Below are positions 1-64,000 of a stretch of DNA of 64,000 nt, one piece after another. Location of the stretch: assembly GCA_964604135.1 (NCBI GenBank), contig CAZRXU010000002.1, positions 636-64,635 of the forward strand. Direction: 5' to 3'. The notes beneath the pieces are model-generated. The model was not told the origin of the DNA, searched no databases, and saw nothing but the letters and a program-made list of their open reading frames with translations. Within the stretch, counting starts at the first letter, position 1, and each line of letters starts with the position of its first letter. Source of the DNA: an uncultured bacterium. Lineage in GTDB: Bacteria > Fermentibacterota > Fermentibacteria > Fermentibacterales > JCC-6. Made by a program: the position numbers and the translations under genes.

Positions 1-441
1 GTTCTGGCTGATAACATTACCTATGTTGGCCCAGCCGGTATGGGAAAGGGCTGTATTGTTGGAACCCTTGAAAGAATTCTGCTTGTACCCATTGAAGTTA
101 CCAGGGTAAAAGGCTACATAAGGTATCAGTCCGAGACAACGACACTTACACTCAAGGGAAAAGACCCGGCGGAGATGATCAGAAACTTTGCCTCAGAGGA
201 TGGGGTGAAATCATCAGACCTTGAGGGGCTTATGACCGAAATCGTTTCCCAGGTGGAGGGAGCTGTTCTGCATGAGCTTTCAGCAATAAGAAGGCTGAAG
301 GTAAAGAACAGTTTTTTCAGCAGGGGTATCTATTTGAACAAGAATGACAGCAATGTAGGCTGGATAGGTTATCCCCTGAAAAAACAGGATGCAGTTGCTT
401 TTGAGGAATTCTACAGAGGTCATCCGGCAGCTCAGCAGTAG
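1..441 (+). CDS. C-terminal part of a hypothetical protein (5' end outside the window)
   Basis: Frame 1 is open from base 1 to TAG at 439-441. The ATG at 40 is only the first Met inside the window. No catalytic motif recognised. Confidence 0.5.
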   Translation, partial: VLADNITYVGPAGMGKGCIVGTLERILLVPIEVTRVKGYIRYQSETTTLTLKGKDPAEMIRNFASEDGVKSSDLEGLMTEIVSQVEGAVLHELSAIRRLKVKNSFFSRGIYLNKNDSNVGWIGYPLKKQDAVAFEEFYRGHPAAQQ

Positions 442-450
442 CAGCTAACA

Positions 451-473
451 GGCATCGGCGGCACGCAGGGTAC
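451..473. repeat. Copy A of a 23-nt direct repeat (GGCATCGGCGGCACGCAGGGTAC)
   Basis: Matches 3628-3650 at 22 of 23 positions. Lies 10 nt after the stop of the upstream + strand gene. Confidence 0.6.
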
Positions 474-682
474 GAAATAGATAACCGGGTTCAGGATACA
501 GGAAACGGTTTTATTTCTTCGAGAAGCAGAACGCGATTTGTTGTCGCCAACCGGCAATTCACGGTAAGCCATGCAGATAGAGATGTGAATATCTGGTGAG
601 TAGTAATAACTCTCCACAACATGGATCTGCTTCGACATGTGGAAAGTGGTTGCGTATTATCAAAGGCGTGGGGGTAAAGTCA

Positions 683-3559
683 ATGAATGTCACTTCATCA
701 TTTAGAATTTGCGAATCAAGGTTTATTCCTGCTCTGCAAGGCACTTTAACCAGATCAATACATACTGGAAACGGTGCTGAATTTATTCACCTTATGTGCC
801 CAGAGGAGTTGGAGAACTCCTTCGCAGTGTGCTTCAGAACACCATGCAGCAATGATCAGGGAATACCGCATATGATCGAGCATATGGTACTGCAGGGTTC
901 TGAGAAGTATCCCGTAAAAGACTTGTACCTTGAGTTGGAAAAAAGAAGCATGGCCACATTCGCATACGGCAATACTGGAAGCGATAGAACGGTTTATCTA
1001 TGTAGTTGCATTAATAAGAATCAATACATGAAATTGGTCTCTGTGTACATGGATATAGTTTTTCACCCATTAATGGGGAAGAATATTTTTCATCAGGAGG
1101 CATATCGGCTGGACATCGATGGCTCAGATTCTGAAGGAGATCTTGTTCACAATGGAGTAGTGTACAATGAGGTGAAAGGAATTGCCAGTGATCAATTCAG
1201 GTATGTAATAGGGAAATGCCAAAACGGGCTATACCCTGATTCGTCATCAGGCAGGAGTTTTGCGGGAGACTACAGATCAGTTCCGGATATTTCATATGAA
1301 ATACTGATGGAGTACTACAGAGATCACTACCACCCATCGAACTGCTGTTTGTTTTCAATAACAGGAGTTCCATTCAACGAGATGGCGGAATTGCTGGAAG
1401 CGGAGCTTACCGGCTTTGATTCGTATAAGCCTCCTGTTGAGTTACAAGAGCAAACTCCATTTGATGCACCTTTAGAGGTGTGTGCAGCCATGCCGGGAAG
1501 AGATGATGGAAAGTGTATAGCCTTAAGCACGTGGGTTATGCCTTCCGGTGGAGACATTGTGTATACTCTTGCCTGGTCAATTCTTGGTGATATTCTCTGC
1601 GGGCATGATAACTCTCCGATAAAGAGCAGACTTGTTTGTTCTGTTCCTGATACCTCTCTTTTCAGTAACTTCACCCGACGGTTCAAACAGAACGACTTGA
1701 GCATTGGTTTGTTCGGTGTTGATAAAGCTGAAGGCAAAAAGGTTTTTCAGCGAATTCAAAAAGAGCTCAAGGACTTGATTGATACGGGAATAAATCCCGA
1801 GCTGGTAAATGGTGCTGTTAAACAGCAGGAGTTGAAACAAAGAAAAAAGGGGGATTACTGGTCAGAGAGTACCCTCTGGAAAGTCTGTGAAGCCTGGGCT
1901 TACGGTGAAGATGTGATGCTGTTGATGGACAGTCACGCCCTCTTCGAGTCTTTGAAGCACAAGCTTTTTGAGAACCCAAAACTGTTCGAGGACATGATCA
2001 GCAGAGATTTGCTGAACAATCCCCACATGCTGAATGGTGTTTTCTGCCCTGATGAAGAGCATTTCAGATGCATAGATGAGGAGATCAGGATGGACCTTCA
2101 CAACCTGAAGAAATCCATGTCTGAGGACGAGATCACAGAATTAATCACTGGCTCAGAGAACCTGAAGAAATATTTGGATAAGCCGGTAAACAAAGCAGAC
2201 TTGTTAAAACTGCCTATACCGGCCATTGCGGGGATAGATGAATTCTTGCCGCCTCCTTTGTTCTACAATGAGGAAAAGGTAGAGAATAAGCTGATTCTTA
2301 CAACGGCGGTAAACACTTATGGTGTTTGCTGTGTTGACCTTTGTTTCGATGTGTCGGATCTTCCATTCGAGCTGATTTCGCACCTCGCCTTCTTTGAAAA
2401 GTATTTGACTAAAACAGGAGCAGATGATCTTGATTATCAGGAGATGCTGGCATATGAGCTCAGTTGCTCAAGTGGAATTGCCGCTTCAACAATTGCAGTA
2501 CCTTCAACTATTGCTTCTGCAGGAGAATACAGAATTGTCTTTAGAATAAGTGGATACTGTTTACCCGAAGACCTTTCTTCAATGCTGTCCGCCATGGGAA
2601 AAAGAGCCTTTCAACCGGAATTGAGCAATCCGGATCGTATACTCACTGCTGCCAGGGAGATCGAGAACGAAAAAAGAGGTAGTGTAATTTACCGGGGCAA
2701 TGAGCAGTCAATACTTATGGCGAAAGCGGGTCTATCCACTGTAGGCTATGTTGACAACTTACTCCATGGCCTCCCATCTCTTCAGAACACTGCTCTGATC
2801 AACAAGAACACAGTTGATACAACGATTGAAGCTCTTTCATCAATTCATTATTACATCTCAGAAGTGTCTCCCCGGATTCTCATCTGGTCTGGAGCCGAGG
2901 CAGAGCGTTCAATAGCAACAGAGTGGTTTACAGGTCTTCCAGGGTCTCGTGCAGACTTTAAGAAGAGCACTCCGCCAGCTCTTCCCGCTGTGCCGGTTGT
3001 AACGGGAGTTGAAACCCATAGTATATCTACTTCTATCGGCATGGCAGTGAAGGGTATTCCTCAAAGCCATCCACTTGCTGCTTCCGGGATAGTTGCCATG
3101 GAGATGGTTGACGAGTTTCTGATTAATGAAATCATGCTGAAGGGTGGGGCATACACCGGTGGGGTTTACATGGAAGACGGCGCAATCCTGCTTTACTCCT
3201 ATAGAGATCCCTCTCCTGCAAGGAGCCTGTCCATTTTCCAGCAAATAAAATCGAGCTGTAAGAATTTGTTGCATTCAAAAAGTGATAATTTTGATGACTA
3301 TATTCTCTCGGCATTGAAGAAGATGAACCCTGTCCTGCGTCCGGCTACAGCTAACCAGGATGCTTTACGAAAGTTCCTGAAAGGCGGGAACAGAGTCTTT
3401 AAGAAATCGTGGAGCAAGGCATTACTTAGTGTTACTGAAGATTCTGTCGGCGAGTTTTGTATTTGCCTTGAACAGCTAGATGACACACCTTATGTTTGCG
3501 TGATAAGCAACAGGAGTACTCTGGGTGCAATGAATATTGATGACAGAATTTGTGTGTAG
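683..3559 (+). CDS. M16C (PreP/pitrilysin-like) zinc metallopeptidase
   Basis: Inverted zinc motif HxxEH in GIPHMIEHMVLQGSEKYPVKD, the N-terminal signature of PreP-type insulinase-family peptidases. Length of about 960 aa fits M16C. Start placed at ATG 683 (MNVTSS...); the track ORF opens at 596. Confidence 0.85.
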   Translation: MNVTSSFRICESRFIPALQGTLTRSIHTGNGAEFIHLMCPEELENSFAVCFRTPCSNDQGIPHMIEHMVLQGSEKYPVKDLYLELEKRSMATFAYGNTGSDRTVYLCSCINKNQYMKLVSVYMDIVFHPLMGKNIFHQEAYRLDIDGSDSEGDLVHNGVVYNEVKGIASDQFRYVIGKCQNGLYPDSSSGRSFAGDYRSVPDISYEILMEYYRDHYHPSNCCLFSITGVPFNEMAELLEAELTGFDSYKPPVELQEQTPFDAPLEVCAAMPGRDDGKCIALSTWVMPSGGDIVYTLAWSILGDILCGHDNSPIKSRLVCSVPDTSLFSNFTRRFKQNDLSIGLFGVDKAEGKKVFQRIQKELKDLIDTGINPELVNGAVKQQELKQRKKGDYWSESTLWKVCEAWAYGEDVMLLMDSHALFESLKHKLFENPKLFEDMISRDLLNNPHMLNGVFCPDEEHFRCIDEEIRMDLHNLKKSMSEDEITELITGSENLKKYLDKPVNKADLLKLPIPAIAGIDEFLPPPLFYNEEKVENKLILTTAVNTYGVCCVDLCFDVSDLPFELISHLAFFEKYLTKTGADDLDYQEMLAYELSCSSGIAASTIAVPSTIASAGEYRIVFRISGYCLPEDLSSMLSAMGKRAFQPELSNPDRILTAAREIENEKRGSVIYRGNEQSILMAKAGLSTVGYVDNLLHGLPSLQNTALINKNTVDTTIEALSSIHYYISEVSPRILIWSGAEAERSIATEWFTGLPGSRADFKKSTPPALPAVPVVTGVETHSISTSIGMAVKGIPQSHPLAASGIVAMEMVDEFLINEIMLKGGAYTGGVYMEDGAILLYSYRDPSPARSLSIFQQIKSSCKNLLHSKSDNFDDYILSALKKMNPVLRPATANQDALRKFLKGGNRVFKKSWSKALLSVTEDSVGEFCICLEQLDDTPYVCVISNRSTLGAMNIDDRICV

Positions 3560-3627
3560 ATCTCTCTGTTTTAATGCATACTGGCCCTGCTCCAATTCAT
3601 AGCAAATATGCCTACAGCGGGTTTACG

Positions 3628-3650
3628 GGCATCAGCGGCACGCAGGGTAC
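3628..3650. repeat. Copy B of the 23-nt direct repeat (GGCATCAGCGGCACGCAGGGTAC)
   Basis: One mismatch to 451-473. Lies 69 nt after the M16 peptidase stop, inside a 510-bp non-coding gap. Confidence 0.6.
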
Positions 3651-4071
3651 CTTCTTTCATTCTTGTTTTTACCCATCCCGCCGCCTTTTTCCATGATTCC
3701 TGTGAAGGTTCTGTGAGGTACGGTGATTCATCGCCTGTGAACGGGCAGGGGGCAGCCCTGTGGTGTGTGTTTAAGAGACAGGGTGTTGTTCCCATCAAGT
3801 GAATAGGCATTCTCTGCTGTTCACCGCTATGTTTTCAAGCCTTCAGAAGTGGTAGCCGTCTGGGTCAAACCTGCCGGATGCAATCTTGTGTGCTTCCAGT
3901 TGTGTCTGTGCATTAAAGCGCTGAACGGTTTGATGTTTTCGTTCGGTATTGCACATATTTGCAGGTACAGTATTTTTTGCTGCAGTGGTTATACAGTTAG
4001 AGGGCAGGCTGAAGGTTCTGTTTGTTCAGCGAGGCGGCCAGCCGCGCTGAGGGTTGTAACAGGGAGGAAAA

Positions 4072-5091
4072 ATGAAGAAGGTAATTACGATTCTGATTCT
4101 GGCTGCAGTGGCGGCTTTCGCCAGTGCTCCAAGGCTTACCGTTCTTGGAGACGATGCCAGGCTGCTTGTGAACGATTATCTTGAGATATGGGCATTTCCG
4201 GGAGTTATCGGTGACTATGAGTTTGTTACAGGCAACAGCGAAACCTCCAACCACAGTGACGGATGGTTTGGTATTGTGGACGGGTTTGGCGGTAATACCT
4301 ACGGAGTAACAATTAACCACAACGGTTACAGCCACGAAGTTCTGTTCAGCCCTGGTGGCTGGGGAGCAATCGTTTCCATGGATTTCAATAAGTTCCCGAA
4401 TGATTCAACCACGCAGAAAGATATCAGGCTTGGAATGGCATGGGGAACCGCTGTATCATTCCTTTCAGATTACTCTGATCTTGCCTTCAGCGCAGGATTC
4501 GACAATACATCTATTGATTTCAATAACGACAACTGGAGCAGCCGAGATATCAGTTTTGGTGCTTCTCTTCGAGGCCACGGCAGTGATTTCTTCAATCTGT
4601 TCCCGATTATAGGCGCAGATGTGAACATGCACAGTGTTGATACCTATGTTGACTCGACCTTCTCCGTTACCGATATCACTTTCAATGCAGGCGGAGGCCG
4701 CAACAGAAAAGTTGCGGACAAAACCAACCTCATTCTCGGTGTGTTTTCTGGTATTCAGTTTACAAGCTACAGCGGAGACTACGCCGAGGGGGGAACTCCC
4801 GACTCTGAGATGTGGATTGAAATTCCAAGGATTACCGGTGGAGTAGAGCAGGAAATCGGCAAATGGGTTGTATTCAGAGCCGGTGCTGTAAGCACAACAA
4901 ACTACTACACAAGAGGTGATTTCAATCAGCTCACCAGCGCTTTCGACACCAACTTCGGTATCGGGCTGCACTGTGATAACTTCATTATCGATGCCACAAT
5001 TACTGAAGGCTTCCTTCACAGCGGTCCCTACATGATTGGCGGGAATGCAAACGGCTTCATGGGAAGCCTTGCAGCTACCTACAATTTTTGA
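4072..5091 (+). CDS. Putative outer-membrane beta-barrel protein
   Basis: Signal peptide MKKVITILILAAVAAFASA and GGGAGG just upstream of the ATG. Gly/aromatic-rich alternating segments. C-terminus ...AATYNF ends in Phe, as in OM barrels. Confidence 0.6.
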   Translation: MKKVITILILAAVAAFASAPRLTVLGDDARLLVNDYLEIWAFPGVIGDYEFVTGNSETSNHSDGWFGIVDGFGGNTYGVTINHNGYSHEVLFSPGGWGAIVSMDFNKFPNDSTTQKDIRLGMAWGTAVSFLSDYSDLAFSAGFDNTSIDFNNDNWSSRDISFGASLRGHGSDFFNLFPIIGADVNMHSVDTYVDSTFSVTDITFNAGGGRNRKVADKTNLILGVFSGIQFTSYSGDYAEGGTPDSEMWIEIPRITGGVEQEIGKWVVFRAGAVSTTNYYTRGDFNQLTSAFDTNFGIGLHCDNFIIDATITEGFLHSGPYMIGGNANGFMGSLAATYNF

Positions 5092-5105
5092 TTGTTCTTT
5101 CTGCG

Positions 5106-5136
5106 AAACGGGCATCTGGAAACAGGTGCCCGTTTT
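5106..5136 (+). terminator. Rho-independent terminator after the OM barrel gene
   Basis: AAACGGGCA (5106-5114) pairs with TGCCCGTTT (5127-5135), followed by a T-run. Confidence 0.65.
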
Positions 5137-5299
5137 AGGTTCCCGATGGTTCCTGTTTACCGGAAGCGGGCTTGTTTCTGTATGCTTTGTTCTGTTGTTA
5201 ACTGTTTTGTACAGGAGGAACAATGAGGATGGCGGTTACTGGTAGAATGTCCCGATTTTATTTCTTTCCAGGGATAAGGTAAAAGCTGCTGATATTCTT

Positions 5300-5740
5300 G
5301 TGGTGCTGGTTATGGCTGTATTGATTGCCTTTGCAGCATGCGGTTCCAGTGAGGGTGGTACTGTACAGACAGCTCTGGAGATAGTGGAGACGCAGACAAT
5401 TCAGGAGGGGGATCTTCAAGACCCGAACCACGGCAATTTGTACTACGATTGCTACCGGTTCGATGCGATGAGGTTCGACACAGTGTGTATAGAGGTTGAA
5501 ACTGTTCCATTCTCTCCGCTTTTGAAACTGATGGAAGTCTCTACAGATGCTGTTCTTGCAGAATGGGATTCCCAGTATTCTGAGGGTAACGCACTGACCT
5601 ACACCATCGCGTCAGACGGAACCTATGAAACCCGGGTTTACTCGATGGACGGGGGTACAGGAAGGTACACCGTTACAGTAACGGTAGGGTTCGTCAGAGG
5701 TTTTCCCCTGATTCATCATGCATTGGAGAGTTGTCTATAA
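5300..5740 (+). CDS. Small lipoprotein with a PPC (pre-peptidase C-terminal)-like beta-sandwich
   Basis: Lipobox LIAFAAC-G. Pattern YDCYRF...DTVCIEV...DGTYETRVYS..GGTGRYTVTVTV resembles PPC domains. GTG start at 5300 is the first start codon after the in-frame stop at 5243. Confidence 0.55.
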   Translation: MVLVMAVLIAFAACGSSEGGTVQTALEIVETQTIQEGDLQDPNHGNLYYDCYRFDAMRFDTVCIEVETVPFSPLLKLMEVSTDAVLAEWDSQYSEGNALTYTIASDGTYETRVYSMDGGTGRYTVTVTVGFVRGFPLIHHALESCL

Positions 5741-8615
5741 GACGCTGTAGCACAGAGATCAGTTCTTTGAAAATGTAGGGTTTGTGAAGGAATCCGGCAG
5801 GTGGTCTGTCGGTAAAACCCCTGATGACCTCCTGCTTGTTGTAGCCGCTACACATTATAACCTGAACATCTTTCTTGATGCGACACAGTTCCCTGAAGGT
5901 TTGCTTTCCATCGAGATGGGGCATGATGTAATCCAGTATTACGAGTGTAATTGTGCCTGAAGACTTCCTGTATATTCTAACTGCTTCTGCCCCGTCAGAT
6001 GCCGTAACAACATGAAATCCCAGATGTTCAAGCATCTGTTTGCCAACAGATAGAATTGCTTCCTCATCATCGACCAGCAGGATTGTGCCGGAGCCTGTCC
6101 ATGAATTCCGTTTTTCCCGCTTCTCTTTTCTGTACAGCTTCTGCTCAAGATCGTTTACAGGAAACAGCACTTTGATTGAAGTGCCGGTGCCCGGCTCGCT
6201 GTATACTTTTATTGCGCCTTTGTGCCCTCTGATTATTCCAAGAACAGCAGATAACCCAAGTCCCCGCCCGGTGAACTTGGTGGAGTAAAACGGGTCGAAC
6301 AGTTTTTTCAGAGTTTCCCTGTCCATACCGCAACCAGTATCGGAGACTTCCAGAAAAACATACAGTCCTGAATCAAGGGCTTCGCTTATGTAAGTGCTTG
6401 CAAGGTAGCTGTCGTCGCAGTACATAGCTCCTGTTGTGATTGAAATAGTTCCAGGGGAATTGTCTACCGCATCGGATGCGTTTGTTACCAGGTTCATTAT
6501 CACCTGTTTGATCTGTGTGGCATCAGCCTCAATCAGAGGAAGGTCGGGGGCGTATTGGTATTTTACTTCAGTGTTCTTGGAAATGGAGACATCAAGTATT
6601 CGGGTCATTTCATCTACAGCATCATTCAGGTTAACCGCTTCAATCAGAAACTTGCCTTTCCCCGAATAAGCCAGCATCTGTTTTGCCAGATTAGCGGCTC
6701 CCCTTGCAGCAGTTTCCACTGCTTTGATGTTGTTGTAAACCGGGTTCTCGGGAGAGAGATCCATCAGTGCAATGTTGGTGTTGCCGAGAATGGCCATAAG
6801 TATGTTGTTGAAATCATGGGCAATCCCGCCTGCTAGAACTCCCAGGCTTTCCAGCTTCTGAGCATGCTGCATCTGCATTTCCAGATCACGCCTCTCCTGT
6901 GCCGCTTTTCTGTACACGGTAATGTCTTGTCCGGAAGAGAGCAGACCGGTTACTTTGCCTTCGGAATCTGTGATAAAGGCATTGTGCCACGCAATAAGCC
7001 TTTCGGATCCATCCCCTGCAAGAATTGGGTTTTCAAAGTATTCAACCAGCTCCAGGTTGCCGTTTATAAGCTGAAGGAAGACCTTCTTTACCTGATCTCT
7101 GATCGATTCGGGAAGGAAGTTGCTGAACCAGTTTTTCCCTACAATATGCTGTTCATCGCTTCCCAGAATGTCACAGGCTTTTTTGTTTACAAGGGTTACT
7201 TTGCCCTCTGTGTCAAGTGCCACAAACACGGCATTGGCAATACTGAGGTAGCTGTCCGCCCGTTTTCTTGACTGGCGCAGAAGGGTTTCGGTTTCCCTCT
7301 GACGACTGATGTCCATCACGGAAATTGCCTGAACGACATACTGCTTTTTGTACATCATTGATCTGGCATGTACAATAATCGGGAATCTTGAACCGTCTTT
7401 GCGCAGGCCCACAGCTTCATAGGGCTCTGAAACCTCGTTCTGCAGGTTCTGCCTGACCATATCCCAGCTCTCGGGTGCGATTACTTCATAACCCGATTTA
7501 CCAGTAAAACTCTCTGGGCTTTCCCACCCGAACATTTTAGCGGCCATCTCGTTGGCTTCCAGGCATATTCCGTTTCTGGCGAAGAAGATGGCTTCCATTG
7601 ATGTGTCTGCCAGGTAGCGGAACTTCTCTTCACTTTCGCGAAGATCGCGGACAAGAAGCATGGTGCTTAGCGAATCGGAAATACGGTGGCTTATCTCTCT
7701 GAACAGATCCTTTTCTTCTGTGGTCCACTCTCTGAAGTGCGAGCACTGATGCAGCCCGAAGATCCAGGGTTTGCCTGTTTTTGGATGAAGGGGAACCAGA
7801 ATCTGGGATAGAATGGAGAACTGCCTGTTTATGTCTTCCGGGAGAATACCGTCTCTTGAATCGATGGTGACAACATCGTTCATCTCCAGCATCTTCCTGC
7901 AGTTATTCTTCATTTCAACAGTCATGGGGTGTTTTTTCCCGGTGACTTTGGCGCCTGGGTATTCGGGCCGGACTATTTCCACAGGAATACTCCACTGCTC
8001 GGCTTCCGGGTCACACGGAAACAGAAGCCACGCCCTGTCAGCCTGAAAAAGGTCAAGAACAACCTGCAGAACATCGGACATCATCTGATCTGCAGTTGCC
8101 GATTTCCTTAGCACCTCATCGATGTGATTGAGGTTTTTCAGAAACTTTACGTGCAGGGCATTTGCTTCCCGATTCAGCTTCCAGTTTTCGATGTTTATAC
8201 CGTAGGCTGAAACGAACAGTGGTTTGCCGTTATTATCGTTTATTACCTTTATATTCATCTGTACAGTGAACTCTGTTCCGTCCCTGCGTTTGTGTATTAT
8301 CTCGTAGCCGCCGCATTCTCCATTTTCTTCAACAGCTCTGATAACATCTGCTATTTTCATTGAGTGTTTGTTTGCGTGGAAGACCGAGAATTTTTCGGAT
8401 TTGAGTTCTTCAGGGGTATAGCCGTGAATCTTGGCGAAGTACTTGTTTGTGTAAACTATTCTGCCGTCCATATCGAAGATTGCACAGCCGTGGCTGGCTG
8501 TATCAACAATGTCTTTGAAGCGGGAGTAATCTGCCAGAAGAGCAGACTGATCTTCGAGTTGTTTCCGGAGTTTTACTATTTCCAGTTGTTCCTGCGACTT
8601 TGTGTTTTCTTTCAT
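5694..8615 (-). CDS. Hybrid sensor histidine kinase (multiple PAS, GAF, HisKA, HATPase_c, C-terminal receiver)
   Basis: H-box GGIAHDFNNILMAILG. ATPase motifs DTGCGMD and GRGLGLS. Receiver ILLVDDEEAIL...ILDYIMPHLDG...KP. Start at ATG 8615 (MKENTK), preceded by GGAGG. Confidence 0.9.
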   Translation of the reverse strand: MKENTKSQEQLEIVKLRKQLEDQSALLADYSRFKDIVDTASHGCAIFDMDGRIVYTNKYFAKIHGYTPEELKSEKFSVFHANKHSMKIADVIRAVEENGECGGYEIIHKRRDGTEFTVQMNIKVINDNNGKPLFVSAYGINIENWKLNREANALHVKFLKNLNHIDEVLRKSATADQMMSDVLQVVLDLFQADRAWLLFPCDPEAEQWSIPVEIVRPEYPGAKVTGKKHPMTVEMKNNCRKMLEMNDVVTIDSRDGILPEDINRQFSILSQILVPLHPKTGKPWIFGLHQCSHFREWTTEEKDLFREISHRISDSLSTMLLVRDLRESEEKFRYLADTSMEAIFFARNGICLEANEMAAKMFGWESPESFTGKSGYEVIAPESWDMVRQNLQNEVSEPYEAVGLRKDGSRFPIIVHARSMMYKKQYVVQAISVMDISRQRETETLLRQSRKRADSYLSIANAVFVALDTEGKVTLVNKKACDILGSDEQHIVGKNWFSNFLPESIRDQVKKVFLQLINGNLELVEYFENPILAGDGSERLIAWHNAFITDSEGKVTGLLSSGQDITVYRKAAQERRDLEMQMQHAQKLESLGVLAGGIAHDFNNILMAILGNTNIALMDLSPENPVYNNIKAVETAARGAANLAKQMLAYSGKGKFLIEAVNLNDAVDEMTRILDVSISKNTEVKYQYAPDLPLIEADATQIKQVIMNLVTNASDAVDNSPGTISITTGAMYCDDSYLASTYISEALDSGLYVFLEVSDTGCGMDRETLKKLFDPFYSTKFTGRGLGLSAVLGIIRGHKGAIKVYSEPGTGTSIKVLFPVNDLEQKLYRKEKREKRNSWTGSGTILLVDDEEAILSVGKQMLEHLGFHVVTASDGAEAVRIYRKSSGTITLVILDYIMPHLDGKQTFRELCRIKKDVQVIMCSGYNKQEVIRGFTDRPPAGFLHKPYIFKELISVLQRLIDNSPMHDESGENL

Positions 8616-8733
8616 GAAAACCTCCATGCAAAGAAAATAGCGGGCAGCACCGGGCGGAAAGTGAATGGCGCCAAGAGCGTACCTGATTGAAAAAGTACAT
8701 ACTGGCAAAATTGAAAGATGTCAACAACTGAGG

Positions 8734-8766
8734 AAAAACACGGCACCCTTTCGGAAGGATGCCGTG
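8734..8766 (-). terminator. Rho-independent terminator of the SNF transporter gene
   Basis: CACGGCA (8739-8745) pairs with TGCCGTG (8760-8766), with an inner CCTT/AAGG extension. On the minus strand the hairpin is followed by TTTTT (A-run 8734-8738). Confidence 0.7.
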
Positions 8767-8787
8767 CGATTTAAGGTATTTTTTGTG

Positions 8788-10473
8788 TTACTGCTTTCCT
8801 TTCGCATTGGCCAGAACATCAGCTACAATTGGAAGAAGAAGCATGATAAGCCAGCCGAACAGGAACTCTTGGCTGCGGAGACCGAAACTTCCATAGGGGA
8901 CTTTCCGGGCAGCAATTTCTGTAAACAGCATCCAGATTATTCCCATTGGAATAAGCCATCTGATACAGATGTTCCACCACTGCCCAAGCCGGAAGCTTGA
9001 GTTTTCGGTGATGTACTGCCTCTGCTTTTCAGCACCGATCACCCAGCCGACCATAATGGTTTCCACCAGAACAACTATTGTGAGCCCGAAGCTGTTCATG
9101 AAGTGGTCGGCAATATCGAGAATGTAGAGACCTGCGCCGGTAAGCATGGGAAGGCCGAAAAGGAACCCCAGGCCACCTACAATGAGGTTGGCTTTTTTGT
9201 GGGAGAGTTTCCATTTGTCTTTAACTGAAGCAGTAGCTGCCTCCAGAAGGCTGAAAGCAGAGTCAACAGCAAGGGTGAGAAGCATCAGAAAAAACAGTAC
9301 ACCAAAGACTCGTGCCCCTGGAAGGTTGCTGATAATATGGGGGTATGCCACGAAAGCCAGGCCAGGGCCGGACTGGACAACCTCGGTTATTTGAACACCC
9401 ATTTTTGTAGCCTGATACCCCAGCGCAGAGAAAACTGCAAGACCTCCAAAGAAAGCAGTAAGGGCATCTGCTATTCCAATTACCATGGCAAAACCGGCTA
9501 TGTTGGTTTTCTTAGGTAAAAAGCTGCCGTAGGCAATCATTATGGCAAACCCCACGCTGAGGCTGAAAAATACCTGTGATATTGCGGCAAGCCAGATGTC
9601 TGCACTGAGCAGTTTGCTCCACACAGGTGTGAGGTAGTATGAGATACCGGCGCCGGCGCCGGGAAGCGTAACTCCCCTGATTATGAACAGTATAAGAAGA
9701 CCCCATGGGATGAATACAGTGTAGAACACAACTTTGCTTACTGTTTTTGTGCCTTTCCACACGGAAGCCACAATCCATACCCATGTTATTACAAACCCGA
9801 TGAGCAGGGGCCACCTGAATGTTCCCATGTCCCACGGTTCGCTTGTTAGACCCAGGAAGTCGTTGTAGAAGAAGTCTCCCGGTGACGACATGAAAGTATC
9901 TGCGTTGCCCAGGCTGGACATGGCGTAGAGGCTGCCCTCCCAGGCGACCAGGAATGTGCCGCTGCTCTGTACAGTGTACTGATTGCCGTCTACAGGGTCG
10001 GTAAATGCGTCTCCAACAAGCCGGTCGGGAACAGGCGTGAGAACTGCCATGTTGTCGAGATCTGTGGACTCCACAGCGTATTCAACATCTGCGTACTGCC
10101 CTATGTCGTGTTGCCAGCCAAGGGTGGCTGCCTCCCAGGTGTAGTTAACGCTCCACGACATGATAATGGCGTAGTAGGTAACAATCACAAAACCAACGCC
10201 GACTGCGAACCAGCCGAACCACTGCATCTTTGGGCGGAGCTTTGCAAATGCGCCGGGTGCCGCCTGTTTCGTCATGTGCCCTATACTGAATTCAAGCATA
10301 AGCAGGGGAATACCAGCTATGAAAAGGCAGACAAAATAGGCCACGAGAAATGCCCCGCCGCCGTTCTCATAAGTTATGTAGGGAAATCGCCAGATGTTGC
10401 CGAGACCTATGGCTGAACCGATGGCAGCCAGGACAAAGGCGGTTTTGCTGTTCCAGACTTCGCGAGTTGCCAA
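8788..10473 (-). CDS. Sodium-dependent transporter, neurotransmitter:sodium symporter (SNF/NSS) family
   Basis: N-terminal signature WNSKTAFVLAAIGSAIGLGNIWRFPY...ENGGGAFL. About 12 hydrophobic segments. TTG start with GAGGAGG 5 nt upstream. Confidence 0.9.
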   Translation of the reverse strand: MATREVWNSKTAFVLAAIGSAIGLGNIWRFPYITYENGGGAFLVAYFVCLFIAGIPLLMLEFSIGHMTKQAAPGAFAKLRPKMQWFGWFAVGVGFVIVTYYAIIMSWSVNYTWEAATLGWQHDIGQYADVEYAVESTDLDNMAVLTPVPDRLVGDAFTDPVDGNQYTVQSSGTFLVAWEGSLYAMSSLGNADTFMSSPGDFFYNDFLGLTSEPWDMGTFRWPLLIGFVITWVWIVASVWKGTKTVSKVVFYTVFIPWGLLILFIIRGVTLPGAGAGISYYLTPVWSKLLSADIWLAAISQVFFSLSVGFAIMIAYGSFLPKKTNIAGFAMVIGIADALTAFFGGLAVFSALGYQATKMGVQITEVVQSGPGLAFVAYPHIISNLPGARVFGVLFFLMLLTLAVDSAFSLLEAATASVKDKWKLSHKKANLIVGGLGFLFGLPMLTGAGLYILDIADHFMNSFGLTIVVLVETIMVGWVIGAEKQRQYITENSSFRLGQWWNICIRWLIPMGIIWMLFTEIAARKVPYGSFGLRSQEFLFGWLIMLLLPIVADVLANAKGKQ

Positions 10474-10608
10474 TTTACCCTCCTCGTTGATGGTGTGTTT
10501 CCATCAATTAGATTGAACTTGAACTCTTCAGTCAAGGGGTTGCTTGTCCTGCTTCGACTTGAAAATCAGGTACAGCCCTCTTGACTCTTATAGTATCACC
10601 GTAGTACT

Positions 10609-10812
10609 ATGTTAGTATGGCAAAAGAAGATAAGAGAGTTGATTGACGATCTGAAGAAGGCCGGGTTAATAAATCGTGGTGGCAAAGGCAGTCACCGAAA
10701 CTTCTCTCACCCGGAGGGGATGAAGATAACGCTGAGCGGTAACCTTTCGCACGATGCGAAAAAATACCAGGAGCGCGATGTTGAAAAAACAATTCGCGAG
10801 GTGACAGAATGA
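10609..10812 (+). CDS. hicA: HicA-family type II toxin (mRNA interferase)
   Basis: 67 aa. Motif G.KGSHRNFSHPEG..ITLSG is typical of HicA/YcfA. ATGA overlap with the next gene. Confidence 0.8.
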   Translation: MLVWQKKIRELIDDLKKAGLINRGGKGSHRNFSHPEGMKITLSGNLSHDAKKYQERDVEKTIREVTE

Positions 10813-11186
10813 AAGCCAGTGACAGATATCTTAAAATTGTAGAATGGTCGGAACAGGAACAGTGCTATGTCGGAACATGTGCCGGGCTGATGCTCGGTGG
10901 TGTTTATGGAAACGATGAGGCTGAAGTTTACCGCGAACTCTGCCAGGAGGTAGAAGAGTGGCTCGATATATACAAGCAGGATGAAGACCCTCTTCCCGCT
11001 GAGACAGCCGGGAAGGAGTACTCCGGCAGATTTGTGCTGCGCGTTGGCAAGGATCTTCACCGGGAGCTTGCAATTAACGCTTTGCGTCATAGTGAGTGCC
11101 TCAATACCCATTGCGTTAATCTGCTTCGGGAGGCACAGGTGCACTACGGAGAGAACAAACAGGGGAAAGGTGGTTTTCATGATTGA
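10809..11186 (+). CDS. hicB: HicB-family antitoxin
   Basis: N-terminal YLKIVEWSEQEQCYVGTC.GL..GVYG.DEAEVYREL matches the HicB RNase-H-like fold region. Sits directly after hicA with a 4-nt overlap. Confidence 0.75.
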   Translation: MKASDRYLKIVEWSEQEQCYVGTCAGLMLGGVYGNDEAEVYRELCQEVEEWLDIYKQDEDPLPAETAGKEYSGRFVLRVGKDLHRELAINALRHSECLNTHCVNLLREAQVHYGENKQGKGGFHD

Positions 11187-11799
11187 CTCCTTTGAGATGC
11201 AGAGGCGGTACTACACGGCTCAACTGGAGAAGTACAGAACGAAACCCGAATTGAACAGGGCAAAGATCAAAGATTGTGAATACTACCTCGGCATGCTGGA
11301 GGAGTCCGGGTCTTCCGAAGTGTTTATAAAAAGAGTTAAGGAAACAGGCAACATGGTTTCCTCGGCAAAGGCGGAGAGCACCGACAGATACACAAACCGT
11401 CTTCTTGTTTTTGAGAAGCTTGGAGAGCAGAAGAAGGCAGAAGAAGACAGGCTTCGTCTTGCTTTGATAGAGTCAGCTGAGAACCATGTTGAACTGAGCG
11501 CAAAGCTGGAGAGGTTTGAAACTGAAACCAGGTTGAGCTTCAATGAGAACAAAGCTATAACCGCCCTGGGAACAGTTATGAGCGCGGTGTTTCAGCTTGC
11601 CACAGATGGTGCTGGTTCCGCAGACGAGAAGAGGTCTCGTACAAACGCTGACGCTGGCTGGAAATTGATGCTGGAAGCTGATCCTGAAGCTTCGTGGGAG
11701 AAGATTGTTTCGTACCCTCCATACAGAGACAGAATAGTATTTACCGATACGCAGCTTCCCGTTCTTGAGAAGATATTCAGGGAGGTGTGCCATGGATAG
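11179..11799 (+). CDS. Hypothetical coiled-coil protein
   Basis: ATG 11179 overlaps the hicB stop by 8 nt (ATGATTGA). 206 aa, charged and helical. No motif recognised. Confidence 0.6.
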   Translation: MIDSFEMQRRYYTAQLEKYRTKPELNRAKIKDCEYYLGMLEESGSSEVFIKRVKETGNMVSSAKAESTDRYTNRLLVFEKLGEQKKAEEDRLRLALIESAENHVELSAKLERFETETRLSFNENKAITALGTVMSAVFQLATDGAGSADEKRSRTNADAGWKLMLEADPEASWEKIVSYPPYRDRIVFTDTQLPVLEKIFREVCHG

Positions 11800-12841
11800 C
11801 ACCGTAAAACAGATGCTGGACGGGTTTCTTTACTCGGTAAACAGCTATGCGTCTTCCCTGGGTGAAAACAATGAAAAACTGAACCGTGCAAAGCAGCTGA
11901 TAGATTCCCTTTACGCCAAGGCCGAAGAAGGTGCCGATATCACGGCCATCACCATGGATCCTGAATTTGGAGAGGCCGGTGCCCTTGTGGGAGCTCTTGC
12001 TTCCGAACCACCTCTTCCGGCAGCAGAGCAGACATCGGGGGCAGGTGATGAAACTGTGTTAGAAGTGCCTTCGGCATCGGTTGTAGCCGCTGGCTACCAC
12101 ATGGCCTTTGATGCACTGGATGCGGCTGCCCGCGAGAGCCAGGGTGTTTACTACAGCAGAATATTCGAGATTGAAGAGATGGCGGAGAACGCAGTTCATT
12201 TTAACACTCTTCTTGTGGAAGACGGTGTTCTGCTTGAAATGACCAGAGGCCCGCTGATCGCCACTGCAGAGCAAACACTTAAACAGGCGGAGACTGTATT
12301 TTCTCCCACTGTTGATTTTCAGCAAAAGCAGGCAGTGATAACCTATTCAGAAGTAAATACAGTTGCTGAACTGGAATTTGAGGGAACGAAGATGGCTGAG
12401 CTCTCCAATGTAGAGCATGTGTGGGATGCCCAGTTCATAGAGGTTCTAGGTCTGCTGCCTGGATGCGCTCAGGCTGTAGAGGCATTTGGTCCCACAGATG
12501 ACAACCTGGCAAAGCTCAGAAACAGTCACAGATTTATGGCAGATTTCATGGGTATTACCTGGAACGAGATTTTTGAAGATCCCCGTTATCTGCTTTTCTG
12601 GAACAATATGCTGTGGCCGTTGGTTCCTGCGGAGAAGAGGGCGAAGTACAGTGTTAGCACTGCAGAGGGATGGCGCGACCTGCTTAAAGAGAGGTTCTAT
12701 GATCCCTTTGTTAAAAAGGAACCTGTGTCTCAGTCGAATGCAGACAAGGCAGTTGTAAAGTTCCGGGGGAGCGTGTATCCGATACACAGAATTCTGGTGC
12801 TGTTGAATGATCCTCCAAGGCCGGAAATTGCGGGAAGTTAG
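11792..12841 (+). CDS. Hypothetical protein
   Basis: ATG 11792 overlaps the previous stop by 8 nt (ATGGATAG). 349 aa with no competing long ORF. No motif recognised. Confidence 0.6.
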   Translation: MDSTVKQMLDGFLYSVNSYASSLGENNEKLNRAKQLIDSLYAKAEEGADITAITMDPEFGEAGALVGALASEPPLPAAEQTSGAGDETVLEVPSASVVAAGYHMAFDALDAAARESQGVYYSRIFEIEEMAENAVHFNTLLVEDGVLLEMTRGPLIATAEQTLKQAETVFSPTVDFQQKQAVITYSEVNTVAELEFEGTKMAELSNVEHVWDAQFIEVLGLLPGCAQAVEAFGPTDDNLAKLRNSHRFMADFMGITWNEIFEDPRYLLFWNNMLWPLVPAEKRAKYSVSTAEGWRDLLKERFYDPFVKKEPVSQSNADKAVVKFRGSVYPIHRILVLLNDPPRPEIAGS

Positions 12842-12935
12842 GGAACCCGTTAGCTTGTAAAGCCTTGCAACCTGGAAGCATCTGGGTTATATCATGTGGG
12901 CTGGGCTGTTCCAGTGTTAAAGTTTGGAGGTCACG

Positions 12936-13925
12936 ATGAAAATTCTGATACCATTGCTACTGGTAATTTCCGGTATCTGCTTTGCCAGCAATGTGTACAT
13001 CTTTAACTACGATCAGGAAGATCTGATCTACGATCCTGCTGTAGGAGATTCTATAGATACGGGGTACTGGGTAGAGCAGACCCTGCTGGCTCTTGGGAAT
13101 ACAGTTGATTCCGGTACAGCTCTTCCCTCGGATCTCAGCTCTTACGATGCGGTGTTCATGATGATGGGCATATACACCTGTTGAGGCGATGACAATTTAA
13201 TCGCTCCGGCGGAGCGAGCTAAACTTATCACTTACCTGGATGCAGGCGGTTCAGTTTATTTTGAAGGTAATGATATTGGCTACGGCAACAAAACCTTCGA
13301 TATATGGAGCTACACCGGGCTTACGTACGCAGGGGACGGTGTTGCCCCGGCGACCGGTAACGTGCAGACTATAACTGGCTCTCTTGTGTGTTCCGGTATG
13401 GAGTTCAATTATCCATACAAAACCGAGCCGGACGGCTATGTAGATTATTTCACAGAAAGTGGTGGCGCGTCACTTTTTAAGAGTCAGGACGGTTTTATCA
13501 GGGTGGGCTGCTACACAGGTCCTTCCAATAATTACAGAACCATCACTTCTTCGGTGTTCTTCAGCGTATTTCAGGAGGGAAGTACCACCAGACAGGAGCT
13601 GATGGCTGTCTACATGGAGTTTCTAAACGAAGAAACAGGCATGACAGAGCAGAGCGGAGGTGCTGCATCCGGCTTTTCGGTGACAGCTGTTAACCCTGCA
13701 ACGGATTCCTTCAGTGTAACTCTGTTTTTACCCAGTCTGGCAATATGTAACCTGGAGTTGTTCGATGTTGCCGGCAGAAGAGTTGGAACAGTTGTTTCAG
13801 GAGTTGTGTCTTCAGGAACACACAACCTGATCGTACCCGGGGCGGAGCTGAGTTCCGGCGCATACCTGATTTCCGGAACTGTTGGAGGCGAGCGCGTTAG
13901 TCTTCGAACGGTTCTTGTTAAATAG
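12936..13925 (+). CDS. Secreted protein with a T9SS-type C-terminal sorting domain, interrupted by one in-frame TGA at 13182-13184 (pseudogene, recoding/selenocysteine or sequence error)
   Basis: Track ORFs 12924-13184 and 13362-13925 are in the same frame, and my hand translation of 13185-13361 contains no stop. The signal peptide (MKILIPLLLVISGICFA, GGAGG upstream of ATG 12936) is on the first piece. The sorting domain (...LELFDVAGRRVGTVV...GAYLISG...RTVLVK) is on the second. Confidence 0.6.
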
Positions 13926-13938
13926 ATAAAAGCAGGAA

Positions 13939-13971
13939 ACAGGCGCGCCGGAAGGTGCGCCTGTTTTTTTT
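13939..13971. terminator. Bidirectional rho-independent terminator between convergent genes
   Basis: ACAGGCGC (13939-13946) pairs with GCGCCTGT (13957-13964), followed by T8. A-rich on the other side. Confidence 0.75.
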
Positions 13972-16105
13972 ATCTTCCCGGCCCGAAAGAGTAATCGCTG
14001 CCGTATGAGAAAGTCCATCTGGTGTTTCCGTTTTCATCCCAGCCCGGGCCCAGTCTTGCAGTTCCCCCTGGAATGTTCACACCGCAGGCCAGGCCTGCAC
14101 CACGGTGAATGCTTCCATTGCGGTAGTGTTCCATTGAGTCAAAGTCATAGGTTGCGGCGGCTTCAACCTCGAGGAACATGGGACCAAGCACTTTTCTTGA
14201 TGCAAACAGGCTGCCGGCAACCCTTTCTCTTGTTGGAAGGGAGTTCCAGCGGTACCCTGGAATTCCTCTGGATGCAGTAAGTCTGGATTCTTCCCAGTCG
14301 TAGTTGTTTCCCCACAGAACAGAACCCCAGGTCGAAACTCCTGAGAGAAAAGAGCCCGGAAGCTCGGATATCTTTTCAATGTCCCACTTTACAACAGTAT
14401 GGGAACGGTTTTTTCGGGGACACCACCCGGCACTGAGGAAAAACCTGGTGCCTGGAGAGTTTATGGAGAGGTTTGACCTGGTGTCGGTGAGGCAGGACGC
14501 CGAAAGAAGCGGAAATGCCTGGGTTCCTGTTGTGTTTCTGGAGTACGACCGTGCCTTCCACCCTGCGGCCAGCTCCATGATTCCATACCATGAAAAAGAC
14601 CTTCTGACTGTGAGGCCAGCCGAATGATCAGTCCAGATTCTTAGATGGTTCACACCCTGTCTGTCAGGTTCGTAACCTTTTATCTGGTAGATGCTTCCAA
14701 ACAGGGTAAAGTATCTGTTTGTGTGCAGAGTGTTGGTTGAAGAACTCAGCTCAAGAAATGCATAATTACTGCCGCCTCCTGCGTTTACTATTGATTTTAT
14801 GCCCCGGTTGAATGTGTTTCTGTGTTCCAGAGTGATACGGGCATCCAGCCCGAAATCGTTGTTGTAGGAAAGTCCCAGCCCCAGAGTACCCGGGTCATCT
14901 TCTGTTACAGTGAATGCTATGTCGCACTTGTCGGGGCTCCCTGCAGGTAGCAGAGACATTCTTATCATGCTGAACAGCCCTGAAGCGTAGAGATTCTCAG
15001 CAGCATTCATGGCGATCTGTGTGTTAAGAGTGTCTCCCCGGGACAGATGAAGCCATCTGTCTATGGCTCGCATGGAAACGGTGCTGTTACCGGAGAAAAG
15101 GATATTTCTTACAGTGAAATCTGGTGGATGCCACCCTGTGCGTTCAGGGCCGCCTCTGGGAAGATCGGGGTGCTCGGCAATCCACGTCATACCCTGGTTG
15201 TAGCCCCAGGCCACAAGAGAGTCGGTGAGCTCGAAGCTCCACACAGCAGAGTTGTGCAGATCCGGAGTGAACAGCCATGTGGGCTCTCGTCTGTAGGAGT
15301 CGTTCACCCTGGTAGACAACGCGTTGAATGTGAGGCCGAAAACTGTAAGCAATGACGGAGCATCCGGGAACTCGGTGGGGTTGGCCCTTCCTACGTTCAC
15401 TGCCAGCACAGGAAGATCCGGCCATGCCTTCTCGGCAACATCAACAGGCATGTTGTCAAAAACGCCTCCGTCTACAAGCATAAGAGAGTCGTGGAGGAAC
15501 GGGGGGAATATGCCGGGAATAGCCATGCTTGCCAGCTGGTACCTGTATAGCTCTCCCTGGCTGAAAACTATACGATCCCTTGTGACCAGATCTGAAGAAA
15601 CCACTCTCAGAGGAATACGGAGGGAGTCGAATGAGAAGCCTTTCAGAACCTGTTCAGGCCCTGTCATTCCCGACAGAAGAAAGCCCACCCTCATATTTGA
15701 AACAGCACTTCCAGGCAATGTGGGCGTGAGACCTCTGAGATTGAGGCTGATAAGATCCTGCCTTCCTCTTATTCTGTCTGGAAGGAGGCTCATGTCGGGT
15801 ACAGGTGTAGAGCTGAAAAGTGTATTCCAGTCCATACCTGAAGTAAGGCTGTCAAGTTGTTCTGCGGAGTAACCGCAGGCGTAAAGCCCGGCCATAAGCG
15901 CACCCATGCTCGTTCCCGCAATGGCTGATACTCTTACATTGTTCTCCTCAAGTGCCTTCAAAAAACCAACATGGGCAAGACCTCTTGCTCCACCCCCTGC
16001 CAGAACAAGAGCTATTCCCCGGGGGGCAGTATTTGGAGGAGATTTTGCCAGGGAAGACGATACCGCCAGGATTAACAGCACGATTACAAACAGACGAACT
16101 CTCAT
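13970..16105 (-). CDS. Patatin-like phospholipase fused to an Omp85/surface-antigen beta-barrel (PlpD-like architecture)
   Basis: Signal peptide. Oxyanion motif LAGGGARG and nucleophile elbow GTSMG. DGG motif (LVDGGVFDN). Gly/aromatic-rich C-terminal half of about 350 aa, typical of Omp85 barrels. Confidence 0.8.
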   Translation of the reverse strand: MRVRLFVIVLLILAVSSSLAKSPPNTAPRGIALVLAGGGARGLAHVGFLKALEENNVRVSAIAGTSMGALMAGLYACGYSAEQLDSLTSGMDWNTLFSSTPVPDMSLLPDRIRGRQDLISLNLRGLTPTLPGSAVSNMRVGFLLSGMTGPEQVLKGFSFDSLRIPLRVVSSDLVTRDRIVFSQGELYRYQLASMAIPGIFPPFLHDSLMLVDGGVFDNMPVDVAEKAWPDLPVLAVNVGRANPTEFPDAPSLLTVFGLTFNALSTRVNDSYRREPTWLFTPDLHNSAVWSFELTDSLVAWGYNQGMTWIAEHPDLPRGGPERTGWHPPDFTVRNILFSGNSTVSMRAIDRWLHLSRGDTLNTQIAMNAAENLYASGLFSMIRMSLLPAGSPDKCDIAFTVTEDDPGTLGLGLSYNNDFGLDARITLEHRNTFNRGIKSIVNAGGGSNYAFLELSSSTNTLHTNRYFTLFGSIYQIKGYEPDRQGVNHLRIWTDHSAGLTVRRSFSWYGIMELAAGWKARSYSRNTTGTQAFPLLSASCLTDTRSNLSINSPGTRFFLSAGWCPRKNRSHTVVKWDIEKISELPGSFLSGVSTWGSVLWGNNYDWEESRLTASRGIPGYRWNSLPTRERVAGSLFASRKVLGPMFLEVEAAATYDFDSMEHYRNGSIHRGAGLACGVNIPGGTARLGPGWDENGNTRWTFSYGSDYSFGPGR

Positions 16106-16164
16106 TCAAGCAACCTCCATAAGCGGATTGGTAAAAGCATATTTACGGTATTATCTCATATTGC

Positions 16165-16500
16165 TTACTGTGACGCTACTTTTATAACAACGGATTTCGC
16201 ATTTCCAGTGTTGTGCAGGTGATGTATTTCATCTGGATGAACAACGGCACTGTCACCCTGAAGAAGCATGTCCAGTTCGTCTTCGCTGTGGCTGAGGGCC
16301 ACTCTGCCCTTGTATACAAAGTAAACCTCAGTCTGGCTGGAACTTTTTCTTGCGGTGCGGCCACCAGGCTCAAGGGTGATTCTGCGGACTGTGAATTTGT
16401 TGCTTCCGGATGCCGGGCCGGCCAGGATGGCTTCTTTTACTCCCCGCGAGCCTTTTTCACTGATACGTGTGTTTTTTGCGCCTCTTGTCATTACAGCCAT
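16165..16500 (-). CDS. Cupin-domain protein
   Basis: Cupin-like segments G.....H.H...EVYFVYKG and GDSAVVHPDEIHHLHNTG. Start at ATG 16500, preceded by GGAGG. Confidence 0.65.
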   Translation of the reverse strand: MAVMTRGAKNTRISEKGSRGVKEAILAGPASGSNKFTVRRITLEPGGRTARKSSSQTEVYFVYKGRVALSHSEDELDMLLQGDSAVVHPDEIHHLHNTGNAKSVVIKVASQ

Positions 16501-16623
16501 CTCTGCCTCCTTTACCCGAAGGGAAGAACAAGTTATCTTACCCAACCAGTGCCATATATAGATACGTTGAATTGCCTTGTATCATCATTGATGATATACA
16601 AGTAAAACCCAGCAGGAGGAAAG

Positions 16624-18564
16624 ATGAAAACAGCATTTCTTATGATCGTAGTTTTTGCCTGTGTTTCCTTTGCCGTCGGGCTTACAAAGGTGGAATCTTC
16701 TGAAACAAGTATCACATTCGACCTCAGTGCAGCAGTGCCTGAATTCGGCTCTGAGACTCTTCAGGGAACAGAGTTTACCACAGTAAGCATGAACGGTGCA
16801 GAGAATCTTGAAGAAGCAGGACTTCCCAGACTTCCGGTGTACAGAGTCTGGATTGAAATTCCGGTTGGAGCAGAGGTTAACGCAACAGTGTCGGAGGCGC
16901 GTGTCGAAGCAATCAGTGGCAACGGCAACGCTGTTATTCCGGCCGTTCTTAGTGCGTCGAAGAACGAGCCAAGGGAATCCTTCACGGTTTCTTTTGATTC
17001 GGATGTTTACAGTGATGGCTCGGTTTACCCCGAAAACTGGGTAAGAGTTATTTACGCAGGAGGCATGCGCGGGCGCAACCTGGCCCTTGTGGAAGTTACA
17101 CCTCTCAGGTGGAACCCTGCCCGGGGTGATTACACTCTTCTTGCAGATGCCAGAGTTACACTGGAGTTCCAGGGCGGCGATCTTGCAGCCACATACGAGC
17201 AGGCTTCCCGCCTTGCAAGTGCCGGATACGAAAGCATTCTGAGCAGTACTGTTGTTAACTACGGAACCTACGAAAGCGGAATGGACACAGGTCCTGCGCC
17301 TTACCTTATTATTGGTCACAGCAACTTTGTAGCAACAGCTATGGATGCCTTTGTAGCCCACAAGGAAGCTCTGGGATTTACAGTTACAATGGTTGATCTC
17401 TCTGTCACCGGGTCAACTGCCGCTGAAATTCGCACATACATTCAGGGTGCTATTAATACCGGAACCGAATACGTTCTTCTTGTGGGAGACACAGCGTTTC
17501 TTCCAGGCGGAACTGCAACAACCTACAGCGATGTTACCGATCTTTACTACGCCTGTCTCGATGATGGCGGATGGATTCCGGATGTATTCCTGGGCAGGTT
17601 TAGTGTAACAACTGCAGCAGAGGTAGCAACGATGGCCCAGAGGGTCATCGATTACGAGAACACCGGTGGTATTCAGACTTGGGTGCAGAATGCTCTGTTT
17701 ATTGCTTCGAGCGATAACTCCAGTGTTTCCGAAGGTACACACAACTACTGTATATCCAATTACCTCGACCCCAGAGTTTACAATTCCACAAAAGTGTATC
17801 CTTCCCAGGGTGGTACTGCCGCAAACGCTGTTCCCGTTATTAACGGGGGTATCTCAATGCTTACATTCAGCGGACACGGTTCAAAAACCAGCTGGGTGGA
17901 TATGAGTTTCAGCGCTGGTAATTTCAACCAGCTTAACAATGGACCCATGTTTCCGGGAGTTCTTAGCCATGCCTGCCTCACCGGTGCATACAGTACTTCA
18001 ACATGCTGGGCTGAAAGATGGACAAGAACACCAAACAGAGGCGGACTTTGGTTCTGGGGTTCTGTTCCAAACACATACTGGGGTGAAGATGACTACCAGG
18101 AAAAAGGCGAGTATGCTTCGTTCATAGGCGACAATGCCTATTGGCCGAAGGGCTTCTTGAATCAGGGTCTTATGGCAGTGTATACCGCATACAGCGGTGG
18201 CGGAAGAACACATTACTACTTCGAGGGTTACACTCTTTTCGGTGATCCGAGTCTTAGAATGAAAACATGGCCCATGACAAGTATTGAGGATTTCACTTCC
18301 AGTGTGATCGACTCCCCAATTTCTGTGTCTGCCTCCAATCCTGTATACGGCAGTGCATCTGTAACACTTACAGGTACTGGCGGACCTGCTGTTGTTGAGG
18401 TTTTCGATGTAACTGGCCGTGTGGTGGACACACCGTTCAACGGAAATCTTAACGGTTCATCCATGTTTACGTGGGATACAAATTCCATGTCTGCAGGTGT
18501 GTACTTCATGCGCCTCTCGCAGGGAAGCAACACCGCAACTTCCAGAGTCAGTGTAGTTAAATAG
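16624..18564 (+). CDS. Peptidase C25 (gingipain-like) cysteine protease with a T9SS-type C-terminal sorting domain
   Basis: Signal peptide. C25 propeptide-like N-terminus (GLPRLPVYRVWIEIP). Catalytic His in FSGHGS and Cys in LSHACLTGAY. YVLLVGD motif. C-terminal EVFDVTGRVV...GVYFMRL...SVVK. Confidence 0.85.
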   Translation: MKTAFLMIVVFACVSFAVGLTKVESSETSITFDLSAAVPEFGSETLQGTEFTTVSMNGAENLEEAGLPRLPVYRVWIEIPVGAEVNATVSEARVEAISGNGNAVIPAVLSASKNEPRESFTVSFDSDVYSDGSVYPENWVRVIYAGGMRGRNLALVEVTPLRWNPARGDYTLLADARVTLEFQGGDLAATYEQASRLASAGYESILSSTVVNYGTYESGMDTGPAPYLIIGHSNFVATAMDAFVAHKEALGFTVTMVDLSVTGSTAAEIRTYIQGAINTGTEYVLLVGDTAFLPGGTATTYSDVTDLYYACLDDGGWIPDVFLGRFSVTTAAEVATMAQRVIDYENTGGIQTWVQNALFIASSDNSSVSEGTHNYCISNYLDPRVYNSTKVYPSQGGTAANAVPVINGGISMLTFSGHGSKTSWVDMSFSAGNFNQLNNGPMFPGVLSHACLTGAYSTSTCWAERWTRTPNRGGLWFWGSVPNTYWGEDDYQEKGEYASFIGDNAYWPKGFLNQGLMAVYTAYSGGGRTHYYFEGYTLFGDPSLRMKTWPMTSIEDFTSSVIDSPISVSASNPVYGSASVTLTGTGGPAVVEVFDVTGRVVDTPFNGNLNGSSMFTWDTNSMSAGVYFMRLSQGSNTATSRVSVVK

Positions 18565-18587
18565 CGGTTCATAGTATCTGACTGAAT

Positions 18588-18620
18588 CGGGGAGCAGTTT
18601 TCTGCTCCCCGTCTTCTTTC
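18588..18620 (+). terminator. Rho-independent terminator
   Basis: CGGGGAGCAG (18588-18597), loop TTTT, CTGCTCCCCG (18602-18611), then a T-rich tail. Confidence 0.7.
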
Positions 18621-18693
18621 CAAAATTCTGTAAAATGCTTATACTTCCCGCTGGTACCCCGCACTGGTGTAATTGTTTCTATCAGGAGGAGAG

Positions 18694-21063
18694 ATGAAGT
18701 TAGTTCTTGTAACTCTGGCTGTGCTGGTGCTGTCCGCATCAGCAGCAGACTACTTCGGGCGCTGTGCCGTTGTTCATGTAGACCAGGGGTCACTGCCCAC
18801 GGTTTACAGTTTTTTTGCAACGATACCAGCCTACTATTTTCAGGAGACCGGAAGTGCCTATGGGTCACTTCTGATCACGGACGGGGCTGATTCCAAGTCT
18901 GGCTACTACACCCTTGAAGACTGGGTGTCATACCTTAATGATGCAGGTGAGAGCGGCAGCGTTACCTTTGTGGGTGATGTGAACAGCTCTTTCAAGACCA
19001 CTGTTCAGGGTATGGTTCCCTACACTGAGGAAATACTGTATTCCGGTACACCTGAAGAGATAGCATGTGCAATTGCCACCACCGAATGGCCGTCTACTTC
19101 GAAGGCAGTTCTTTGCGTTACCTCCGATACCGACCAGACCTATATCAACGGTGCTGCTGCAGCAGCAGGCTGGGCAGCAGGCAACAACTGCCCCCTTCTC
19201 TGGACAGACGGCTTAACAATCGGCTCTGAAACAGCTGAGGCTTTGACCTCAATGGGTGTGTCGCAGGTATTTCTGTTCGACTACCCCGGAGTCGTATCGT
19301 CATCGGTAACTGATTCTCTTGCTGCAATGTCCATTACAGTTTCAGCTTTCGACAGCGCAGCGGTTCTTCTTCCTGCGACAATTGCTCTGACAAACCGGGC
19401 TGTTGCCTGTGTGTACAAAGAGGAGATGCAGGCTCTTCCAGCCGCACTGGCTGCTGCAAGGTACGGCGGTTATGTGCTGAAGCTGCCCAACAGTTTAGAC
19501 AGGCTGTGCTTCGATGCTCTTGCTGAGCTGAGGCAGTTGATTCCGGATAATTTCTACAAACTGGAGAAGCCCGTGGTTGGGGTAAAATCAAACGGGTCTG
19601 CAGCAATAGCAGCGGCCTTCTTTACATTCCTCGACGGCATCGGCGGAACCATTGACAATCAGCTTGAATACGTACTGACATTCTCGAATCAAAACGTGTT
19701 TCCTGCAACTTTTGAGAGGTCAATTACCGGAGATCCTTCAGAAGTTACCAGGGCCGGGGCCATTCCCGGCAGATTTCCGCTGGAATGGCTTGACAACATC
19801 GGAACCATCAACAGAGGTGCTCTGTACGATGCGGTAATTCATGCCAACCCCAGACCTGACCATGTTACCATCGCCATGAATGCCTACGAAGTTCAGTATT
19901 GGAATACTTATACCTTTGCCGACAACTGGTACTCCAATTTCGTGGTAAACGAGATGTTCGGCTGGCCGGAAGAGGGATGGACAGAAGCCAACAGCTACTT
20001 CCCCGGATGGCCTCCGTCACAGCCTGGTCTTGACCCCATGTGGCCGACAACAGATGATGCTCCCGACACGGGAGGATGCCCAGGACAGTATGCAACCTTC
20101 CTCGGCGAGAACTATGATACAGCGTTTCACAGCGGATCTGCAGCAGGCACAGGTACCCATCCTGCACAGCCCGATGTTGCTCTCTGCGGTTTTGTTCAGG
20201 ATGTTATTGATGGCTCCACTTTTCTCTACTTCTCTTGCCACGGCGGAGGAACTGTAATTTCCGTGCGTGATACAGATAATGGAATAGCTCAGGACGATTA
20301 CAGTATACAGTTCCAGAATCCTTGGTGGCCCGACAGTGACGGCAGAGTTTTCGACGGTTCCGCAGGCGGCAGCTACACAGAGAGTGATCTTGACTCTGAC
20401 TTTGAGAACATGCACTCGGTGATAATTGCATACAATGCATGTGATATGGCCAATGGAGCCATGAACGAGGTCGGTCTTAACCACGGTGCCATTGGTTCAC
20501 TTGGAAGCCTCTGTTCTGTATCCTTCACAGGCTCAGGCTGGTGGTGGAACATGTGGGTACATCTTGTAACCGCAGAGAACTACACACTGGGAGAGGCCGC
20601 CACCTACAGCAATGCCAGGATATCCACCATCTACACACCGCCCGGCGTTTCAACAGGAGCAGATGAATCTCAGCAGTATGTTCTGTATGGAGACCCGATG
20701 GTTGAATATGTCGCTCCCGATGCAGTTCTTCCGGCCCCGCTGCCTCGTAAAACTGCATACGGAACCCACTATCCTGATGGAATCGGCGAAGGCATTGAAG
20801 GGGGCAGCACTGTTCCTGTAGCTGTTGTCTGCTGCAACCCTGTAACCACTGCTTCAGCAGAAGTTAAAGTGAGTGGTTACGGAGATGCCGTTCTGTGCCT
20901 CTACGATGTTACTGGAAGACTGATTTCAACACCGTTCACGGGAAGCCTGAACGGTCTTCGCAGTGTGGATGTAGATTTTTCACACCTTGCTTCCGGGCTG
21001 TACTTCCTTGATCTCAGACAGGGAAACAACAGCAGCACCACTAGTTTGATGCTGGTCAAATAG
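18694..21063 (+). CDS. Secreted C25/clostripain-like cysteine peptidase homologue with cell-wall-binding-repeat-like N-terminal region and a T9SS-type sorting domain
   Basis: ATG 18694 preceded by AGGAGGA, with a signal peptide. His/Cys dyad context FSCHGGG and AYNACDMANG. N-terminal half resembles CW_binding_2-type repeats. C-terminal LCLYDVTGRLI...GLYFLDL...LMLVK. Confidence 0.6.
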   Translation: MKLVLVTLAVLVLSASAADYFGRCAVVHVDQGSLPTVYSFFATIPAYYFQETGSAYGSLLITDGADSKSGYYTLEDWVSYLNDAGESGSVTFVGDVNSSFKTTVQGMVPYTEEILYSGTPEEIACAIATTEWPSTSKAVLCVTSDTDQTYINGAAAAAGWAAGNNCPLLWTDGLTIGSETAEALTSMGVSQVFLFDYPGVVSSSVTDSLAAMSITVSAFDSAAVLLPATIALTNRAVACVYKEEMQALPAALAAARYGGYVLKLPNSLDRLCFDALAELRQLIPDNFYKLEKPVVGVKSNGSAAIAAAFFTFLDGIGGTIDNQLEYVLTFSNQNVFPATFERSITGDPSEVTRAGAIPGRFPLEWLDNIGTINRGALYDAVIHANPRPDHVTIAMNAYEVQYWNTYTFADNWYSNFVVNEMFGWPEEGWTEANSYFPGWPPSQPGLDPMWPTTDDAPDTGGCPGQYATFLGENYDTAFHSGSAAGTGTHPAQPDVALCGFVQDVIDGSTFLYFSCHGGGTVISVRDTDNGIAQDDYSIQFQNPWWPDSDGRVFDGSAGGSYTESDLDSDFENMHSVIIAYNACDMANGAMNEVGLNHGAIGSLGSLCSVSFTGSGWWWNMWVHLVTAENYTLGEAATYSNARISTIYTPPGVSTGADESQQYVLYGDPMVEYVAPDAVLPAPLPRKTAYGTHYPDGIGEGIEGGSTVPVAVVCCNPVTTASAEVKVSGYGDAVLCLYDVTGRLISTPFTGSLNGLRSVDVDFSHLASGLYFLDLRQGNNSSTTSLMLVK

Positions 21064-21081
21064 TTCAGAGTTTCTGTAACG

Positions 21082-21118
21082 AAAAAAGCAGGCCCGGCGT
21101 GAGCCGGGCCTGCTTTTA
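21082..21118. terminator. Bidirectional rho-independent terminator
   Basis: AGCAGGCCCGGC (21087-21098), loop GTGA, GCCGGGCCTGCT (21103-21114). Flanked by an A-run and a T-run, between convergent genes. Confidence 0.8.
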
Positions 21119-21129
21119 AACACAATGAG

Positions 21130-21480
21130 CTAAAGCACCTGCTCGAGTTCCTTTTTTCTTTTCCGAACCTGAAGGCGCACATTACCAAGACTGGAGTTTA
21201 CAGCAGCAACCACAGCGAGAATGGCATCTTCACCGATAGCGGTCATTACGATTACGCCGTTGGAGTATTCCATCATTGACTGCGTAAGACTACCGACACC
21301 AAGCTCTTTACCAACGCTTTCGGCGGAACCAAGACCTGTGGAAACCATCGCACCTATAGCATCAACATCTGCTCCGGCGCCAGCAACTGCGTCGATAACA
21401 AAACCATCACGGCCAACGCAGACCGCAGCATCTATTCCTGCCACATCCACCAGTGCAGTAAGAATTTCGTTGCTATTCAT
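21130..21480 (-). CDS. Roadblock/LC7 (MglB-fold) domain protein
   Basis: 116 aa. Pattern L..LV.V.G...A.....DG.VI......G.D.D...A is typical of Roadblock/LC7 proteins. Confidence 0.75.
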   Translation of the reverse strand: MNSNEILTALVDVAGIDAAVCVGRDGFVIDAVAGAGADVDAIGAMVSTGLGSAESVGKELGVGSLTQSMMEYSNGVIVMTAIGEDAILAVVAAVNSSLGNVRLQVRKRKKELEQVL

Positions 21481-21585
21481 AAAAAGTCCTTCCTGTTTGA
21501 GAAACTACTAATTCTTTCTACCATAACCCACAGGGAGAGAAAAAAAAAGGCTGCCGCTCCCTGTGTGCGGTTGCCCGGTAAGCCG

Positions 21586-22998
21586 TTATTTAAGGGCCAG
21601 CATGGCAGATTCAATTTTTCCCTGGTCTAGAAAAACTATTGCAAACCTGAGTTTGGCAATCTCAGGGCTGTTGGGATTTTTCTTTTCCAGCTGAGCAATT
21701 CTTCTTTCGGCTGCCAGTTTAAGAGCTTCTATCTGGCTGGTAACTGTTGTTGCACTCTCAATTATGTTGATTGTGTGTTCTCGTGTAGGTGATGCAGTTT
21801 CCACTGCAGGTTTTTCGGGAACAGTTTTCTGCGAAGTGTTTAATTCACTGGTGTCATCCTTTGCTTCCGCAGAAGCTGTGCTGCCAGCCAGCTGTTTCTT
21901 CGCTGCTGTTCCTGATCTTTTCTCTTCGAGAGCCTTTTTGAATTTTTGTTCGTCTGAGTCTGCTGCGTTTTCTTCGTCTTCGATGTCAACAACAATGTAG
22001 GGAGAGGGGGATTTTTCTTCCTGATTCCTGGTGTCTTTGGAAGCTGCTGCCCCCGGTTTACTTTTCACAGGATCCATGAGATTCATGGAATTAAGCAGGC
22101 TTGTTACAGTATCCATAGATATGCCAGTTCTGGAAGGCGAGGCAAGAAGATTTGCAAGAACAGCTCTTCCTGCGGCTTTCAAAGTTCTGATGTTCTGTGT
22201 TATTCTTGTGGCTATGTAGTTGATTATATCAGGACCAGGGCCAAACCCGGTGTTCTTGAACATCCTTTCGAGAACAGACATGCGTCCGGCAATGTCCATG
22301 GGTTTGAGCTCAACCGAAATACCGGAGGAGATTCTGGAAAAGAAAGTAGCATCGAAATCCTGCATGTTTTCCACTTCAGAGTTGGAACACAGAACAATTG
22401 CACTCTTACCGTGAGGCATTCTGTTGAAGACAGAGCAGAGGAAATGCTGAAATTCAATATCTCCGTGCACAAATTGAAGATCATCGAGCAGAAGAAAATT
22501 GTGGCTGGTTATCCATGACAGAAGCGGACTTTCTTTGTTGGTTCTCACGCAGTATTTGTACCCCATCTTAAGATCGTTGAGGTTCAGAAAAAGTGTTTTT
22601 TGTCTGGAAGCCGATGCAATGGCAGAGAGCAGGTGAGTTTTGCCCTGCCCGGTTCCCGCGTGGAACAGAATAGGAGATATACTTTTCCATATTCTGGGAA
22701 TAAGGGCAACTGTGCGGGCGAGTTCCACTGCATAGGAGTTCTCATCGGTTACCACGTAGTTCTCGAATGTTCTGCCGTCCCGGGGGACGAAAGCAAGAAG
22801 ATCTGTGAAGCGATCGCTGTTGTCAGGGTGATCACCAGGGAACGCTGGAATTGCCTCTACGCCTCCCTGATACTTCGCAAACAGGCAAATTTCCCGAGCT
22901 GTGGGTTCAGAGATGTAACCTGAATCAGCACACATCTGCATAAACTCAACAAAATGAAGACGATTTCCGTTGTCAATGGAGTTTGGCTTGTCGGTCAT
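21586..22998 (-). CDS. DnaA-like AAA+ ATPase without DNA-binding domain IV, with an acidic/coiled-coil C-terminal tail
   Basis: FENYVV..N..A......A, Walker A GTGQGKTHLLSAI, Walker B LLLDDLQF, box VII-like FFSRISSG and sensor-2-like QNIRTLKAA are collinear with DnaA domain III. The last 170 aa or so are low-complexity acidic plus a coiled coil. The ATG abuts the upstream stop (TAAATG). Confidence 0.7.
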   Translation of the reverse strand: MTDKPNSIDNGNRLHFVEFMQMCADSGYISEPTAREICLFAKYQGGVEAIPAFPGDHPDNSDRFTDLLAFVPRDGRTFENYVVTDENSYAVELARTVALIPRIWKSISPILFHAGTGQGKTHLLSAIASASRQKTLFLNLNDLKMGYKYCVRTNKESPLLSWITSHNFLLLDDLQFVHGDIEFQHFLCSVFNRMPHGKSAIVLCSNSEVENMQDFDATFFSRISSGISVELKPMDIAGRMSVLERMFKNTGFGPGPDIINYIATRITQNIRTLKAAGRAVLANLLASPSRTGISMDTVTSLLNSMNLMDPVKSKPGAAASKDTRNQEEKSPSPYIVVDIEDEENAADSDEQKFKKALEEKRSGTAAKKQLAGSTASAEAKDDTSELNTSQKTVPEKPAVETASPTREHTINIIESATTVTSQIEALKLAAERRIAQLEKKNPNSPEIAKLRFAIVFLDQGKIESAMLALK

Positions 22999-23757
22999 TT
23001 AATACTCCAACCCGCTGGACTGAAGAGTTCTGGTAAATTTACCGAGTTCGATGGAAAGAACCCCCAGTCTTATACCGTGAGGAACAAAAATTACAGCAGT
23101 ATGCGTTTCGTTCAGGGCTGAAAGAGCCAGGGTGTATTCAGCGTCTTCAATAAAGGTTTTGCCAACAGATCTCTCAGGATAGTCTCGAATAAAACTTTTT
23201 ACTGCTTTAAGAATGGGTTTAATTTTATCAATAAAATCTGCATCAGCTTCAGCTTCGGCCACGATCTGACCTTCTGAATTAACAATGTATGCAATCTGAA
23301 TAGATGACGAAATATTCATAACCGACTCGGGAATGCGAATGGGATTCGGCAGAGCAGCTTCTGCAGCCTTCACCGCCGCTGCCTGCAGTGCCGCCGCTTC
23401 AGCCAGTTTTTGAGCCCGCTCTCTCTCGGCCTGTTCCTCTTCGAGCTTCTTCTTTTCATCTCTTTCTTTCAGTGCCCACATGAGATTGTTCTGCAGATCC
23501 TGTTTGATGGATACTTCCTCTGAAGTGGCACTGGAGTCAAATGTAAAATCTCCCTCGGTCCAGTCGATTACCTCAACCAGAACATCCTTGCCGATTATCT
23601 CTCCCAGTTTTGCGTGGATCAGCTTACCCTTGTTGTAGAAAAACTCAGCGGTACTTTCTGCCCGCTCCAGAATCAGTTTTCCGCTGAGATGATTGGTGCC
23701 AGGCAGTTGAAGCAGCGCAACAACGCCAAACTCACTAAGGTTGCCATTGAAGGCCAT
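22999..23757 (-). CDS. PATAN/DUF4388-domain protein with coiled coil and a Roadblock-like C-terminal domain
   Basis: N-terminus GNLSEFGVVALLQL.....SGKLILE......FFYNKGKLIHA.....G.DVLVEVIDWTEGDFTFD is the DUF4388 pattern. EEQAERERAQKLAEAAALQAAA forms the coiled coil. Confidence 0.8.
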   Translation of the reverse strand: MAFNGNLSEFGVVALLQLPGTNHLSGKLILERAESTAEFFYNKGKLIHAKLGEIIGKDVLVEVIDWTEGDFTFDSSATSEEVSIKQDLQNNLMWALKERDEKKKLEEEQAERERAQKLAEAAALQAAAVKAAEAALPNPIRIPESVMNISSSIQIAYIVNSEGQIVAEAEADADFIDKIKPILKAVKSFIRDYPERSVGKTFIEDAEYTLALSALNETHTAVIFVPHGIRLGVLSIELGKFTRTLQSSGLEY

Positions 23758-23787
23758 AAACTATGCGGCTCCTTTCATATATCAGCG

Positions 23788-24378
23788 CTACTGAATCAGC
23801 TGGAAGTTTTTTATAACTTCCTTGCTGATCAGCTGGAGTGTTTTCATTACCCCGGAACCCTTTGTAGCTACAGATTCCGTTACAAGAACACTTTCAGGAA
23901 GCTCCAGAATCTTCTCGATCTTTCCCAGTGGTATTACATCCTGGAAATCTCTCTTGTTGTATTGCAGTACAATGGGGAAGGTATTTGTGTCTACCCCGAA
24001 ACTGCCGAGATTTGCAAGCATCCTTCTGTACATTTCTATGTTTTCATTAAGCTTTTCTGTTTTGGAATCTGCCACAAAAACCACACCGTCGGCACCCTCC
24101 AGAATAATACGTCTGCTGGCCTCGTAGTATATCTGCCCTGGTATGGTGTATAGGTGAATTTTCAGAGAAAACCCCTGAATCGAACCTAGTGATACAGGAA
24201 AGAAGTCGAAGAAAAGCGTTCTTTCCTCTTCTGTGTCAAGTATTACCATCTCACCCTTGTACCTGTCAAAAATCTTCTTGTGAATAAACAGAAGATTTGT
24301 TGTTTTTCCGCTCATACCGGGACCGAAATAAACAATTTTAAAAACCAGTTGTTTGTTATTCAGGTCGAGGTGAGGCAT
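23788..24378 (-). CDS. mglA: MglA-like Ras-superfamily small GTPase
   Basis: P-loop GPGMSGKTT, G3 YTIPGQ (MglA-type TxPGQ) and G4 YNKRD. 196 aa. Overlaps the upstream Roadblock gene. Confidence 0.85.
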   Translation of the reverse strand: MPHLDLNNKQLVFKIVYFGPGMSGKTTNLLFIHKKIFDRYKGEMVILDTEEERTLFFDFFPVSLGSIQGFSLKIHLYTIPGQIYYEASRRIILEGADGVVFVADSKTEKLNENIEMYRRMLANLGSFGVDTNTFPIVLQYNKRDFQDVIPLGKIEKILELPESVLVTESVATKGSGVMKTLQLISKEVIKNFQLIQ

Positions 24379-24874
24379 CTTCTTCCTCTCCTATTACAAA
24401 GATACGATCGATCAGGTTTAGAGCGTACTCTTTGAAATCGGGTATGGAAATGTCTTGCATCGCGTCTTTCTGGTCTTCTCTGTCTTTGTTGATAAGCCGG
24501 ACAAGCAGAGGGCTGCTCTTTTTTGCAGCAAGCCTTACCCTGCCTATTCTTGAATAATCTTCAAAAACGATAACCATCATAGACTTGTCGCCAATAAGGG
24601 AGATGTGAATGTGTCGCTTCTCTCCCTGCTGGAGAAGAATAGAAAACTGCTCTTCGCCTACGATGTTAGCCACTTCCTTGGTTGCCGAAAACATTCCGGC
24701 GACAAGAGCAGCCAGGGCAGTTGAGTTTAACTTTGCTCCACCGCCTGCCTGCCCCAGGCAGATACCGTGTCTGCTTATGAGTAGAGCAGTAAGTGCCTCA
24801 GTTTTCTCGACAAGATCGCCAAGGACTTCATTGATAGACAACCCGTATCTTTCATCAACTGCTGATTCAGTCAT
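24356..24874 (-). CDS. mglB: Roadblock/LC7 protein, MglB-like partner of the GTPase
   Basis: Roadblock pattern L..LVEKTEAL.ALLISRHG.CLGQAG. Start placed at ATG 24874 (MTESAV...). Its 3' end overlaps the mglA start by 23 nt. Confidence 0.7.
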   Translation of the reverse strand: MTESAVDERYGLSINEVLGDLVEKTEALTALLISRHGICLGQAGGGAKLNSTALAALVAGMFSATKEVANIVGEEQFSILLQQGEKRHIHISLIGDKSMMVIVFEDYSRIGRVRLAAKKSSPLLVRLINKDREDQKDAMQDISIPDFKEYALNLIDRIFVIGEEEDASPRPE

Positions 24875-25069
24875 GGGCCCCCCTTGTGCTGAAAAACATA
24901 CATTCAATTATTCAGACAAGATGCCACCGTGTCCAGTGCTGCAGTTTAAAGCAGGTAATCAAATGCCAGTCATTTCTCAAAGGAATACTCCCTGTACAGT
25001 TTTGTTGAACACAGTTGTTTGCAATAATTCACATCTTCTTCCCCCGGCTGCACGACAGGCACAAACGGT

Positions 25070-25537
25070 TTATCCCTGTATACCAACAAGCTGGAGGTGA
25101 ATAAGAGAAGCTCTTTCCCCTTCAGGTGTTATCTCTTTAATTCTTGTTTTTACGCCGAGATTCTTTTCGCACAGAGCAACGGCAAGCCCCGCAAACGGGC
25201 ATGCAAATGGAGGGATACCCTCTTCTTTCAGCCCCTGGGTTAGTTCCCAGAAAGAACACCCGCTTACATGCAGCTTGAGAGATTCGCCATCACGCTCAAA
25301 CGAGATGTCATCGCAGAAACCAAGTTCCTTTGTGAGTTTTCCCAGGTTCTCTTCAAGAACACTGATGTCGCTGGAGTCAAGGCCGTTGATCCCAAGAGCT
25401 CCAAGTCCGGCCAGCATATCCGGTCCCGCCTGTCTCATAACTGCAGCGGCACCGCCGCCAACTGCCCGGTGAAGCGCTTTTGTGAATGCGTAAAGTAGAG
25501 CGTTTGTTCCCAGCCGATCGATCTTTTTCGGGGCCAT
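25070..25537 (-). CDS. V4R-domain-like small protein
   Basis: Cys-containing pattern HVSGCSFWE....ACPFAGLAVALCE..LG resembles V4R (4-vinyl reductase) domains. These are known to co-occur with Roadblock/MglA-type modules. Confidence 0.5.
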   Translation of the reverse strand: MAPKKIDRLGTNALLYAFTKALHRAVGGGAAAVMRQAGPDMLAGLGALGINGLDSSDISVLEENLGKLTKELGFCDDISFERDGESLKLHVSGCSFWELTQGLKEEGIPPFACPFAGLAVALCEKNLGVKTRIKEITPEGERASLIHLQLVGIQG

Positions 25538-25915
25538 AAATTACCCTTCCTTTGTTGGAGAACTATGAATAACTTCATCAGCTGCACACAAATTGCAAAT
25601 CTGCAGTGCGTCCCTTCGTTTTCCTAAGCGCGCTAATCTTGTCAGAATTGCGCAAGCAGTCAAGTACAGAGTTTGTGAGAAATGTAACTAATGAAAGAGT
25701 CCGCATTTATAATTGGAGATCAGGTGTGTATGTATTTTCTACCGCCCTGAAAACACAGTTTGCCGTGCCGGTTTTCGGGTTCACCATTGCCGTGTAGGAG
25801 GAACTGTTTCTTATAATAGTGCTGACCAGGTCTGATTCCCTGTGGAATGATACATCTGTACTGCTTGTATCAATTCTGTGTATGTATTGGCGTTTTCTCT
25901 TGAAAGGAGATCAAA

Positions 25916-27463
25916 GTGTTTAAGAAGATGATTCCGGTAGTGTTTGCAGTGATACTGGGGGCTTCGGGGTGTTCCCTTCTTGGCGGTGGCCTTGGAGCAG
26001 GAGATACGGCAGATGGTAATCTGGACAGTGGAGTAAGTATAGATGAACTGCTGCCGAATGCCGGTGAGGTTTTGCTTGCAGCAGGTATTGCAGTGGAAGA
26101 TGACTGGCCTGCACTGGAATTCTCGCTGAAGTCCGGTGATGGTGTATCGCTGTTTGTTGAAGCAGAAGATATTGACCCTGTAATGGTTGTTGTAGATGCA
26201 GAAGGCGGAATAGTTTCCGTGGGAGACGACTGGGACGAAGAGCTGGATGCATACATTTCCATGGATGAAGTTCCTGACGGAGCCAGAGTCATCGTGTTTG
26301 ATAACACAGGGGATGACGGAGAGTTTGTTCTTGAATTGGATGAATCAGACGATTATGTCTGGAAGCTTGAGACGGGAATGGAAATCGAATCAAGCGTTAT
26401 TGAAGACAAAGAGAATGATTATTGGGAAGACCTTCTTGAAGATATTGACGAAATCAGCGGTATAGACTGGGGGACATGCAGGGTTCTGCCCTTTGAAGTC
26501 AGAGGTGAAAAGTGGTTCAGAATTGCTGTTGACTCCGACATGGATTGCGTGATGACTGTTCTGAAGGTTGTTGACGGCGAGCTGGAGTACCAGGATTACG
26601 ATGACGATACCAGCGATATGAATCCTGTTTTTTCCGGCATGCTTGAAAGTGGAGACTACATTGCAGTTGTAGACACCTACAGTAATTTAGAGGGTGCTGA
26701 ATTTACAATCAGTGTGGAAGAGCTTGATCCAGAGGATATGGTTGCTGATGTGGTTTCTGCCGACCGGATAGATGAATGGTTCACCGGAGAATTTCATGAG
26801 AATGCCTTGGCCATGAATTACTGGCCTGAAGTCGATGATTACTTCGGTATCTTTCCTGAGGATAATATTCTGGTGTTTGAATTTGAGATAGAGGAAGAGG
26901 GCGAGTACCTGTTACAGGCTTCCTGTATTGATGACACGAAGATGGCTATTCTGGACAGCGAGGGTGTTCTGGTAGACTATAACGATGATGGCTCTGAAGG
27001 TATTGATCCGGAGCTTTCTATACGGCTTACACCGGGTTTCTACAGTGCGTTGATTGCTCCGTATGGTGATAGCTCCAGAGAGTCTGTAGACTTCAGATAC
27101 AGCCTGTCGGCTCCCATGGTACGCGAGAGTGGAACAGTTCCCATGGAAGAAACTTTCCAGATGCACTCCAATGTGTATATGTCCATGATGTTCGAGCCTG
27201 GAAATACCTACGAGATTTTTGCCGAAAGCGATATTGACCTGACTCTTAGAGTTGTAGACAGAACAGGTGAAGAGTATTTCAGCGATGATGACGGAGGAGA
27301 TTTCAACCCCTACCTGGAGATCGAATGCACCAGAGCCAACGCCGGGCAGTGGGAAATTGATCTCGAGTCCTACTCCGGTGGTGAAGCGAGTGGAGAAGTT
27401 TATTTTGTAGTAAGACCGGTTGGGCAGATCACAGAAGATGAATTTTCTGCGCCGGTGAAATAG
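25916..27463 (+). CDS. Highly acidic lipoprotein with four PPC-like repeats
   Basis: GTG start preceded by AAAGGAG. Lipobox LGASGC. Four modules of 80-110 aa, each with a ...D..L.V.D..G......DD......P.L.....G.Y...V pattern. Very Asp/Glu rich. Confidence 0.65.
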   Translation: MFKKMIPVVFAVILGASGCSLLGGGLGAGDTADGNLDSGVSIDELLPNAGEVLLAAGIAVEDDWPALEFSLKSGDGVSLFVEAEDIDPVMVVVDAEGGIVSVGDDWDEELDAYISMDEVPDGARVIVFDNTGDDGEFVLELDESDDYVWKLETGMEIESSVIEDKENDYWEDLLEDIDEISGIDWGTCRVLPFEVRGEKWFRIAVDSDMDCVMTVLKVVDGELEYQDYDDDTSDMNPVFSGMLESGDYIAVVDTYSNLEGAEFTISVEELDPEDMVADVVSADRIDEWFTGEFHENALAMNYWPEVDDYFGIFPEDNILVFEFEIEEEGEYLLQASCIDDTKMAILDSEGVLVDYNDDGSEGIDPELSIRLTPGFYSALIAPYGDSSRESVDFRYSLSAPMVRESGTVPMEETFQMHSNVYMSMMFEPGNTYEIFAESDIDLTLRVVDRTGEEYFSDDDGGDFNPYLEIECTRANAGQWEIDLESYSGGEASGEVYFVVRPVGQITEDEFSAPVK

Positions 27464-27507
27464 ACAATTAGACAGCACTTTGCTAGCCCGGGGCAACGGT
27501 CTCCGGG

Positions 27508-30336
27508 CTACACTGTTATCACTGCTCCCTGGCGAAGGAAAACAAGTTTTGCAACAGTTTTTGCACCGGTAATTCCCTCCAGGGTGTTTCTGTACAGTTG
27601 CAGCTTGCTTCGGTAATCCTGTGTTTTTGTATATGGGTCAGCTCTGTCTGTTTTGTAGTCGATAACCTCGAGAATACCGTTTCTTCTAACAAGCAGGTCT
27701 ATGTAGTACTGTTTACCGTTTACAAGAAGCGGGTACTCTTTTCCCAGCACTTCCGCGCCGTTTGTGTCGAAGACTGAAAAGAATTTCAGCGCCAGAGCAG
27801 AGGCCTCTTCAGGAAACTCAAGAGTGTGGGAGATCTGTTCCCTGTTGTTTTCCATCCACACGCCGGGTTCATCAAAATCGATCAGCTCCAGTAGACGGTG
27901 AACTTCGGTTCCAAGACGCATCTGTTTTTGTCTTTCAACCTGCACTTCAGGTATTGAACCCGGGTACAGGTACACGAAATCATCGGGTTTTTCAGCAGGA
28001 GCTGGAATATCTGGCCTGTCTTTTGCCGTACTGCTTTCATTCGGCGGTGATACAGCTATTTCCCTGTATAAGCTTTCAGACCCGGCAAGGGCATTGGACA
28101 GAATTTCTGCCGGAGAGTTGGTTGAAGGCTTCTCTGGAAGGAAAATATCAAGCCTGTCCCTGGGTCTTGTTACTGCAACATACAGAAGGCGGCGGTACTC
28201 TGCGCGGCTTCTTGCCTGTTCTCTGCTTTTAAGATGGTAGTACAGTCCGGTTGCCGCGCCTGCTGTTCTTACTGCCGCAGAGAGATCGCGGTCATTCACC
28301 AGAACACCTGGGAATCGGTTGCTGAAAGAGCTTCCCGGGTTGGTAAGGATCACATGTTTCCACGCAAGACCTTTTGCGCTGTGTATGGTTGTAAGGGTTA
28401 CAGCTCCAGTGCCGCCCTCTGGAGGAGCCGAAGGCTCGTCAGTACTTACAGGGGCCATTCCGAGGAGGGTTTCGAGTACAAGGGAGTAATCGGGTACAGT
28501 GCGGGCTGTTTCAAGGATGAACCTAAGATTTCCAAGCCTGCGCGTTACCTGGTAACCGCTGTTTCTCACAGCTGGCAGAAGGCTGGTGTTTCTGAAAAGC
28601 GTTTCCATGAAGGGGCCAGGTGGAAGACAGCGGGCAACCTCTCTGAGCTTGTTAAGAAGAGCTGCGGCATTCTGTATTGACTTGGGTTCAGTGTTGTTCC
28701 GCCACAGAGATATATCCCTGTCGCTGATACCGAAATAGATTGACCTGAATGTTTCGGTAAGGGCGTAGCTATCCGAAGGGCAAAGAACTGCTTTTAGAAG
28801 GCTTGCTGTGTCTTTAACTTCTTCTCTTTTGTGAAAATCTCTTCCCACTTCCACCTGATATGGGATACTTCGTCTGTCAAGTTCCTGTACCAGCGCATCA
28901 AGATGAGTTTTAGTTCTGAACACAACTGCAGTATTGCCGGGATTCCCGATGATATCTGCAATGGCCCCTGCTTCGGTTTCCGCAATCTCTTTAGCTGTGT
29001 TTCCTGAAAGCCGGTGAACTGTAACACCGGCACCAATACCAGCTTCGTGTCTGGGTTTTATAGGACTGTAGCTGTATGAGAAGGGCTCCTCCTCTGGAGA
29101 AATCTGATGGAAAAGAGTATTGCCGAATGAGTTGACGAAATCAATGATGCCTGTTTCACTTCGGAAGTTAACCTGAATGGTTTCTGAAAGGGCATTGCTG
29201 TTTTTAAGTTCTTCAAGGGTGTCTTTGTAGGTTTCAATGTCGGCATCGCGCCAGCCGAATATAGACTGCTTCGGGTCACCCACAACGGTGAGCTTTGTTT
29301 TCAAACCTGTTTTTCCCAGCAGTTCTGTAAACAGTTTAATCTGAACCAGGCTGGTGTCTTGAAACTCGTCTATAAAGATGTGGCTGAACTTGCTGTTCAA
29401 TTCAGTTCGCAGTTCCGGCGAGGCTTTTACGGCGGCCCACGCTTTGTACAGCAGATCGTTGAATGAAAGCCTTGTGGGATTACTGTCCCACAGGTTGCGC
29501 ATGCTGTTCGCAAAGGGAATTACTAGGTTGTTCAGTGCCGGAAGAACAGGCAGCATGGCAGAGTATTCCTGTATCAGTTTCAGATCGCGGTTGTTGTACT
29601 CTTTCAGCTTGCTTTTTACTTCAGAGAGTGTCTGTTTCCCGCCCCAGTTTGAGGCAGACCCTCCCTGAAGGTTAACCTTTACTGCACTATCGCGACCAAG
29701 GGAATCAAGGGAAGACTGAATGTTTTTCAGAAGTTTGTCTGTTTCATCTGCGCACAGGGGAATAAGTGATTCCAACTGCACTTTCCATCCTGTTATCAAA
29801 TCGGTCAGCTGCTTCTTTGTGTTACCCAGTGGAGCCGAACTGGTAAACCATCTGTGCTTTTCAATCTGTCCTGCTAATTCAAGCAGATTTTTGCTGCCTG
29901 GGCTCCGAAGCGATTCCGAAGAGGCCCGAAGTGCAGATGGAGCGGACTGTGCAAGAAACAGATCCCAGTGTATCTCGAGCTCTGATCTGCTGAAGTGAGC
30001 AGCCTCCATGGAAAACTCCGGAACTCCGTTGCAAAGGTGAAAGTATTCACGCAGAATTCTTGAGGCGAAACCATGAATTGTTGTTATCCAGGCCTGATCC
30101 ATGTTTCGTCTGTGCCCGGGTGCCAGCTTTTCCCTTATTCTCTGACGGAGTTCGCTTGCAGCAGCTTCGGTGAATGTTACCACAGCCAGCTTGTCAAGAG
30201 ATATTCCGCCTTCCACAAGCTCTTTAACCCGGTCTGTTAGAAGGGTGGTTTTACCGGTGCCTGCACTTGCCTCAACAACAACGCTTCTGGTTTTTTCCGT
30301 TCTTATAGTTTCCCGTGTTGCTTTGTCTGATATCAT
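27508..30336 (-). CDS. addA: UvrD/Rep-family helicase with C-terminal PD-(D/E)xK nuclease (AddA/RecB-like)
   Basis: Walker A ASAGTGKTT. UvrD motifs (FIDEFQDTS, VGDPKQSIF). C-terminal nuclease motif YIDLLV....ILEVIDYKTD. Confidence 0.85.
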   Translation of the reverse strand: MISDKATRETIRTEKTRSVVVEASAGTGKTTLLTDRVKELVEGGISLDKLAVVTFTEAAASELRQRIREKLAPGHRRNMDQAWITTIHGFASRILREYFHLCNGVPEFSMEAAHFSRSELEIHWDLFLAQSAPSALRASSESLRSPGSKNLLELAGQIEKHRWFTSSAPLGNTKKQLTDLITGWKVQLESLIPLCADETDKLLKNIQSSLDSLGRDSAVKVNLQGGSASNWGGKQTLSEVKSKLKEYNNRDLKLIQEYSAMLPVLPALNNLVIPFANSMRNLWDSNPTRLSFNDLLYKAWAAVKASPELRTELNSKFSHIFIDEFQDTSLVQIKLFTELLGKTGLKTKLTVVGDPKQSIFGWRDADIETYKDTLEELKNSNALSETIQVNFRSETGIIDFVNSFGNTLFHQISPEEEPFSYSYSPIKPRHEAGIGAGVTVHRLSGNTAKEIAETEAGAIADIIGNPGNTAVVFRTKTHLDALVQELDRRSIPYQVEVGRDFHKREEVKDTASLLKAVLCPSDSYALTETFRSIYFGISDRDISLWRNNTEPKSIQNAAALLNKLREVARCLPPGPFMETLFRNTSLLPAVRNSGYQVTRRLGNLRFILETARTVPDYSLVLETLLGMAPVSTDEPSAPPEGGTGAVTLTTIHSAKGLAWKHVILTNPGSSFSNRFPGVLVNDRDLSAAVRTAGAATGLYYHLKSREQARSRAEYRRLLYVAVTRPRDRLDIFLPEKPSTNSPAEILSNALAGSESLYREIAVSPPNESSTAKDRPDIPAPAEKPDDFVYLYPGSIPEVQVERQKQMRLGTEVHRLLELIDFDEPGVWMENNREQISHTLEFPEEASALALKFFSVFDTNGAEVLGKEYPLLVNGKQYYIDLLVRRNGILEVIDYKTDRADPYTKTQDYRSKLQLYRNTLEGITGAKTVAKLVFLRQGAVITV

Positions 30337-32948
30337 CGGCTGTCACCCCATCCAGTTTCAACAGGTGTCTGGTGAAAATCTCCTGCATGGATGGCCTCAA
30401 TTATCTCAACCACCTTCGTTTCAAACTCTGGTTGAATTGCTTCAAGTTCAGATTCGGTAAGCGATCTGAACTCAATACTGCCGTTACTCATCAGATGTAT
30501 GTACGAAGCCCCCCACAGAGGTGTGTAGCCGTTCTGAAGCGCGAGATTCCGGTAGAAAGGAAGCTGAAACAGCCCTTTTTTAACGATGGTTACAGCTTTT
30601 GAGTTCCTGAGTAATTTTGGCTTTCCCGTTTTGATGTCGGCAAGTATGTACCGGTTCTCGCTGTTATTAAATATTAGATCAATTCTTCCACCGGCTGGAT
30701 AACCGGCAACTGTTCCACCAAGGCTTTTCTCTGTATCTACAAGAGTCCACTTCTTTTCATCCAGAATTGCGATCAGACTGGCAATTCCCTGTGCCAGATG
30801 CTGCATCCATATCTGTGCCAGTGTTTCTGAACCAAGCAGAGCTGTGAGGTTGCTGCTGCGGCAGATAGATTCTACAACCTGTTTCACGGGTTCTCTGTTT
30901 TTCAGAACAGTTTCAACACAGCTGTGTACGATGTTGCCCCTGCTGAGCGGTTCAGGTTCTGAACACACGGGGAATTCCACGGCTTCACGAACTTTCCATA
31001 CTTTCTCTTTGAGAAACGAAAAGGGGTTTCTGATGTAGTTTTCAAGAAGAGTAGCAGAAAGCCTGCGCGGATTGTAAATCCCCGGGCCTATCATTCCGCA
31101 GTGTATTGAGTTCGGTGACGGATTCTCTGGATTGTACCTCAGCCTTTCCAACTGGGCTTCCGCAGAAGAATACAGGAAAGGCGGGTTAGGCGGAATATCA
31201 AGTATTTTCAGAGGCGAGTTGGAAACCACTTGCTCTTTCACAGGGGAATATTCGCCGGTTAGTGGAACAAGAAAAGGCGACAGGGCCAGGGGCCTGCCTG
31301 AAGCGTCGGTGTTCCGGCAGACTGCTGCAAGATTTTCTTCAGCGGCTTCAAAAATCTGCCTCATCAGGAATGCGTCATCTGTTTCCCGCAGGTCTGGTGA
31401 AGGAAGCTGAAGCTGCTTTCGAACTTCCGCAGGCAGCCTTGGATCACTTACAGATTTTCTTGGGAAAACACCTTCTTCCATGCCTGTGAGTACAATGGCT
31501 TTTTTCAGAATGCCCCTTGCCTGTTCCGGAGAAATCACAGCAACACCGCCCGGTGTGGTTTCCACGAGATTTACTGATGTATCAAGAGCAGCCTTTACCA
31601 TCTCTTTGAAAACATCAAAAGCTACAGCAAAGTTTGTTTTAAAGGCTCCCGGTTGCAGCAGTGAATCGGTAATAAACGAAGGAAGGGAGTTCTCACAGAG
31701 TTTTGAAAGAAGTGTAATCAGCTGTGCCCTGTAGTCTTCAGGATAGGTCTCTTCAGGAAGATTCCGGAAATACTCTGCCACAAGTTCCGCAAACGGATAG
31801 CCCGTTTGCAGCAGTGAATCAAGCCCGAACCTGGCTCCTGCCTTGCCTGCGTGCGCTGCGTACTCTGTGGCGTCAGGTGTGTTCTGTATGGTCACTACGC
31901 CTGTGAGAAGCAGCTTTTCAATGTCTTTGTGATGGAAGTTGTTACCGGGTAGCTTCAACAGTCGCTCAATAAAACAGCCTGCAGGCAGAGAACAGGCCTT
32001 TGCCTGTACAGCTGAGGCACATGGTACACCGGCTGTGTGCAACCCGGATATGATCTGTACGGCATCTTCTCCTGTTGAAATCACCGCAATTTCGCTGGTA
32101 CCGTATTCTCCAAGAAGCTTCTGCACCTTGTTGGTAACAGTTTTGACCAGACCCATGCCAGAACTGCACCGCAGCAGCTGCATGGATGTGTTTCCACTGA
32201 GAGCCTTCCCGGTTAACAGGTTTTCTGCCAGTTGCGCCAGCGGAGAAAGCGGTGTATTCCCGTCTACGCGGTGAATTTCCTCTGGATTCAGTTCCATAAG
32301 AAACTTTGTGGTTCTGGCAGATGTTTCCTTCCAGTGGTGGGAGGGGTGAACAGGTGAAAACCACATGATATCGGCCTTTTGCGAGAGCTGTTTCAGATAG
32401 TTTCTCTGCCTGGGGTTAAGGTCGTAGAATCCATAGAACATATAGGTATCAAATCTGGTGGTATTCACCGGCCCTTCAGAGTAGATGCGGTCTGGTGAAC
32501 CTGGGTGCAGGCTTTCTCTCAGTTTGACGTAGGCTACAAATCTTTCAGCAGTTTTAAGTACTTCGCTGTGGAGCCCTTTTGTGGAGAGGGCAACAACATT
32601 GAAGATTTCCGGGGAAACGCCCATCTCGATGAGTTTCTCAAAGAAAGATACGGCTGTTCCTGCACTTTCAGACCTGTACCCTGTTCTGCACGCCATGGCT
32701 GTAAGATGCCAGCGCGGAACAGGTCTGCCTGCAATGGAAACAGCAAGTGCATCTGCTAGAGCGGGAAAGCCAGGCAGAAACCTGGTTCCGGCAACTTCAC
32801 CTTTGATCATTTCCATGAGCCGCGCGGCCACCGGCTGCCCGGAGGTAATTACTGCAGTAGTGCCTCTGTTCCGCAGAGCGGCGTACTGTGACAACCAACT
32901 GTTCTCAAGGGCACGCCAGTGCCCTTGAAAAACAGATTTAAGTGCCAT
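30333..32948 (-). CDS. addB: AddB-like helicase-nuclease subunit (PD-(D/E)xK nuclease, degenerate ATPase)
   Basis: ATGA overlap with addA. C-terminal RecB-type nuclease motif GRIDLIF......ILADIKTGK. No Walker A seen, and no Cys cluster after the nuclease motif. Confidence 0.65.
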   Translation of the reverse strand: MALKSVFQGHWRALENSWLSQYAALRNRGTTAVITSGQPVAARLMEMIKGEVAGTRFLPGFPALADALAVSIAGRPVPRWHLTAMACRTGYRSESAGTAVSFFEKLIEMGVSPEIFNVVALSTKGLHSEVLKTAERFVAYVKLRESLHPGSPDRIYSEGPVNTTRFDTYMFYGFYDLNPRQRNYLKQLSQKADIMWFSPVHPSHHWKETSARTTKFLMELNPEEIHRVDGNTPLSPLAQLAENLLTGKALSGNTSMQLLRCSSGMGLVKTVTNKVQKLLGEYGTSEIAVISTGEDAVQIISGLHTAGVPCASAVQAKACSLPAGCFIERLLKLPGNNFHHKDIEKLLLTGVVTIQNTPDATEYAAHAGKAGARFGLDSLLQTGYPFAELVAEYFRNLPEETYPEDYRAQLITLLSKLCENSLPSFITDSLLQPGAFKTNFAVAFDVFKEMVKAALDTSVNLVETTPGGVAVISPEQARGILKKAIVLTGMEEGVFPRKSVSDPRLPAEVRKQLQLPSPDLRETDDAFLMRQIFEAAEENLAAVCRNTDASGRPLALSPFLVPLTGEYSPVKEQVVSNSPLKILDIPPNPPFLYSSAEAQLERLRYNPENPSPNSIHCGMIGPGIYNPRRLSATLLENYIRNPFSFLKEKVWKVREAVEFPVCSEPEPLSRGNIVHSCVETVLKNREPVKQVVESICRSSNLTALLGSETLAQIWMQHLAQGIASLIAILDEKKWTLVDTEKSLGGTVAGYPAGGRIDLIFNNSENRYILADIKTGKPKLLRNSKAVTIVKKGLFQLPFYRNLALQNGYTPLWGASYIHLMSNGSIEFRSLTESELEAIQPEFETKVVEIIEAIHAGDFHQTPVETGWGDSR

Positions 32949-33006
32949 TCAGTCGATTCTTTCAGGGGAAGCGGGAACAGGCATCAAAGGAATCACAGGC
33001 AGACAT

Positions 33007-33780
33007 CTATTTTCTGCTGGTTTCTTCAAGCATTTTCCAGAGGCGTTTCCTGTCGCGCGGCATTCTGTAAGTTGAGCTTCCCACTATGAGCCTGATCTTG
33101 TCAAGAGAAACTCTTTCAAACAGATCGCTCTTTGGCCGGTCTCCGTAAGCTTCTTCCGTACAGGCTTTTTCAGAGCCGACAACTACGATAGGAGTAATGC
33201 CAGCTTCAAGAGCTTTTTCTACAATGGAAGCTGAGCCAATCTTGTTCACAAAGAAAGTCTGAGTTACACTGTCTGCCCCCAGAACAGGTACAGCGCCACC
33301 TTTGATGGCAGTGGAAACTCTGGAATCGGCAATGAGTTTAACTGTGAAACCGTTGTTTTTGAACGCTTTCGCACTTTCCCGCCCGTCGGTTCCGGGTTTG
33401 GACTGTGTCTGGTAGATGAGTTCAATGCGGTTCTTTCTGTGCTCCAGTGCCCGTAAAACAGTTCCGCTGTTGGAATGGCACAAAATAATGTTCTTTGAGT
33501 TGGCAAGACCTTTGAAAAGCTGAATGCCAGCTGCAGAAGAGTCTGCCCTCACCTGTTTTTGCAGCTCTTTGGCAATCTCCCTCTGCTTGAACAGCGGAAC
33601 GCCCTGCAGACGGTCGGCAAGGTAGTTAAGAGAAATCATGTCTCCGGCTTTTTTGCGAACGACATCTGACAGATCATCACCCTTGAGATATCCAAGAACT
33701 ATATGGTTAAGAACTTTTATGTATATTCCCGAAGCACCTGATGTTGGATCGTCGGTTAGTTCGTCGATCAAATCACTCAT
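33007..33780 (-). CDS. eIF-2B alpha/beta/delta-like family protein (putative sugar-phosphate isomerase)
   Basis: IF-2B family pattern ILCHSNSGTVLRAL...SKPG.DGR..A......G..V.LI.DS.....I.......LGADSV. ATG 33780 has AAAGGAG upstream; the track ORF begins at TTG 33804. Confidence 0.6.
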   Translation of the reverse strand: MSDLIDELTDDPTSGASGIYIKVLNHIVLGYLKGDDLSDVVRKKAGDMISLNYLADRLQGVPLFKQREIAKELQKQVRADSSAAGIQLFKGLANSKNIILCHSNSGTVLRALEHRKNRIELIYQTQSKPGTDGRESAKAFKNNGFTVKLIADSRVSTAIKGGAVPVLGADSVTQTFFVNKIGSASIVEKALEAGITPIVVVGSEKACTEEAYGDRPKSDLFERVSLDKIRLIVGSSTYRMPRDRKRLWKMLEETSRK

Positions 33781-33806
33781 AAGAAACGAGACTCCTTTCT
33801 CCAATT

Positions 33807-34541
33807 ATGGCTCCTAATACGACAAGAAATGCCGGTCGTCAACTGCTTGTAACGAGGAACCGGCTGAAGATGGAAAAGTCAGCAGCAAAAACTGCGTCAC
33901 TGAAGCGGCTCGAAGCAGTTCTTCTTCTAGAGCTGGGCCAGAAAGCTGCAGCGGTTGCCGTGGCGACTTCACTGGCAGATGAGAATTCAGAGGGAAGCAG
34001 TGAACGGGCTTTCTTGGCAGATATTCTTGCCCGGGCGTTTATGTGGCGGGAAGCAGAGCGGGAATTTGCCAACGCTCACCGTTTGTGCCTGAACTCAGGA
34101 AAAGAGGAGAAGGCATTTTCTCTTGCGGCAGGTCCCCTGTTTCTGCTTGCCGAGGCAAGAAAAGACTATCGTCGTTGTGTTGAGATTGCTCCGGTGGGGG
34201 TTTTAAGGCACAGAGCGCACAGGCTTGCAGGCGACAGAACGCAGCTGGTTTCCACATCGAAAGAATCTCCCTGGAGGGAAGTTGCTCTTCTGGAGAAGGT
34301 ACAGCAAGGCGGAAACCCAGCTGTTCTTCCGGAGCTGCTTGCCCGGTGGAGCTGTGGAGAGGCGGAGTGGAGGTGGAGAATTCTGTATGAGGGTGCTGTT
34401 CTGGCCATAGAGGCTGGCGCAGGTGTAAAACCGTGGAAAGGGTACCTGAAACAGACTGGAACAAAGGTTCTTGATCCCCGCTATTTCAGAGAAAGAGGGC
34501 ACCTGAAGAGGCTGCTCGGTCGGGGTTTTGTTAGCAGATAG
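33807..34541 (+). CDS. Hypothetical Arg/Ala-rich protein
   Basis: The only long ORF consistent with the flanking gene spacing. No motif recognised. Start uncertain (alternative Met at 33870). Confidence 0.4.
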
Positions 34542-34585
34542 ATATGGTGTTATCTTACCGTAAGTTTTCTCTGCCGGAAGAAAGG

Positions 34586-35575
34586 ATGAATTGTTTGAAG
34601 AAAGCTTTGATAACCGGAATAACCGGTCAGGACGGTTCTTACCTTACAGAACTGCTTCTTGACAAGGGGTATACAGTTCACGGAATTGTACGCCGGTCAA
34701 GCAGTTTTAACCGGGGCAGAATTGAACACCTGACTCAGAACAGGGATATCTACGAAGAAACACTGTTTCTTCACTACGGTGATCTGTCTGACTCCAGCGC
34801 CCTGAACAGAATCGTAGAGAAAACACAGCCTGATGAAGTGTATAACCTTGCTGCTCAGAGCCATGTGGGTATTTCGTTCAAGGTTCCGGAGTACACCTGC
34901 GATGTTGACGCAATCGGCGTTGTCAGGCTTCTGGATGCACTTCGGGAAACAGGAATGGCAGGCAGCTCAAGATTCTACCAGGCTTCTACCAGTGAACTTT
35001 TTGGTTCAAGCCCTCCTCCTCAGAACCTGGAAACTTCTTTCAGACCAAGAAGCCCTTATGCTGCTGCAAAGCTGTGTGCCCACTGGATGGTTGTGAACTA
35101 CAGAGACGGGTACGGTATGCATGCTTCAAGCGGTATTCTTTTCAATCACGAATCACCAAGACGCGGAGAGAACTTTGTAACAAAAAAAATAGTAAGAGAA
35201 GCTGCAAGAATAAAGAAGGGCCTCAGCCGCAAATTGAGCCTTGGAAATCTGGATGCTATGCGTGACTGGGGTCACGCAAAAGATTACGTCAGAGCCATGT
35301 ACCTCATGCTTCAGCAACCGAAGGCAGACGACTATGTGATTGCAACTGGCGTAATGCACTCTGTAAAAGAATTTCTTGAGGAAACCTTCGCTTATCTTCA
35401 GCTTGACTGGCACGATTTTGTAGTAACTGATCCCCGTTACATGCGCCCAACCGAGGTCGATGCACTCTGCGGAGATTCTTCGAAGGCGGAAAGAGTACTG
35501 GGGTGGAAACCTGAAATTAACTTCGCTTCCCTTGTAAGGGAAATGGTTGATGCCGAGCTGGCTCGGCTGAACTGA
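34586..35575 (+). CDS. gmd: GDP-mannose 4,6-dehydratase
   Basis: [39 protein letters not shown] and [29 protein letters not shown] are hallmark Gmd segments. Confidence 0.92.
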
Positions 35576-35592
35576 TACCGGAGGAAAACCAT

Positions 35593-36831
35593 ATGTCAAC
35601 AGTAAGACCGTTCAGGGGCCTTAGACCCGGAAAAGAGTTTGCGGAACAGATTGCTTCGCCACCCTACGATGTGCTTGATTCACAGGAGGCAAGAGATCTG
35701 GTTAAAAACAACCCGTTGAGTTTCCTGAGAGTAGTTAAGCCTGAAGTAGACCTTTCGCCTGAGGTTGATCTCTACAGCGATCAGGTTTACCAGCAGGGGG
35801 CGAGGAACCTCCGCCGGCTCATGGAAGACGGTTTGATGGTGCAGGACAGTGAACCCTGTTTCTACTTTTACCGTCAGGTAATGGGTGATCACTCTCAGAC
35901 TGGTCTTGTGGCTTCAGTTTCCGCAGAAGACTACGATAACGATGTGATAAAGAAGCACGAATTCACAAGGAAAGAGAAGGAAGAAGACCGCATCCGCCAC
36001 ATTGAAACCCAGAATGCACAGTGTGGCCCGGTGTTTCTTACATACCCCGATCTTGCAGAACTTGACGATATCCAACAGTCTGTTTGTCAGAAGGAACCCA
36101 CCTACGATTTTACCGCAGATGACGGTATCAGGCATACTTTCTGGGTTGTTTCCAACTTGGAAGTTACGAACAGAATCCAGAAGATATTTTCGACAGAAGC
36201 TCCCTTCCTCTACGTTGCTGATGGGCACCACAGAAGCGCGTCCGGAGCAATCATTGCGAACAAAAGGAAGCAGGCGAACCCTGGGCACACAGGTCTTGAG
36301 GAGTACAATTACTTCCTTGCTGTGATATTCCCCAAAAGCCAGATGAAGATACTAGCTTACAACCGTGTAGTTCAAGACTTAAATTTCCGTACACCCGGGC
36401 AGCTTGTGCAGCAGATTTCGAAGAAGTTCGCAGTAGAGAAGACTGGCCTCAAGCAGCCGTCGGGGAACCAGCAGTTCAGCATGTATCTGGATGGAGACTG
36501 GTACACAATTAAACCGCTTAACGGTAGTTTTCCGGCGGAAGACCCGGTAAAGAGCCTGGACGCAAGTATTCTTCAGGAGAATCTTCTCGATCCTGTTTTT
36601 GGTGTGGAGAATCCCAGAACAGCTGCACATATTAAATTTGTCGGCGGTATCAGGGGAACATCCGAACTTGAGAAACTTGTTGATTCCGGAAAATATTCGG
36701 TTGCCTTCTCAATGTATCCCACATCGGTGGATCAGCTTATTGCAGTGGCAGACAGCGGGAACGTAATGCCTCCGAAATCAACATGGTTTGAGCCAAAGCT
36801 TCGCAGCGGGCTGGTGGTTCATGTTTTATAA
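35593..36831 (+). CDS. DUF1015-family protein
   Basis: RPF.GLRP......I.SPPYDV near the N-terminus and the ADGHHR motif. GGAGGA upstream of the ATG. Confidence 0.8.
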   Translation: MSTVRPFRGLRPGKEFAEQIASPPYDVLDSQEARDLVKNNPLSFLRVVKPEVDLSPEVDLYSDQVYQQGARNLRRLMEDGLMVQDSEPCFYFYRQVMGDHSQTGLVASVSAEDYDNDVIKKHEFTRKEKEEDRIRHIETQNAQCGPVFLTYPDLAELDDIQQSVCQKEPTYDFTADDGIRHTFWVVSNLEVTNRIQKIFSTEAPFLYVADGHHRSASGAIIANKRKQANPGHTGLEEYNYFLAVIFPKSQMKILAYNRVVQDLNFRTPGQLVQQISKKFAVEKTGLKQPSGNQQFSMYLDGDWYTIKPLNGSFPAEDPVKSLDASILQENLLDPVFGVENPRTAAHIKFVGGIRGTSELEKLVDSGKYSVAFSMYPTSVDQLIAVADSGNVMPPKSTWFEPKLRSGLVVHVL

Positions 36832-37315
36832 ATTGAGCACAACAGGGCTTGCTGTTCTGGTAATTCTGGGAGCTGGATGCGGAAACCACCCTGCTTCCGA
36901 CTCCGTAAAGGCTTTTACAATTGCTCTGGCCGACTCTTCATGGTCTGATGCGTGGCAGCTTCTAACACCTGATACCCGTGCTGTATGGGATTCCACAGCT
37001 GTAGTTTTCCACCAGTTCGGATACAGGGAGAGTTCCGAATTCCTTGCATCACTCAGTGTTCCGGTAACGCAGGAAGAGTTTGCAGCAATGGATGGTGAAA
37101 TGCTTTTCACCAGAATGGTACAGACTTCAGGTGAGGTTTCTGACTTGTCCAGTTCTGTTCGGGGTGTTGAGCTTACTGATTCAACTACGGCCCTTGTTCG
37201 TATTGCCACTTCCCAGGGCGAGCAGATTATTCCGGTAAAGCTTGTGGGTGATCGCTGGTTGCTTGATCTCACAACGCTTACACCGCCGCCTGAACTTGAA
37301 GCGAACGATGAATAG
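36821..37315 (+). CDS. Small lipoprotein, function unknown
   Basis: MFYKLSTTGLAVLVILGAGC-G lipobox. ATG 36821 overlaps the DUF1015 stop by 11 nt. Confidence 0.55.
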   Translation: MFYKLSTTGLAVLVILGAGCGNHPASDSVKAFTIALADSSWSDAWQLLTPDTRAVWDSTAVVFHQFGYRESSEFLASLSVPVTQEEFAAMDGEMLFTRMVQTSGEVSDLSSSVRGVELTDSTTALVRIATSQGEQIIPVKLVGDRWLLDLTTLTPPPELEANDE

Positions 37316-37333
37316 AATGGGAGTTTCAGGCGT

Positions 37334-37969
37334 TTGATAAAGCAACTGAAGAGGGAGCTGAAAGATTCGGAGTACAGAAGGTACCAGCTGAAGAGTATTG
37401 TGTTCTTCGGTGTAGGTGTGGTTGTTCTTGCAATGATCGCCGGATATTTCTTCAGACAGAGCCCGGCCCGGCCTCCCACAGGGCTGGCTGGTATTGCCTG
37501 TGATTTCCCCAGCGGGAGGTGGTTCAACACCGCAGAACCTCTCAGTCTGTATGACCAGCTTCGAGGGCATGTTGTGGTTGTTCTTTTCAACGATTTCAAC
37601 ACCCTGTCTGACCTGGAAGATCTTTCCAGGTTCAGTGAGCTGAACCGTCTGTTCGTCGATCAGTCTATGTTTGGAATTGTTGTATTGACCAGCGGAGAAA
37701 CAGCAACCGCAGATTCTCTTGTAAATCAGTGGCAGATTGACTGCCCTGTGCTGGCTGACCCGGACAGTGTGGCAATGCAGACTTTCGGCATAAGAGCTCT
37801 TCCGGCGGTTCTTGTTATTGACTCACGAGCAAGGGTTGCCGCGCGTTACTATGAAGACTGGCAGAGGATACCCATTGAAGCCGTAATACAGGATCTTCTG
37901 GATCAGGGAGTTGCCACACATTCACTGGCAGCTGTGAAATTTGTACCCGGCACTACGGATCTGCAGTGA
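37334..37969 (+). CDS. Membrane-anchored thioredoxin-fold (TlpA/redoxin-like) protein lacking the CxxC motif
   Basis: N-terminal TM segment. GHVVVVLFNDFNTLSD occupies the position of GK.V.V.FWA.WC..C. Downstream FGIRALPAVLVIDSRARV matches the cis-Pro region. TTG start. Confidence 0.55.
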   Translation: MIKQLKRELKDSEYRRYQLKSIVFFGVGVVVLAMIAGYFFRQSPARPPTGLAGIACDFPSGRWFNTAEPLSLYDQLRGHVVVVLFNDFNTLSDLEDLSRFSELNRLFVDQSMFGIVVLTSGETATADSLVNQWQIDCPVLADPDSVAMQTFGIRALPAVLVIDSRARVAARYYEDWQRIPIEAVIQDLLDQGVATHSLAAVKFVPGTTDLQ

Positions 37970-37991
37970 TAACCAACGGAAAGAGGATGCA

Positions 37992-39116
37992 ATGATACAA
38001 CCCCATGGAGGAGAACTGGTCAACAGAACCATAACTGAAGACCAGCTTTCCGGTAATGCCATGGTTTTAAATTTGAATGAACGGGAGAAAAACGACCTCG
38101 AGATGATAGGCTGCGGAGCTATGAGCCCTCTTGAGGGTTTTATGGTAAGCGCAGACTACAACTCTGTGGTAGACAGCATGCGCCTTGCCAGCGGTACTGT
38201 GTGGAGTCTCCCGGTTGTTTTTTCAAAGAAAGCAGATGATCCTGAAGTTTCCGTGGGTGATGAGGTTGTTTTTAACTACAACGGTGTTCTTCGGGGAACC
38301 ATGAAGGTTGAAGAGATATTTCAGGCTGACCTTATGCACGAAGCCCGCAAGACACTTCTTACCGACGACGAAAACCACCCGGGGGTTCAGTATCTTAACA
38401 GCATCAGCGGCACATACATTGGCGGGCAGATAAGTGCCATTGATATGCGTGACCACGAGCCTTTCAGAGAACACAGGCTAATTCCGGAAGAGACCAGAGC
38501 ACTTTTTCAGGAAAAGGGCTGGAAGAGTATCGTTGCCTTTCAAACAAGAAATCCTATCCACCGTGCTCACGAGTACCTGCAGAAAGTTTCTCTGGAAATG
38601 GTGGACGGCCTGCTTGTTCATCCTCTGGTAGGGGCCACAAAGGCCGATGATATTCCGGCTGACGTAAGAATGAAATGTTACGAAACCATTCTTGAAAAGT
38701 ACTACCCCGCAGACAGAACAGCTCTAAGTGTTTTCCCGGCTGCCATGCGCTATGCCGGTCCCAGGGAGGCGATCTTCCACGCGCTTATAAGGAAGAATTA
38801 CGGCTGCACCCATTTTATAGTGGGCAGAGATCACGCAGGTGTGGGAGACTACTACGGCACCTACGATGCACAGACAATATTTGAGTCTTTCGAGCCGGAA
38901 GAGATAGACATAATTCCTTTGAAGTTTGAGCACGCTTTTTACTGCAATACCTGTGGCGGTATGGCCACGGCAAGAACATGCCCCCATACAGGAGCTGACA
39001 GAGTGTTTCTCTCCGGCAAGAAAGTAAGAGCCATGCTCAACGATGGAATACTTCCTCCGCCTGAATTCACCCGTCCTGAGATTGCTCAGATTCTTATGGA
39101 AGCGGTATCGAAGTAA
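37992..39116 (+). CDS. sat: Sulfate adenylyltransferase (ATP sulfurylase)
   Basis: MIQPHGGELVNR, QTRNPIHRAHEYL and GRDHAGVG motifs. AAGAGGA upstream of ATG 37992. Confidence 0.92.
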   Translation: MIQPHGGELVNRTITEDQLSGNAMVLNLNEREKNDLEMIGCGAMSPLEGFMVSADYNSVVDSMRLASGTVWSLPVVFSKKADDPEVSVGDEVVFNYNGVLRGTMKVEEIFQADLMHEARKTLLTDDENHPGVQYLNSISGTYIGGQISAIDMRDHEPFREHRLIPEETRALFQEKGWKSIVAFQTRNPIHRAHEYLQKVSLEMVDGLLVHPLVGATKADDIPADVRMKCYETILEKYYPADRTALSVFPAAMRYAGPREAIFHALIRKNYGCTHFIVGRDHAGVGDYYGTYDAQTIFESFEPEEIDIIPLKFEHAFYCNTCGGMATARTCPHTGADRVFLSGKKVRAMLNDGILPPPEFTRPEIAQILMEAVSK

Positions 39117-39117
39117 A

Positions 39118-39155
39118 AGTATCCCCTGTGTCTTTTAAAGACGCAGGGGATACTT
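39118..39155 (-). terminator. Hairpin terminator closing the rSAM-peptide transcription unit (shared convergent gap with sat)
   Basis: AGTATCCCCTG (39118-39128) pairs with CAGGGGATACT (39144-39154). On the minus strand the stem is followed by TTTTAC; on the plus strand there is no T-run. Confidence 0.55.
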
Positions 39156-39216
39156 ACTGCCAGAAAGGTTGTTTGTTCAGTATAACTGAAGGATTAGGCT
39201 GGAAGCCTACATCCAG

Positions 39217-39357
39217 TTACCCATTTTGTACGCACACAGCCTGGAAGCAGTGACAGTCGGGCCCGCACACGGCCTGGAAGCAATGACAGTCGGGCCCGCA
39301 CACTGCTTGATGACAATGACAGGAATCAACCATACCCGTTTTTACAATATTACTCAT
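39217..39357 (-). CDS. 46-aa Cys/His-rich triple-repeat peptide (candidate RiPP precursor): MSNIVKTGMVDSCHCHQAVCGPDCHCFQAVCGPDCHCFQAVCVQNG
   Basis: Hand translation of the minus strand. ATG at 39357 lies 4 nt after the rSAM stop (39362-39364) and TAA is at 39217-39219. 9 Cys and 4 His. Encoded by a 33-bp tandem repeat whose two inter-copy differences (CAT/CAC, GCC/GCT) are synonymous in this frame only. Below the 60-aa cutoff of the ORF track. No clear SD, so coupling to the rSAM stop is assumed. Confidence 0.7.
   Translation of the reverse strand: MSNIVKTGMVDSCHCHQAVCGPDCHCFQAVCGPDCHCFQAVCVQNG
39232..39323. repeat. 33-bp tandem repeat, about 2.8 copies
   Basis: 39232-39264 and 39265-39297 differ at 2 of 33 positions. 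39298-39323 is a diverged partial third copy. Confidence 0.9.
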
Positions 39358-39361
39358 GGGC

Positions 39362-40669
39362 TCATTTACAAATTTCATTCCCACTTCCTTTCTGTTTTCC
39401 GGCAGTTAATGATATATAAGAACCAGTGATTGATTTTATGTACTCGCTATCTGACTTATAGAGGCACTTAGGTTCCCGATTCATTACAGCATTCCTTGGG
39501 CACCCCCCTCCACAACTAGGCAAATATGAACACTCATAGCACGGACTTCCCGGCAAGTAAGGATCCCACCCTGCCCATTTCGAAAAGGTGACAATATCTT
39601 CCTCCGCCGAATCATCAAAAATAGTACTGCTACTCTCATTGTCATCCAGATGCTCCCAGCATCTAACGAGTTTGCCGTTTGGAAGCACAACACCGGGTTT
39701 TAAAGAGCTTGCTCCGCAGCCTCCCACGAATGAGTAAATATTTCTGAGGGTAACCTGTTCAACTGGCAGAGTTTCAGCAATTTTTTTCTGGGTATTTGAA
39801 TAGAACTCGGTATCTCCCTGACAGGACAAATCAACCGGGGCGAGATGAACATCTGTAAGAGGCAGGGGTGCAATCATTTCCTTAAGCTTGTTGATCTCGT
39901 CCAGTTTAGGATCCTTGACATTCATTCTTACATGAATCTGAACAATACCGGCACATGCTTTTATATTCTGTATAATTCTGTCGTATGTGCCACTTCCATT
40001 TGCCAGGGGTCTGTTGGAGTCATGAATCTCTTTCGAGCCATCAATGGTTACCTGTATGTGGCTGATACCGCACTCTTTCAGCTTCTGCAAACGCTCCGGA
40101 GAAAGGAGATACCCGTTGGTGATCATACCTGCATCGAAGGTGGCGCCACTACTCTCTACCGCTTTCTTGCATCGTTTTGCAATATCAATGCATTTATCAT
40201 ATTCGAGAAGAGGTTCTCCCCCGTATAGTGTAAGGGAAAACTGTTTTCCTTCGAATTCTTCTGCCTTCTTAACAACCTGCTCTAGAACTTCATCTGTTAT
40301 CGAATCACCTCCTTCAAGGATCGAATGCTCAAAACAGTAGGTACACCGAAAGTTACATTTTCTGGTCATCACTAAAGTATAGTTACTCATTAATGTAGGC
40401 ATAATAAACTTCGATGAATTATAACTGATTCGTAAAAGGTTTCTTTCATCAAGTTCATCCTGAATAATATATCCACCATGTTTTAAAGCACTCACTAACT
40501 CATTTCCCATTGTTGCGAGAGAGTCATCTATGCTGTCATTACCAGCGAACAACTCCTTGAGAGAGTTAACATTTTCCTTTTCGAGAACCGCCATTGCTCC
40601 AGTGAATCCATTGTATGCTATTGTATTACCTTCGTGCTCTACAATCCAGTTGTAACGTGACAGTTTCAC
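39362..40669 (-). CDS. Radical SAM / SPASM-domain enzyme with an N-terminal extension of about 100 aa (peptide-maturase architecture)
   Basis: CX3CX2C at C105/C109/C112 (RKCNFRCTYCFE). C-terminal SPASM signature CX2CX5CX3C (CYECSYLPSCGGGC), plus upstream Cys in GGCGAS and VRCWE. GTG start at 40669 with AAGGGGGA 4-5 nt upstream. Confidence 0.88.
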   Translation of the reverse strand: MKLSRYNWIVEHEGNTIAYNGFTGAMAVLEKENVNSLKELFAGNDSIDDSLATMGNELVSALKHGGYIIQDELDERNLLRISYNSSKFIMPTLMSNYTLVMTRKCNFRCTYCFEHSILEGGDSITDEVLEQVVKKAEEFEGKQFSLTLYGGEPLLEYDKCIDIAKRCKKAVESSGATFDAGMITNGYLLSPERLQKLKECGISHIQVTIDGSKEIHDSNRPLANGSGTYDRIIQNIKACAGIVQIHVRMNVKDPKLDEINKLKEMIAPLPLTDVHLAPVDLSCQGDTEFYSNTQKKIAETLPVEQVTLRNIYSFVGGCGASSLKPGVVLPNGKLVRCWEHLDDNESSSTIFDDSAEEDIVTFSKWAGWDPYLPGSPCYECSYLPSCGGGCPRNAVMNREPKCLYKSDSEYIKSITGSYISLTAGKQKGSGNEICK

Positions 40670-40770
40670 TGAATCCCCCTTAATAATATGAAGCCATAAT
40701 ACACCTGCAGCATTGTCTGGTCAATTCGCCTGGAATTGAGCAATGCTAACCACTCTTGGCCAGAAAAAGC

Positions 40771-40799
40771 ATTATTAAGATGATTTACAGTTAAGTCAA
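40771..40799 (-). promoter_or_regulatory. Possible sigma70-type promoter for the rSAM-peptide unit
   Basis: Minus strand reads TTGACT (40799-40794), a 17-nt spacer, then AATAAT (40776-40771). This would give a leader of about 95 nt. Pattern match only. Confidence 0.25.
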
Positions 40800-41036
40800 G
40801 GCAATACCAATGCCTATTCTTAGCGTCTTATCAGCACAACACGCCTGCAATACAATTATCCATACATGTATGTTGTTGCATGATGTATATGGCGTTTGCT
40901 TATTGTCAGGATAGTGCGAATACGGTAGTAGATGAATGCTGCAGTAATCAAGGAGGGTAATGGTGTCGCTCAAACAGCATTACCACCTCTTTTACATTGT
41001 CGAAACGGGTTAGTACTTCTGTCAACACCAGTTGAG

Positions 41037-41063
41037 CAGGGGGATTCAGTGCAAATCCCCCTG
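41037..41063 (-). terminator. 10-bp perfect hairpin downstream of sppA (possible terminator/insulator)
   Basis: CAGGGGGATT (41037-41046), loop CAGTGCA, AATCCCCCTG (41054-41063). No T-run on either strand. Confidence 0.3.
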
Positions 41064-41170
41064 TCCGGAATGATCGTATCCCATCAAACCACAAACAAAG
41101 GAGGCAAAGCACTCACCTGTCAGTCAGAACGAAAAAATCCATGAAACAGGGAAGGCAGAAGGAATTCCGG

Positions 41171-43534
41171 TTATTCGATAACAAGCTCCGGGGCCAGATA
41201 CAGAGGTCCTTCAATGTTGACGAAAGGGTCTTGCGTTACAGCTTCCAGTGTTCCAAGCGCAGAAAGACCTCCCAGGGGAAAACTGATAGAGCCCAGCCCT
41301 GTAAGCTTAGGGAACACAACGATATCAGGGTTGCCATTGATGTCAGCAAGCCTTGCAGCGTGGGCAACCGCGTCCATTACGCCTCCGTTGTAGTCAACCA
41401 GGCCGAGTTCAAGAGCATCGGCACCGGACCACACCCTGCCCTGACCTATAGCATCTATCTCATCAAAGGTTTTGTTTCTGCCACGGGCAACTGTGGAAAC
41501 GAACAGGTTGTAGCCTTCGCGCATGGCATCGAACTGACTTTCGCGCTGTTCTGCCGTGCACGGTTCAAAGATATTGCCCGGGACTCCAGCGGGCTGAATT
41601 TCAACTTTCTCTACATTTACGCCTATTCTGCTGAGCAAATCTCCGAACACGAATTTACCGCTGATGATTCCAATGGATCCGGTTACAGTGAATTTATCTG
41701 CAAAAATCGCGTCTGCCCCGCAGGCAATGTAGTAACCTCCGCTTGCAGCAGCACTGCCCATGCTTACCACTACAGGCATTCTTTCCCTGATGTTTTCCAC
41801 TGTGTGGTTAATATCATCGCTTGCCATGGCATCGCCGCCACCGGAGTTGATCCTAAGAACAACAGCTTTGACTCCCGGTGTGTTTGCGGCCTGTTCCAGC
41901 ATTCCTGTGACAGTTTCACTGCCCATGGTACGACCGAGAATAGATGTGCCGCTGTGCCCGTTAATAATATTCCCGTCGGCGACTACAACTGCAATGCGGG
42001 GGTCGAACCCCCAGTTGGAAGAGGCCTCGGGCAGGTCGTTGTAGAAATCAGTACTCATTGTTGTTACAGAACAGTTCAACTCATGGCCTACATAGCTTTC
42101 AAATTGATCTCTGTACAGCAGTGTGTCTACAAGGCCTGTAATAACCATAGATTCACCGGCAAATGCAGACCGGGAAAACAGAACACTCATCTGAGCCGGT
42201 TCAAACCCTCTTCCTTCAGTAACTCCTCTGATAAATTCTGTTTTGTATGATTCCAGCATGGCTGTGGTCGCCTCTATCTGGGCATCTGATATACCATGCT
42301 CTGTAATCATATCACTGAAACTTTTGTAGGCACCTATGTGCATGAGGTCGGGGTAAATACCTATGTTGTCAAGCAGACCCCTGATAAAGAAAGTGTAGCT
42401 GGTGAAACCGCTAATGGAAACCTGACCCGCTTTGTGCATACAGATGGTTCTGGCCGCTGCTGCAGTGTAGTACGAGCTGTTCCCGGAGTTGTTCATATAG
42501 GCGAACACAGGTTTTCCAAGTGAACGGTAATCGACCATTATACTTCTGAGTTCTTCGGACTGCGCTGCACTCAGGGAGTAGCCGGAAAAATCTATAAGAA
42601 GCCCTTTTACCCTGGAGTCGTGAGCACCGGATGCAAGAGCTGCCATCTGTTCGGTGAAGCAGGAAACCCTGGGGCCCAGAAAGGCACGGCCTGGAAGCTC
42701 GTTCCCGTTGTCTGCACTGTAGCTGAGGAACTTTGGCAGAGGTTCGATGATGCTTGGCTGGGAATGCTCGTTAAGGATAATTCCGGTAGTTGCACTAAGG
42801 TAATCACCGTCGTGAATATCGGCTCCGGCGGTTATACCCGCCTTTCCGAAATCAAGCTGTATACCTGCTGTCAGCACCTGATCTTCGCCGTAAGCGCATC
42901 TGAATGTTAGGCCGTCTATTGCCCGAAGTTCCGCGCCCGCCGACCACCGGTTGTCAATGATTCCCGATGCAAACCTGTAGTCGCCGGTCAAAGTAACTGT
43001 TTCATCGCCCAGAGGGCGAAGAGCAACGCCTGCAATGTAGCAGCCGTCGATGTCTCCTGTGGATGTTCGGGCAGTTGCCCCGATGCCTATGTGGTCGTCC
43101 GGTCTGATGTTAATACCCAGTGTGAGGAATTTCTCACCGGCCTGAGGGTGGTTTTTCACTGTGGGGTCGTACCATGTGAATCCAAGCCCTGCCGAGAAGG
43201 CGTTACCGAACTGGTAGGCTCCTGATGTAGTAAACCGTCTCAGGCTCTGATTGTCTTCCCACCATCCGGCAAAACCGCCTGATCTGTCTTCTATTGAAAA
43301 TCGGTCAATGTGTTCAAATGTACTGTCGCTGAATACAGCTCCTGCCCTGAAACGAGTTCCGTTGAGCCAGCTAGTTCCAGCCGGGTTGATCAGCAGAGTG
43401 TTGCCTGCTTCGGGATATGCCGTCCACCAGAATGGTACAGAGGGACCGGGAGCCGGATCCATAGCCCAGGAGAAAAGGGCCAGGGCAACAAAAACGGAAC
43501 CAACCATAATACACCACCTTTCAATTGCAGACAA
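41171..43534 (-). CDS. sppA: Signal peptide peptidase SppA (67K type, two S49 domains) with a beta-rich N-terminal extension of about 270 aa
   Basis: S49 motifs VVLRINSGGG...SMGSAAASGGYYIACGAD.IFA...TVTGSIGI, plus a first degenerate S49 repeat. N-terminal region Gly/aromatic rich. Alternative start at Met10. Confidence 0.8.
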   Translation of the reverse strand: MSAIERWCIMVGSVFVALALFSWAMDPAPGPSVPFWWTAYPEAGNTLLINPAGTSWLNGTRFRAGAVFSDSTFEHIDRFSIEDRSGGFAGWWEDNQSLRRFTTSGAYQFGNAFSAGLGFTWYDPTVKNHPQAGEKFLTLGINIRPDDHIGIGATARTSTGDIDGCYIAGVALRPLGDETVTLTGDYRFASGIIDNRWSAGAELRAIDGLTFRCAYGEDQVLTAGIQLDFGKAGITAGADIHDGDYLSATTGIILNEHSQPSIIEPLPKFLSYSADNGNELPGRAFLGPRVSCFTEQMAALASGAHDSRVKGLLIDFSGYSLSAAQSEELRSIMVDYRSLGKPVFAYMNNSGNSSYYTAAAARTICMHKAGQVSISGFTSYTFFIRGLLDNIGIYPDLMHIGAYKSFSDMITEHGISDAQIEATTAMLESYKTEFIRGVTEGRGFEPAQMSVLFSRSAFAGESMVITGLVDTLLYRDQFESYVGHELNCSVTTMSTDFYNDLPEASSNWGFDPRIAVVVADGNIINGHSGTSILGRTMGSETVTGMLEQAANTPGVKAVVLRINSGGGDAMASDDINHTVENIRERMPVVVSMGSAAASGGYYIACGADAIFADKFTVTGSIGIISGKFVFGDLLSRIGVNVEKVEIQPAGVPGNIFEPCTAEQRESQFDAMREGYNLFVSTVARGRNKTFDEIDAIGQGRVWSGADALELGLVDYNGGVMDAVAHAARLADINGNPDIVVFPKLTGLGSISFPLGGLSALGTLEAVTQDPFVNIEGPLYLAPELVIE

Positions 43535-43593
43535 TATACCTGTCCTGTACGCTATAACTTAGCAAATCAGCAATGTGTAATGCAAAATACGGT

Positions 43594-44619
43594 TCAGAAT
43601 GACCTTCCGAAGGCACTTTGAATCAACATACCCTCTTCACTCCAGGCAGCATCCAGCCGCATTTGTGCCGAAGAATTCAGCTTGATATCCAGCCCGCACC
43701 CACAGTCGGTGTGAAGTCTGTTAATGGTTAGTTCTGTGAATTCTTCTGCGGCTTCCCCTGCTTCTGCAAAAACCGTGGCACCAATTGTTAGTGCCTGATC
43801 ACTTCCAGCCTTACCAAGTGTGAACAGATCCTGCCTTACTTCAAACTGGGAAAGGTTCCACACGGTACCGGTGAACCTGTAGTCTTTGTAGCCTCTGAAA
43901 TTTTCGTTCTGGCCGATACCTGCCACATAGGGAACCGGTGCTTTCGCAGCGTTGAACTGCCGGTGAACTCTTGTACCGAGTGCAATTTCGCCGCCTGACC
44001 ATGGTCTTACAGTACCTCTGACTTTACCTGAAAGACCGCTGTAAGACACATCTCCAGCTTGAAAGAAGCCCCCGGCGCAAAGAAGTATGTCTCCATTTAC
44101 GGGAATAGCTGTGGTGTAGTCGATTCTTCCGCTGAGTCCTGTTGTCCAGGTTGAAGCGAAGTTCTCCTCTGAAAGGCTGCTCCACAGAACACTTTGTTCC
44201 CTGTTGAACACGGAAGAGTGCCGGACATCAAGACCTGCTGTAAAGGAAAAATGGCTGCCGGCTGGAGCGGTGAAGGTTACAAGCAGGTCTGCTTTTTCAA
44301 AATCCATTGTTGCAAAAGAGTCGGGATCTGTATTGTTTCCCCAGCCGTACCATTCTTTGCCGATAACCTTTCTGTAACCGGGACTGATTGAAAGCAGTCC
44401 CGAGTGATACACTCTTAGCATCTCCGGCTGGAACTTTATTACTCCTGCGGTACCATAGTATGTGTTGACTGTGAATTGCCCCGGAGGGGAGGAGAGAGGA
44501 AAGACCAGGAACCCTCCGAAGATGAATCCTGATGAGGCGGAATACCCCAGTGTGGGCAGGGCGGAGAAAGCAAAAGCAGAGGCAACGAATAATGCCAGAA
44601 TGGCTGTTGTTTTTTTCAT
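43594..44619 (-). CDS. Putative outer-membrane beta-barrel protein
   Basis: ATG 44619 (MKKTTAILALFVASAFAFSA signal peptide). Alternating beta-strand pattern. C-terminus ...SAFGRSF ends in Phe. Confidence 0.6.
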   Translation of the reverse strand: MKKTTAILALFVASAFAFSALPTLGYSASSGFIFGGFLVFPLSSPPGQFTVNTYYGTAGVIKFQPEMLRVYHSGLLSISPGYRKVIGKEWYGWGNNTDPDSFATMDFEKADLLVTFTAPAGSHFSFTAGLDVRHSSVFNREQSVLWSSLSEENFASTWTTGLSGRIDYTTAIPVNGDILLCAGGFFQAGDVSYSGLSGKVRGTVRPWSGGEIALGTRVHRQFNAAKAPVPYVAGIGQNENFRGYKDYRFTGTVWNLSQFEVRQDLFTLGKAGSDQALTIGATVFAEAGEAAEEFTELTINRLHTDCGCGLDIKLNSSAQMRLDAAWSEEGMLIQSAFGRSF

Positions 44620-44728
44620 GTTCTTCCCTTTCCTGAAAGTATTTGTGAACATACTGTGTGTGTCTGCATCGGGGAAGAGTGAGTTTGTAACCGCACAGCA
44701 ATGGATTATATTGACGCAAATTGTGAAA

Positions 44729-45451
44729 ATGAGAGGGGAAGGTTTGGGAAAACCGCTTGTAGTAATACCGACCTACAACGAGTATGAGAACATAGGAAAG
44801 ATCATCCCCGAGCTGCTTGCGCTTCCCATTGAAGCAAGCATTCTTGTGGTTGATGATTCCAGCCCTGACGGTACAGGTGATGTGGTGCTTTCCTTCAGGG
44901 ACACAGGCAGGGTTCATCTTCTCAGCAGGCCCCAGAAGAACGGTCTGGGGCAGGCTTATGTGGCAGGTTTTGCCTGGGCACTTGAGAGGCCGGAGTACGA
45001 CCCTGTTATACAGATGGATGCGGATTTTTCCCACGACCCCCACGCCGTTCCGGAACTGGTGAAACAGCTTGAAACACACGATTTTGTGATTGGGTCCAGA
45101 TACATCAGCGGTGTTAACGTGGTGAACTGGCCTCTGCACCGGTTGATGCTTTCCTGGTTTGCAAGCAGGTATTCAAAGATAATTACAGGCCTTCCTGTTG
45201 AAGACGCAACAGGAGGATTCAAGGCTTTCAGAAGATCAACCCTGGAGAAACTGGACCTCTCTTCCATAAGATCCGACGGGTACTCGTTTCAGATTGAGGT
45301 TACATACAAGCTGTACAAGGCTGGCTGTTCCATAAAAGAAGTTCCAATTGTATTCGTTGACAGGCATTCCGGGACATCCAAGATGTCCCGATCCATAGTG
45401 TGGGAAGCGGCCTGGATGGTCTGGCACATTCGTTTCCCGCGGTTATTCTGA
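44729..45451 (+). CDS. Polyprenol-phosphate mannose synthase-like GT2 glycosyltransferase
   Basis: VVIPTYNE.ENI....E........ILVVDD.SPDGTG....., MDADFSHDP, GSRY..G and GGFKAF match Dpm1/Ppm1-type GT2 enzymes. Start at ATG 44729. Confidence 0.85.
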   Translation: MRGEGLGKPLVVIPTYNEYENIGKIIPELLALPIEASILVVDDSSPDGTGDVVLSFRDTGRVHLLSRPQKNGLGQAYVAGFAWALERPEYDPVIQMDADFSHDPHAVPELVKQLETHDFVIGSRYISGVNVVNWPLHRLMLSWFASRYSKIITGLPVEDATGGFKAFRRSTLEKLDLSSIRSDGYSFQIEVTYKLYKAGCSIKEVPIVFVDRHSGTSKMSRSIVWEAAWMVWHIRFPRLF

Positions 45452-45460
45452 GGGGATTAT

Positions 45461-47716
45461 ATGCACGTCCTTTTAATGATTCTGCTGTCGGCTGTTCCCC
45501 AGTGGAAGCTGAGTACTTCGGTGTCCTATGTTTACAATGTTAGTTCTGACCACGATAATGGCGTTTGGTGTGCTTCTTCGGGAGGTGTTTTTCACTACTC
45601 TCCGGAATCCGGAATCGGGGTTGTTTACTCCTGTCCTGATGACCTTTCAATTCCGGACTGCAGAGACATTCTTCTTGACTCGGGTAACCGTTTGTGGATT
45701 GCCACCGGAGGTGACTATCTGGTAATGAAGAGTGGCGACATCTGGTCGAGTTACAGCAGTTTTGAGGGAGTTCCCGGTCAGGGTAGAATAAATGCTCTGG
45801 CAGAATCCGGGAACCATATATGGCTTGGCTGCAACGGCGGATTTGCCAGGGGAGATTCATCGGGTTTCGTTCCTGTCACAGCTGCCGGAGTGTTTAATCC
45901 AGAAGATGTATACTCGCTTGCAGATCGCAACGATACCCTGTGGGTCTGTACCGGCAGGGGTGTTTATTCTCTGCCAACCGATTCACTTCATGACCCGTAC
46001 AACCCGAATTCATGGAGTTTTTTCCAGGAAACGCAGGGGCTTCAGTTAAACCGTATCAGAACAGGCGAGCACCGTGTGTACGTGTGTGGAGCCAGCGGAG
46101 CCATGGAGCTGAAACCCGGGGTAGACTCATTTCAGTTTATAATTGACTACACAACTGTTTCAGACAGCGCGATTGTTGATGTAATGGAAACCTCCCAGGG
46201 GCTTCTTGCTGCAGGTCATGGTGTTGTTTTCCGCCGGGAAGGTACCGTGTGGTCAAGGCTGGGGTCAGGTATTCCCATCTCCCAGTGGCCCACTGTTCTG
46301 TTTGAGGTTGCAGGCGGGATACACTGCGGTTTCAGTTTTGTTGACAATCTCATTGATATCAACAATACCCAGACCGGCATGGGCTTTTTCTACCTCGATG
46401 GAAGCAAATGGAGTCATTTTGTTACCCCTGGTATGCAGTGCAAGAATACCCATCAGATGTTTTCCTGCGAAGATGGAAGAGTGTATGCGGGTACCCATGC
46501 CAGGGGAGTTCAGGCATACTACCCCGGTCACGGCTGGAGAAGTTTTGTTGAGCCTGATGGTATGCCGAATTCATTTCAAACCCTGTCTGTGGCTTCAGAC
46601 CCCGAAAGGGGTGTATGGGCATCTTCTTACCACTTCGGTCTTTCGTGGATTCAAGACAACGGAACATACGAGAGTTCAGGTGATACAATTCTGACCTTCG
46701 TAAAAGATTCTCTGGCATGGTACAGCCCTGAGGCTACCATCATAGAGGCAGACATTCCCAACAATCAGCCTGTTATGCTTGCGGCGCAGAACAACGGTAT
46801 GTGGGCGGCTTTCCGCCAGTTTGATCCGGCGGGAGCTCCTGACGAACGAAGCGGAATTCTCGGGTTCAACGGCGACCCCATGGGAACAATGAACTGGGCT
46901 CCCCGTGTAGGCGGCAGCGGTATTGCTTCTGTTAATGTCCGATCGGTCTATCCTGCGTCGCAGGACAGCCTGTGGGTGGCTTTTGAAACAGGTGGAGGCT
47001 GTCAGCTTCTTGTTCACTCCGGAAATCCATCTGACCGGTCACACGATTCGTGGTATCCAGGTTCAGGGCGGGCATTTTCCACTGCTTCAGGCCTTCCATC
47101 CGGAGAGGTTTTCTGTTTTCTGAAAGTTCCAGGTACTGGGCTACTTGCCGGAACAGCAGAAGGTTTGGCTCTGTGGACTGGCACAGGATTTACCCAGTAT
47201 CAGAGCATTACTGAGCAGATTAAGACCATGTCTCTTGATGCCAGAGGAAGAATCTGGTGTTTGGGTGAAGCAGGGGTTTACAGGATTTCAGACGGTCAGG
47301 TAAGTGTTTACAACCAGTTGAACAGTGACTTTGTACAGTCACCTCAGTACCTGTGGGAGTATTCTACCACAGATGCTGTTAACGGGGGAGTTTACTTTTC
47401 TTCAGCCGAGGGTCTGTGGCTTGTCAGTCAGAGCGGAGACACCGGTGCAGCTGGCAGCGGTGTGTCATTCTATCCTCAACCATTTGTTTGCGGGGAAGAT
47501 CCGCTGAGATTGTGCGGTGTGGAAGAGGATAGTCCGGTAACGGTGGAGTTTTTCAGGCTGGATGGTTCACATACAGGAACTGTGAGCGCACAGTCTGTAT
47601 CTGGCTGGATCTGGGATGGAAGTCTTGGTGGAAACAAAGTGGCCAGTGGGGTGTACATGGTTCTTGTTACCGTTAACGATGTTGTTTACCCGACAAGGAT
47701 ATCGGTGGTAAGATGA
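45461..47716 (+). CDS. Secreted beta-propeller repeat protein (two-component-regulator-propeller-like) with a T9SS/FlgD-Ig-like C-terminal domain
   Basis: Repeated ..LW.G/AT..G.. blades (NRLWIATGG, NHIWLGCNGG, DTLWVCTGRG). C-terminus VEFFRLDGSH.G.....W.....G..VASGVYMVLV...ISVVR. Confidence 0.6.
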   Translation: MHVLLMILLSAVPQWKLSTSVSYVYNVSSDHDNGVWCASSGGVFHYSPESGIGVVYSCPDDLSIPDCRDILLDSGNRLWIATGGDYLVMKSGDIWSSYSSFEGVPGQGRINALAESGNHIWLGCNGGFARGDSSGFVPVTAAGVFNPEDVYSLADRNDTLWVCTGRGVYSLPTDSLHDPYNPNSWSFFQETQGLQLNRIRTGEHRVYVCGASGAMELKPGVDSFQFIIDYTTVSDSAIVDVMETSQGLLAAGHGVVFRREGTVWSRLGSGIPISQWPTVLFEVAGGIHCGFSFVDNLIDINNTQTGMGFFYLDGSKWSHFVTPGMQCKNTHQMFSCEDGRVYAGTHARGVQAYYPGHGWRSFVEPDGMPNSFQTLSVASDPERGVWASSYHFGLSWIQDNGTYESSGDTILTFVKDSLAWYSPEATIIEADIPNNQPVMLAAQNNGMWAAFRQFDPAGAPDERSGILGFNGDPMGTMNWAPRVGGSGIASVNVRSVYPASQDSLWVAFETGGGCQLLVHSGNPSDRSHDSWYPGSGRAFSTASGLPSGEVFCFLKVPGTGLLAGTAEGLALWTGTGFTQYQSITEQIKTMSLDARGRIWCLGEAGVYRISDGQVSVYNQLNSDFVQSPQYLWEYSTTDAVNGGVYFSSAEGLWLVSQSGDTGAAGSGVSFYPQPFVCGEDPLRLCGVEEDSPVTVEFFRLDGSHTGTVSAQSVSGWIWDGSLGGNKVASGVYMVLVTVNDVVYPTRISVVR

Positions 47717-48690
47717 GTATCAGAGTCAGAAGAGTTCTGAAGAAAGACAGAGCGGCCTGGGTGGCGTTTGTGGAAAGATCAAACAATGGAACAGTATTCC
47801 ATTCACCGAGTTTTCTGGACTATCACCCTGAAGGCAGATTTGACAATCACCATCTTGTGGCGGAAAGCAGTTCCGGGAAAACAATGGCTTTTATTCCGGG
47901 AGCGGTTTCACAGTGGGATGACGGCCCGTGGTTCAGAAGCTATCCGGGAGCCTCCTACGGCGGTCCTGTTCTCGATGACAGTCTGGGTCTTGACAAGGTG
48001 GAGAAGCTTACGGATGCGCTTATAAAGTACTGCAGGCAGCAGGGCTTCAAAGGAATAGAGATGACGCTTCCGCCTTTGCCCTATTTCAGACGGCCTCACA
48101 ACTACATAGACTTTTCCCTTATCAAAAACGGTTTCAGCTACAGGAAAAGGGAACTTACTGCGGTTATAGATCTCAGAAGGCTTGGCGAGGAAATAGACCT
48201 GGGTTTTAGTCAGTCGGCGAGAAGAGGGGTTCGCAAGGCTGTAAAATCAGGTTTACGCGTGGTGGAAGACAACGATTTTTCAAGGTTCTACCCTGTTCTT
48301 GAAAGCAACCTGAAACAAAGGCACAATGTAAAGCCCACCCACACACTGGAAGAGCTGAAACTTCTGGATGATCTTCTGGGTGCCGGCAGTGTAAAGCAGT
48401 TTATCTCTGTAGACGATTCCGGAGAAGTATACGCTGGAATGATAATGTTCCACTGTAACCCGAGAGTAACTCTCGCTTTTTATATATCCCACAATGAACA
48501 GCATCAGGCCCTCCGTCCTGTAAACATTGTTTATCGTGAAGTTATCAACTGGGCCAGAAAGATGGGATATCACTACCTCGATCTTGGAACCTACACACTG
48601 AACATGGAGGTCAACTACGGTCTGTGCAGGTTCAAGGAATCGTTTTCCGCAAGGGGGCAGTTCAGAAATACCTTCACAGGCAAGATCTGA
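47713..48690 (+). CDS. FemAB-like / GNAT-fold acyltransferase
   Basis: ATGA overlap with the previous gene. The N-terminal W..FV......VFHS..FLDYH and the paired GNAT-like halves resemble FemAB/Acetyltransf_6 family proteins. Confidence 0.55.
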   Translation: MSIRVRRVLKKDRAAWVAFVERSNNGTVFHSPSFLDYHPEGRFDNHHLVAESSSGKTMAFIPGAVSQWDDGPWFRSYPGASYGGPVLDDSLGLDKVEKLTDALIKYCRQQGFKGIEMTLPPLPYFRRPHNYIDFSLIKNGFSYRKRELTAVIDLRRLGEEIDLGFSQSARRGVRKAVKSGLRVVEDNDFSRFYPVLESNLKQRHNVKPTHTLEELKLLDDLLGAGSVKQFISVDDSGEVYAGMIMFHCNPRVTLAFYISHNEQHQALRPVNIVYREVINWARKMGYHYLDLGTYTLNMEVNYGLCRFKESFSARGQFRNTFTGKI

Positions 48691-48695
48691 TTTCC

Positions 48696-49934
48696 ATGGA
48701 TTTTCGCACAATTGTTGCCTGGAGCGGTCTTCTGATCATGTTCTTCGGTGGTCGGCTGATGACAACTGATATTGCAGCTCAGTATCAGGTAGCCGAGTCT
48801 GTTTATGGAACCAGAGATTTGTTTACCTCTGAGGACGGATGGCATGTGTCCGGTGTGAGATCTGACAGCTATGTTCCCCATGCGCCGGGCTACTCTGTTG
48901 TTCTTCTGCCGTCGGCGGGAATAGGGCTGGTTCTGGGGCTGGCCGCAGGCAAAGTGGCGGCGGCTTTTGCAGGTGCTGTTGCAAGCGTATTTCTTGTTCT
49001 TTCTGTTAAGAAGCTGGCCGAGGGGTTTATGGGGCCTGTCGGTTTGAACAGATTTCTTGCGGTTATGGTGGGTACCATGGCTCTTGTTTATGGCAGAATG
49101 CCCTACGATGTTACAACAGCAGCGGCCCTGGCTTTGTGGGGGGCATGGTTGATGCAGACAGACAGATCGTTTGCAGCAGGTATTCTGCTGGGCGCAGCTC
49201 TTCTGGTACGTCCTGACTCAATTGTTCTTTTGCCGGTTTACTGGACAGAAAACAGAAACCCTGAGAAGTTCGCCTTCGCAGCGGCAGGGGCATTCCCTTT
49301 TGTTCTGGGGATTCTTGGATATAACTACTATCGTTTTGGATCCATACTTTCAGATGGACATTCTCAAGACCCCGCCATCGCACTGGACATGCTCAGCCGT
49401 GGAATCCCGGGGCTTCTTCTGAGCCCCGGCAAGGGGCTGTTCTGGTATGCTCCGCTTACCATACTGGCGATTTTTTACTGTGGAGACTGGCGGTTCTGGA
49501 GCCCTTTTGTTTTCTCTCTTGTTCTTCACGGGTTTCTTCATGATTGGACAGGGGGAACAGGTTGGGGGCCGAGATTTCTGTTTACGGCTTTGCCGGTTTT
49601 ATTCATGCCGCTTTTGCGCCCGGGTACAGGCGGTAAGTTGTTCAAGGTGCTTGCCTGTGTTTCTATTGTGATTACACTTGCCGCAGGCATTACCAGTACC
49701 AATGCCCTTGAACAGAGGCTGGGCGCCGACGAATTTGACTCACAGTCAAGGCAGGCTGTTGTGTGGAATCCACGCAGGTCACCGTTGCTGCACACACTGC
49801 TTCATCCCGATATTATTCACCCCGACCTGCTTGGATACCACGTAGCAGGAATACCCGGTGCGATTGCGCAACTGGCTGCAGGTGCTGCTCTGCTTCTGTA
49901 CGCAGAGAAGGGGAAGGGGTGGAAGAAGGCATGA
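48696..49934 (+). CDS. Polytopic membrane protein, possible GT-C (ArnT/PMT-like) glycosyltransferase or polymerase
   Basis: At least 10 hydrophobic segments. Start at ATG 48696. Function inferred from topology and context only. Confidence 0.4.
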   Translation: MDFRTIVAWSGLLIMFFGGRLMTTDIAAQYQVAESVYGTRDLFTSEDGWHVSGVRSDSYVPHAPGYSVVLLPSAGIGLVLGLAAGKVAAAFAGAVASVFLVLSVKKLAEGFMGPVGLNRFLAVMVGTMALVYGRMPYDVTTAAALALWGAWLMQTDRSFAAGILLGAALLVRPDSIVLLPVYWTENRNPEKFAFAAAGAFPFVLGILGYNYYRFGSILSDGHSQDPAIALDMLSRGIPGLLLSPGKGLFWYAPLTILAIFYCGDWRFWSPFVFSLVLHGFLHDWTGGTGWGPRFLFTALPVLFMPLLRPGTGGKLFKVLACVSIVITLAAGITSTNALEQRLGADEFDSQSRQAVVWNPRRSPLLHTLLHPDIIHPDLLGYHVAGIPGAIAQLAAGAALLLYAEKGKGWKKA

Positions 49935-51004
49935 AGATACTTCACCTGTCTCCGCAGAATTACACGGGAATACTTACGCTTTTTGTTAAGGGACATCGTG
50001 CTCTGGGGCACGAAAGCAGGCTTGTTACCTTCTACAGAGCGAAGAATCGGTATCCGGAAGACATCTGTCTTAATCTGCCCTTCGTCGGACCGATGGAATG
50101 GTTGTGGAAGGTAAAGAGGCTTATACGAAGCGGCAGCCTTCGAGTGCCGTTCACCGGAACAACGCAGAGGATATTCTGGAAGCCTTCAAGGGCAGAGAGA
50201 ATACTGATGCCTCTCCGTGATCTGCTGTGGTCCCCGTTTGTTAACAGAGCCTGCAGGAAGTACGGATTTTCCGATTTTGACATACATGTTCTTGAAGGGG
50301 GAATGAGCTTTTTCAGAGACGGAAGAGATGTAAAGAAGCTCAGGGCCGCAGGGAAACACATAGTTTCAAACTACCACGGTCTTGATCTGCGGATGCGGGG
50401 AGCCATAAAACCGGTGTGGGACGCCACAGAGCTTCATACCACATGTGAATTCGATCTTTTCCAGAGGTACGAAGAGCTGGAGTACCTTTTTCTGCCCTTC
50501 GATACCGCCCTGGTTCCTCCCGCAGAGCCTTCGGGGAAAATTATTAAGATATGCCACGCTCCAAGAATAAGATCGGTTAAAGGAACAGACACAATTATCA
50601 GAATCGTGGAGAAGCTTTCTGAAACCCTGCCGGTGGAAATGGTTCTTATAGAAAACATGCCTCACCAGGAGGCTCTGAGGTTGAAATCAAAGTGTCACAT
50701 AGCTATAGACCAGATTGCCAGTGGAGATATGGGTTACGGTGTTAACTCGCTGGAGAGCCTGGCCATGGGAGTTTGCACAGTTACCAATCTATCTGAGGCC
50801 TATCAGGAATTTATACCTGATCATCCATTTGCACTTGCAGAGCCCCACAATCTGGAAGCTGTTCTTCGCAGGCTGATTCTTGACGGGCAGCTGCGTGACA
50901 GATATGCCGCGTCTGGCCCGGTCTGGATAAGAAAAACGCACCACTGGAAAACTGTTGCCAGCCGGATGCATGCGCGTTACGCCGAACTGGGGTGGGCTGA
51001 ATAA
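49931..51004 (+). CDS. GT-B fold glycosyltransferase (GT4-like)
   Basis: ATGA overlap with the previous gene. C-terminal GYGVNSLESLAMGVCTV resembles the GT4 sugar-donor-binding region. Confidence 0.55.
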   Translation: MKILHLSPQNYTGILTLFVKGHRALGHESRLVTFYRAKNRYPEDICLNLPFVGPMEWLWKVKRLIRSGSLRVPFTGTTQRIFWKPSRAERILMPLRDLLWSPFVNRACRKYGFSDFDIHVLEGGMSFFRDGRDVKKLRAAGKHIVSNYHGLDLRMRGAIKPVWDATELHTTCEFDLFQRYEELEYLFLPFDTALVPPAEPSGKIIKICHAPRIRSVKGTDTIIRIVEKLSETLPVEMVLIENMPHQEALRLKSKCHIAIDQIASGDMGYGVNSLESLAMGVCTVTNLSEAYQEFIPDHPFALAEPHNLEAVLRRLILDGQLRDRYAASGPVWIRKTHHWKTVASRMHARYAELGWAE

Positions 51005-52443
51005 TGTCGCAGACCGGGCAGAGAGATCTGGCTAAAGAAACCCTTCTTTACGCGCTTGCAATGGTGGTCAGCGGTCTGGTTCAGTTCGCCTTCCTGCCGT
51101 TTATGAGTACATTTCTTACTCCGGAACAGGCTGGCGAGCTTGGCGTGGTTAGAATTGTCAGCGAAATAATTGCAGGTATAGTGGTTCTTGGCCTTCCGGC
51201 ATCAATAATAAGAGCATGGCACACCACAGGTGCTCACAGAGCTGTTCTTGTACGTTCGATTCTGTTTCCCCTTGTCCCCCTCTTTGTCTCGGCGGTACTT
51301 GTTGCTGTCTTCGGTGGTAAACTTGCCGGTCTGCTTCATGTTACAGATGCCTCTCTGTTCCTTCACGCACTGGCTCTGGGCGGGGGCGTTGCTCTGCTGC
51401 AGGTTGCCCTTTCCATGCCTAGGGCACAGGGAATGGCCGGTACATACTTCAGCATTCAGTTTGTAAGGGGTATACTGTCGCTTGTTCTGCTGTTCTTTCT
51501 GCTTCGCAGTGCAGTTGCCGGAGGAGTTGTAAAATCTTTTCTTGAGGCCAGATGGATACCAACAGCATTGACTGTAGTATTCTCTTTTGTGTTTATGTGG
51601 AGGGTTACCGGAAAAACCTCCGGGGAAAAGCCGCCGGAACATCTTTCGGGAACAATGCTGGCATTCAGCCTGCCCCTTGTTCCCGCAAGTCTTGCCATGC
51701 TGGTTCTTTCCAGCGCAGATATGTTCATGCTTCGAACCGTTTCCACAGATATGGCACAGAGCGGATGGTACGAATGGGCAGGCAGGGCTGTTCTTGTTCT
51801 TACACCGCTTACACTGGGATTCGGCATGGCATGGCACCGATACATCTTTAGAAAGAAAAAGCAGGGTGGAAGAATGGAAGAGCTTGGAAGAAGTGCTCTT
51901 CTGTTCATGGTTACGGTGAACTGGGCGGCCATGGTTCTTGCCATACTGTCCAGCGAAATAGTATCGGTCTTTGGTGGAGGAGAGTGGCTTCCCGCAGCCA
52001 GGGTGCTTCCTTGGATTGCCGGGTCGGCAGCAATGTACTCTCTTTTCACCATTTCGCAGACCGCGCCGTTGCTTACCGGCCAGACGAAGTACATAGGTTG
52101 GATGACAGCTTTCGGTGCCGTTCTTAACATCGGGTTTAACCTTCGTCTTATACCGGTGGCGGGAGCGGTGGGCGCGGCTTTCGCAACGCTGGCGACAAAC
52201 ATGTTCATGGCACTTTCTCTTTTCTGGATCGGAAGAAAGGTTTTTCCTGTAAGTTTTCCGGCTGTGGTTGTAATGGTAATTCTTCCAGTGTTTTCAGGAC
52301 CGTTGTCTGGAATGGCTCCTGTGTACAGGGTAGTTGCCATACTCGCAGGTACAGCGCTAACAGTAACTGTTATTAACGTGCTCAGAACACTGGGAACCGG
52401 TGACATGCTTAAACCATCAGGTGGAGACAGCCATGAGCTTTGA
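51004..52443 (+). CDS. Polysaccharide flippase (Wzx / MOP superfamily)
   Basis: 479 aa with about 12-14 TM segments. The N-terminal ..LAKETLLYALAMVVSGLVQF pattern is typical of polysaccharide biosynthesis proteins. TAATG overlap. Confidence 0.7.
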   Translation: MSQTGQRDLAKETLLYALAMVVSGLVQFAFLPFMSTFLTPEQAGELGVVRIVSEIIAGIVVLGLPASIIRAWHTTGAHRAVLVRSILFPLVPLFVSAVLVAVFGGKLAGLLHVTDASLFLHALALGGGVALLQVALSMPRAQGMAGTYFSIQFVRGILSLVLLFFLLRSAVAGGVVKSFLEARWIPTALTVVFSFVFMWRVTGKTSGEKPPEHLSGTMLAFSLPLVPASLAMLVLSSADMFMLRTVSTDMAQSGWYEWAGRAVLVLTPLTLGFGMAWHRYIFRKKKQGGRMEELGRSALLFMVTVNWAAMVLAILSSEIVSVFGGGEWLPAARVLPWIAGSAAMYSLFTISQTAPLLTGQTKYIGWMTAFGAVLNIGFNLRLIPVAGAVGAAFATLATNMFMALSLFWIGRKVFPVSFPAVVVMVILPVFSGPLSGMAPVYRVVAILAGTALTVTVINVLRTLGTGDMLKPSGGDSHEL

Positions 52444-53371
52444 TATTTCCGTACAGGTTCCGGTTAGAAACGGTGGAGAGAAGTTCAGAAGGTTTCTGGG
52501 AAGCCTTGCAGCTCAGGATCTTCAGAGGCCTTGGGAGCTGGTGATAGTAGACGATGGAAGTGATCAGCCAGTGTCGCAGGAATTTCAGAAGGAACTGGGT
52601 ATGCTGCTTGATCTGTGTTCGGTGAAAGTTGTGGCAATGGTTTCAGGAGGAAAAAGACCCGCAGCAAGAAACATGGCATTGGAGTTGTCAGAGGCACCTG
52701 TTGCACTGCTTATGGACGCTGATCTTGAATTTGGCCCATCCCTTTTAAGAAAGCACCTTGAAGTGCGGGAAGATGCAGGTGCCGATGTTGTAATGGGCAG
52801 AAGGGTTAACGGCTGGAGTTCAAACGCCACTCCATGGCAGAAATGGTTTGATACCAGGGCTATGGGGGATTCTCCCCCTGGAAAATTTCCCTGGAATTAT
52901 TTTATTACAGGGAATCTGTCTGTTACCTCGAGCCTGCTGGAAAAAGCAGGAGGTTTTGACACTGCCATCGACCGTTACGGAGGCGAGGATACAGAGATGG
53001 GTTACCGGTTGGAGCAGATGGGAGTTTTGTTTCACTGGGCTCCTTCTCTGACAGTAAACCACCTTGATGATGTTACGGTAACAGAGCATTCCGGAAAGAT
53101 GCTTGAGTACGGCAGCACCGGTTTGAAGTACACACTAGAGAAACACCCGGGAATACAGGGGCTTCTGGGAAGTCAGTGGGTGGCACCTGTTTTTTCAAAA
53201 CCAGTATATCTTTTTCTCATGAGAATACTTGCAAGGATTGCTCTTGCGGCGCCGGTTTACCGGGCAGTACTGGTTTTTATGCAAAAACACGGCAGACCGC
53301 AGGTTCTGTTTACCTACCTCTCGGTAGGGGCATGTTTGATCGGGCTTCGCGGGGGTGACTACAGGAAATGA
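52433..53371 (+). CDS. GT2 glycosyltransferase
   Basis: ISVQVPVRNGG......L.SL..Q......ELVIVDDGSD and the LMDADLEF (DxD) motif. Overlaps the flippase stop by 11 nt. Confidence 0.8.
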   Translation: MSFDISVQVPVRNGGEKFRRFLGSLAAQDLQRPWELVIVDDGSDQPVSQEFQKELGMLLDLCSVKVVAMVSGGKRPAARNMALELSEAPVALLMDADLEFGPSLLRKHLEVREDAGADVVMGRRVNGWSSNATPWQKWFDTRAMGDSPPGKFPWNYFITGNLSVTSSLLEKAGGFDTAIDRYGGEDTEMGYRLEQMGVLFHWAPSLTVNHLDDVTVTEHSGKMLEYGSTGLKYTLEKHPGIQGLLGSQWVAPVFSKPVYLFLMRILARIALAAPVYRAVLVFMQKHGRPQVLFTYLSVGACLIGLRGGDYRK

Positions 53372-54273
53372 TATTTGACAAGGCACTGAAAGCCGCACCG
53401 AACCTGTTCAAGGTAATCAAACTTTCAGACTTCACAACATGGGGTATTGGCGGTTATGCTGCTTCCTGCACTGTAACATCGGAAAGGGAGCTTGCAGATG
53501 TGCTGGATTTGCTTAGAGAAAAATCACTTCCCTGGTCGGTTCTTGGTAAGGGTTCCAACACCCTGGCACCTTCGGCGGGTTGGCACGGTGTTGTTGTTTT
53601 TCTGAAGGGTATATTTACAGGGTTTTCTTTCAAGGGGAATGCGGTTGCCGCCGGTGGCGGTGCACACCTTCCCTCTGTGTCCGGGGCTGCCTGTTCTACC
53701 GATCATTCCGGTCTTGTTTTTGCCGTTGGCATTCCCGGTACCGTGGGCGGAGCTGTTTTTATGAACGCCGGTGCATACGGATCCAGTGTTTCCGAGCTTG
53801 TTGAAGAGGTAAAAGTGCTTCATCCAGACGGTACAATTGAGTATCTTACAGCCGAGGAATGCGGTTTCGGTTACAGAACAAGCCTGTTTCAGAAAAGCAA
53901 TACTGTTATTCTCGGTGCAACTCTTCGGCTTCAGAGGGTGGCTGGGGGTAGCGGTGGGCTTCGCCGGGAGGCCAGGGAGATTCTGCAGCTTAGAAGGCGG
54001 AAGTTTCCTCTTGGCGTTCCCAATGCTGGAAGTGTTTTTCGACGCCCTGATAATGGGCCGCCGCCGGGAAAGCTGATTGAAGACTGTGGGTTGAAGGGGT
54101 ACAGAACAGGGGGAGCAGTGGTCTCCAGAGTACATGCCAACTTTATCGAGAATACTGGCGGAGCCACAAGCTCCGATGTGATGCGACTCATTGAGCACAT
54201 AACTGAAAAAGTGAGAAAGACAACAGGAATAGTTCTACAGCGGGAAATCAGACAGCTGGGAGAACGGATTTGA
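53368..54273 (+). CDS. murB: UDP-N-acetylenolpyruvoylglucosamine reductase
   Basis: FTTWGIGG, LGKGSNTL, GIPGTVGGAVFMNAGAYG, FGYRTS and PNAGSVFRRP motifs. ATGA overlap with the upstream GT2. Confidence 0.85.
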   Translation: MIFDKALKAAPNLFKVIKLSDFTTWGIGGYAASCTVTSERELADVLDLLREKSLPWSVLGKGSNTLAPSAGWHGVVVFLKGIFTGFSFKGNAVAAGGGAHLPSVSGAACSTDHSGLVFAVGIPGTVGGAVFMNAGAYGSSVSELVEEVKVLHPDGTIEYLTAEECGFGYRTSLFQKSNTVILGATLRLQRVAGGSGGLRREAREILQLRRRKFPLGVPNAGSVFRRPDNGPPPGKLIEDCGLKGYRTGGAVVSRVHANFIENTGGATSSDVMRLIEHITEKVRKTTGIVLQREIRQLGERI

Positions 54274-55193
54274 GCAGAGAAGCAGGCGGATTTGTTCTGG
54301 ATGACGGCCCGATCCTTGTAACCGGGGCAGGAGGATTTGTTGGGCGGCGGCTTATGGATATGCTTCAGCTTGGGGAAGGCGATATTGCTGCAGACAGCAC
54401 TACAGATTTTTATGCTCCCTCTGGTGTGACAAGGATCAGGTGGAATCTGCCGGATCCGCCTTCTTCCTCCGTGGGTGAAGTGCGGTATGTGATCCATCTG
54501 GCTGGTTTGAGTTCGGTTGCTCATTCCATGTCTGATGCGGACAGAGTGATGAATGTTAACGCAGGAGGCACACAAAGTGTTGCACAGTGGGTGAAGGAGC
54601 ATTCTCCCGACGCTGTGTTCCTGCTGGCCAGTTCTGCGGAAGTTTATCGTCCGTCAGAAGACACACTGTTTGAGAATTCGCCTGTTGAGCCTGTGAGCCC
54701 ATATGGAGAAAGCAAACTCAAGGCAGAGAAACTGCTGGCTTCCACAGGTATACAGTATGTAATCTCGCGTTCATTTCCTCACTTCGGGCCTGGTCAGGCA
54801 GGTCACTTCGCTCTGCCTTCTTTCTGCAGGCGGATTATCTGTTCCGGGGAAAACAAGGAAATTGCTACCGGAAACCTTACTGCGGTAAGAGACTATCTCT
54901 ATATTGACGATGTGGTTGGGGCCTATGCGTGTCTGCTCGCGCAAGGTGTATCAGGTGAGGTGTACAATGTGTGTTCAGGAAAAGGTATTTCCATAGGAGA
55001 TCTTCTGTCTCTTATTATCGGTACTTCTGGAGCGGAATACCGTGTTGTTACAGATCCCGGTCTTCTTCGGGAGCAGGATCAGTTCCAGCAGGTCGGCAGC
55101 CCTGAAAAATTGAGGTCTCTGGGCTGGACGCAGAAGGTTCCGATAGAAAAAGGCCTGAAGAGGCTTTATCAATGGTGGGAGGAGAGATTGTGA
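54270..55193 (+). CDS. SDR-family NAD-dependent epimerase/reductase, GDP-4-keto-6-deoxy-D-mannose reductase (Rmd)-like
   Basis: ILVTGAGGFVGRRL, catalytic YGESKLKAE, and FPHFGPGQ....LPSFCRRI plus GNL.AVRDYLYIDDV resemble Rmd-type reductases. TTG start overlaps the murB stop. Confidence 0.6.
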   Translation: MSREAGGFVLDDGPILVTGAGGFVGRRLMDMLQLGEGDIAADSTTDFYAPSGVTRIRWNLPDPPSSSVGEVRYVIHLAGLSSVAHSMSDADRVMNVNAGGTQSVAQWVKEHSPDAVFLLASSAEVYRPSEDTLFENSPVEPVSPYGESKLKAEKLLASTGIQYVISRSFPHFGPGQAGHFALPSFCRRIICSGENKEIATGNLTAVRDYLYIDDVVGAYACLLAQGVSGEVYNVCSGKGISIGDLLSLIIGTSGAEYRVVTDPGLLREQDQFQQVGSPEKLRSLGWTQKVPIEKGLKRLYQWWEERL

Positions 55194-57343
55194 GTGTTTT
55201 CCTTGTTGCAGTTGTTCTGTTTGGAAGAATCACCGAATGGGAGCACTTCCCCCATTACGGAGGAGGAAATGGAATTGTTACCAGAGGAGAAGTTGTTCTT
55301 GCAGCTACTTCAGGAGGTCTTCTGTTTTCACACTACTCCACCGAAGATAACAACCTTGTCCCTGATTCAGGATGGACATCACCAGGAAAACTCTCGTATG
55401 ACCGTGTCTCTCATGTAACCTATGATGATTCCGGAAACCTCTGGGTATCCATGAACGGCGGCGGAATAGATGTGTTTTCGCCTGACGGTTCCAGAAAAAG
55501 TTTCAACCAGATTGACGGGCTTCCACTGAACCTGGGAATAAACCAGACCATGCCCGATTCTTTCACCTATGTTGCTACTACCCAAGGGCTTTGTATAAGA
55601 AAGGTTGGTTTTTTCGAGACCTTTAATTCCCTTTCAACAGGTGGAGGGCTTCCGTCGGACAACATTACCTGTCTTTCTGCTTCCGATTCCGGCCTTTACA
55701 TTGGAACAACTGCCGGGCTGGTGTTTCTTTCCCGGTCAGCAGATCCGCAGCAGGAAAGTTCATGGGTTTTACAGAATATCGATGCGGTTTCCGTTTCGGT
55801 AATGGAGTGGCAGAACGATACCCTGTGGGCGGCCACGGCCGCAGGGCTTTATTCAAAGGCTCCAGGCCAGTCATGGGTAAAGGATGTGCTGTTTCCCAGT
55901 GGGAATATTTCCTCTCTGGCATGGGGTTCGGGGGGGCTGGCGGCTGGGTGTACGAACCAGTGTTTCATCCTGAATGACGGTGAATGGCACCAGTACTCTA
56001 CCAATCTAGGTGGGAATGCTCTCACAGGTCTGGTATGGGAGGGAAGCCGGTTGTACGGTGTACTGGCCAACACCTACGCAGACAACAGGCTTTCCGGAGC
56101 CGGGCTGGCCCTTCTTCTGGAAAACGGTTCCTGGCGCAGAAGCGTTCCGAACTTCGGACCAGCTTCAAATGATCTTCGGGACTGTACCATTCTGCCTGAC
56201 GGCAGCGTGTGGGTTTCCAGCAACAGAGCCGGGGTTTCGGTTCTGGCAGAACAGAAATGGCAGCATCTGGGTCGCTACATGACTGACATTAACCAGAATT
56301 TTGCTATCTGCCCTTCCGGAGTAGGAGTATTTGTTTCCTCACTAGGACACGGTTTAGACTGGCTTTCCTGGCAGAATGGAACAGTAGACAAAACTATTCA
56401 CCTCACAGAAAACGATGGCCTTCTGAACAACAGAGTATTCTGTGCTGAACAAGGCGATGCGAATACTGTATGGTTTGGACACAGAACTCTGGAGGAAACG
56501 GAAACCAGCGGTGTATGCCGGCTGAAATGGGTACCTGGCGATTCAAGTTCCATATCATTTACAGATATTACGGGGGCAGACGGGCTTCCCAGCAAGGAAG
56601 TTAACGCTGTTCTACCGGAAGGAGACAGGTACTGCTGGGCTGGTACCGATGGAGGTCTCGCTTACATCGATATCTACATGCAGACCGTGAGGAAAACATA
56701 CACCGTGCAGGATGGTCTTCCGTCATCTCTTGTTACCTCTCTGGCAAAAGACCGATCTGGAACTGTTTACGTCGGTACAGCGTCGGGGCTTGCTTACTTG
56801 AACAACGGCACAGTTACAGAAGTTGAGCATATTGAAGTGGGAGTTACTGCCCTTGAATGTGATGGTTTGGGCAGCGTGTGGATATCTACCGGGGAAGGGT
56901 TGAAAAGGTATTTCAGAGCCTCGGGAGTTTTAGAAGAGTACACCACTTTCAATAGCCCTCTGGTAAAAGGAACAATCTACGATATAACAGCAGACGCAAA
57001 CCGTGGTAACCTCTGGCTGGCCACCGACCACGGTTTCTGGAGAGGCACACTTTGCAGCGGGCTGTCCGGTAACGGTTCCTCACCGATGGTTTACCCTGAC
57101 CCATTTATTCCCGGTCGCGGTGACATACTTGGGATAGCGGGTATCCCAGACACTGCCGCAGAGGTAAGTATTTATGATATTGCGGGAAATCTTGTTTACA
57201 GGTTCTCAGCCGCTGGTCGTGAAAGCATTGCATGGGATGGCTTAAACACCCGGGGGCAGCCTGCGGCTTCAGGAGTTTACTTTTTGCAACTGGAACAGGC
57301 GGGTACAGTATTCGATATGCTGAAGTTCGCTCTGGTGAGATAG
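55190..57343 (+). CDS. Secreted beta-propeller repeat protein with a FlgD-Ig/T9SS-like C-terminal domain
   Basis: GTG 55190 (GTGA overlap, GGAGG 7 nt upstream; the track ORF begins at 55172). Propeller-type repeats (GNLWVSMNGGG, DTLWAATAAGL, GSVWISTGEGL). C-terminus VYPDPF......VSIYDIAGNLV......W.G....G.PAASGVYFLQL...FALVR. Confidence 0.6.
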   Translation: MSVFLVAVVLFGRITEWEHFPHYGGGNGIVTRGEVVLAATSGGLLFSHYSTEDNNLVPDSGWTSPGKLSYDRVSHVTYDDSGNLWVSMNGGGIDVFSPDGSRKSFNQIDGLPLNLGINQTMPDSFTYVATTQGLCIRKVGFFETFNSLSTGGGLPSDNITCLSASDSGLYIGTTAGLVFLSRSADPQQESSWVLQNIDAVSVSVMEWQNDTLWAATAAGLYSKAPGQSWVKDVLFPSGNISSLAWGSGGLAAGCTNQCFILNDGEWHQYSTNLGGNALTGLVWEGSRLYGVLANTYADNRLSGAGLALLLENGSWRRSVPNFGPASNDLRDCTILPDGSVWVSSNRAGVSVLAEQKWQHLGRYMTDINQNFAICPSGVGVFVSSLGHGLDWLSWQNGTVDKTIHLTENDGLLNNRVFCAEQGDANTVWFGHRTLEETETSGVCRLKWVPGDSSSISFTDITGADGLPSKEVNAVLPEGDRYCWAGTDGGLAYIDIYMQTVRKTYTVQDGLPSSLVTSLAKDRSGTVYVGTASGLAYLNNGTVTEVEHIEVGVTALECDGLGSVWISTGEGLKRYFRASGVLEEYTTFNSPLVKGTIYDITADANRGNLWLATDHGFWRGTLCSGLSGNGSSPMVYPDPFIPGRGDILGIAGIPDTAAEVSIYDIAGNLVYRFSAAGRESIAWDGLNTRGQPAASGVYFLQLEQAGTVFDMLKFALVR

Positions 57344-57455
57344 GGTAATGTGACCAGCCTGAATAATGCTATATTTGAAGGAGAGAGATGCAGGTAACGA
57401 TAGTCTGTCTTACGGAAGCAGACACCTGTGCCGCGGAGATAAGAAAGGAAATCCG

Positions 57456-58484
57456 ATGAATCTTCTTGTTACCGGAGGTGCGGGTTTTATAGGAACTAAT
57501 TTTGTCAGGTTCATTGTGAAACACCGCCCCGGTTGGGCTGTTACTGTGCTTGATAAACTGACCTATGCCGGCAGAAAAGAGAACCTTTTAGAATTTGAGG
57601 GTTTACCCGGGTACAGGTTCATACAGGGAGATATATGCGATCCGGCGGCTGTACGCGAAGCAATGGCAGGCTGCAATGGTGTTGTTAATTTCGCGGCTGA
57701 AACCCATGTAGATCGTTCCATAGACGACCCTTCCTCTTTTGTAAAAACAGATGTTGAGGGGGTCAGGATTCTTCTGGAGGAATTCCGGAAAGACGATTCC
57801 AGAAAGATGTTTCTGCAGATATCCACAGATGAAGTGTATGGCAGCGTAGAGAGCGGCAGGTCCAAAGAGGGAGATCCGCTGTGTCCGAGAAGCCCGTATT
57901 CCGCATCGAAGGCCGGAGGAGAACTTCTGGCAATGAGCTACTTTACAACCTTCGGTGTCCCGGTTACAGTTACCCGGGCATCAAACAACTACGGTCCGTA
58001 CCAGTACCCTGAAAAGCTGATCCCTCTGTTTATTACCAATGCTTTTGAGAGAGAGAGGCTGCCTCTGTACGGTGACGGTGGAAACATGAGAGACTGGTTG
58101 TTTGTTGATGATCACTGCAGTGCTCTTGTTGCAGTGCTGGAGCGGGGAAGACCCGGGCAGATCTACAATGTGGGAGACGGGCAGGAATTGACAAACACAG
58201 AGGTTACAGCGGCGGTGATTGAGGCTACCGGTGCAGATCGATCTCTTATCAGGTATGTGGAAGACAGGCTGGGGCACGACAGACGGTACGCAGTGGATGT
58301 TTCAAAGCTGCAGCGGGAACTGGGCTGGAAACCTGAAATGGATTTTGCAACTGGTATTTCCGTTACTGTTAACTGGTACAGAGAGAACTCGCAGTGGTGG
58401 AAATCAATTAAATCAGGAGAGTTTCGCGAGTACTACAGGAAGATGTATTCAGAAAAACTTGATAACTCGGAAAGGATCCGATAA
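57456..58484 (+). CDS. rfbB: dTDP-glucose 4,6-dehydratase
   Basis: [40 protein letters not shown] and SPYSASKAG are hallmark motifs. AAAGGAA upstream. Confidence 0.9.
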   Translation: MNLLVTGGAGFIGTNFVRFIVKHRPGWAVTVLDKLTYAGRKENLLEFEGLPGYRFIQGDICDPAAVREAMAGCNGVVNFAAETHVDRSIDDPSSFVKTDVEGVRILLEEFRKDDSRKMFLQISTDEVYGSVESGRSKEGDPLCPRSPYSASKAGGELLAMSYFTTFGVPVTVTRASNNYGPYQYPEKLIPLFITNAFERERLPLYGDGGNMRDWLFVDDHCSALVAVLERGRPGQIYNVGDGQELTNTEVTAAVIEATGADRSLIRYVEDRLGHDRRYAVDVSKLQRELGWKPEMDFATGISVTVNWYRENSQWWKSIKSGEFREYYRKMYSEKLDNSERIR

Positions 58485-59417
58485 ATGAGAATACTGGTAA
58501 CCGGAGGAGCTGGTTTTATTGGAAGTCATCTCAGTGACAGGCTTCTTGAAAAGGGTCACTCTGTAATAGCTCTGGACAACCTGATAACCGGCAGCACCGA
58601 CAACATCGCTCATCTTGCAGGCAGACGCGATTTCAAGTTTATCAACCACGACGTAACAGAGTATATATACATTCCCGGAGATATAGATTTTATTTTTCAC
58701 ATGGCATCCCCAGCCAGCCCTATCGACTATCTGATGTACCCGATACAGACGCTGAAGGTTGGTGCACTGGGAACACACAAGGCTCTAGGTTTGGCGAAGG
58801 AAAAGAACGCAGGGCTTCTGCTCGCTTCAACCAGCGAGGTTTACGGCGATCCTCTTGTGCACCCTCAGTCGGAAAGCTACTGGGGAAATGTTAACCCTGT
58901 TGGCCCCAGAGGTGTGTACGATGAAGCAAAAAGATATGCTGAAGCACTTGTTTTCGCTTACCACAGAACACACGGTGTAGATACAAGAATTGCACGTATT
59001 TTCAATACATACGGGCCGCGCAACAGGGCGGATGACGGTCGAGTTGTTCCCTCTTTTGTGTGTCAGGCAATCAAAGATGAAGACCTTACGATTTTCGGTG
59101 ATGGTGCTCAGACAAGAAGTTTCTGTTTTGTATCAGATACTGTTAACGGGCTTATTGCCTTGATGGAAAGCGGTTATCACGAGCCGGTAAACATAGGTAA
59201 CCCCAACGAAATGACTGTGAAGCAGTTTGCCCTTGAAGTAATCAGGCTTTCGGGAAGTGCCAGTTCTCTTACTTACAATGACCTTCCAGTTGATGATCCC
59301 AAAGTAAGAAAGCCTGACATCGCAACGGCGGGCAGGGTGTTGAGCTGGAAACCGGAAATATCCCTCGAAGACGGGCTGAAACAAACCATAGAGTATTTCA
59401 GAGGAACGATTAAGTAA
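58485..59417 (+). CDS. UDP-glucuronate decarboxylase (UDP-xylose synthase)
   Basis: [30 protein letters not shown]...[46 protein letters not shown] and [11 protein letters not shown]. Confidence 0.9.
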
Positions 59418-60598
59418 TGCTTACAATTCTTTTTGTTCTTTTTGCTGTTCCTGGTGAGCTGCCGGAAGATGTTTCGTCTGCACCGGAGACACAGGCTTCT
59501 CAGTTTTCGATTTTCGAGCCTGTAGACAGGAATGAATACATTCTGGATGCCGGAGATGTTCTGCAGGTTGTTGTTGAAGGCGGCATCAGTGAAGTGATGA
59601 TGGTTTCCGGGCTTGGCTCTATAACCACATGTCAGGTTTCGGGGGACGGAAGAATACAGGTGTCCGGTATAGGCCAGCTCAGCGTTACAGGTCTTACAAT
59701 CAACCAGGCGGAGCAGGCTCTTAGGGCTCTTACCCGCAGGTACTACAGTCATGTGGAAGTTGGGCTTTCCCTTCTGCAGCCCAGAACTGTGAGAGTCTGG
59801 ATTACCGGTATGGTCACTCACCCGGGCAGGTACACGATGTACGCCATCAACAGGGTTAGTGATCTTGTAAGTGCCGCTGGAGGAATGTCTTCGTATTCTT
59901 CCAGAACAGGGTGGATGATTACTGAAACAGGAGATTCCGTGTTTGTTGATCTGCACTTCGATCCCCTCACCGGAAAGCCGGTTTGCGATCCGTTTGTCGA
60001 TGGTGGTGCCGGTGTTGTGTTCGAACTGCTGATCTCTCCCGTGTATGTGTTAAGACCGGGTATCAGAAATTACAACGATGCCTATGCAGTTCCTGAGGTT
60101 GAAACCTGGGATGCAGTTCCCGGTGAAACCGTGGAAGATCTGATGTACAGAATTGGCGGTATATCCGGCAACATCGATCTTGCAAGGAGCGTTCTGATAA
60201 CCCGTCGCGGTACTTCTCCTGTGTGGGTGAGAAACCAGGGTTTTTCTCTGACTCCAGTTGAGGCTGGTGATACTCTTCGGCTTGTGGTAGAGGGTAACGA
60301 CATCTATGTTGCAGGGGCTGTTCACCAGCGTGGTATTGTCTCATACATTCCCGGTGCAGTTGCCAGGGTTTATGTAGAAAGAGCCGGAGGAAAAGTTTAC
60401 AATGCCAATATCGGAGGCACTACGGTTACAAGAAATGGTGCTGTTCTTGCCTCGGGAGAAGAGGCGCTGGGAACAGAAGTTCTTCCAGGTGATGTTATAG
60501 AGGTTCCGTACAACTGGGTAGCCCAGCATGCACAGGAAATAGGCATACTGGCTACTGTTGTGGGAATTACCTCTGTGATTATCAACCTGTCGAGGTAG
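59417..60598 (+). CDS. Polysaccharide export protein (Wza/SLBB-like)
   Basis: Y.LDAGDVLQV.V motif near the N-terminus and repeated SLBB-like beta-grasp segments (GAV...G). TAATG overlap. C-terminal TM. Confidence 0.55.
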   Translation: MLTILFVLFAVPGELPEDVSSAPETQASQFSIFEPVDRNEYILDAGDVLQVVVEGGISEVMMVSGLGSITTCQVSGDGRIQVSGIGQLSVTGLTINQAEQALRALTRRYYSHVEVGLSLLQPRTVRVWITGMVTHPGRYTMYAINRVSDLVSAAGGMSSYSSRTGWMITETGDSVFVDLHFDPLTGKPVCDPFVDGGAGVVFELLISPVYVLRPGIRNYNDAYAVPEVETWDAVPGETVEDLMYRIGGISGNIDLARSVLITRRGTSPVWVRNQGFSLTPVEAGDTLRLVVEGNDIYVAGAVHQRGIVSYIPGAVARVYVERAGGKVYNANIGGTTVTRNGAVLASGEEALGTEVLPGDVIEVPYNWVAQHAQEIGILATVVGITSVIINLSR

Positions 60599-60604
60599 GT
60601 AGTG

Positions 60605-61834
60605 ATGTCAGATAAATCCATTTCAGAGAAGTTCGCAGGCAGAGTTGTGAAGCAGGTGGCAGCCAATGCCCGAAGTATTGTTGTCCTCTGCTTTTTTGTT
60701 GCGGTATTGTCTTCCATATGGGCACTGACCAGAACTCCAAGATGGAGCGCCTGGGCTGCAGCAATTGTTCCAGGATCCACCTCTTCCTCTCTGTCTGCCT
60801 CGGCAGGAGCACTGGGGTTGGGAGATGCAATGGGCATTATGGGCCAATTTGGTTCAGGAGTACTTCCCCAGCCTGCCGGAGTTGATATTACCCTTGCCAC
60901 TCAAATTCTGGGTTCCCGCAGAATACAGGAAAGAATTATTCTGAAGTACAACCTTATCAACAGGTACAGAGCCAACAGCATGGATAAGGCTACAAAGAAG
61001 TTTGGTGAGAGCTTTTCAGTTTCACTTTCCCCCGAGGGAGTAATATTTGTCACCGCTGAAGGCGGTTCCAGAACGGAAGCTGCCGCCATTGTGAATGACA
61101 TCGTAGATTTTGCCAATCAGGAGCTTTCGACCCTTGTAACCAGCAGAGCCAGAAGAAGTCGCATTCAAACAGAATATGCTCTATCCCTTGCTTTGGATTC
61201 ACTTGAAACATCAAGGGAAGCCATGGAGTCTTTCAGAGTTAGAACAGGTCTTATCTTTCCGGAACAGCAGGCCTCAAGCATGATGGATATCATGGCTTCC
61301 ATAGAGAGTGAAATGGTTTCCGCCGGTGCAGTGCTTCAGGGGCTTTCCGGAAACCTTTCATCGAGAAGCGCTATCTACAGTCAAGCAAATGCCCAGTACA
61401 GGTACCTGGAAGAAGCGCTGCGTGTAAGGTCTTCTTCAGGAGATTCTCTGAGCATTTTCCCGGTAATGGACAGTATGCCCGCCTATATGCGCGAGTACGA
61501 AAATCTAGTGGTTGATATTGAAACCAGAAGTGCCGTGTATTTGTTACTCAGGCAGGAGCTGGAAAACCTGCGTATTGAGGAATCCAAGGAAAGCCCCACA
61601 ATAGAAATAATCGTACCGCCGGCACCTGAATACCTCAGGGTGTATCCCAAAAGGGCAGTTATGGTGTTAACCCATGTTCTTATTGCCTTCATTCTTTCTA
61701 TAGTATGGATTGTTTTTCTTACGTGGTTCAGGTCTGTTCTTGACTCTCCGGAATCGGGTTCCTTTGTGAGGGGTATACTGGCAGATGTCAGAAACCAGTT
61801 CCGCAGGCAGGGGAATGGTACTGAAAAGAAGTAA
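60605..61834 (+). CDS. Polysaccharide co-polymerase / chain-length determinant (Wzz/GumC-like)
   Basis: Two terminal TM segments flank a long coiled-coil periplasmic region, and it sits next to the export protein. ATG 60605 has better SD spacing than GTG 60602. Confidence 0.6.
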   Translation: MSDKSISEKFAGRVVKQVAANARSIVVLCFFVAVLSSIWALTRTPRWSAWAAAIVPGSTSSSLSASAGALGLGDAMGIMGQFGSGVLPQPAGVDITLATQILGSRRIQERIILKYNLINRYRANSMDKATKKFGESFSVSLSPEGVIFVTAEGGSRTEAAAIVNDIVDFANQELSTLVTSRARRSRIQTEYALSLALDSLETSREAMESFRVRTGLIFPEQQASSMMDIMASIESEMVSAGAVLQGLSGNLSSRSAIYSQANAQYRYLEEALRVRSSSGDSLSIFPVMDSMPAYMREYENLVVDIETRSAVYLLLRQELENLRIEESKESPTIEIIVPPAPEYLRVYPKRAVMVLTHVLIAFILSIVWIVFLTWFRSVLDSPESGSFVRGILADVRNQFRRQGNGTEKK

Positions 61835-63089
61835 GATACTGAATCTGGGTTTTCCAGCGCTGGTAAGTCAGGGGTCACTTGCTCTGTGGGGTGTAATCTC
61901 TATACTTATCGCTAGGCGTCTGCCTGATAATGCCTACGCGGTGTATGCCCTTTCCCGTTCAATCGAACTGTTCGGCGGTCTGCTTGGCGGCGGCTTTGTG
62001 CTAAGTGCCCTTCTTAAACTGGGCAGTGAAAAAAGCAGCACACAGACATCTGCTACAGCCAATACAGCTATGCTGGTTACACTTGTTTTCAGTCTGGTTA
62101 CAGCTGCGATACTTTTGTTGTTTGGTGACTATATAGATTCTTTTTACCCGGAGATACAGCTATCAGGTATTCCGCCTGTTATTGCTCTTGTGGTTGTTAC
62201 CGGGGCACTGGCTCAGATTCCCAGAAACCTTCTTCTTACCAAGCTGAGTACCGTAAAGGTCATGAAAGCCGACATACTTTCTTTTCTCATCCGGGGCGGG
62301 ATAGTAGGATGGCTGATATACACTGGTGTTCTCACTGGAGCGGTTCAGGTTTTGAAAGCAACTGTTCTGGCGAACGCAGGAGCGTTCCTGTTCAATGCCT
62401 GGAATGCACGGAAACTTTTCGATCCGGCAGCCGGAGTGAACAGGGCTTCTTCAAAGCGTGTACTTCAGTTTGCAGCTTACTCGCTAGGCACCAGTTTTGC
62501 CGGCTTTATCTACACGAGAACAGACATTCTGATGCTGGGTAAACTGGCACCGCCTGAAGATGTGGCGGCATACAGTGCTTCAAGAGCCCTTACCTCTATG
62601 GTGGTTATGGTCTCGGCTGCAGCAAACATGATCCTTATGCCGGCTGTGTCCCGTGACTGGACCAGCGGTCTTAAAAAGTCTGTAATGAAGAGAGCCATGA
62701 AAGCTGTTGCTATTGTTGAGTTGATTCAGCTGCCTGTTGTTGTTGTTCTGGTGATCTTCCCCGTACAGATAATCAGTACGGTCTACCACGGCAGATATTC
62801 TGCGAACTGGCCCATCCTTGCAATTCTCGGAGGGCTTGCACTTGTAAGACCTTTTGGCAGTATCTTTTCCACAGTCAGCTCGGCAATGAACAAACCGCAG
62901 TATTCCTTCTGGTGTATTCTTCTATCGGCAGGAGTAAATGTTACACTCAACATCGTTCTGATACCGCGAATGGGTGGAGTTGGTGCTGCATGGGCCACTG
63001 TTGCTGCCGTTGTTTCCGGTGCCGTGGCTGTTGTTGTTCTTTCTGTTCTTCACTGGATGAAAGAAACAAAAGCAGAGCAGCACTTATGA
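61815..63089 (+). CDS. Second MOP-superfamily polysaccharide flippase
   Basis: About 12 TM segments. Start at ATG 61815 overlaps the previous gene by 20 nt. Confidence 0.65.
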   Translation: MVLKRSKILNLGFPALVSQGSLALWGVISILIARRLPDNAYAVYALSRSIELFGGLLGGGFVLSALLKLGSEKSSTQTSATANTAMLVTLVFSLVTAAILLLFGDYIDSFYPEIQLSGIPPVIALVVVTGALAQIPRNLLLTKLSTVKVMKADILSFLIRGGIVGWLIYTGVLTGAVQVLKATVLANAGAFLFNAWNARKLFDPAAGVNRASSKRVLQFAAYSLGTSFAGFIYTRTDILMLGKLAPPEDVAAYSASRALTSMVVMVSAAANMILMPAVSRDWTSGLKKSVMKRAMKAVAIVELIQLPVVVVLVIFPVQIISTVYHGRYSANWPILAILGGLALVRPFGSIFSTVSSAMNKPQYSFWCILLSAGVNVTLNIVLIPRMGGVGAAWATVAAVVSGAVAVVVLSVLHWMKETKAEQHL

Positions 63090-63769
63090 AACAAGTTGTG
63101 ATTATTGATGATGAACAGGATATAAGAGAACTGGTAGAGCTTCACCTGAAAAGGGCAGGCTTCAGTACAGTTTGTTTCGAGAATGGCGGCGACTTTTTCA
63201 ACTGGCTTTCTGCGGGGAATGAGCCGTCTGTGTGTATTCTGGACATCATGCTTCCGGATATGCAGGGAACGGATATATGCAGAAGAATAAGGTCATCCCA
63301 ACAACTTTCCACTCTTCCGGTAATTATGCTTACAGCCCTTGGTCACGAAACAGACAGGGTTGCCGGGCTGGAACTGGGTGCAGACGATTATGTAACAAAG
63401 CCTTTCAGCCCCCGGGAGCTTACAGCCAGAGTAAGGGCAGTTCTAAGAAGGCAGAGAGCAGCTTCAGAAAACAGCAGGCTGCTGTGCGGGGCTGTTGAAA
63501 TGGACACTGAAGCTTTCAGGGTTAAAGTGAATGGAAAGAACACGCAACTGACTTCCACAGAGTTCAGGATACTCAGAATACTTCTTGAGGGGAATGGGAG
63601 AGTATTTTCCCGTTCGAAGCTGCTGCGTATTCTCTGGGGTGGCGAGAAGTTTGTTTTTGAAAGAACCATTGATGTTCACATAAGAAACATCAGGGAGAAA
63701 CTGGGCAGTGCTTCAAATATAATACAGAATGTAAGGGGTGTTGGTTACAGGGCGGGAGAGTCGGACTGA
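63086..63769 (+). CDS. OmpR/PhoB-family response regulator
   Basis: Receiver VVIIDDEQDI...ILDIMLPDM.G....R......P.IMLTA.....R..GLELGADDYVTKPFSPREL. Winged helix VHIRNIREKL....IQNVRGVGYR. ATGA overlap. Confidence 0.92.
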   Translation: MKQVVIIDDEQDIRELVELHLKRAGFSTVCFENGGDFFNWLSAGNEPSVCILDIMLPDMQGTDICRRIRSSQQLSTLPVIMLTALGHETDRVAGLELGADDYVTKPFSPRELTARVRAVLRRQRAASENSRLLCGAVEMDTEAFRVKVNGKNTQLTSTEFRILRILLEGNGRVFSRSKLLRILWGGEKFVFERTIDVHIRNIREKLGSASNIIQNVRGVGYRAGESD

Positions 63770-64000
63770 TGCCGAGGCGGGCTCCGTCACTGTTCCGGTC
63801 TATTCTTACAGGTTATGCCTGGATCGTTGTTCTGCTTGCCACAGGCATATCAATTCTTGTTAACACATCTTTCAGGTCTGCCTTTAGAGAAAGGGCTCTG
63901 GAAGACCTTACCAGATCAGCCTGCGCCCTTGTGCCAGCTGTTCGTACAACTGTTTCCGATTCAACAGATTTTGCTCTGGACTCTCTGGTCAGCGAGGCAG
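63769..64000 (+). CDS. N-terminal part of the cognate sensor histidine kinase (3' end outside the window)
   Basis: TGATG overlap with the regulator. MPRRAPSLFRSILTGYAWIVVLLATGISILV is a TM segment. Kinase identity is inferred from position only. Confidence 0.55.
   Translation, partial: MPRRAPSLFRSILTGYAWIVVLLATGISILVNTSFRSAFRERALEDLTRSACALVPAVRTTVSDSTDFALDSLVSEA

Follow-up and report, generated by a model that had tools for sequence, protein, structure and literature searches.

Among the nearest known relatives of the locus reported here are the MglA/MglB polarity modules of Myxococcus xanthus and Thermus thermophilus, in which the small GTPase and its partner may be joined by MglC, RomR-RomX and RomY. 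PATAN genes are known neighbors of mglA and mglB (PMC4316618), and the associations of PATAN, V4R and Roadblock proteins noted in the initial annotation of this DNA are in print (PMC4316618; PMC10933270). A PATAN domain binds the N-terminal domain of PilB1 (bioRxiv 10.1101/2021.06.11.447907), and in the Synechocystis PatA-type (PATAN-REC) regulators it provides the output or adaptor part that acts on this oligomeric ATPase. Further relatives are the actinobacterial conservons (CvnA-D), in which MglA-type and Roadblock proteins form modules that have regulatory roles (PMC4316618), and archaeal clusters of small GTPase and Roadblock genes that add V4R proteins.

The present locus lies in a 64,000-nucleotide stretch (the window) of a Fermentibacterota metagenome-assembled genome resembling Ca. 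Sabulitectum. It shares with the MglA/MglB modules an MglA orthologue with all catalytic motifs, an overlapping mglB whose product carries a C-terminal extension beyond its Roadblock fold, additional Roadblock paralogues comparable to MglC in Myxococcus, and a PATAN gene. Unlike those modules, it has no gene for RomR/RomX, RomY or a TPR effector such as SgmX among its own genes and the neighbors shown, and a DnaA-derived AAA+ ATPase is an obligatory member of it, along with a protein that fuses PATAN to Roadblock and one of family PF27323; it is also accessory, occurring in 60% of the phylum, and has sigma-54 promoter matches in one phylum. Our literature search found no publication describing this module and no paper that connects MglA, Roadblock or PATAN to DnaA-like proteins, in keeping with the initial annotation, which had considered a DnaA-clade ATPase in an MglA operon undescribed. 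The recurrence of the gene set in two distant phyla points to a real system, previously undescribed as far as we found. With moderate confidence, we propose that the six genes form one conserved signaling module, a GTP/ATP double switch on Roadblock platforms whose likely output is a polar envelope machine.

Gene layout and the GTPase, Roadblock and PATAN components

The layout drawn up in the initial annotation was reproduced throughout (Table 1): six co-directional ORFs lie on the minus strand between 21130 and 25537, mglB and mglA overlap by 23 nt according to their coordinates, and the PATAN stop abuts the ATPase start as TAAATG in the sequence.

Table 1. Features of the locus, in positions of the window
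Feature	Position	Strand	Basis
PF27323 'RdxA_C' protein, 155 aa	25070..25537	-	ORF and Pfam family of homologues
Sigma-70-like promoter match immediately preceding mglB	24907..24935	-	Pattern match only
MglB-like Roadblock/LC7 protein with C-terminal extension	24356..24907	-	PF03259, PDB MglB matches
MglA-family small GTPase	23788..24378	-	T. thermophilus MglA alignment
PATAN/DUF4388-coiled coil-Roadblock adaptor	22999..23757	-	PF14332 and predicted structure
DnaA-derived AAA+ ATPase	21586..22998	-	PF00308 (Bac_DnaA)
Single-domain Roadblock/LC7 protein	21130..21480	-	PF03259
Terminator-like hairpin and T-run	21091..21105	-	Pattern match only

The GTPase scores 203 bits against T. thermophilus MglA (3T12) and 184 bits against M. 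xanthus MglA, and by best-hit similarity it groups with these proteins. Alignment to 3T12 identifies a P-loop (GPGMSGKTT), a switch-I segment with the intrinsic arginine (TEEERTLFFDF), a PGQ motif with the catalytic glutamine (YTIPGQ) and an NKxD motif (NKRD), all matching MglA; as judged from these motifs, the protein is a catalytically intact member of the family. The genome also encodes two further MglA paralogues, one of which is slightly closer to canonical MglA than the module copy, so the module protein need not be the polarity GTPase.

The adjoining gene encodes a Roadblock/LC7 domain (Robl_LC7, PF03259, 37.6 bits) with a C-terminal extension, and its product matches PDB MglB entries at 5.6e-15 but falls below the cut-off of the MglB equivalog NF052242 in the NCBIfam profile search (70.8 bits versus 200). 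Its sequence is that of a divergent MglB, for which the family predicts a GAP-type partner role. Translation probably starts at the ATG at 24874, because this codon is preceded by the Shine-Dalgarno-like run AAGGGGGG and the sigma-70-like site ends at 24907. That site (TGGACA-17-AATAAT) has 10/12 matches, in a region where the count of such sites is not above shuffled expectation. At the other end, 25 nt past the last gene, a terminator-like hairpin, GGCTCACGCCGGGCC, is followed by TGCTTTTTTC.

The small Roadblock protein (PF03259, 55.5 bits) is of a generic type nearest to CvnB and Asgard Roadblocks, with CvnB5 (3LEQ) as its best PDB match at 3.5e-08, and an orthologue is found in every locus examined, either upstream or downstream of the core. 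This nearness to CvnB, together with the pairing of an MglA-family GTPase with Roadblock proteins in one operon, recalls the conservons. Unlike a conservon, the locus encodes neither a sensor kinase (CvnA) nor a DUF742 protein (CvnC), and by best-hit similarity its GTPase is MglA proper rather than of the conservon group; an AAA+ partner such as the one found here is not noted for conservons or the archaeal clusters in the literature we found.

The adaptor begins with a PATAN domain (DUF4388/PatA_N, PF14332, 57.9 bits against a gathering cut-off of 25). Its C-terminal part has no Pfam match and only weak likeness to Roadblock by hhalign (E 0.04). In the AlphaFold model (pLDDT 82.6), however, a helix at residues 88-132 leads into a Roadblock topology at 144-247, the region ~140-250 being arranged as alpha-beta-beta-alpha-beta-beta-beta-alpha, and all 50 of the 50 best PDB fold matches are Roadblock/MglB/LAMTOR or dynein light-chain structures. 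The predicted structure accordingly bears out the Roadblock-like domain that the initial annotation had read into this protein, and the module contains three Roadblock-fold proteins: MglB, the adaptor and the small Roadblock protein. Identity as a PatA-type response regulator was rejected, there being no Response_reg match and a Roadblock fold at the C-terminus; unlike in those regulators, the PATAN domain is here joined not to REC but to a coiled coil followed by a Roadblock domain.

The 155-aa protein had initially been labeled V4R-like. It has no match in the Pfam or NCBIfam profile scan, and V4R (PF02830) matches it neither in the protein scan nor in the six-frame genome search; 19/19 of its homologues carry PF27323 ('RdxA_C'). 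What stands of the label is a weak likeness to true V4R profiles, colinear over 119 columns (hhalign E 0.055), by which V4R membership is plausible but unproven. We regard the protein as a candidate ligand- or metal-binding input subunit.

The ATPase family and its relation to DnaA

The ATPase is a protein of 470 aa in which domain III of DnaA is the only recognizable part (Bac_DnaA, PF00308, residues 77-305, 77.4 bits); DnaA domain I (PF11638) and domain IV (PF08299) were not matched in the Pfam scan. A family-specific helical domain at residues ~12-45 precedes it, in a part of the model that has low confidence, and it is followed by an acidic disordered linker with the motif SPYIVVDIEDEE and a conserved C-terminal helical bundle (~406-470). 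Neither terminal domain matches a known family. Across the family alignment, the Walker A lysine, the Walker B DD, the box VII arginine (arginine finger) and the sensor II arginine are invariant, and these residues, as read from the alignment, are the ones on which binding and hydrolysis of ATP and contact between subunits depend. The model places two helices between beta2 and beta3 (strand 135-139, helices 140-152 and 156-164, strand 168-172), resembling the initiator-specific motif. The ATPase thereby combines Walker A/B, the box VII and sensor II arginines and the extra beta2-beta3 helix, as in initiator-clade AAA+ proteins.

Fold comparison returns DnaA domain III first and Hda second, and in the tree the family stands as a clade apart from true DnaA with 100/100 support. 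The ATPase descends from DnaA domain III, having lost domains I and IV and gained N- and C-terminal helical domains of its own. It is not itself a DnaA: TIGR00362 scores 139.7 against a cut-off of 343.9, PF00308 being the only match, and a separate, genuine DnaA is encoded elsewhere in the genome.

These relationships raise an alternative to the signaling module, namely that the protein is an Hda-like replication regulator that would either target DnaA-ATP with its retained arginine finger or cap DnaA filaments, with MglA and the Roadblock proteins coupling polarity or a signal to initiation. Its nearest relatives in sequence and fold, the invariant box VII and sensor II arginines and the loss of domain IV, common to Hda, all fit. 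The Hda model (TIGR03420), however, gives 75.5 where its cut-off is 194.8, on which Hda/HdaA identity was rejected, and the protein has roughly double the length of Hda (~230 aa), with terminal domains of its own. No clamp-binding motif was seen by eye in the aligned N-termini, and the clade has long been separate. Where B. subtilis DnaA has GKE-TQEEF, a segment in which other DnaAs carry the basic residues that contact single-stranded DNA, the family reads GD--FQ-F. The gene is further absent from 40% of Fermentibacterota and ~99% of sampled Thermodesulfobacteriota, and it stands within a GTPase operon; in none of the loci seen does it adjoin dnaA, dnaN or an origin. We therefore consider a replication role unlikely.

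Conservation across genomes and phyla

A survey of neighborhoods had been proposed in the initial annotation, with lost synteny between the ATPase gene and mglAB taken as the mark of chance juxtaposition. Synteny is kept instead, within the phylum and in a second one. The core order MglB-MglA-PATAN-ATPase is present in 18/18 Fermentibacterota-type loci (L006-L023), down to 35% ATPase identity. Among 70 Fermentibacterota genomes, 42 encode the ATPase and 43 the PATAN adaptor. Of the 42 with the ATPase, 40 also have the PATAN gene, every listed pair sharing a contig and lying side by side, and the other two are cut by contig ends. Exceptions to co-occurrence are contig ends or solo PATAN paralogues. 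In uninterrupted loci the PATAN stop and ATPase start overlap or lie at most ~15 nt apart. One lineage has an ISL3 transposase between the two genes, both of which are still open frames.

All six genes, in the order MglB-MglA-PATAN-ATPase-RdxA_C-Roadblock, recur in Desulfomonile-type loci of Thermodesulfobacteriota (L090/L096, L098, L099, L100, L118 and L119), where a homologue of the 155-aa protein (46% identical) is encoded between the ATPase and small Roadblock genes. The proteins of L090 are 29-57% identical to those of the window. Since only 4 of 301 Thermodesulfobacteriota genomes carry the module, the set moves as a block, and from these gene comparisons it is a unit that appears to have been inherited, lost and transferred together across at least two phyla.

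The surroundings of the operon bear on a second alternative, in which the module is a sensory regulator of metabolism or gene expression rather than of polarity, a V4R/RdxA_C-type ligand-binding protein and the Roadblocks gating the GTPase and ATPase, which would control, for example, a sigma-54 regulon or the neighboring hydrogenase. In 10/18 Fermentibacterota-type loci the operon is directly followed by a co-oriented [NiFe] hydrogenase cluster, and at least seven Fermentibacterota genomes encode true V4R proteins next to it. The Desulfomonile-type operons stand downstream of response-regulator genes and are flanked by a histidine kinase and an NtrC-type activator gene, beside which consensus sigma-54 promoters precede the operon in 2/3 loci (L090, L118); the conservons provide a regulatory precedent. 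The hydrogenase neighbor is, however, missing from the window's own clade and from the Thermodesulfobacteriota loci, and may for this reason reflect inherited gene order only. The conserved core has no DNA-binding or enzymatic output domain, and the sigma-54 system explains expression of the operon more simply than its function. On balance, a sensory role of this kind appears improbable.

Patchy distribution, apparent transfer between phyla and the presence of an AAA+ ATPase would also suit a mobile conflict system, in anti-phage defense or similar. We consider this very unlikely: PADLOC gives only a marginal 15.9-bit P-loop match, the core has no nuclease, toxin, protease or membrane effector, every component comes from signaling or polarity families, and the flanking genes are not defense islands. 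Finally, a chance placement of the DnaA-like gene next to mglAB is refuted by adjacency in dozens of species from two phyla, by translational coupling and by joint presence and absence.

A proposed double-switch mechanism

The conserved signaling module remains our preferred reading. The initial annotation had proposed an NTPase switch coupling MglA to an oligomerizing DnaA-clade ATPase; conserved synteny and the retained ATPase residues support such a module, and we infer the physical coupling, the oligomerization, all contacts and the output described below from sequence, models and comparative genomics. MglB would determine whether MglA is in its GTP or its GDP state. Through its Roadblock domain, the adaptor may pair with the small Roadblock protein or stack on MglB, as in MglB-MglC or Ragulator, and such pairing would yield a platform for the GTPase.

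The adaptor and ATPase genes are translationally coupled in every lineage, and a partnership of their products is proposed. By analogy with the binding of PATAN to the N-terminal part of PilB1, the PATAN domain could hold the ATPase. The two ATPases differ: the neighbor here is of the AAA+ (DnaA) type and not a PilB-type secretion ATPase, and its N-terminus has no match to MshEN/GspE_N (PF05157) at E up to 10 in protein and six-frame searches (hhalign E 0.15). A further likeness to the PatA-type regulators is the REC-PATAN gene just upstream in Desulfomonile-type loci.

In its ATP-bound form, the ATPase may use the arginine finger to self-assemble into an open oligomer, in the manner of initiator-clade AAA+ proteins, and would then provide a second switch or scaffold, timed by ATP, rather than a DNA-binding initiator. 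Inputs could enter through the PF27323 protein or, in sister genomes, through the true V4R proteins; response regulators under a sigma-54 two-component system could add to them in Desulfomonile-type genomes.

Most likely, the module would position or activate a machine of the polar envelope, for example type IV pili. PilT is encoded in 70/70 Fermentibacterota genomes, and the host genome has PilB-like ATPases; since the module is absent from 40% of the phylum although all members have PilT, it is not required for pili. No pilus or motility genes were seen in or beside the module at any locus. Counting against a pilus output, the hydrogenase neighbor could point elsewhere. In concept, the proposed arrangement is reminiscent of M. 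xanthus SofG-BacP, where an MglA-like GTPase and a self-assembling protein place pilus ATPases at the pole; the analogy is functional only, since the candidate polymer here would be a nucleotide-dependent AAA+ protein instead of a bactofilin.

Gene organization and conservation of the module

The module consists of six co-directional minus-strand open reading frames, five of which are assigned by Pfam and NCBIfam, using a Pfam copy without PF27323. The mglA product can be aligned end to end with MglA of T. thermophilus (203 bits) and of M. xanthus (184 bits), agreeing with MglA in the P-loop, the arginine-bearing switch-I segment and the PGQ and NKRD motifs, and the mglB product matches solved MglB structures at 5.6e-15. 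Two junctions described in the initial annotation are borne out: the ORF coordinates give an mglB/mglA overlap of 23 nt, and the PATAN and ATPase genes meet in the sequence at TAAATG. Judging from the sequence, translation of mglB likely starts at the ATG at 24874, which is preceded by a AAGGGGGG run. Promoter and terminator pattern matches at the module are no more frequent than in shuffled sequence.

Positions and assignments of the module genes in the window
Gene	Positions	Strand	Assignment
155-aa protein gene (PF27323-type)	25537-25070	minus	ORF listing
mglB, 183 aa	24907-24356	minus	Roadblock/LC7, MglB-like (Pfam/NCBIfam)
mglA, 196 aa	24378-23788	minus	small GTPase (Pfam/NCBIfam)
PATAN adaptor, 252 aa	23757-22999	minus	DUF4388/PatA_N (Pfam/NCBIfam)
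ATPase, 470 aa	22998-21586	minus	DnaA ATPase domain only, residues 77-305
Small Roadblock, 116 aa	21480-21130	minus	Roadblock/LC7 (Pfam/NCBIfam)

The host is a 2.66-Mb MAG (94% complete, 182 contigs), and close homologues are named Candidatus Sabulitectum or Fermentibacteria. We compared 18 related loci from metagenomes and 14 species-representative genomes (Sabulitectum, Aegiribacteria, Fermentibacter daniensis and others). The order MglB-MglA-PATAN-ATPase is present in every locus that covers the region, so that the DnaA-like gene stays with mglAB throughout, and its placement there by chance, which the initial annotation had allowed for, is excluded. Each locus also carries a small Roadblock gene, located upstream, downstream or on both sides, and in uninterrupted loci the PATAN stop codon overlaps the ATPase start or is separated from it by about 15 nt at most. 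Among 70 Fermentibacterota genomes, the ATPase is found in 42, the adaptor in 43 and both in 40, the pairs listed among these 40 being directly adjacent; of the single-gene cases, three are at contig ends and two more are solo adaptor paralogues. This co-occurrence and adjacency indicate an accessory module that is gained and lost as a unit. In one lineage (L006:4896-5937 and L007, both Fermentibacterota-type loci) an ISL3-family transposase lies exactly between the PATAN and ATPase genes, breaking the usual coupling, and both genes are still open frames around the insertion.

A profile search covering 1.84 billion representative proteins places the ATPase in a wider family of the same layout, in which DnaA domain III lies between an N-terminal helical domain and a variable linker, with a conserved helical bundle at the C-terminus. 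Those members that are named belong to the Thermodesulfobacteriota, among them a Desulfomonile tiedjei MAG, and the family occurs in 4 of the 301 Thermodesulfobacteriota genomes sampled. All six window genes, in the order MglB-MglA-PATAN-ATPase-RdxA_C-Roadblock (RdxA_C being PF27323), are present in the Desulfomonile-type loci L090/L096, L098, L099, L100, L118 and L119, with 29-57% identity between the L090 proteins and those of the window. The partner set travels as a block between phyla. Variants also occur: L091:4756-7203 is without mglA, the PATAN gene directly following that of MglB and the ATPase and small Roadblock being kept, L092 is without RdxA_C, and L093 and L101 are divergent.

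Upstream of the module in L090, L118 and L119 lie genes for a REC protein and a REC-PATAN protein and a histidine kinase/NtrC-type pair, and upstream of the L092 variant a REC-PATAN gene and a ParA/MinD-like gene. Between the NtrC-type activator gene and the first response-regulator (REC) gene, the sigma-54 consensus TGGCAC-N5-TTGCT is matched exactly at L090:2680-2695 and L118:3606-3621 and with one mismatch at L119:3606-3621; no site of this consensus is present upstream of the window's genes. These Desulfomonile-type matches could help to establish when the system is deployed.

Published work already reports PATAN genes near mglA/mglB (PMC4316618) and the grouping of archaeal V4R/TRAPPC3-type proteins with Roadblock proteins and small GTPases (PMC10933270), in line with the associations stated in the initial annotation. 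That annotation had met no description of a DnaA-clade ATPase within such an operon, and our literature search likewise found no work linking MglA, Roadblock or PATAN to DnaA or DnaA-like proteins. The module is real and conserved. It belongs with MglA/MglB-type systems and has a DnaA-derived ATPase among its core members; our search turned up no published account of the unit as a whole. Among bacterial small-GTPase polarity switches MglA/MglB has received the most study, yet to our knowledge few of its partners are known outside Myxococcus. The module provides a fixed partner set (PATAN-Roadblock adaptor, small Roadblock, PF27323 protein and DnaA-derived ATPase), a defined complex that biochemical and structural work can test, and one case of a replication-initiator ATPase fold re-used outside replication. 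It is also a bacterial parallel to the eukaryotic Ragulator, a Roadblock platform linking GTPases to other machines.

The DnaA-derived ATPase

The full-length ATPase homologues fall into a discrete family at 38-87% identity, with a sharp fall to true DnaA at 26-27%; the genuine DnaA of the host, encoded on another contig, shares 26% identity with the ATPase in the window. Both phyla keep the Walker A lysine, Walker B DD, box VII arginine and sensor II arginine without exception. In the predicted model, the AAA+ core has a pLDDT of about 70-90 and carries a pair of helices between beta2 and beta3, resembling the initiator-specific motif, and its fold is matched best by DnaA domain III structures and next by Hda. 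A maximum-likelihood tree sets the operon-linked family (24 rows) apart from true DnaA with 100/100 support, places tandem, TPR-, MshEN- and DUF835-linked DnaA-domain proteins outside it with the same support, and nests the Fermentibacterota clade (100/98) among the wider family. The B. subtilis DnaA segment GKE-TQEEF, which holds the basic single-strand DNA contacts in other DnaAs, aligns to GD--FQ-F in the ATPase family.

Assignment as DnaA itself is rejected, given the lack of domains I and IV and a TIGR00362 score of 139.7 against a cut-off of 343.9, as is assignment as Hda (Hda model 75.5 against a cut-off of 194.8; length 470 aa). Prompted by relatives with an MshEN-DnaA architecture, we compared the N-terminus with the c-di-GMP-binding MshEN/GspE_N domain and rejected this identity too (no Pfam or six-frame HMM match; hhalign E 0.15). 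A C-terminal Roadblock fusion in the relative P0101, a by-eye impression, was not significant in hhalign. DnaA domain III also occurs in many other non-initiator layouts, namely tandem DnaA-DnaA, MshEN-DnaA (up to 1990 aa), TPR-DnaA and DnaA-DUF835 (P0095, P0097, P0102, P0104, P0144, P0172, P0176 and P0217 from the representative search), which the tree groups with true DnaA.

Inside a disordered acidic linker at about residues 330-345 of the ATPase (window 21586-22998) lies the motif SPYIVVDI(D/E)-E-E. It is invariant in Fermentibacterota ATPases and missing from Thermodesulfobacteriota-type members, and may represent a docking peptide.

The PATAN adaptor and the PF27323 protein

The C-terminal Roadblock-like domain that had been proposed for the PATAN protein escapes Pfam and gives a weak profile comparison (E 0.04); a PDB sequence search with the PATAN protein yielded nothing but noise. 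A model built from 15 orthologues (pLDDT 82.6) features a PATAN domain, a 45-residue helix and an alpha-beta-beta-alpha-beta-beta-beta-alpha domain, and the best 50 PDB fold matches of this last domain are all Roadblock, MglB, LAMTOR or dynein light-chain structures. On this predicted fold, the Roadblock label holds. Solo PATAN-Roadblock paralogues, 34-37% identical, are present in L094 (G015:C19) and L095 (G021:C9), with no MglA, MglB or ATPase nearby.

The 155-aa protein had been labelled V4R-like, and we checked this label by Pfam, PDB sequence search, BLASTP and hhalign. It goes unmatched by the Pfam V4R model, which does find true V4R proteins elsewhere in the genome; homologues of the protein are classed in PF27323, the PDB sequence search returns only noise, and profile alignment to 19 V4R proteins from the phylum stays colinear through 119 columns but is weak (E 0.055). 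In at least seven sister genomes, and also in the Fermentibacterota-type locus L009, true V4R proteins adjoin this operon. The label is therefore plausible from sequence comparison, and unproven. True V4R genes, encoding XylR_N plus V4R domains, lie divergently upstream of the module in genomes G056, G057, G059 and G043, and downstream, in two to three copies, in G061, G066 and G068. These positions are comparable to that of the window's PF27323 gene, and the difference may represent a functional swap.

Proposed mechanism, output and alternatives

The module has a defined parts list and a conserved order; its genes are translationally coupled and are present or absent together, and both NTPases retain their catalytic motifs intact. 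Its function we infer. MglA is regulated by MglB, Roadblock domains form dimers and stacks, as MglB-MglC and Ragulator do, and initiator-clade AAA+ proteins assemble through an arginine finger into open spirals. A PATAN domain can bind the N-terminal part of the oligomeric ATPase PilB1 (bioRxiv 10.1101/2021.06.11.447907). On these grounds, the module would comprise a GTP switch and an ATP switch joined through Roadblock platforms and the PATAN adaptor, with a ligand or a phosphorelay as putative inputs.

The output of such a double switch is most likely a polar machine such as type IV pili. This is the weakest step of the mechanism, because no pilus gene is linked to the module in the loci compared, 40% of the phylum does without the module, and in 10 of the 18 Fermentibacterota-type loci it is followed, in the same orientation, by a [NiFe] hydrogenase cluster. 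PilB-like ATPases are present in the window's genome, and PilT is found in 70/70 Fermentibacterota genomes, so that pilus co-occurrence cannot discriminate.

The hydrogenase and sigma-54 contexts suggest instead a sensory or metabolic regulator, but neither is universal: no hydrogenase cluster lies by the module in the window or in the Thermodesulfobacteriota loci. The cluster comprises genes for a 163-aa unknown protein, the small subunit, a HoxH-like large subunit, a ferredoxin and Hyp/HycI proteins; it lies about 1.5 kb downstream of the ATPase gene and is listed for L006-L009, L014, L016-L019, L021 and L022. The ATPase could possibly be an Hda-like replication regulator, as its conserved arginine finger would allow, but the family tests failed, the distribution is patchy and the genomic context is contrary. 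For a defence system nothing speaks beyond the patchy distribution, and PADLOC is negative.

Returning to the double switch, a more far-reaching and, in our estimate, rather unlikely version is that an AAA+ clade copied from DnaA has been re-used off DNA as the ATP-driven partner of a Ras-like GTPase, with Roadblock dimers and the PATAN adaptor coupling the GTP switch to an ATP-dependent, self-assembling filament or spiral. If true, this would be a two-nucleotide spatial oscillator or landmark, not described in bacteria. In its boldest form the oligomer would also talk to DnaA, tying polarity to replication initiation.

The genome holds two further MglA paralogues, each 45% identical to the window's (contig C1 of the window's own genome, G000; L004:1483-3515 and L005:134-2067), neither with mglB adjoining. 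One abuts a 476-aa protein whose N-terminus is weakly like the L7/L12 C-terminal domain, and the other directly follows an HslU/ClpX-like AAA+ gene.

Follow-up and report, generated by a model that had tools for sequence, protein, structure and literature searches.

A radical SAM/SPASM enzyme and a repeat-built, Cys-rich peptide: a probable RiPP precursor-maturase cassette from an uncultured bacterium

A gene for a radical SAM/SPASM enzyme that is followed at once by a small, Cys- and His-rich reading frame raises the question of whether the two form a precursor-maturase pair and, if so, what the enzyme would do to the peptide. Such a locus lies in a stretch of 64,000 nucleotides (the window) from an uncultured bacterium of the Fermentibacterota, where an examination of the letters alone, here called the sequence-only reading, had proposed a new RiPP system. 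The analysis described below identifies a compact RiPP cassette, consisting of the enzyme and a 53-aa peptide, as the probable answer. As judged from sequence comparison, this cassette is a member of a rare, unnamed RiPP family of a familiar general type, whose modification chemistry is predicted and whose hosts are probably Candidatus Fermentibacterota.

The enzyme gene and its parts are located in the window as follows.

39362..40669, minus strand: gene of the 435-aa radical SAM/SPASM peptide maturase, with GTG start and TGA stop
40391..40669, minus strand: N-terminal domain, approximately 93 residues, RRE-like (winged-helix) topology in the AF2 secondary structure
40334..40357, minus strand: CX3CX2C (Cys105, Cys109, Cys112), radical SAM [4Fe-4S] cluster motif, invariant in 120 homologues
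39464..39718, minus strand: SPASM region with Cys 318, 337, 377, 380, 386, 390 and 402, invariant in the 120-sequence alignment

The 435-aa frame and both Cys motifs named in the sequence-only reading, CX3CX2C and a CX2CX5CX3C that Cys377/380/386/390 form within the SPASM region, are found exactly where they had been placed. The seven SPASM Cys are predicted ligands for two auxiliary Fe-S clusters, and the region aligns with the SPASM regions of CteB and the anaerobic sulfatase-maturating enzyme (anSME) in profile comparison with the PDB. Pfam recognizes Radical_SAM (PF04055; 81.6 bits, cut-off 29.5) and Fer4_12 (43.8 bits) and no other domain; the N-terminal domain alone has no Pfam match. 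GGGGGA precedes the GTG start, and this Shine-Dalgarno sequence and the start codon, both kept in two related loci (L001, L002), are the only elements conserved when the sequences upstream of orthologous enzyme genes are aligned.

A model of the enzyme was obtained with AF2 from the 120-sequence alignment (pLDDT 94.2, pTM 0.90); a seven-sequence alignment reached a pLDDT of 53 and was discarded. The N-terminal domain is predicted with pLDDT >90 as three strands (residues 7-12, 15-20, 26-29) and three helices (31-42, 48-53, 55-64), giving a beta-beta-beta-alpha-alpha-alpha topology. On this predicted fold, the domain is proposed to be RRE-like and to bind the leader, and the confident model suggests an overall architecture of RRE-like domain, radical SAM core and seven-Cys SPASM domain. 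The best Foldseek match is CteB (5wgg; E = 3e-19, TM 0.71, whole chain), followed by TigE (PDB 8vpo; TM 0.65), and full-length alignments to CteB, TigE and SuiB cover approximately 450-470 columns. At the profile level, TigE is also the sole PDB chain to which the N-terminal domain can be aligned: the full-length enzyme profile aligns over query positions 3-214, this domain included, with TigE residues 9-240. When the profile of the domain is compared alone with the PDB, TigE matches at a non-significant E = 0.23.

Profile-HMM comparison, a check that the sequence-only reading had suggested, places the enzyme among the peptide-maturing radical SAM/SPASM families and above the cut-off of none. 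Its top NCBIfam matches belong to such maturases without exception: CefB (189 bits), TIGR04463 (186), Clo7bot (184), FlmE/OhkG (178) and the geopeptide family (147), against curated cut-offs of 400-600. The enzyme lies below every NCBIfam cut-off, as do eight of eight homologues (P0005, P0008, P0013, P0016, P0018, P0023, P0031, P0048). The matches to CefB (NF038107), TIGR04463 and Clo7bot (TIGR04334), with cut-offs of 525-600, are full-length and include the N-terminal domain (from residues 1-6 onward). By their NCBIfam names, all three are connected with RiPP maturation, and ‘Cys-every-fifth’ (CefB) and ‘rSAM_vs_C_rich’ (TIGR04463) point to Cys-rich peptides; no mention of the three was found in the literature searched. 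FlmE/OhkG, likewise an orphan family, matches from residue 1 but below its cut-off of 500. Peptide arginases are encoded in its clusters, together with precursors that contain Arg and end in DD(I/V)LF (PMC12703449). Neither feature is present here, and the radical SAM chemistry is not given in that paper.

Among characterised families, PapB scores best, at 122.8 bits against a cut-off of 340 (NF047865), and membership of the PapB family is rejected on that score. The PapB profile (330 positions) leaves the N-terminal domain uncovered because the alignment starts only at enzyme residue 95. CteB leads the PDB matches in sequence profile as well as in structure, and it shares the order of N-terminal domain, radical SAM core and SPASM, but its identity to the enzyme is approximately 19%. 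Membership of the SCIFF/CteB family is also rejected, as the SCIFF maturase model TIGR03974 yields 71.7 bits against 425 and the peptide has no SCIFF precursor match, so that only the fold is common. A sactisynthase of known family is excluded by the RumMC model (69.1 bits, cut-off 720) and by a PDB profile match to SkfB (E = 7.6e-10) that is restricted to the radical SAM core. An anSME is ruled out by 70.1 bits against 349 (TIGR03942) and by approximately 95 extra N-terminal residues; the anSME alignment begins at residue 102, which bears out the earlier remark that some 100 residues precede the SAM cluster, unlike in anSME. Since the enzyme scores below the curated cut-off of every family, no chemistry can be transferred to it with confidence.

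The peptide gene occupies the following positions.

39217..39378, minus strand: precursor peptide gene, 53 aa and TAA (39219-39217), MKFVNEPMSNIVKTGMVDSCHCHQAVCGPDCHCFQAVCGPDCHCFQAVCVQNG, from translation and the conserved leader
39384..39391, minus strand: Shine-Dalgarno-like AAAGGAAG, 5 nt upstream of ATG 39378
39334..39378, minus strand: proposed leader, residues 1-15, MKFVNEPMSNIVKTG, with a putative end after the conserved Gly
39220..39333, minus strand: proposed core of three [S/D]-C-H-C-[H/F]-Q-A-V-C units with G-P-D linkers and a V-Q-N-G end, from the codon table
39231..39322, minus strand: tandem repeat, period 33 nt (11 codons), in 2.8 copies (TRF: 88% matches, score 133)

After the enzyme stop codon (TGA, 39364-39362) come GCCC (4 nt) and an ATG at 39357, from which the sequence-only reading had opened a 46-aa frame, MSNIVKTGMVDSCHCHQAVCGPDCHCFQAVCGPDCHCFQAVCVQNG. 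This frame is present, with its TAA, nine Cys and four His, but the start is rejected, as orthologues conserve ATG 39378, opening MKFVNEP behind the Shine-Dalgarno-like sequence. The equivalent position holds AAGGAG before MKFVNEP in L002 and AAAAAGGAG before MTFVNEP in L001; in the window the frame is open upstream as far as GTG 39384. With this start, the anomaly that had made the system look atypical, a leader of 10-12 aa without a strong Shine-Dalgarno sequence, vanishes, and the leader becomes approximately 15 aa long. The first 17 nt of the precursor gene are shared with the 3′ end of the enzyme gene, and the peptide start also overlaps the enzyme stop in L001 (ATGA, 4 nt) and L004 (1 nt). 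In the peptide alignment (A2), M1 is invariant, P7 is conserved in at least 90% of sequences and a Gly column at positions 15-19 in at least 70%. The three iterations of the core that the sequence-only reading had described agree with the 33-nt period, and sequence comparison indicates that this tandem repeat generated the triple-unit core.

Both genes share candidate transcription signals.

40696..40724, minus strand: promoter-like site TTGACC-17-TATTAT, 10 of 12 positions, a consensus match only
39118..39155, minus strand: hairpin, likely the intrinsic terminator of the enzyme-peptide operon, followed by UUUUACUU

The promoter-like site lies 27 nt upstream of the enzyme start. The hairpin, which had been described as closing the unit on the minus strand, sits between the operon and a convergent ATP-sulfurylase gene and folds at -28 kcal/mol (z = -5.8; 0 of 200 shuffles folded as well). 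It is absent from the output of a consensus terminator scan, and the single match in an Rfam scan of 38900-41300 was a miRNA-like one on the hairpin itself, attributable to chance.

It is highly improbable that the small frame is not a gene but an artefact of a GC-rich tandem repeat, the substrate of the enzyme being encoded elsewhere. None of the three minus-strand frames has a stop within the repeat, the window peptide is annotated by no source, and an exporter or protease gene was not found near the pair; the enzyme would then act on a protein, with anSME and QhpD as models, or on a small molecule. However, the enzyme is set apart from anSME by its low score and additional N-terminal residues, and a Shine-Dalgarno sequence stands at the conserved start. 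Substitutions in the leader and between the repeat units are, moreover, mostly synonymous. Leader codons in the window, L001 and L002 differ by GTA/GTG, AAT/AAC, GAG/GAA and CCC/CCA, and five of the seven codon differences among the nine codons common to the repeat units are synonymous, a bias that indicates purifying selection in the peptide frame. Four family peptides are called as genes by other pipelines.

The relatives of the locus, about a dozen from metagenomes, also speak against an artefact. Counting only loci with an available downstream flank, 12 enzyme groups were compared, the window included. In each of the 11 others (31-72% identity), the enzyme gene is immediately followed by between one and three small Cys-rich ORFs in the same orientation, in agreement with the earlier proposal of a new precursor-maturase pair, and the peptide frame, for which frameshifts or stops at orthologous loci had been considered damaging, is intact. 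An N-terminal M-x-F-[VIL]-x-x-P motif occurs in seven of the 11 (L001, L002/3/6, L004/5, L012/13/16/25-27, L019, L022; close variant in L021) and a looser hydrophobic version in four. Leader, position and strand are kept in this way across the checked loci despite cores that are unrelated at the DNA level. The cores are highly variable and Cys-rich, and most end in C-x-C-x(3-6)-C-[IVLM].

To examine the specificity of the leader motif, all six frames of 247 kb of DNA, made up of the window and 27 loci, were searched for ORFs of up to 95 aa with M-x-F-[VIL]-x-x-P followed by at least three Cys. The search gave 27 matches, every one of them in the orientation of the radical SAM gene and just downstream of it, compared with 0.12 per 64 kb in shuffled versions of the window. 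Enzyme-profile scans contributed three loci from genomes and eight from metagenomes, and most context came from exact-protein look-ups. P0004 and P0007 are uninformative, their contigs stopping at the enzyme stop codon; in a twelfth locus, L010, a leader-like ORF is interrupted by the contig end, and P0121 is the same protein as P0001 with its start residue given as V. A comparable peptide was not found at the most distant locus, L008 of Kurthia massiliensis (27% identity), which was excluded from the family. The peptides themselves lie outside named families, as had been suspected of the core. Twelve peptides of the family matched nothing in NCBIfam or Pfam, the window peptide had none in NCBIfam at E <= 10, and a single-sequence search with its 55-aa form gave none among 5.8 billion clustered proteins. 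A peptide profile search recovered only four peptides, all from loci already in the comparison set.

The description of the system as a two-gene cassette holds for the window and has to be widened for its relatives. An ABC transporter adjoins the pair in L001, L002, L004, L019, L023, L024 and L025-27, and more distant relatives carry a beta-propeller protein besides. Neither was found in the 64-kb window by tblastn with the relatives' proteins, and an identifiable leader peptidase was likewise absent from the window.

A second reading takes the mature product as chiefly metal-binding, a metallothionein- or metallophore-like peptide in which C-H-C units chelate Zn, Cu or Fe while the radical SAM enzyme contributes minor tailoring. 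The composition of the window peptide, nine Cys and four His in 38 core residues, would suit such a role, as would its C-x-C spacing, which is typical of metallothioneins. The sequence-only reading had offered the C-H-C motifs as a metal site, but the His is not conserved: the orthologous motifs are CRC, CNC, CVC, CIC, CPC and CQC, and across the relatives the middle residue is R, N, V, I, P, Q or K. His-based metal binding is consequently not a family feature. The conserved leader and the ABC exporter beside the relatives' pair are typical of secreted RiPPs, and every peptide is tightly coupled to a dedicated enzyme of approximately 435 aa with two predicted auxiliary clusters. A product that mainly binds metal is therefore quite unlikely.

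In the favoured reading, a precursor-maturase cassette, the extreme N-terminal M-K-F-V-N-E-P of the leader would dock on the RRE-like domain. The Cys105/109/112 cluster would cleave SAM to a 5′-deoxyadenosyl radical, which would abstract hydrogen from a core residue, while the two auxiliary clusters of the SPASM domain would position and oxidise the substrate. The product is, somewhat more probably than otherwise, a peptide with intramolecular Cys thioether cross-links in which each 11-residue D-C-x-C-x4-C-x-x unit is a separate ring module, so that the window peptide would be a string of three. This expectation draws on the closest characterised relatives, CteB by fold and PapB by profile score. 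The leader would then be removed near the conserved Gly15, and in the relatives the product would be exported by the adjoining ABC transporter; as the window has no such gene, export here would depend on a transporter from another part of the genome.

Which residues would be joined can be suggested by comparison. CteB, the SCIFF maturase for thermocellin, links Cys-S to Thr-C-gamma, and one auxiliary-cluster site in its 5WGG structure reportedly binds a substrate Cys; in contrast to that system, the precursor gene here is downstream of the enzyme gene and overlaps it. PapB, also of the radical SAM/SPASM type, modifies a short core of repeated Cys-containing units and forms Cys-S to Asp-C-beta thioethers in the six C-X3-D repeats of freyrasin, whereas the unit here has three Cys per 11 residues. 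One report has PapB accepting C-Xn-D motifs with n = 0-6 (PMC9413430), a range that includes the C-x-x-D/N after each unit in close members here, and Cys-Asp, Cys-Thr and Cys-Asn links are documented in ranthipeptides (PMC11002830). A link from the last Cys of a unit to the Asp/Asn three residues downstream (C-G-P-D twice and C-V-Q-N in the window) is possible, if doubtful. The x-x-D or x-x-N after a unit's last Cys in the four closest peptides (C-I-A-D or C-I-A-N in L001, L002 and L019), together with the PapB score, lends it weak support; in more distant members the position is Y, F, F, V or P. Moreover, with three Cys but one Asp per unit, the Cys-Asp scheme leaves most Cys unexplained. Hydrophobic residues flanking the last Cys would be alternative acceptors.

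These flanking residues also figure in an unlikely rival, in which the pair is a RiPP cassette and the enzyme installs a modification other than a thioether. It could form a C-C or cyclophane cross-link at the aromatic or hydrophobic neighbour of the third Cys, generate cyclopropylglycine on Val/Leu/Ile as TigE does, or epimerise residues, and the Cys would serve as disulfides or as auxiliary-cluster ligands during catalysis. TigE, second by structure and alone in matching the N-terminal domain, acts on a repetitive core in a repeat-peptide RiPP pathway. It is reportedly a cyclopropylglycine synthase with chemistry that is not Cys-based, so the reaction cannot be read from the fold. The residue before the third Cys is always hydrophobic (V, F, M, L, L, F, Y, I, I, V), as is the one after it (I, V, L, M), W-x-C or K-W is conserved in several cores (L001, L007, L012, L019, L021), and CefB, TIGR04463, Clo7bot and FlmE/OhkG had no characterised chemistry in the literature searched. 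Yet the enzyme and TigE share only 16% identity, and the family-wide feature of the cores is the Cys pattern rather than any particular acceptor residue. The relatives that lead by characterised score and by structure, PapB and CteB, both form thioethers, and the SPASM domain has the same number of Cys, seven, as that of CteB.

A more speculative and rather unlikely extension of the cassette reading is that the D-C-x-C-x4-C module gives rise to an undescribed cross-link pattern and to a new RiPP class of polycyclic peptides. Two or three sulfur-to-carbon bridges might be packed into one small unit, or the hydrophobic residues conserved on either side of the third Cys might accept a link. In that case, these would be ‘beads-on-a-string’ polycyclic peptides whose bead number shifts rapidly by exact 33-nt duplications and deletions, and an uncultured anaerobic phylum would hold a new class with a compact enzyme that recognizes a seven-residue N-terminal tag.

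Pairs of a radical SAM/SPASM enzyme and a Cys-rich peptide form a well-populated class with many orphans, and the cassette brings no conceptual surprise. If confirmed, it would add a RiPP family that curated models and annotation pipelines have so far missed, and no RiPP report from Candidatus Fermentibacterota was found in the literature searched. The very short tag at the extreme N-terminus and the two-gene layout would make co-expression easy, with potential for the engineering of peptide cyclisation. A simple rule, M-x-F-[VIL]-x-x-P or C-x-C-x(3-6)-C-[IVLM] just after an enzyme of this clade, could serve to annotate missed genes.

The family further illustrates how the cores of repeat-module RiPPs may diversify by exact gains and losses of a 33-nt unit. 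Sequence comparison indicates that its cores enlarge via exact 11-codon duplications. The window peptide has three units, and two MAGs that share one enzyme (L002, L003) have one versus two, their peptides differing by a single exact 33-nt unit.

A 435-aa radical SAM/SPASM enzyme and a small Cys-rich peptide, encoded in tandem on the minus strand, very probably constitute a RiPP precursor-maturase pair. The two genes overlap; a promoter-like site lies upstream of them and a terminator-like hairpin downstream.

Elements of the gene pair and its flanks
37941-39116, plus: ATP-sulfurylase gene, convergent, flanking the pair on one side
about 39118-39155, minus: hairpin followed by UUUUACUU (-28 kcal/mol, z = -5.8)
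ATG 39378 to TAA 39219-39217, minus: precursor peptide gene, 53 aa, encoding MKFVNEPMSNIVKTGMVDSCHCHQAVCGPDCHCFQAVCGPDCHCFQAVCVQNG
39231-39322: tandem repeat, 33-nt period, 2.8 copies (Tandem Repeats Finder)
39362-40669, minus: enzyme ORF, 435 aa, GTG start (ORF scan of 39050-40800)
39364-39362, minus: enzyme stop TGA, then GCCC, then ATG 39357
5 nt upstream of ATG 39378, minus: Shine-Dalgarno-like AAAGGAAG (sequence inspection)
40724-40696, minus: promoter-like site (consensus match)
41171-43534, minus: SppA-type peptidase gene, flanking the pair on the other side

The enzyme ORF, its Cys motifs, the TGA-GCCC-ATG junction, the Cys-rich frame and the hairpin had all been described in the sequence-only reading, and each is found where it was placed. 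The hairpin is not listed by a consensus terminator scan, and an Rfam scan finds no element around the gene pair. In alignments, the regions upstream of the enzyme gene show no conservation between loci beyond the Shine-Dalgarno sequence and start codon. That reading had also opened the peptide at ATG 39357, giving a 46-codon frame with 9 Cys and 4 His that ends at TAA 39219-39217. The frame stands, but the start moves to ATG 39378, which is conserved in orthologues and yields 53 residues. At the two closest orthologous loci, the downstream small ORFs also begin MKFVNEP or MTFVNEP, each preceded by AAGGAG. ATG 39357 is rejected as the start; it encodes an internal Met8. The apparent oddity of a short leader lacking a Shine-Dalgarno sequence was thus an artefact of starting at Met8, since ATG 39378 has its own Shine-Dalgarno-like sequence. 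From this ATG the peptide gene overlaps the 3′ end of the enzyme gene by 17 nt, and its frame stays open upstream as far as GTG 39384.

The enzyme's cofactor-binding Cys residues and modelled fold are both those of a radical SAM/SPASM enzyme that modifies peptides. Its Pfam matches are Radical_SAM and Fer4_12, and its translation contains CX3CX2C (Cys105/109/112) and CX2CX5CX3C (Cys377/380/386/390). Across 120 homologues, Cys105, 109 and 112 are invariant, as are Cys318, 337, 377, 380, 386, 390 and 402, the residues of a seven-Cys SPASM domain. The proposed profile-HMM check bears this assignment out: the best NCBIfam matches are without exception radical SAM/SPASM peptide maturases, namely CefB (189 bits, cut-off 600), TIGR04463 (186, 525), Clo7bot (184, 600), FlmE/OhkG (178, 500) and the geopeptide maturase (147, 400), and neither the enzyme nor any of eight tested homologues reaches an NCBIfam cut-off. 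The best-scoring experimentally characterised family is PapB (123 bits, cut-off 340), while the SCIFF maturase (72), anSME (70) and RumMC (69) score lower.

An AlphaFold2 model built from the 120-sequence alignment reached pLDDT 94.2 and pTM 0.90, compared with pLDDT 53 for a shallow 7-sequence alignment. The N-terminal domain (about residues 1-93) has a predicted RiPP recognition element (RRE) topology: strands at 7-12, 15-20 and 26-29, then three helices within 31-64. In a Foldseek search of the PDB, the model matches CteB first (5wgg, E = 3e-19, TM 0.71, full length), followed by TigE (8vpo, TM 0.65) and then anSME, ChlB and SuiB. A sequence profile of the N-terminal domain alone gives no significant PDB match (TigE, E = 0.23), so the RRE is a putative, purely fold-based assignment.

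Close relatives of the enzyme are few. Identity is 72% for P0002, 68% for P0003 (labelled Candidatus Sabulitectum sp.), 51-55% for P0004-P0007, and then drops to about 36%. A member of Candidatus Fermentibacterota is the likely host of the window's pair. In a library of 1.84 billion representatives, the tight clade is a single representative (745 bits), followed by about two dozen at 300-400 bits; 3114 proteins are found at E <= 1e-30. Scanning the flanks of homologues for small Cys-rich ORFs, as had been suggested, recovered a downstream peptide at every informative locus at or above 31% enzyme identity. The uninformative contigs are those of P0004 and P0007, which end at the enzyme stop codon, and locus L010, which ends within a leader-like ORF.

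Small ORFs directly after the enzyme gene at homologous loci
L001: MTFVNEPKSTLDKQGLDCVCKWDCPGLCTEWCICNLECNCNLNMCIAN
L002: MKFVNEPMDIGVNIPTEGDCDSDCRCNPNFCIADCRCNPNFCIAN
L003/L006: the L002 peptide with a single DCRCNPNFCIA unit
L004/L005: MKFISNPVDVV..., and a further ORF starting at GTG, (M)NFINKPATDT...
L019: MEFINDPKDIKVDVGECQGCKANPWVQVPPCPPDCPCNMCVCIADN
L012/L013/L016/L025-L027: three genes in tandem, MEFVSQP..., MEFIEVP... and MQFITPP...
L021: (M)DIIIEP...
L022: MSFLVNP...
L007/L009: MEVISEG...
L011/L015, L023, L024: subgroup with the ending ...CSKGN...

A six-frame search of 247 kb for the leader motif M-x-F-[VIL]-x-x-P with at least three Cys gave 27 matches, all 27 just downstream of an enzyme gene on the same strand, against 0.12 in shuffled windows. 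Comparison of the peptides shows a conserved putative leader and a variable core. A Gly at positions 15-19, kept in at least 70% of the aligned peptides, may mark the leader-core junction. The precursors of L011/L015, L023 and L024 have looser hydrophobic leaders (MKIIAEA, MVVVASG, MVAVYQG, MTILSMA) and share ...C-x-C-S-K-G-N as a conserved motif at the C-terminus; they appear to form a second unnamed precursor family. At L001, a second precursor-like copy (5558-5743) follows the first peptide gene. It has lost its ATG (TAA TTT GTG AAT GAG CCA vs ATG ACA TTT GTG AAT GAA CCA), retains only a GTG start, and carries its Cys-rich tail CLCTCHEINCYIAC out of frame with its own leader, as would be expected of a duplicate in decay or of a frameshift introduced by the assembly.

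Leader codons of the window, L001 and L002 differ synonymously (GTA/GTG, AAT/AAC, GAG/GAA, CCC/CCA). Over the nine codons common to the repeat units of the window peptide, the codon differences number seven, five of them synonymous (TGT/TGC, CAA/CAG, GCA/GCC, CAT/CAC, GCC/GCT); the third unit closes with V-Q-N and the others with G-P-D. L002 (5058-5195) and L003 (5079-5183; the same contig as L006) come from two MAGs with an identical enzyme protein. Over the stretches compared, their peptide-region DNA differs only by an exact 33-nt unit, DCRCNPNFCIA, present twice in L002 and once in L003. The 11-codon D-C-x-C-x4-C-x-x is therefore a module gained or lost in frame. Family-wide, the core signature is C-x-C-x(3-6)-C, with a hydrophobic residue just before the last Cys and I/V/L/M just after it. 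In the closest relatives an Asp or Asn sits three residues after this Cys (CGPD, CGPD and CVQN in the window; CIAD and CIAN elsewhere), and the His of C-H-C is particular to the window peptide.

In the proposed mechanism, the N-terminal leader tag would dock onto the RRE-like domain, and a 5′-deoxyadenosyl radical would take hydrogen from the core. A Cys sulfur would then attack the carbon radical with the assistance of auxiliary clusters, giving at least one thioether ring per 11-residue module. Thioether chemistry is favoured with modest confidence, because CteB is the best structural match, PapB the best characterised profile match and Cys the conserved core feature. A specific link from Cys(i) to Asp/Asn(i+3) is a doubtful refinement; in the window peptide the candidate acceptors are Asp30, Asp41 and Asn52, with Val residues as another possibility. 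PapB has been shown to join Cys to Asp or Glu, accepting C-Xn-D for n = 0-6 (PMC9413430), and ranthionines with Cys-Asp, Cys-Thr and Cys-Asn links occur naturally (PMC11002830).

The pair is real and rare, but as a concept it belongs to an already crowded group, the Cys-rich RiPPs made by radical SAM/SPASM enzymes. It would work much as sactipeptide, ranthipeptide and SCIFF systems do, yet it passes none of the family membership tests open to sequence analysis: it falls short of all curated cut-offs and matches neither the SCIFF precursor model nor the PapB motif. Annotation of the precursor family is practically absent. The literature searched yielded no characterised chemistry for the nearest NCBIfam families and no mention of TIGR04463, Clo7bot or Cys-every-fifth; FlmE/OhkG are members of arginase-containing ‘DD(I/V)LF’ clusters (PMC12703449).

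In relatives, an ABC transporter gene (Pfam ABC_membrane and ABC_tran, with no peptidase family among its Pfam matches) adjoins the pair. More distant relatives add a protein some 370 aa long that is similar to the six-bladed beta-propeller DUF5128 and perhaps serves leader removal or immunity.

Conserved beta-propeller-like genes (about 370-400 aa, weak DUF5128 match)
L025: 7377-8492
L021: 3291-4415
L022: 3941-5155
L024: 4062-5201

This gene lies between the peptide genes and the transporter gene in L024 and L025-L027, follows the peptide gene in L021 and L022, and is missing from close orthologues and the window. A tblastn search of the whole 64-kb window found no homologue of the transporter or the beta-propeller protein. 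The cassette is not syntenic, as flanking genes vary between loci and every locus has a different neighbourhood. About 2.4 kb past the transporter of the three-peptide cluster, at L025 12588-13196, there is a Y1-type transposase gene (PF01797); together with the differing neighbourhoods, it is a hint of mobility.

Elsewhere in the window, a 369-aa open frame (41141-42250, plus) is wholly antisense to the SppA-type peptidase gene and most likely a shadow ORF, not a gene. Two further sizeable ORFs (25916-27463, plus, 515 aa; 43594-44652, minus, 352 aa) have no Pfam match at E <= 1e-4. A 470-aa protein (21586-22998, minus) carries a DnaA ATPase domain (77 bits), and the chromosomal origin region may lie near its gene. 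A C25 (gingipain-like) peptidase with a Por_Secre_tail type IX secretion sorting domain (16624-18564, plus) is consistent with an FCB-group organism.

Follow-up and report, generated by a model that had tools for sequence, protein, structure and literature searches.

A 33-nt tandem repeat in a Fermentibacterota genome as the probable iterated core of an unannotated RiPP precursor

Introduction

Immediately beyond a radical SAM enzyme gene of an uncultured member of the Fermentibacterota lies a 33-nt sequence that is repeated in tandem, and the question raised by this locus is whether the repeat is non-coding DNA, part of an open reading frame on the plus strand or the coding sequence of a small peptide on the minus strand. 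The whole stretch of DNA that was analysed, 64,000 nt in length, is referred to here as the window. The reading that is favoured, and which is likely, is that the repeat encodes a core module, present in triplicate, of an unannotated RiPP precursor whose gene is co-transcribed and translationally coupled with that of a maturase carrying an RRE, a radical SAM domain and a SPASM domain.

The tandem array and its reading frame

Tandem Repeats Finder places one array at 39231-39322 (period 33, 2.8 copies, 88% matches, score 133), with all other arrays in the 64-kb window having a period of 14 or less. The array is made up of three units, which share their place with an ORF on the opposite strand:

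39232-39330, minus strand: three tandem 33-nt units, each encoding an 11-aa module, (V/G)(D/P)(S/D)-C-H-C-(H/F)-Q-A-V-C
39298-39330, minus strand: unit 1, older and diverged, encoding VDSCHCHQAVC (GTT GAT TCC TGT CAT TGT CAT CAA GCA GTG TGC)
39265-39297, minus strand: unit 2, one of a young pair that is 31/33 identical, encoding GPDCHCFQAVC (GGG CCC GAC TGT CAT TGC TTC CAG GCC GTG TGC)
39232-39264, minus strand: unit 3, the other of the young pair, encoding GPDCHCFQAVC (GGG CCC GAC TGT CAC TGC TTC CAG GCT GTG TGC)
39226-39429, plus strand: ORF of 67 aa, antisense through the 3' end of the maturase gene and the peptide gene

The young copies have mismatches solely at 39238 (A/G) and 39250 (G/A), which agrees with the initial annotation of a 33-nt repeat with exactly two differences between its full copies. 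Codon translation likewise agrees with it that these changes are GCT/GCC (Ala) and CAC/CAT (His) in the minus peptide frame, both silent at the third position, and that in the frame of the plus ORF (phase 39226) they are S/G and V/M. That they are synonymous only in the minus-strand frame was an overstatement, as both are silent too when the plus strand is read in phase 39227 (T/T, Q/Q), though that frame cannot be coding because a TGA is present in every repeat unit. The older unit retains the C-H-C-x-Q-A-V-C skeleton as had been noted, and over the shared CHCxQAVC codons it differs from the young units by three more synonymous changes (TGT/TGC, CAA/CAG, GCA/GCC) and by one replaced codon (CAT/TTC).

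How much weight the silent changes can carry is a separate matter. Of all possible substitutions within the block, 19% would leave the encoded peptide unchanged (33% if only transitions are counted), and the probability that both young-copy changes would be silent by chance is around 0.04-0.11, a figure that takes no account of there being several frames to choose from. Taken alone the two changes are suggestive and are weak evidence for coding, and the selection signal inside the window rests on very few substitutions. The earlier claim of coding in the minus frame therefore stands through comparative evidence, whilst the use of the two silent changes as strong evidence for it does not.

The precursor peptide gene and its operon

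The features of the putative operon, and the gene that converges on it, are as follows:

39217..39378, minus strand: precursor peptide gene, 53 aa plus stop, MKFVNEPMSNIVKTGMVDSCHCHQAVCGPDCHCFQAVCGPDCHCFQAVCVQNG (ORF listing, translation, orthologous peptides)
39334..39378, minus strand: leader region, residues 1-15, MKFVNEPMSNIVKTG (alignment of nine precursors)
39384..39391, minus strand: Shine-Dalgarno-like AAAGGAAG, 5 nt upstream of the ATG
39362..40669, minus strand: maturase gene, 435 aa (Pfam, NCBIfam, conserved Cys, AF2, Foldseek)
40696..40724, minus strand: promoter-like TTGACC-17-TATTAT, recognised by its match to the consensus only, 27 nt before the start of the maturase gene
39111..39153, minus strand: hairpin of about 17 bp, then UUUUACUU on the minus-strand transcript (sequence and RNAfold)
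37941-39116, plus strand: ATP sulfurylase gene, convergent with the maturase-peptide operon

The peptide has the layout MKFVNEPMSNIVKTG-MVDSCHCHQAVC-GPDCHCFQAVC-GPDCHCFQAVC-VQNG, with nine Cys and four His, all within a 38-residue core, and a CHC triplet in every module. The boundary between leader and core would fall after residue 15; the last residue of the leader is Gly, and most of the recovered peptides have a Gly directly before the Cys-rich part. A GTG at 39384 is a possible alternative start that would add two residues, however the ATG at 39378 is preferred because the orthologues begin at ATG.

The maturase stop and the start of the peptide gene overlap by 17 nt, and the 53-aa peptide is very probably the substrate of the adjoining radical SAM maturase, judging from the arrangement of the two genes and their counterparts elsewhere. 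The hairpin at 39111..39153 probably serves as an intrinsic terminator for the maturase-peptide operon and, back-to-back, for the ATP sulfurylase gene as well. It was not listed by a simple terminator scan, yet separate folding with RNAfold shows it, and a scan of 38900-41300 against Rfam found no RNA family and one sub-threshold hairpin match, on the terminator. No conserved element was seen when the regions of around 500 nt upstream of five maturase genes were aligned.

The surroundings of the operon are housekeeping-like, with an AhpC/TSA-like protein and a DUF1015 protein among the other neighbours, and a gene for an S49 signal-peptide peptidase lies upstream on the same strand, some 500 nt off. 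The ATP sulfurylase is 94-95% identical to those of Candidatus Fermentibacteraceae/Fermentibacteria MAGs and 83-85% identical to those of Candidatus Sabulitectum, which places the source of the window in the Fermentibacterota. There is no ABC exporter within 5 kb of the cassette in the window and no leader protease near it, thus the cassette could be incomplete or silent here; an ABC exporter does adjoin the cassette in the related loci L001, L002, L005, L011, L025 and L026.

The gene is one that has been missed. The peptide matches no Pfam or NCBIfam model, and on the opposite strand its position is taken by a spurious antisense ORF. Scans of 11 precursors with both collections matched no family model. 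A profile search of 5.8 billion proteins with the nine-precursor alignment did not recover the window peptide, and gave five candidates and three matches, all of which were already known from the loci. As only three were returned, the peptide genes of this family appear to be mostly uncalled, and since gene callers rarely call such peptides, protein databases are unable to provide copy-number statistics.

The maturase

The maturase matches the Pfam model Radical_SAM (PF04055) at 81.6 bits and also Fer4_12, with no match to the Pfam SPASM model at E<=1. Against NCBIfam the following scores were obtained:

CefB (NF038107): 189.1 bits, cut-off 600
TIGR04463: 186.2 bits, cut-off 525
Clo7bot (TIGR04334): 183.8 bits, cut-off 600
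FlmE/OhkG (NF052473): 178.3 bits, cut-off 500
Geopeptide: 147 bits, cut-off 400
PapB (NF047865): 122.8 bits, cut-off 340
SCIFF maturase/CteB (TIGR03974): 71.7 bits, cut-off 425
RumMC: 69 bits, cut-off 720

The best of these models are maturases of Cys-rich RiPPs, and the window enzyme is below every curated cut-off by a wide margin. On these scores it is placed in the radical SAM/SPASM super-group of Cys-rich RiPPs and in none of the curated families of that group, and assignments to the curated ranthipeptide, CefB, TIGR04463, Clo7bot or FlmE-OhkG families were rejected as it falls below each cut-off. A sactipeptide assignment was also rejected, with RumMC scoring as above and SkfB being only a weak match in the PDB.

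The radical SAM motif CX3CX2C (C105-NFR-C109-TY-C112) is invariant in 50 homologues, as is a seven-Cys SPASM pattern (C318-x13-G332-x4-C337, C377-x2-C380-x5-C386-x3-C390, C402). An AF2 model built from the alignment of the 50 homologues has a mean pLDDT of 92 and a pTM of 0.88, and in it the N-terminal domain consists of three strands (7-12, 15-20, 26-28) and three helices (31-42, 48-52, 56-64) with pLDDT of at least 85. In the model this domain has the shape of a RiPP recognition element, and leader binding is predicted for it. When the model was compared with the PDB using Foldseek the thioether synthase CteB (5wgg/5why) came first, with a TM of 0.70-0.71 over around 460 columns and the full length of the protein, the alignment spanning the RRE of CteB and running through the C-terminus. 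The next matches were TigE, anSME, ChlB, SuiB and SkfB; a sequence search of the PDB with the maturase also gave CteB as the best match.

Related loci

The evidence that the peptide gene is real comes mainly from other genomes. Orthologues of the maturase were found at 72% (P0002), 68% (P0003) and 51-55% identity (P0005-6 among them, at 53-54%), with the next homologues at 36% or less. A further entry, P0124, was rejected as a separate cluster member, being the same protein with its GTG start written as V. Wherever the contig reaches far enough, the orthologous maturases (51-72%) have a Cys-rich peptide ORF at -4 to +35 nt downstream, and most of the distant loci, with a maturase of 31-37% identity, retain a peptide with an MxF(V/I)xxP leader and a CxCx4-5C core:

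L001: MTFVNEPKSTLDKQGLDCVCKWDCPGLCTEWCICNLECNCNLNMCIAN
L002, a Candidatus Sabulitectum relative: MKFVNEPMDIGVNIPTEGDCDSDCRCNPNFCIADCRCNPNFCIAN
L011: MEFINDPKDIKVDVGECQGCKANPWVQVPPCPPDCPCNMCVCIADN
L005: MKFISNPVDVV... and a second peptide, M/VNFINKPATDTAILGG...
L014, distant: ...PCKCKSSWVCQCLAGGYCIGVT
L026, distant: MRFIEYPVAPV...CNCKGAFICACHTEAITC...
L027, distant: MSFLVNPLVL...CPCMPDLIC...
L019/L020/L023: three consecutive precursor genes, with the starts MEFVSQP..., MEFIEVP... and MQFITPP...

Both L005 peptides have the leader common to the family and are without CxC, and in L019/L020/L023 an I/L comes after the CxCx4-5C of each precursor. Alongside four other distant loci (L015, L017, L018/L022, L025) no peptide of this kind was found. 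A site of the AAAGGAG type is found 4-7 nt before the ATG in eight of the nine precursors examined, with L020 having AGGGAG farther upstream, and in the alignment of nine precursors Cys are the sole strongly conserved residues of the core. The peptide genes of the window and of L002 both begin with eight codons for MKFVNEPM, and the four nucleotide differences within these codons are all silent and at the third position. As peptides that share this leader sit downstream of orthologous maturases, the initial argument against a non-coding repeat is upheld.

The family has been found in Fermentibacterota MAGs and in unclassified metagenome contigs. A scan of GTDB representatives with the maturase alignment gave three loci only and no new close orthologue, and a scan of JGI metagenomes gave eight loci, all with a maturase identity of 43% or less.

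Module duplication and copy number

The 33-nt unit corresponds to one CxCx4C module of the family plus a linker, 11 aa in all. In the single-module relatives the module is found at the C-terminus as (D/E)CxCxxxxC(I/V)(A/Q)(D)N. In L002 the module takes the form DCRCNPNFCIA and is duplicated perfectly (2 x 33 nt), and as this unit and that of the window are unrelated at the nucleotide level each of the two lineages gained, or homogenised, its duplication independently. The L001 peptide matches that of the window in having nine Cys, but its three modules are irregular and diverged, and in L005 and L019 it is the whole precursor gene that has been duplicated instead. The array in the window may have originated by in-frame tandem duplication of 33 nt through slippage or unequal recombination, in which case the 31/33-identical pair would be recent and the first copy older.

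For the window the figure of three units can be relied on. No exact repeat inside the array is longer than 20 nt, therefore any assembler with k of at least 21 resolves it, and the Logan contig from SRR8439058 and the ENA assembly ERZ27262693 are identical to the window through the array, with three copies each; the Logan contigs were presumably built with k = 31. The concern that the count might be an assembly collapse is thus largely answered for the window. It carries more weight for the Sabulitectum assemblies, where L003 has one copy, L002 has two copies and the L004 contig ends inside the repeat. As L002, L003 and L004 share flanks without a single difference over 5.1 kb (100% identity), the contrast between L002 and L003 is explained as well by an assembly collapse as by biology, and the three probably derive from one dataset. 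The comparison of L002 with L003 was therefore rejected as proof of copy-number polymorphism, the flanks being identical and L004 breaking inside the repeat. An iterated core that can expand or contract, as proposed in the initial annotation, is a fair account of the history of the family, with the module having been duplicated in a separate lineage; the part of the proposal that implies ongoing change does not stand in the same way, as the sole contrast of one against two copies may be a collapse.

Likeness to known systems

The locus has the features that are generic to RRE-dependent radical SAM/SPASM RiPP systems, that is CX3CX2C, the seven-Cys SPASM pattern, an N-terminal RRE fold, and an adjacent precursor with a conserved leader and variable core. 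Among the closest known systems is freyrasin (PapA/PapB), in which a radical SAM/SPASM maturase is likewise paired with a short precursor that has an iterated, Cys-containing core motif. As described in PMC9413430, PapA has six C-X3-D/E motifs which each form one small thioether ring, and PapB makes these Cys-Asp/Glu thioethers and also tolerates C-Xn-D spacings of n = 0-6. Among the NCBIfam matches with known biochemistry PapB is the nearest, and the window modules each have C-x-x-D/N, but the score is well under the PapB cut-off and covers the radical SAM core only. The window module also differs from that of PapA in being 11 aa with three Cys (CxCx4C) instead of CxxxD, there are three modules and not six, and the leaders are unrelated.

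The best full-length structural match, spanning the RRE, radical SAM and SPASM domains, is to the SCIFF/thermocellin system CteA/CteB (TIGR03974; 5wgg, 5why), which also has a Cys-rich precursor of around 45-55 aa beside the maturase. However, the identity with CteB is 17-19% and the score of 71.7 bits is far from 425, and SCIFF precursors are highly conserved and without internal repeats, whereas the window peptide is repeated and matches no NCBIfam precursor model. CefA/CefB, TIGR04463, Clo7bot and FlmE/OhkG are also radical SAM/SPASM maturases paired with small Cys-rich peptides and provide the top four HMM matches, three of the four being aligned over almost the full length of the maturase, but the scores are about one third of the curated cut-offs (500-600 bits). 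In CefA there is a Cys at every fifth residue, unlike the repeating 2-5-4 spacing of Cys in the window. A search of one literature library found nothing on FlmE/OhkG, and PMC10288494 makes no mention of the nearest NCBIfam accessions.

A further comparison can be made with the TVGG-repeat peptides TvgA/TvgB (TigE, 8vpo), in which a short repeated core is also processed iteratively by one RRE-radical SAM-SPASM enzyme, and TigE is the second-best fold match to the maturase. The poly-cyclopropylglycine TVGG-repeat systems are described in PMC9062424 and PMC10878394. These enzymes differ in acting on Val methyl groups in cores without Cys, and the identity is around 16%.

Proposed chemistry

The chemistry that may take place on the repeated core is suggested by analogy, from the fold and from resemblance to the nearest families. 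The N-terminal RRE of the maturase would bind the leader, as in CteB and PapB, and the radical SAM cluster would cleave SAM to give a 5'-deoxyadenosyl radical that takes a hydrogen from the acceptor residue. With a core Cys held at the auxiliary cluster of the SPASM domain, a thioether to the acceptor carbon could then be closed, and repetition of the reaction on all three modules would give three equivalent small rings.

A more specific guess, with ranthipeptides as the model, joins the third Cys in every module to the Asp or Asn at +3 (CGPD, CGPD, CVQN), and the CHC pair would be left over for further cross-links, disulfides or metal binding. In the window C-x-x-D/N is found exactly once per module. 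Across four related close-clade cores, de-duplicated, there are 16 Cys with D/E/N at +3 against 7.3 expected, and none of 20,000 shuffles reaches 16. The C-x-x-[D/E/N] motif is absent from the more distant L014 and L019a, and from L005. Because the cores are related and the motif fades in distant members, the assignment of the acceptor is taken as a hypothesis and not as a result.

Alternative readings

The alternative that has most in its favour, although it is still somewhat unlikely, leaves the gene and the pairing of enzyme and substrate as they are and changes only the chemistry, with C-C or C-O cross-links, epimerisation or another transformation of Cys in place of thioethers, and with Cys serving as disulfides or metal ligands. 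The RRE-radical SAM-SPASM fold catalyses many reactions, with TigE (a cyclopropylglycine synthase), anSME, ChlB and SuiB coming next after CteB, and the maturase is under the cut-off of every characterised family. StsB is an example of how full-length similarity can mispredict radical SAM chemistry (PMC10288494). Set against this, only Cys is strongly conserved in the cores, the nearest HMM families act on Cys-rich peptides, and the nearest characterised enzymes (PapB, CteB) make thioethers. That the mature product is chiefly metal-binding, like a metallothionein or metallophore, with the number of repeats tuning its metal capacity, is improbable. The nine Cys and four His in 38 residues with CHC in each module do point in that direction, and in composition and length the peptide is, we presume, close to bacterial metallothioneins. 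However, the middle His of CHC is not conserved, the relatives having CRC, CNC, CVC, CIC or CPC, which argues against metal binding as the function of the family, and the pairing with a radical SAM maturase, and elsewhere also with an ABC exporter, is the pattern of a RiPP. No metallothionein Pfam family is matched by the peptide at E<=1, and an assignment to metallothioneins of the SmtA/BmtA type was rejected, the peptide being without a Pfam family at that threshold.

The remaining alternatives concern the repeat itself. An array that is in truth longer or shorter than three copies, these being an artefact of assembly, is very improbable: the Sabulitectum assemblies of apparently the same genome do differ among themselves, but the copies in the window can be told apart, with no exact repeat that exceeds the 20 nt given above, and three assemblies, the Logan contig included, agree exactly. 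Least probable of all, to the point of being hardly credible, is that the repeat is non-coding, whether as an intergenic satellite or as the 3' UTR of the maturase gene, or that it forms part of the plus ORF, with the silent pattern a coincidence. Chance could produce the two silent changes with the frequency already given, the changes are silent in a second frame as well, and a plus-strand ORF of 67 aa does exist. Yet the minus ORF, its leader, the Shine-Dalgarno sequence and their position are kept in related loci despite 30-70% divergence of the maturase, whilst the plus ORF is antisense to the 3' end of the maturase gene and lacks a counterpart in L002, whose corresponding antisense frame stays open over no more than 28 aa, and Rfam finds no RNA family in the region.

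Significance

With the triplicated core module retained as the preferred reading, the locus is assigned from its sequence as that of a RiPP precursor of Fermentibacterota origin, not annotated before, whose core is iterated, the chemistry being put forward by inference only. Repeated cores that are processed by radical SAM/SPASM enzymes are well known from freyrasin and the poly-cyclopropylglycine peptides, and the locus adds a new, though not surprising, case to a type of natural-product locus already known in bacteria. It also offers a more general point, in that silent differences between young repeat copies can flag the coding frame but need comparative support before they carry weight.

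A bolder view is that the peptides with an MxFVNEP leader and CxCx4-5C core, together with their maturases, make up an undescribed RiPP family with a type or topology of cross-link that is perhaps unlike that of sactipeptides and ranthipeptides, in which case the 33-nt duplications would set the number of modules as a variable dial for the number of rings or of residual Cys/His metal sites. This is a speculative view and a rather unlikely one. What is new at present is that a precursor and maturase family without a model, from the uncultured phylum Fermentibacterota, joins the radical SAM/SPASM RiPP repertoire, and that its cores of one, two and three modules provide a natural experiment on iterative processing that may be usable for engineering multi-ring peptides.

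Copy number of a 33-nt repeat in Candidatus Sabulitectum

A perfect 33-nt repeat in the Candidatus Sabulitectum precursor gene is present in two copies in locus L002 (5058-5195) and in one copy in L003 (5079-5183), and in L004 the contig breaks at the repeat, ending at 5150. These three related loci evidently represent one Candidatus Sabulitectum population assembled three times, and they provide a concrete example of a coding micro-repeat that is mishandled by short-read assemblers.

Genomic setting of the cassette

In the window, the ATP sulfurylase and precursor genes converge on a long, near-perfect hairpin (39111-39153), which probably terminates both. The sole Rfam 'hit' in this region is to this hairpin as mir-581, which at 22 bits against a threshold of 100 bits is spurious. 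A plus-strand ORF beyond the maturase gene overlaps a peptidase gene and is almost certainly a shadow ORF:

41141-42250, plus strand: 369-aa ORF, antisense to the S49 peptidase gene
41171-43534, minus strand: S49 peptidase gene, 787 aa

The G+C content of the maturase gene (39362-40669) is 42.4%, and that of the intergenic region upstream of it 43.1%, compared to 48.8% for the whole window. The neighbours of the cassette are housekeeping genes that differ from genome to genome, being ATP sulfurylase and SppA in the window; in the related locus L001 one side is flanked by TyrRS, and in L002 one side is flanked by NFACT. The cassette may be horizontally mobile.

In several related loci an ABC exporter (ABC_membrane and ABC_tran, 514-598 aa) adjoins the cassette, with no C39 peptidase domain listed for these exporters:

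L001, 7980-9644: ABC exporter
L002, 5572-7116: ABC exporter
L005, 3413-5167: ABC exporter
L011, 2510-4237: ABC exporter
L025, 2689-4485: ABC exporter

No ABC exporter was found within 5 kb of the cassette in the window (37000-45000), thus export and leader cleavage are unaccounted for there.

Precursors in the wider family

Locus L001 has a second reading frame (FVNEPKSTLCKQRVDCDCQYACHVF...) at 7574-7690, some 120 nt past the first precursor, with a stop codon before it and no in-register ATG; this may be a decaying duplicate, or a precursor that uses an alternative start. In L019, three precursor genes in a row (MEFVSQP..., MEFIEVP..., MQFITPP...; 2400-2810) lie downstream of a maturase 31% identical to that of the window, an arrangement also found at L020 (5467-5877) and L023 (720-1130). 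In these three loci cores are multiplied by gene duplication rather than by intragenic repeats. Upstream of the L025 maturase, which has 36% identity to that of the window, is a different Cys-rich peptide, MEVEMSYIIRPDRVHTNDSQKYCWPVLCVEYQPLPCRIPLCEAHGICTVGFCAPHGSC (922-1128), without the MxFVxxP leader. Across the wider family both the position and the type of precursor vary.
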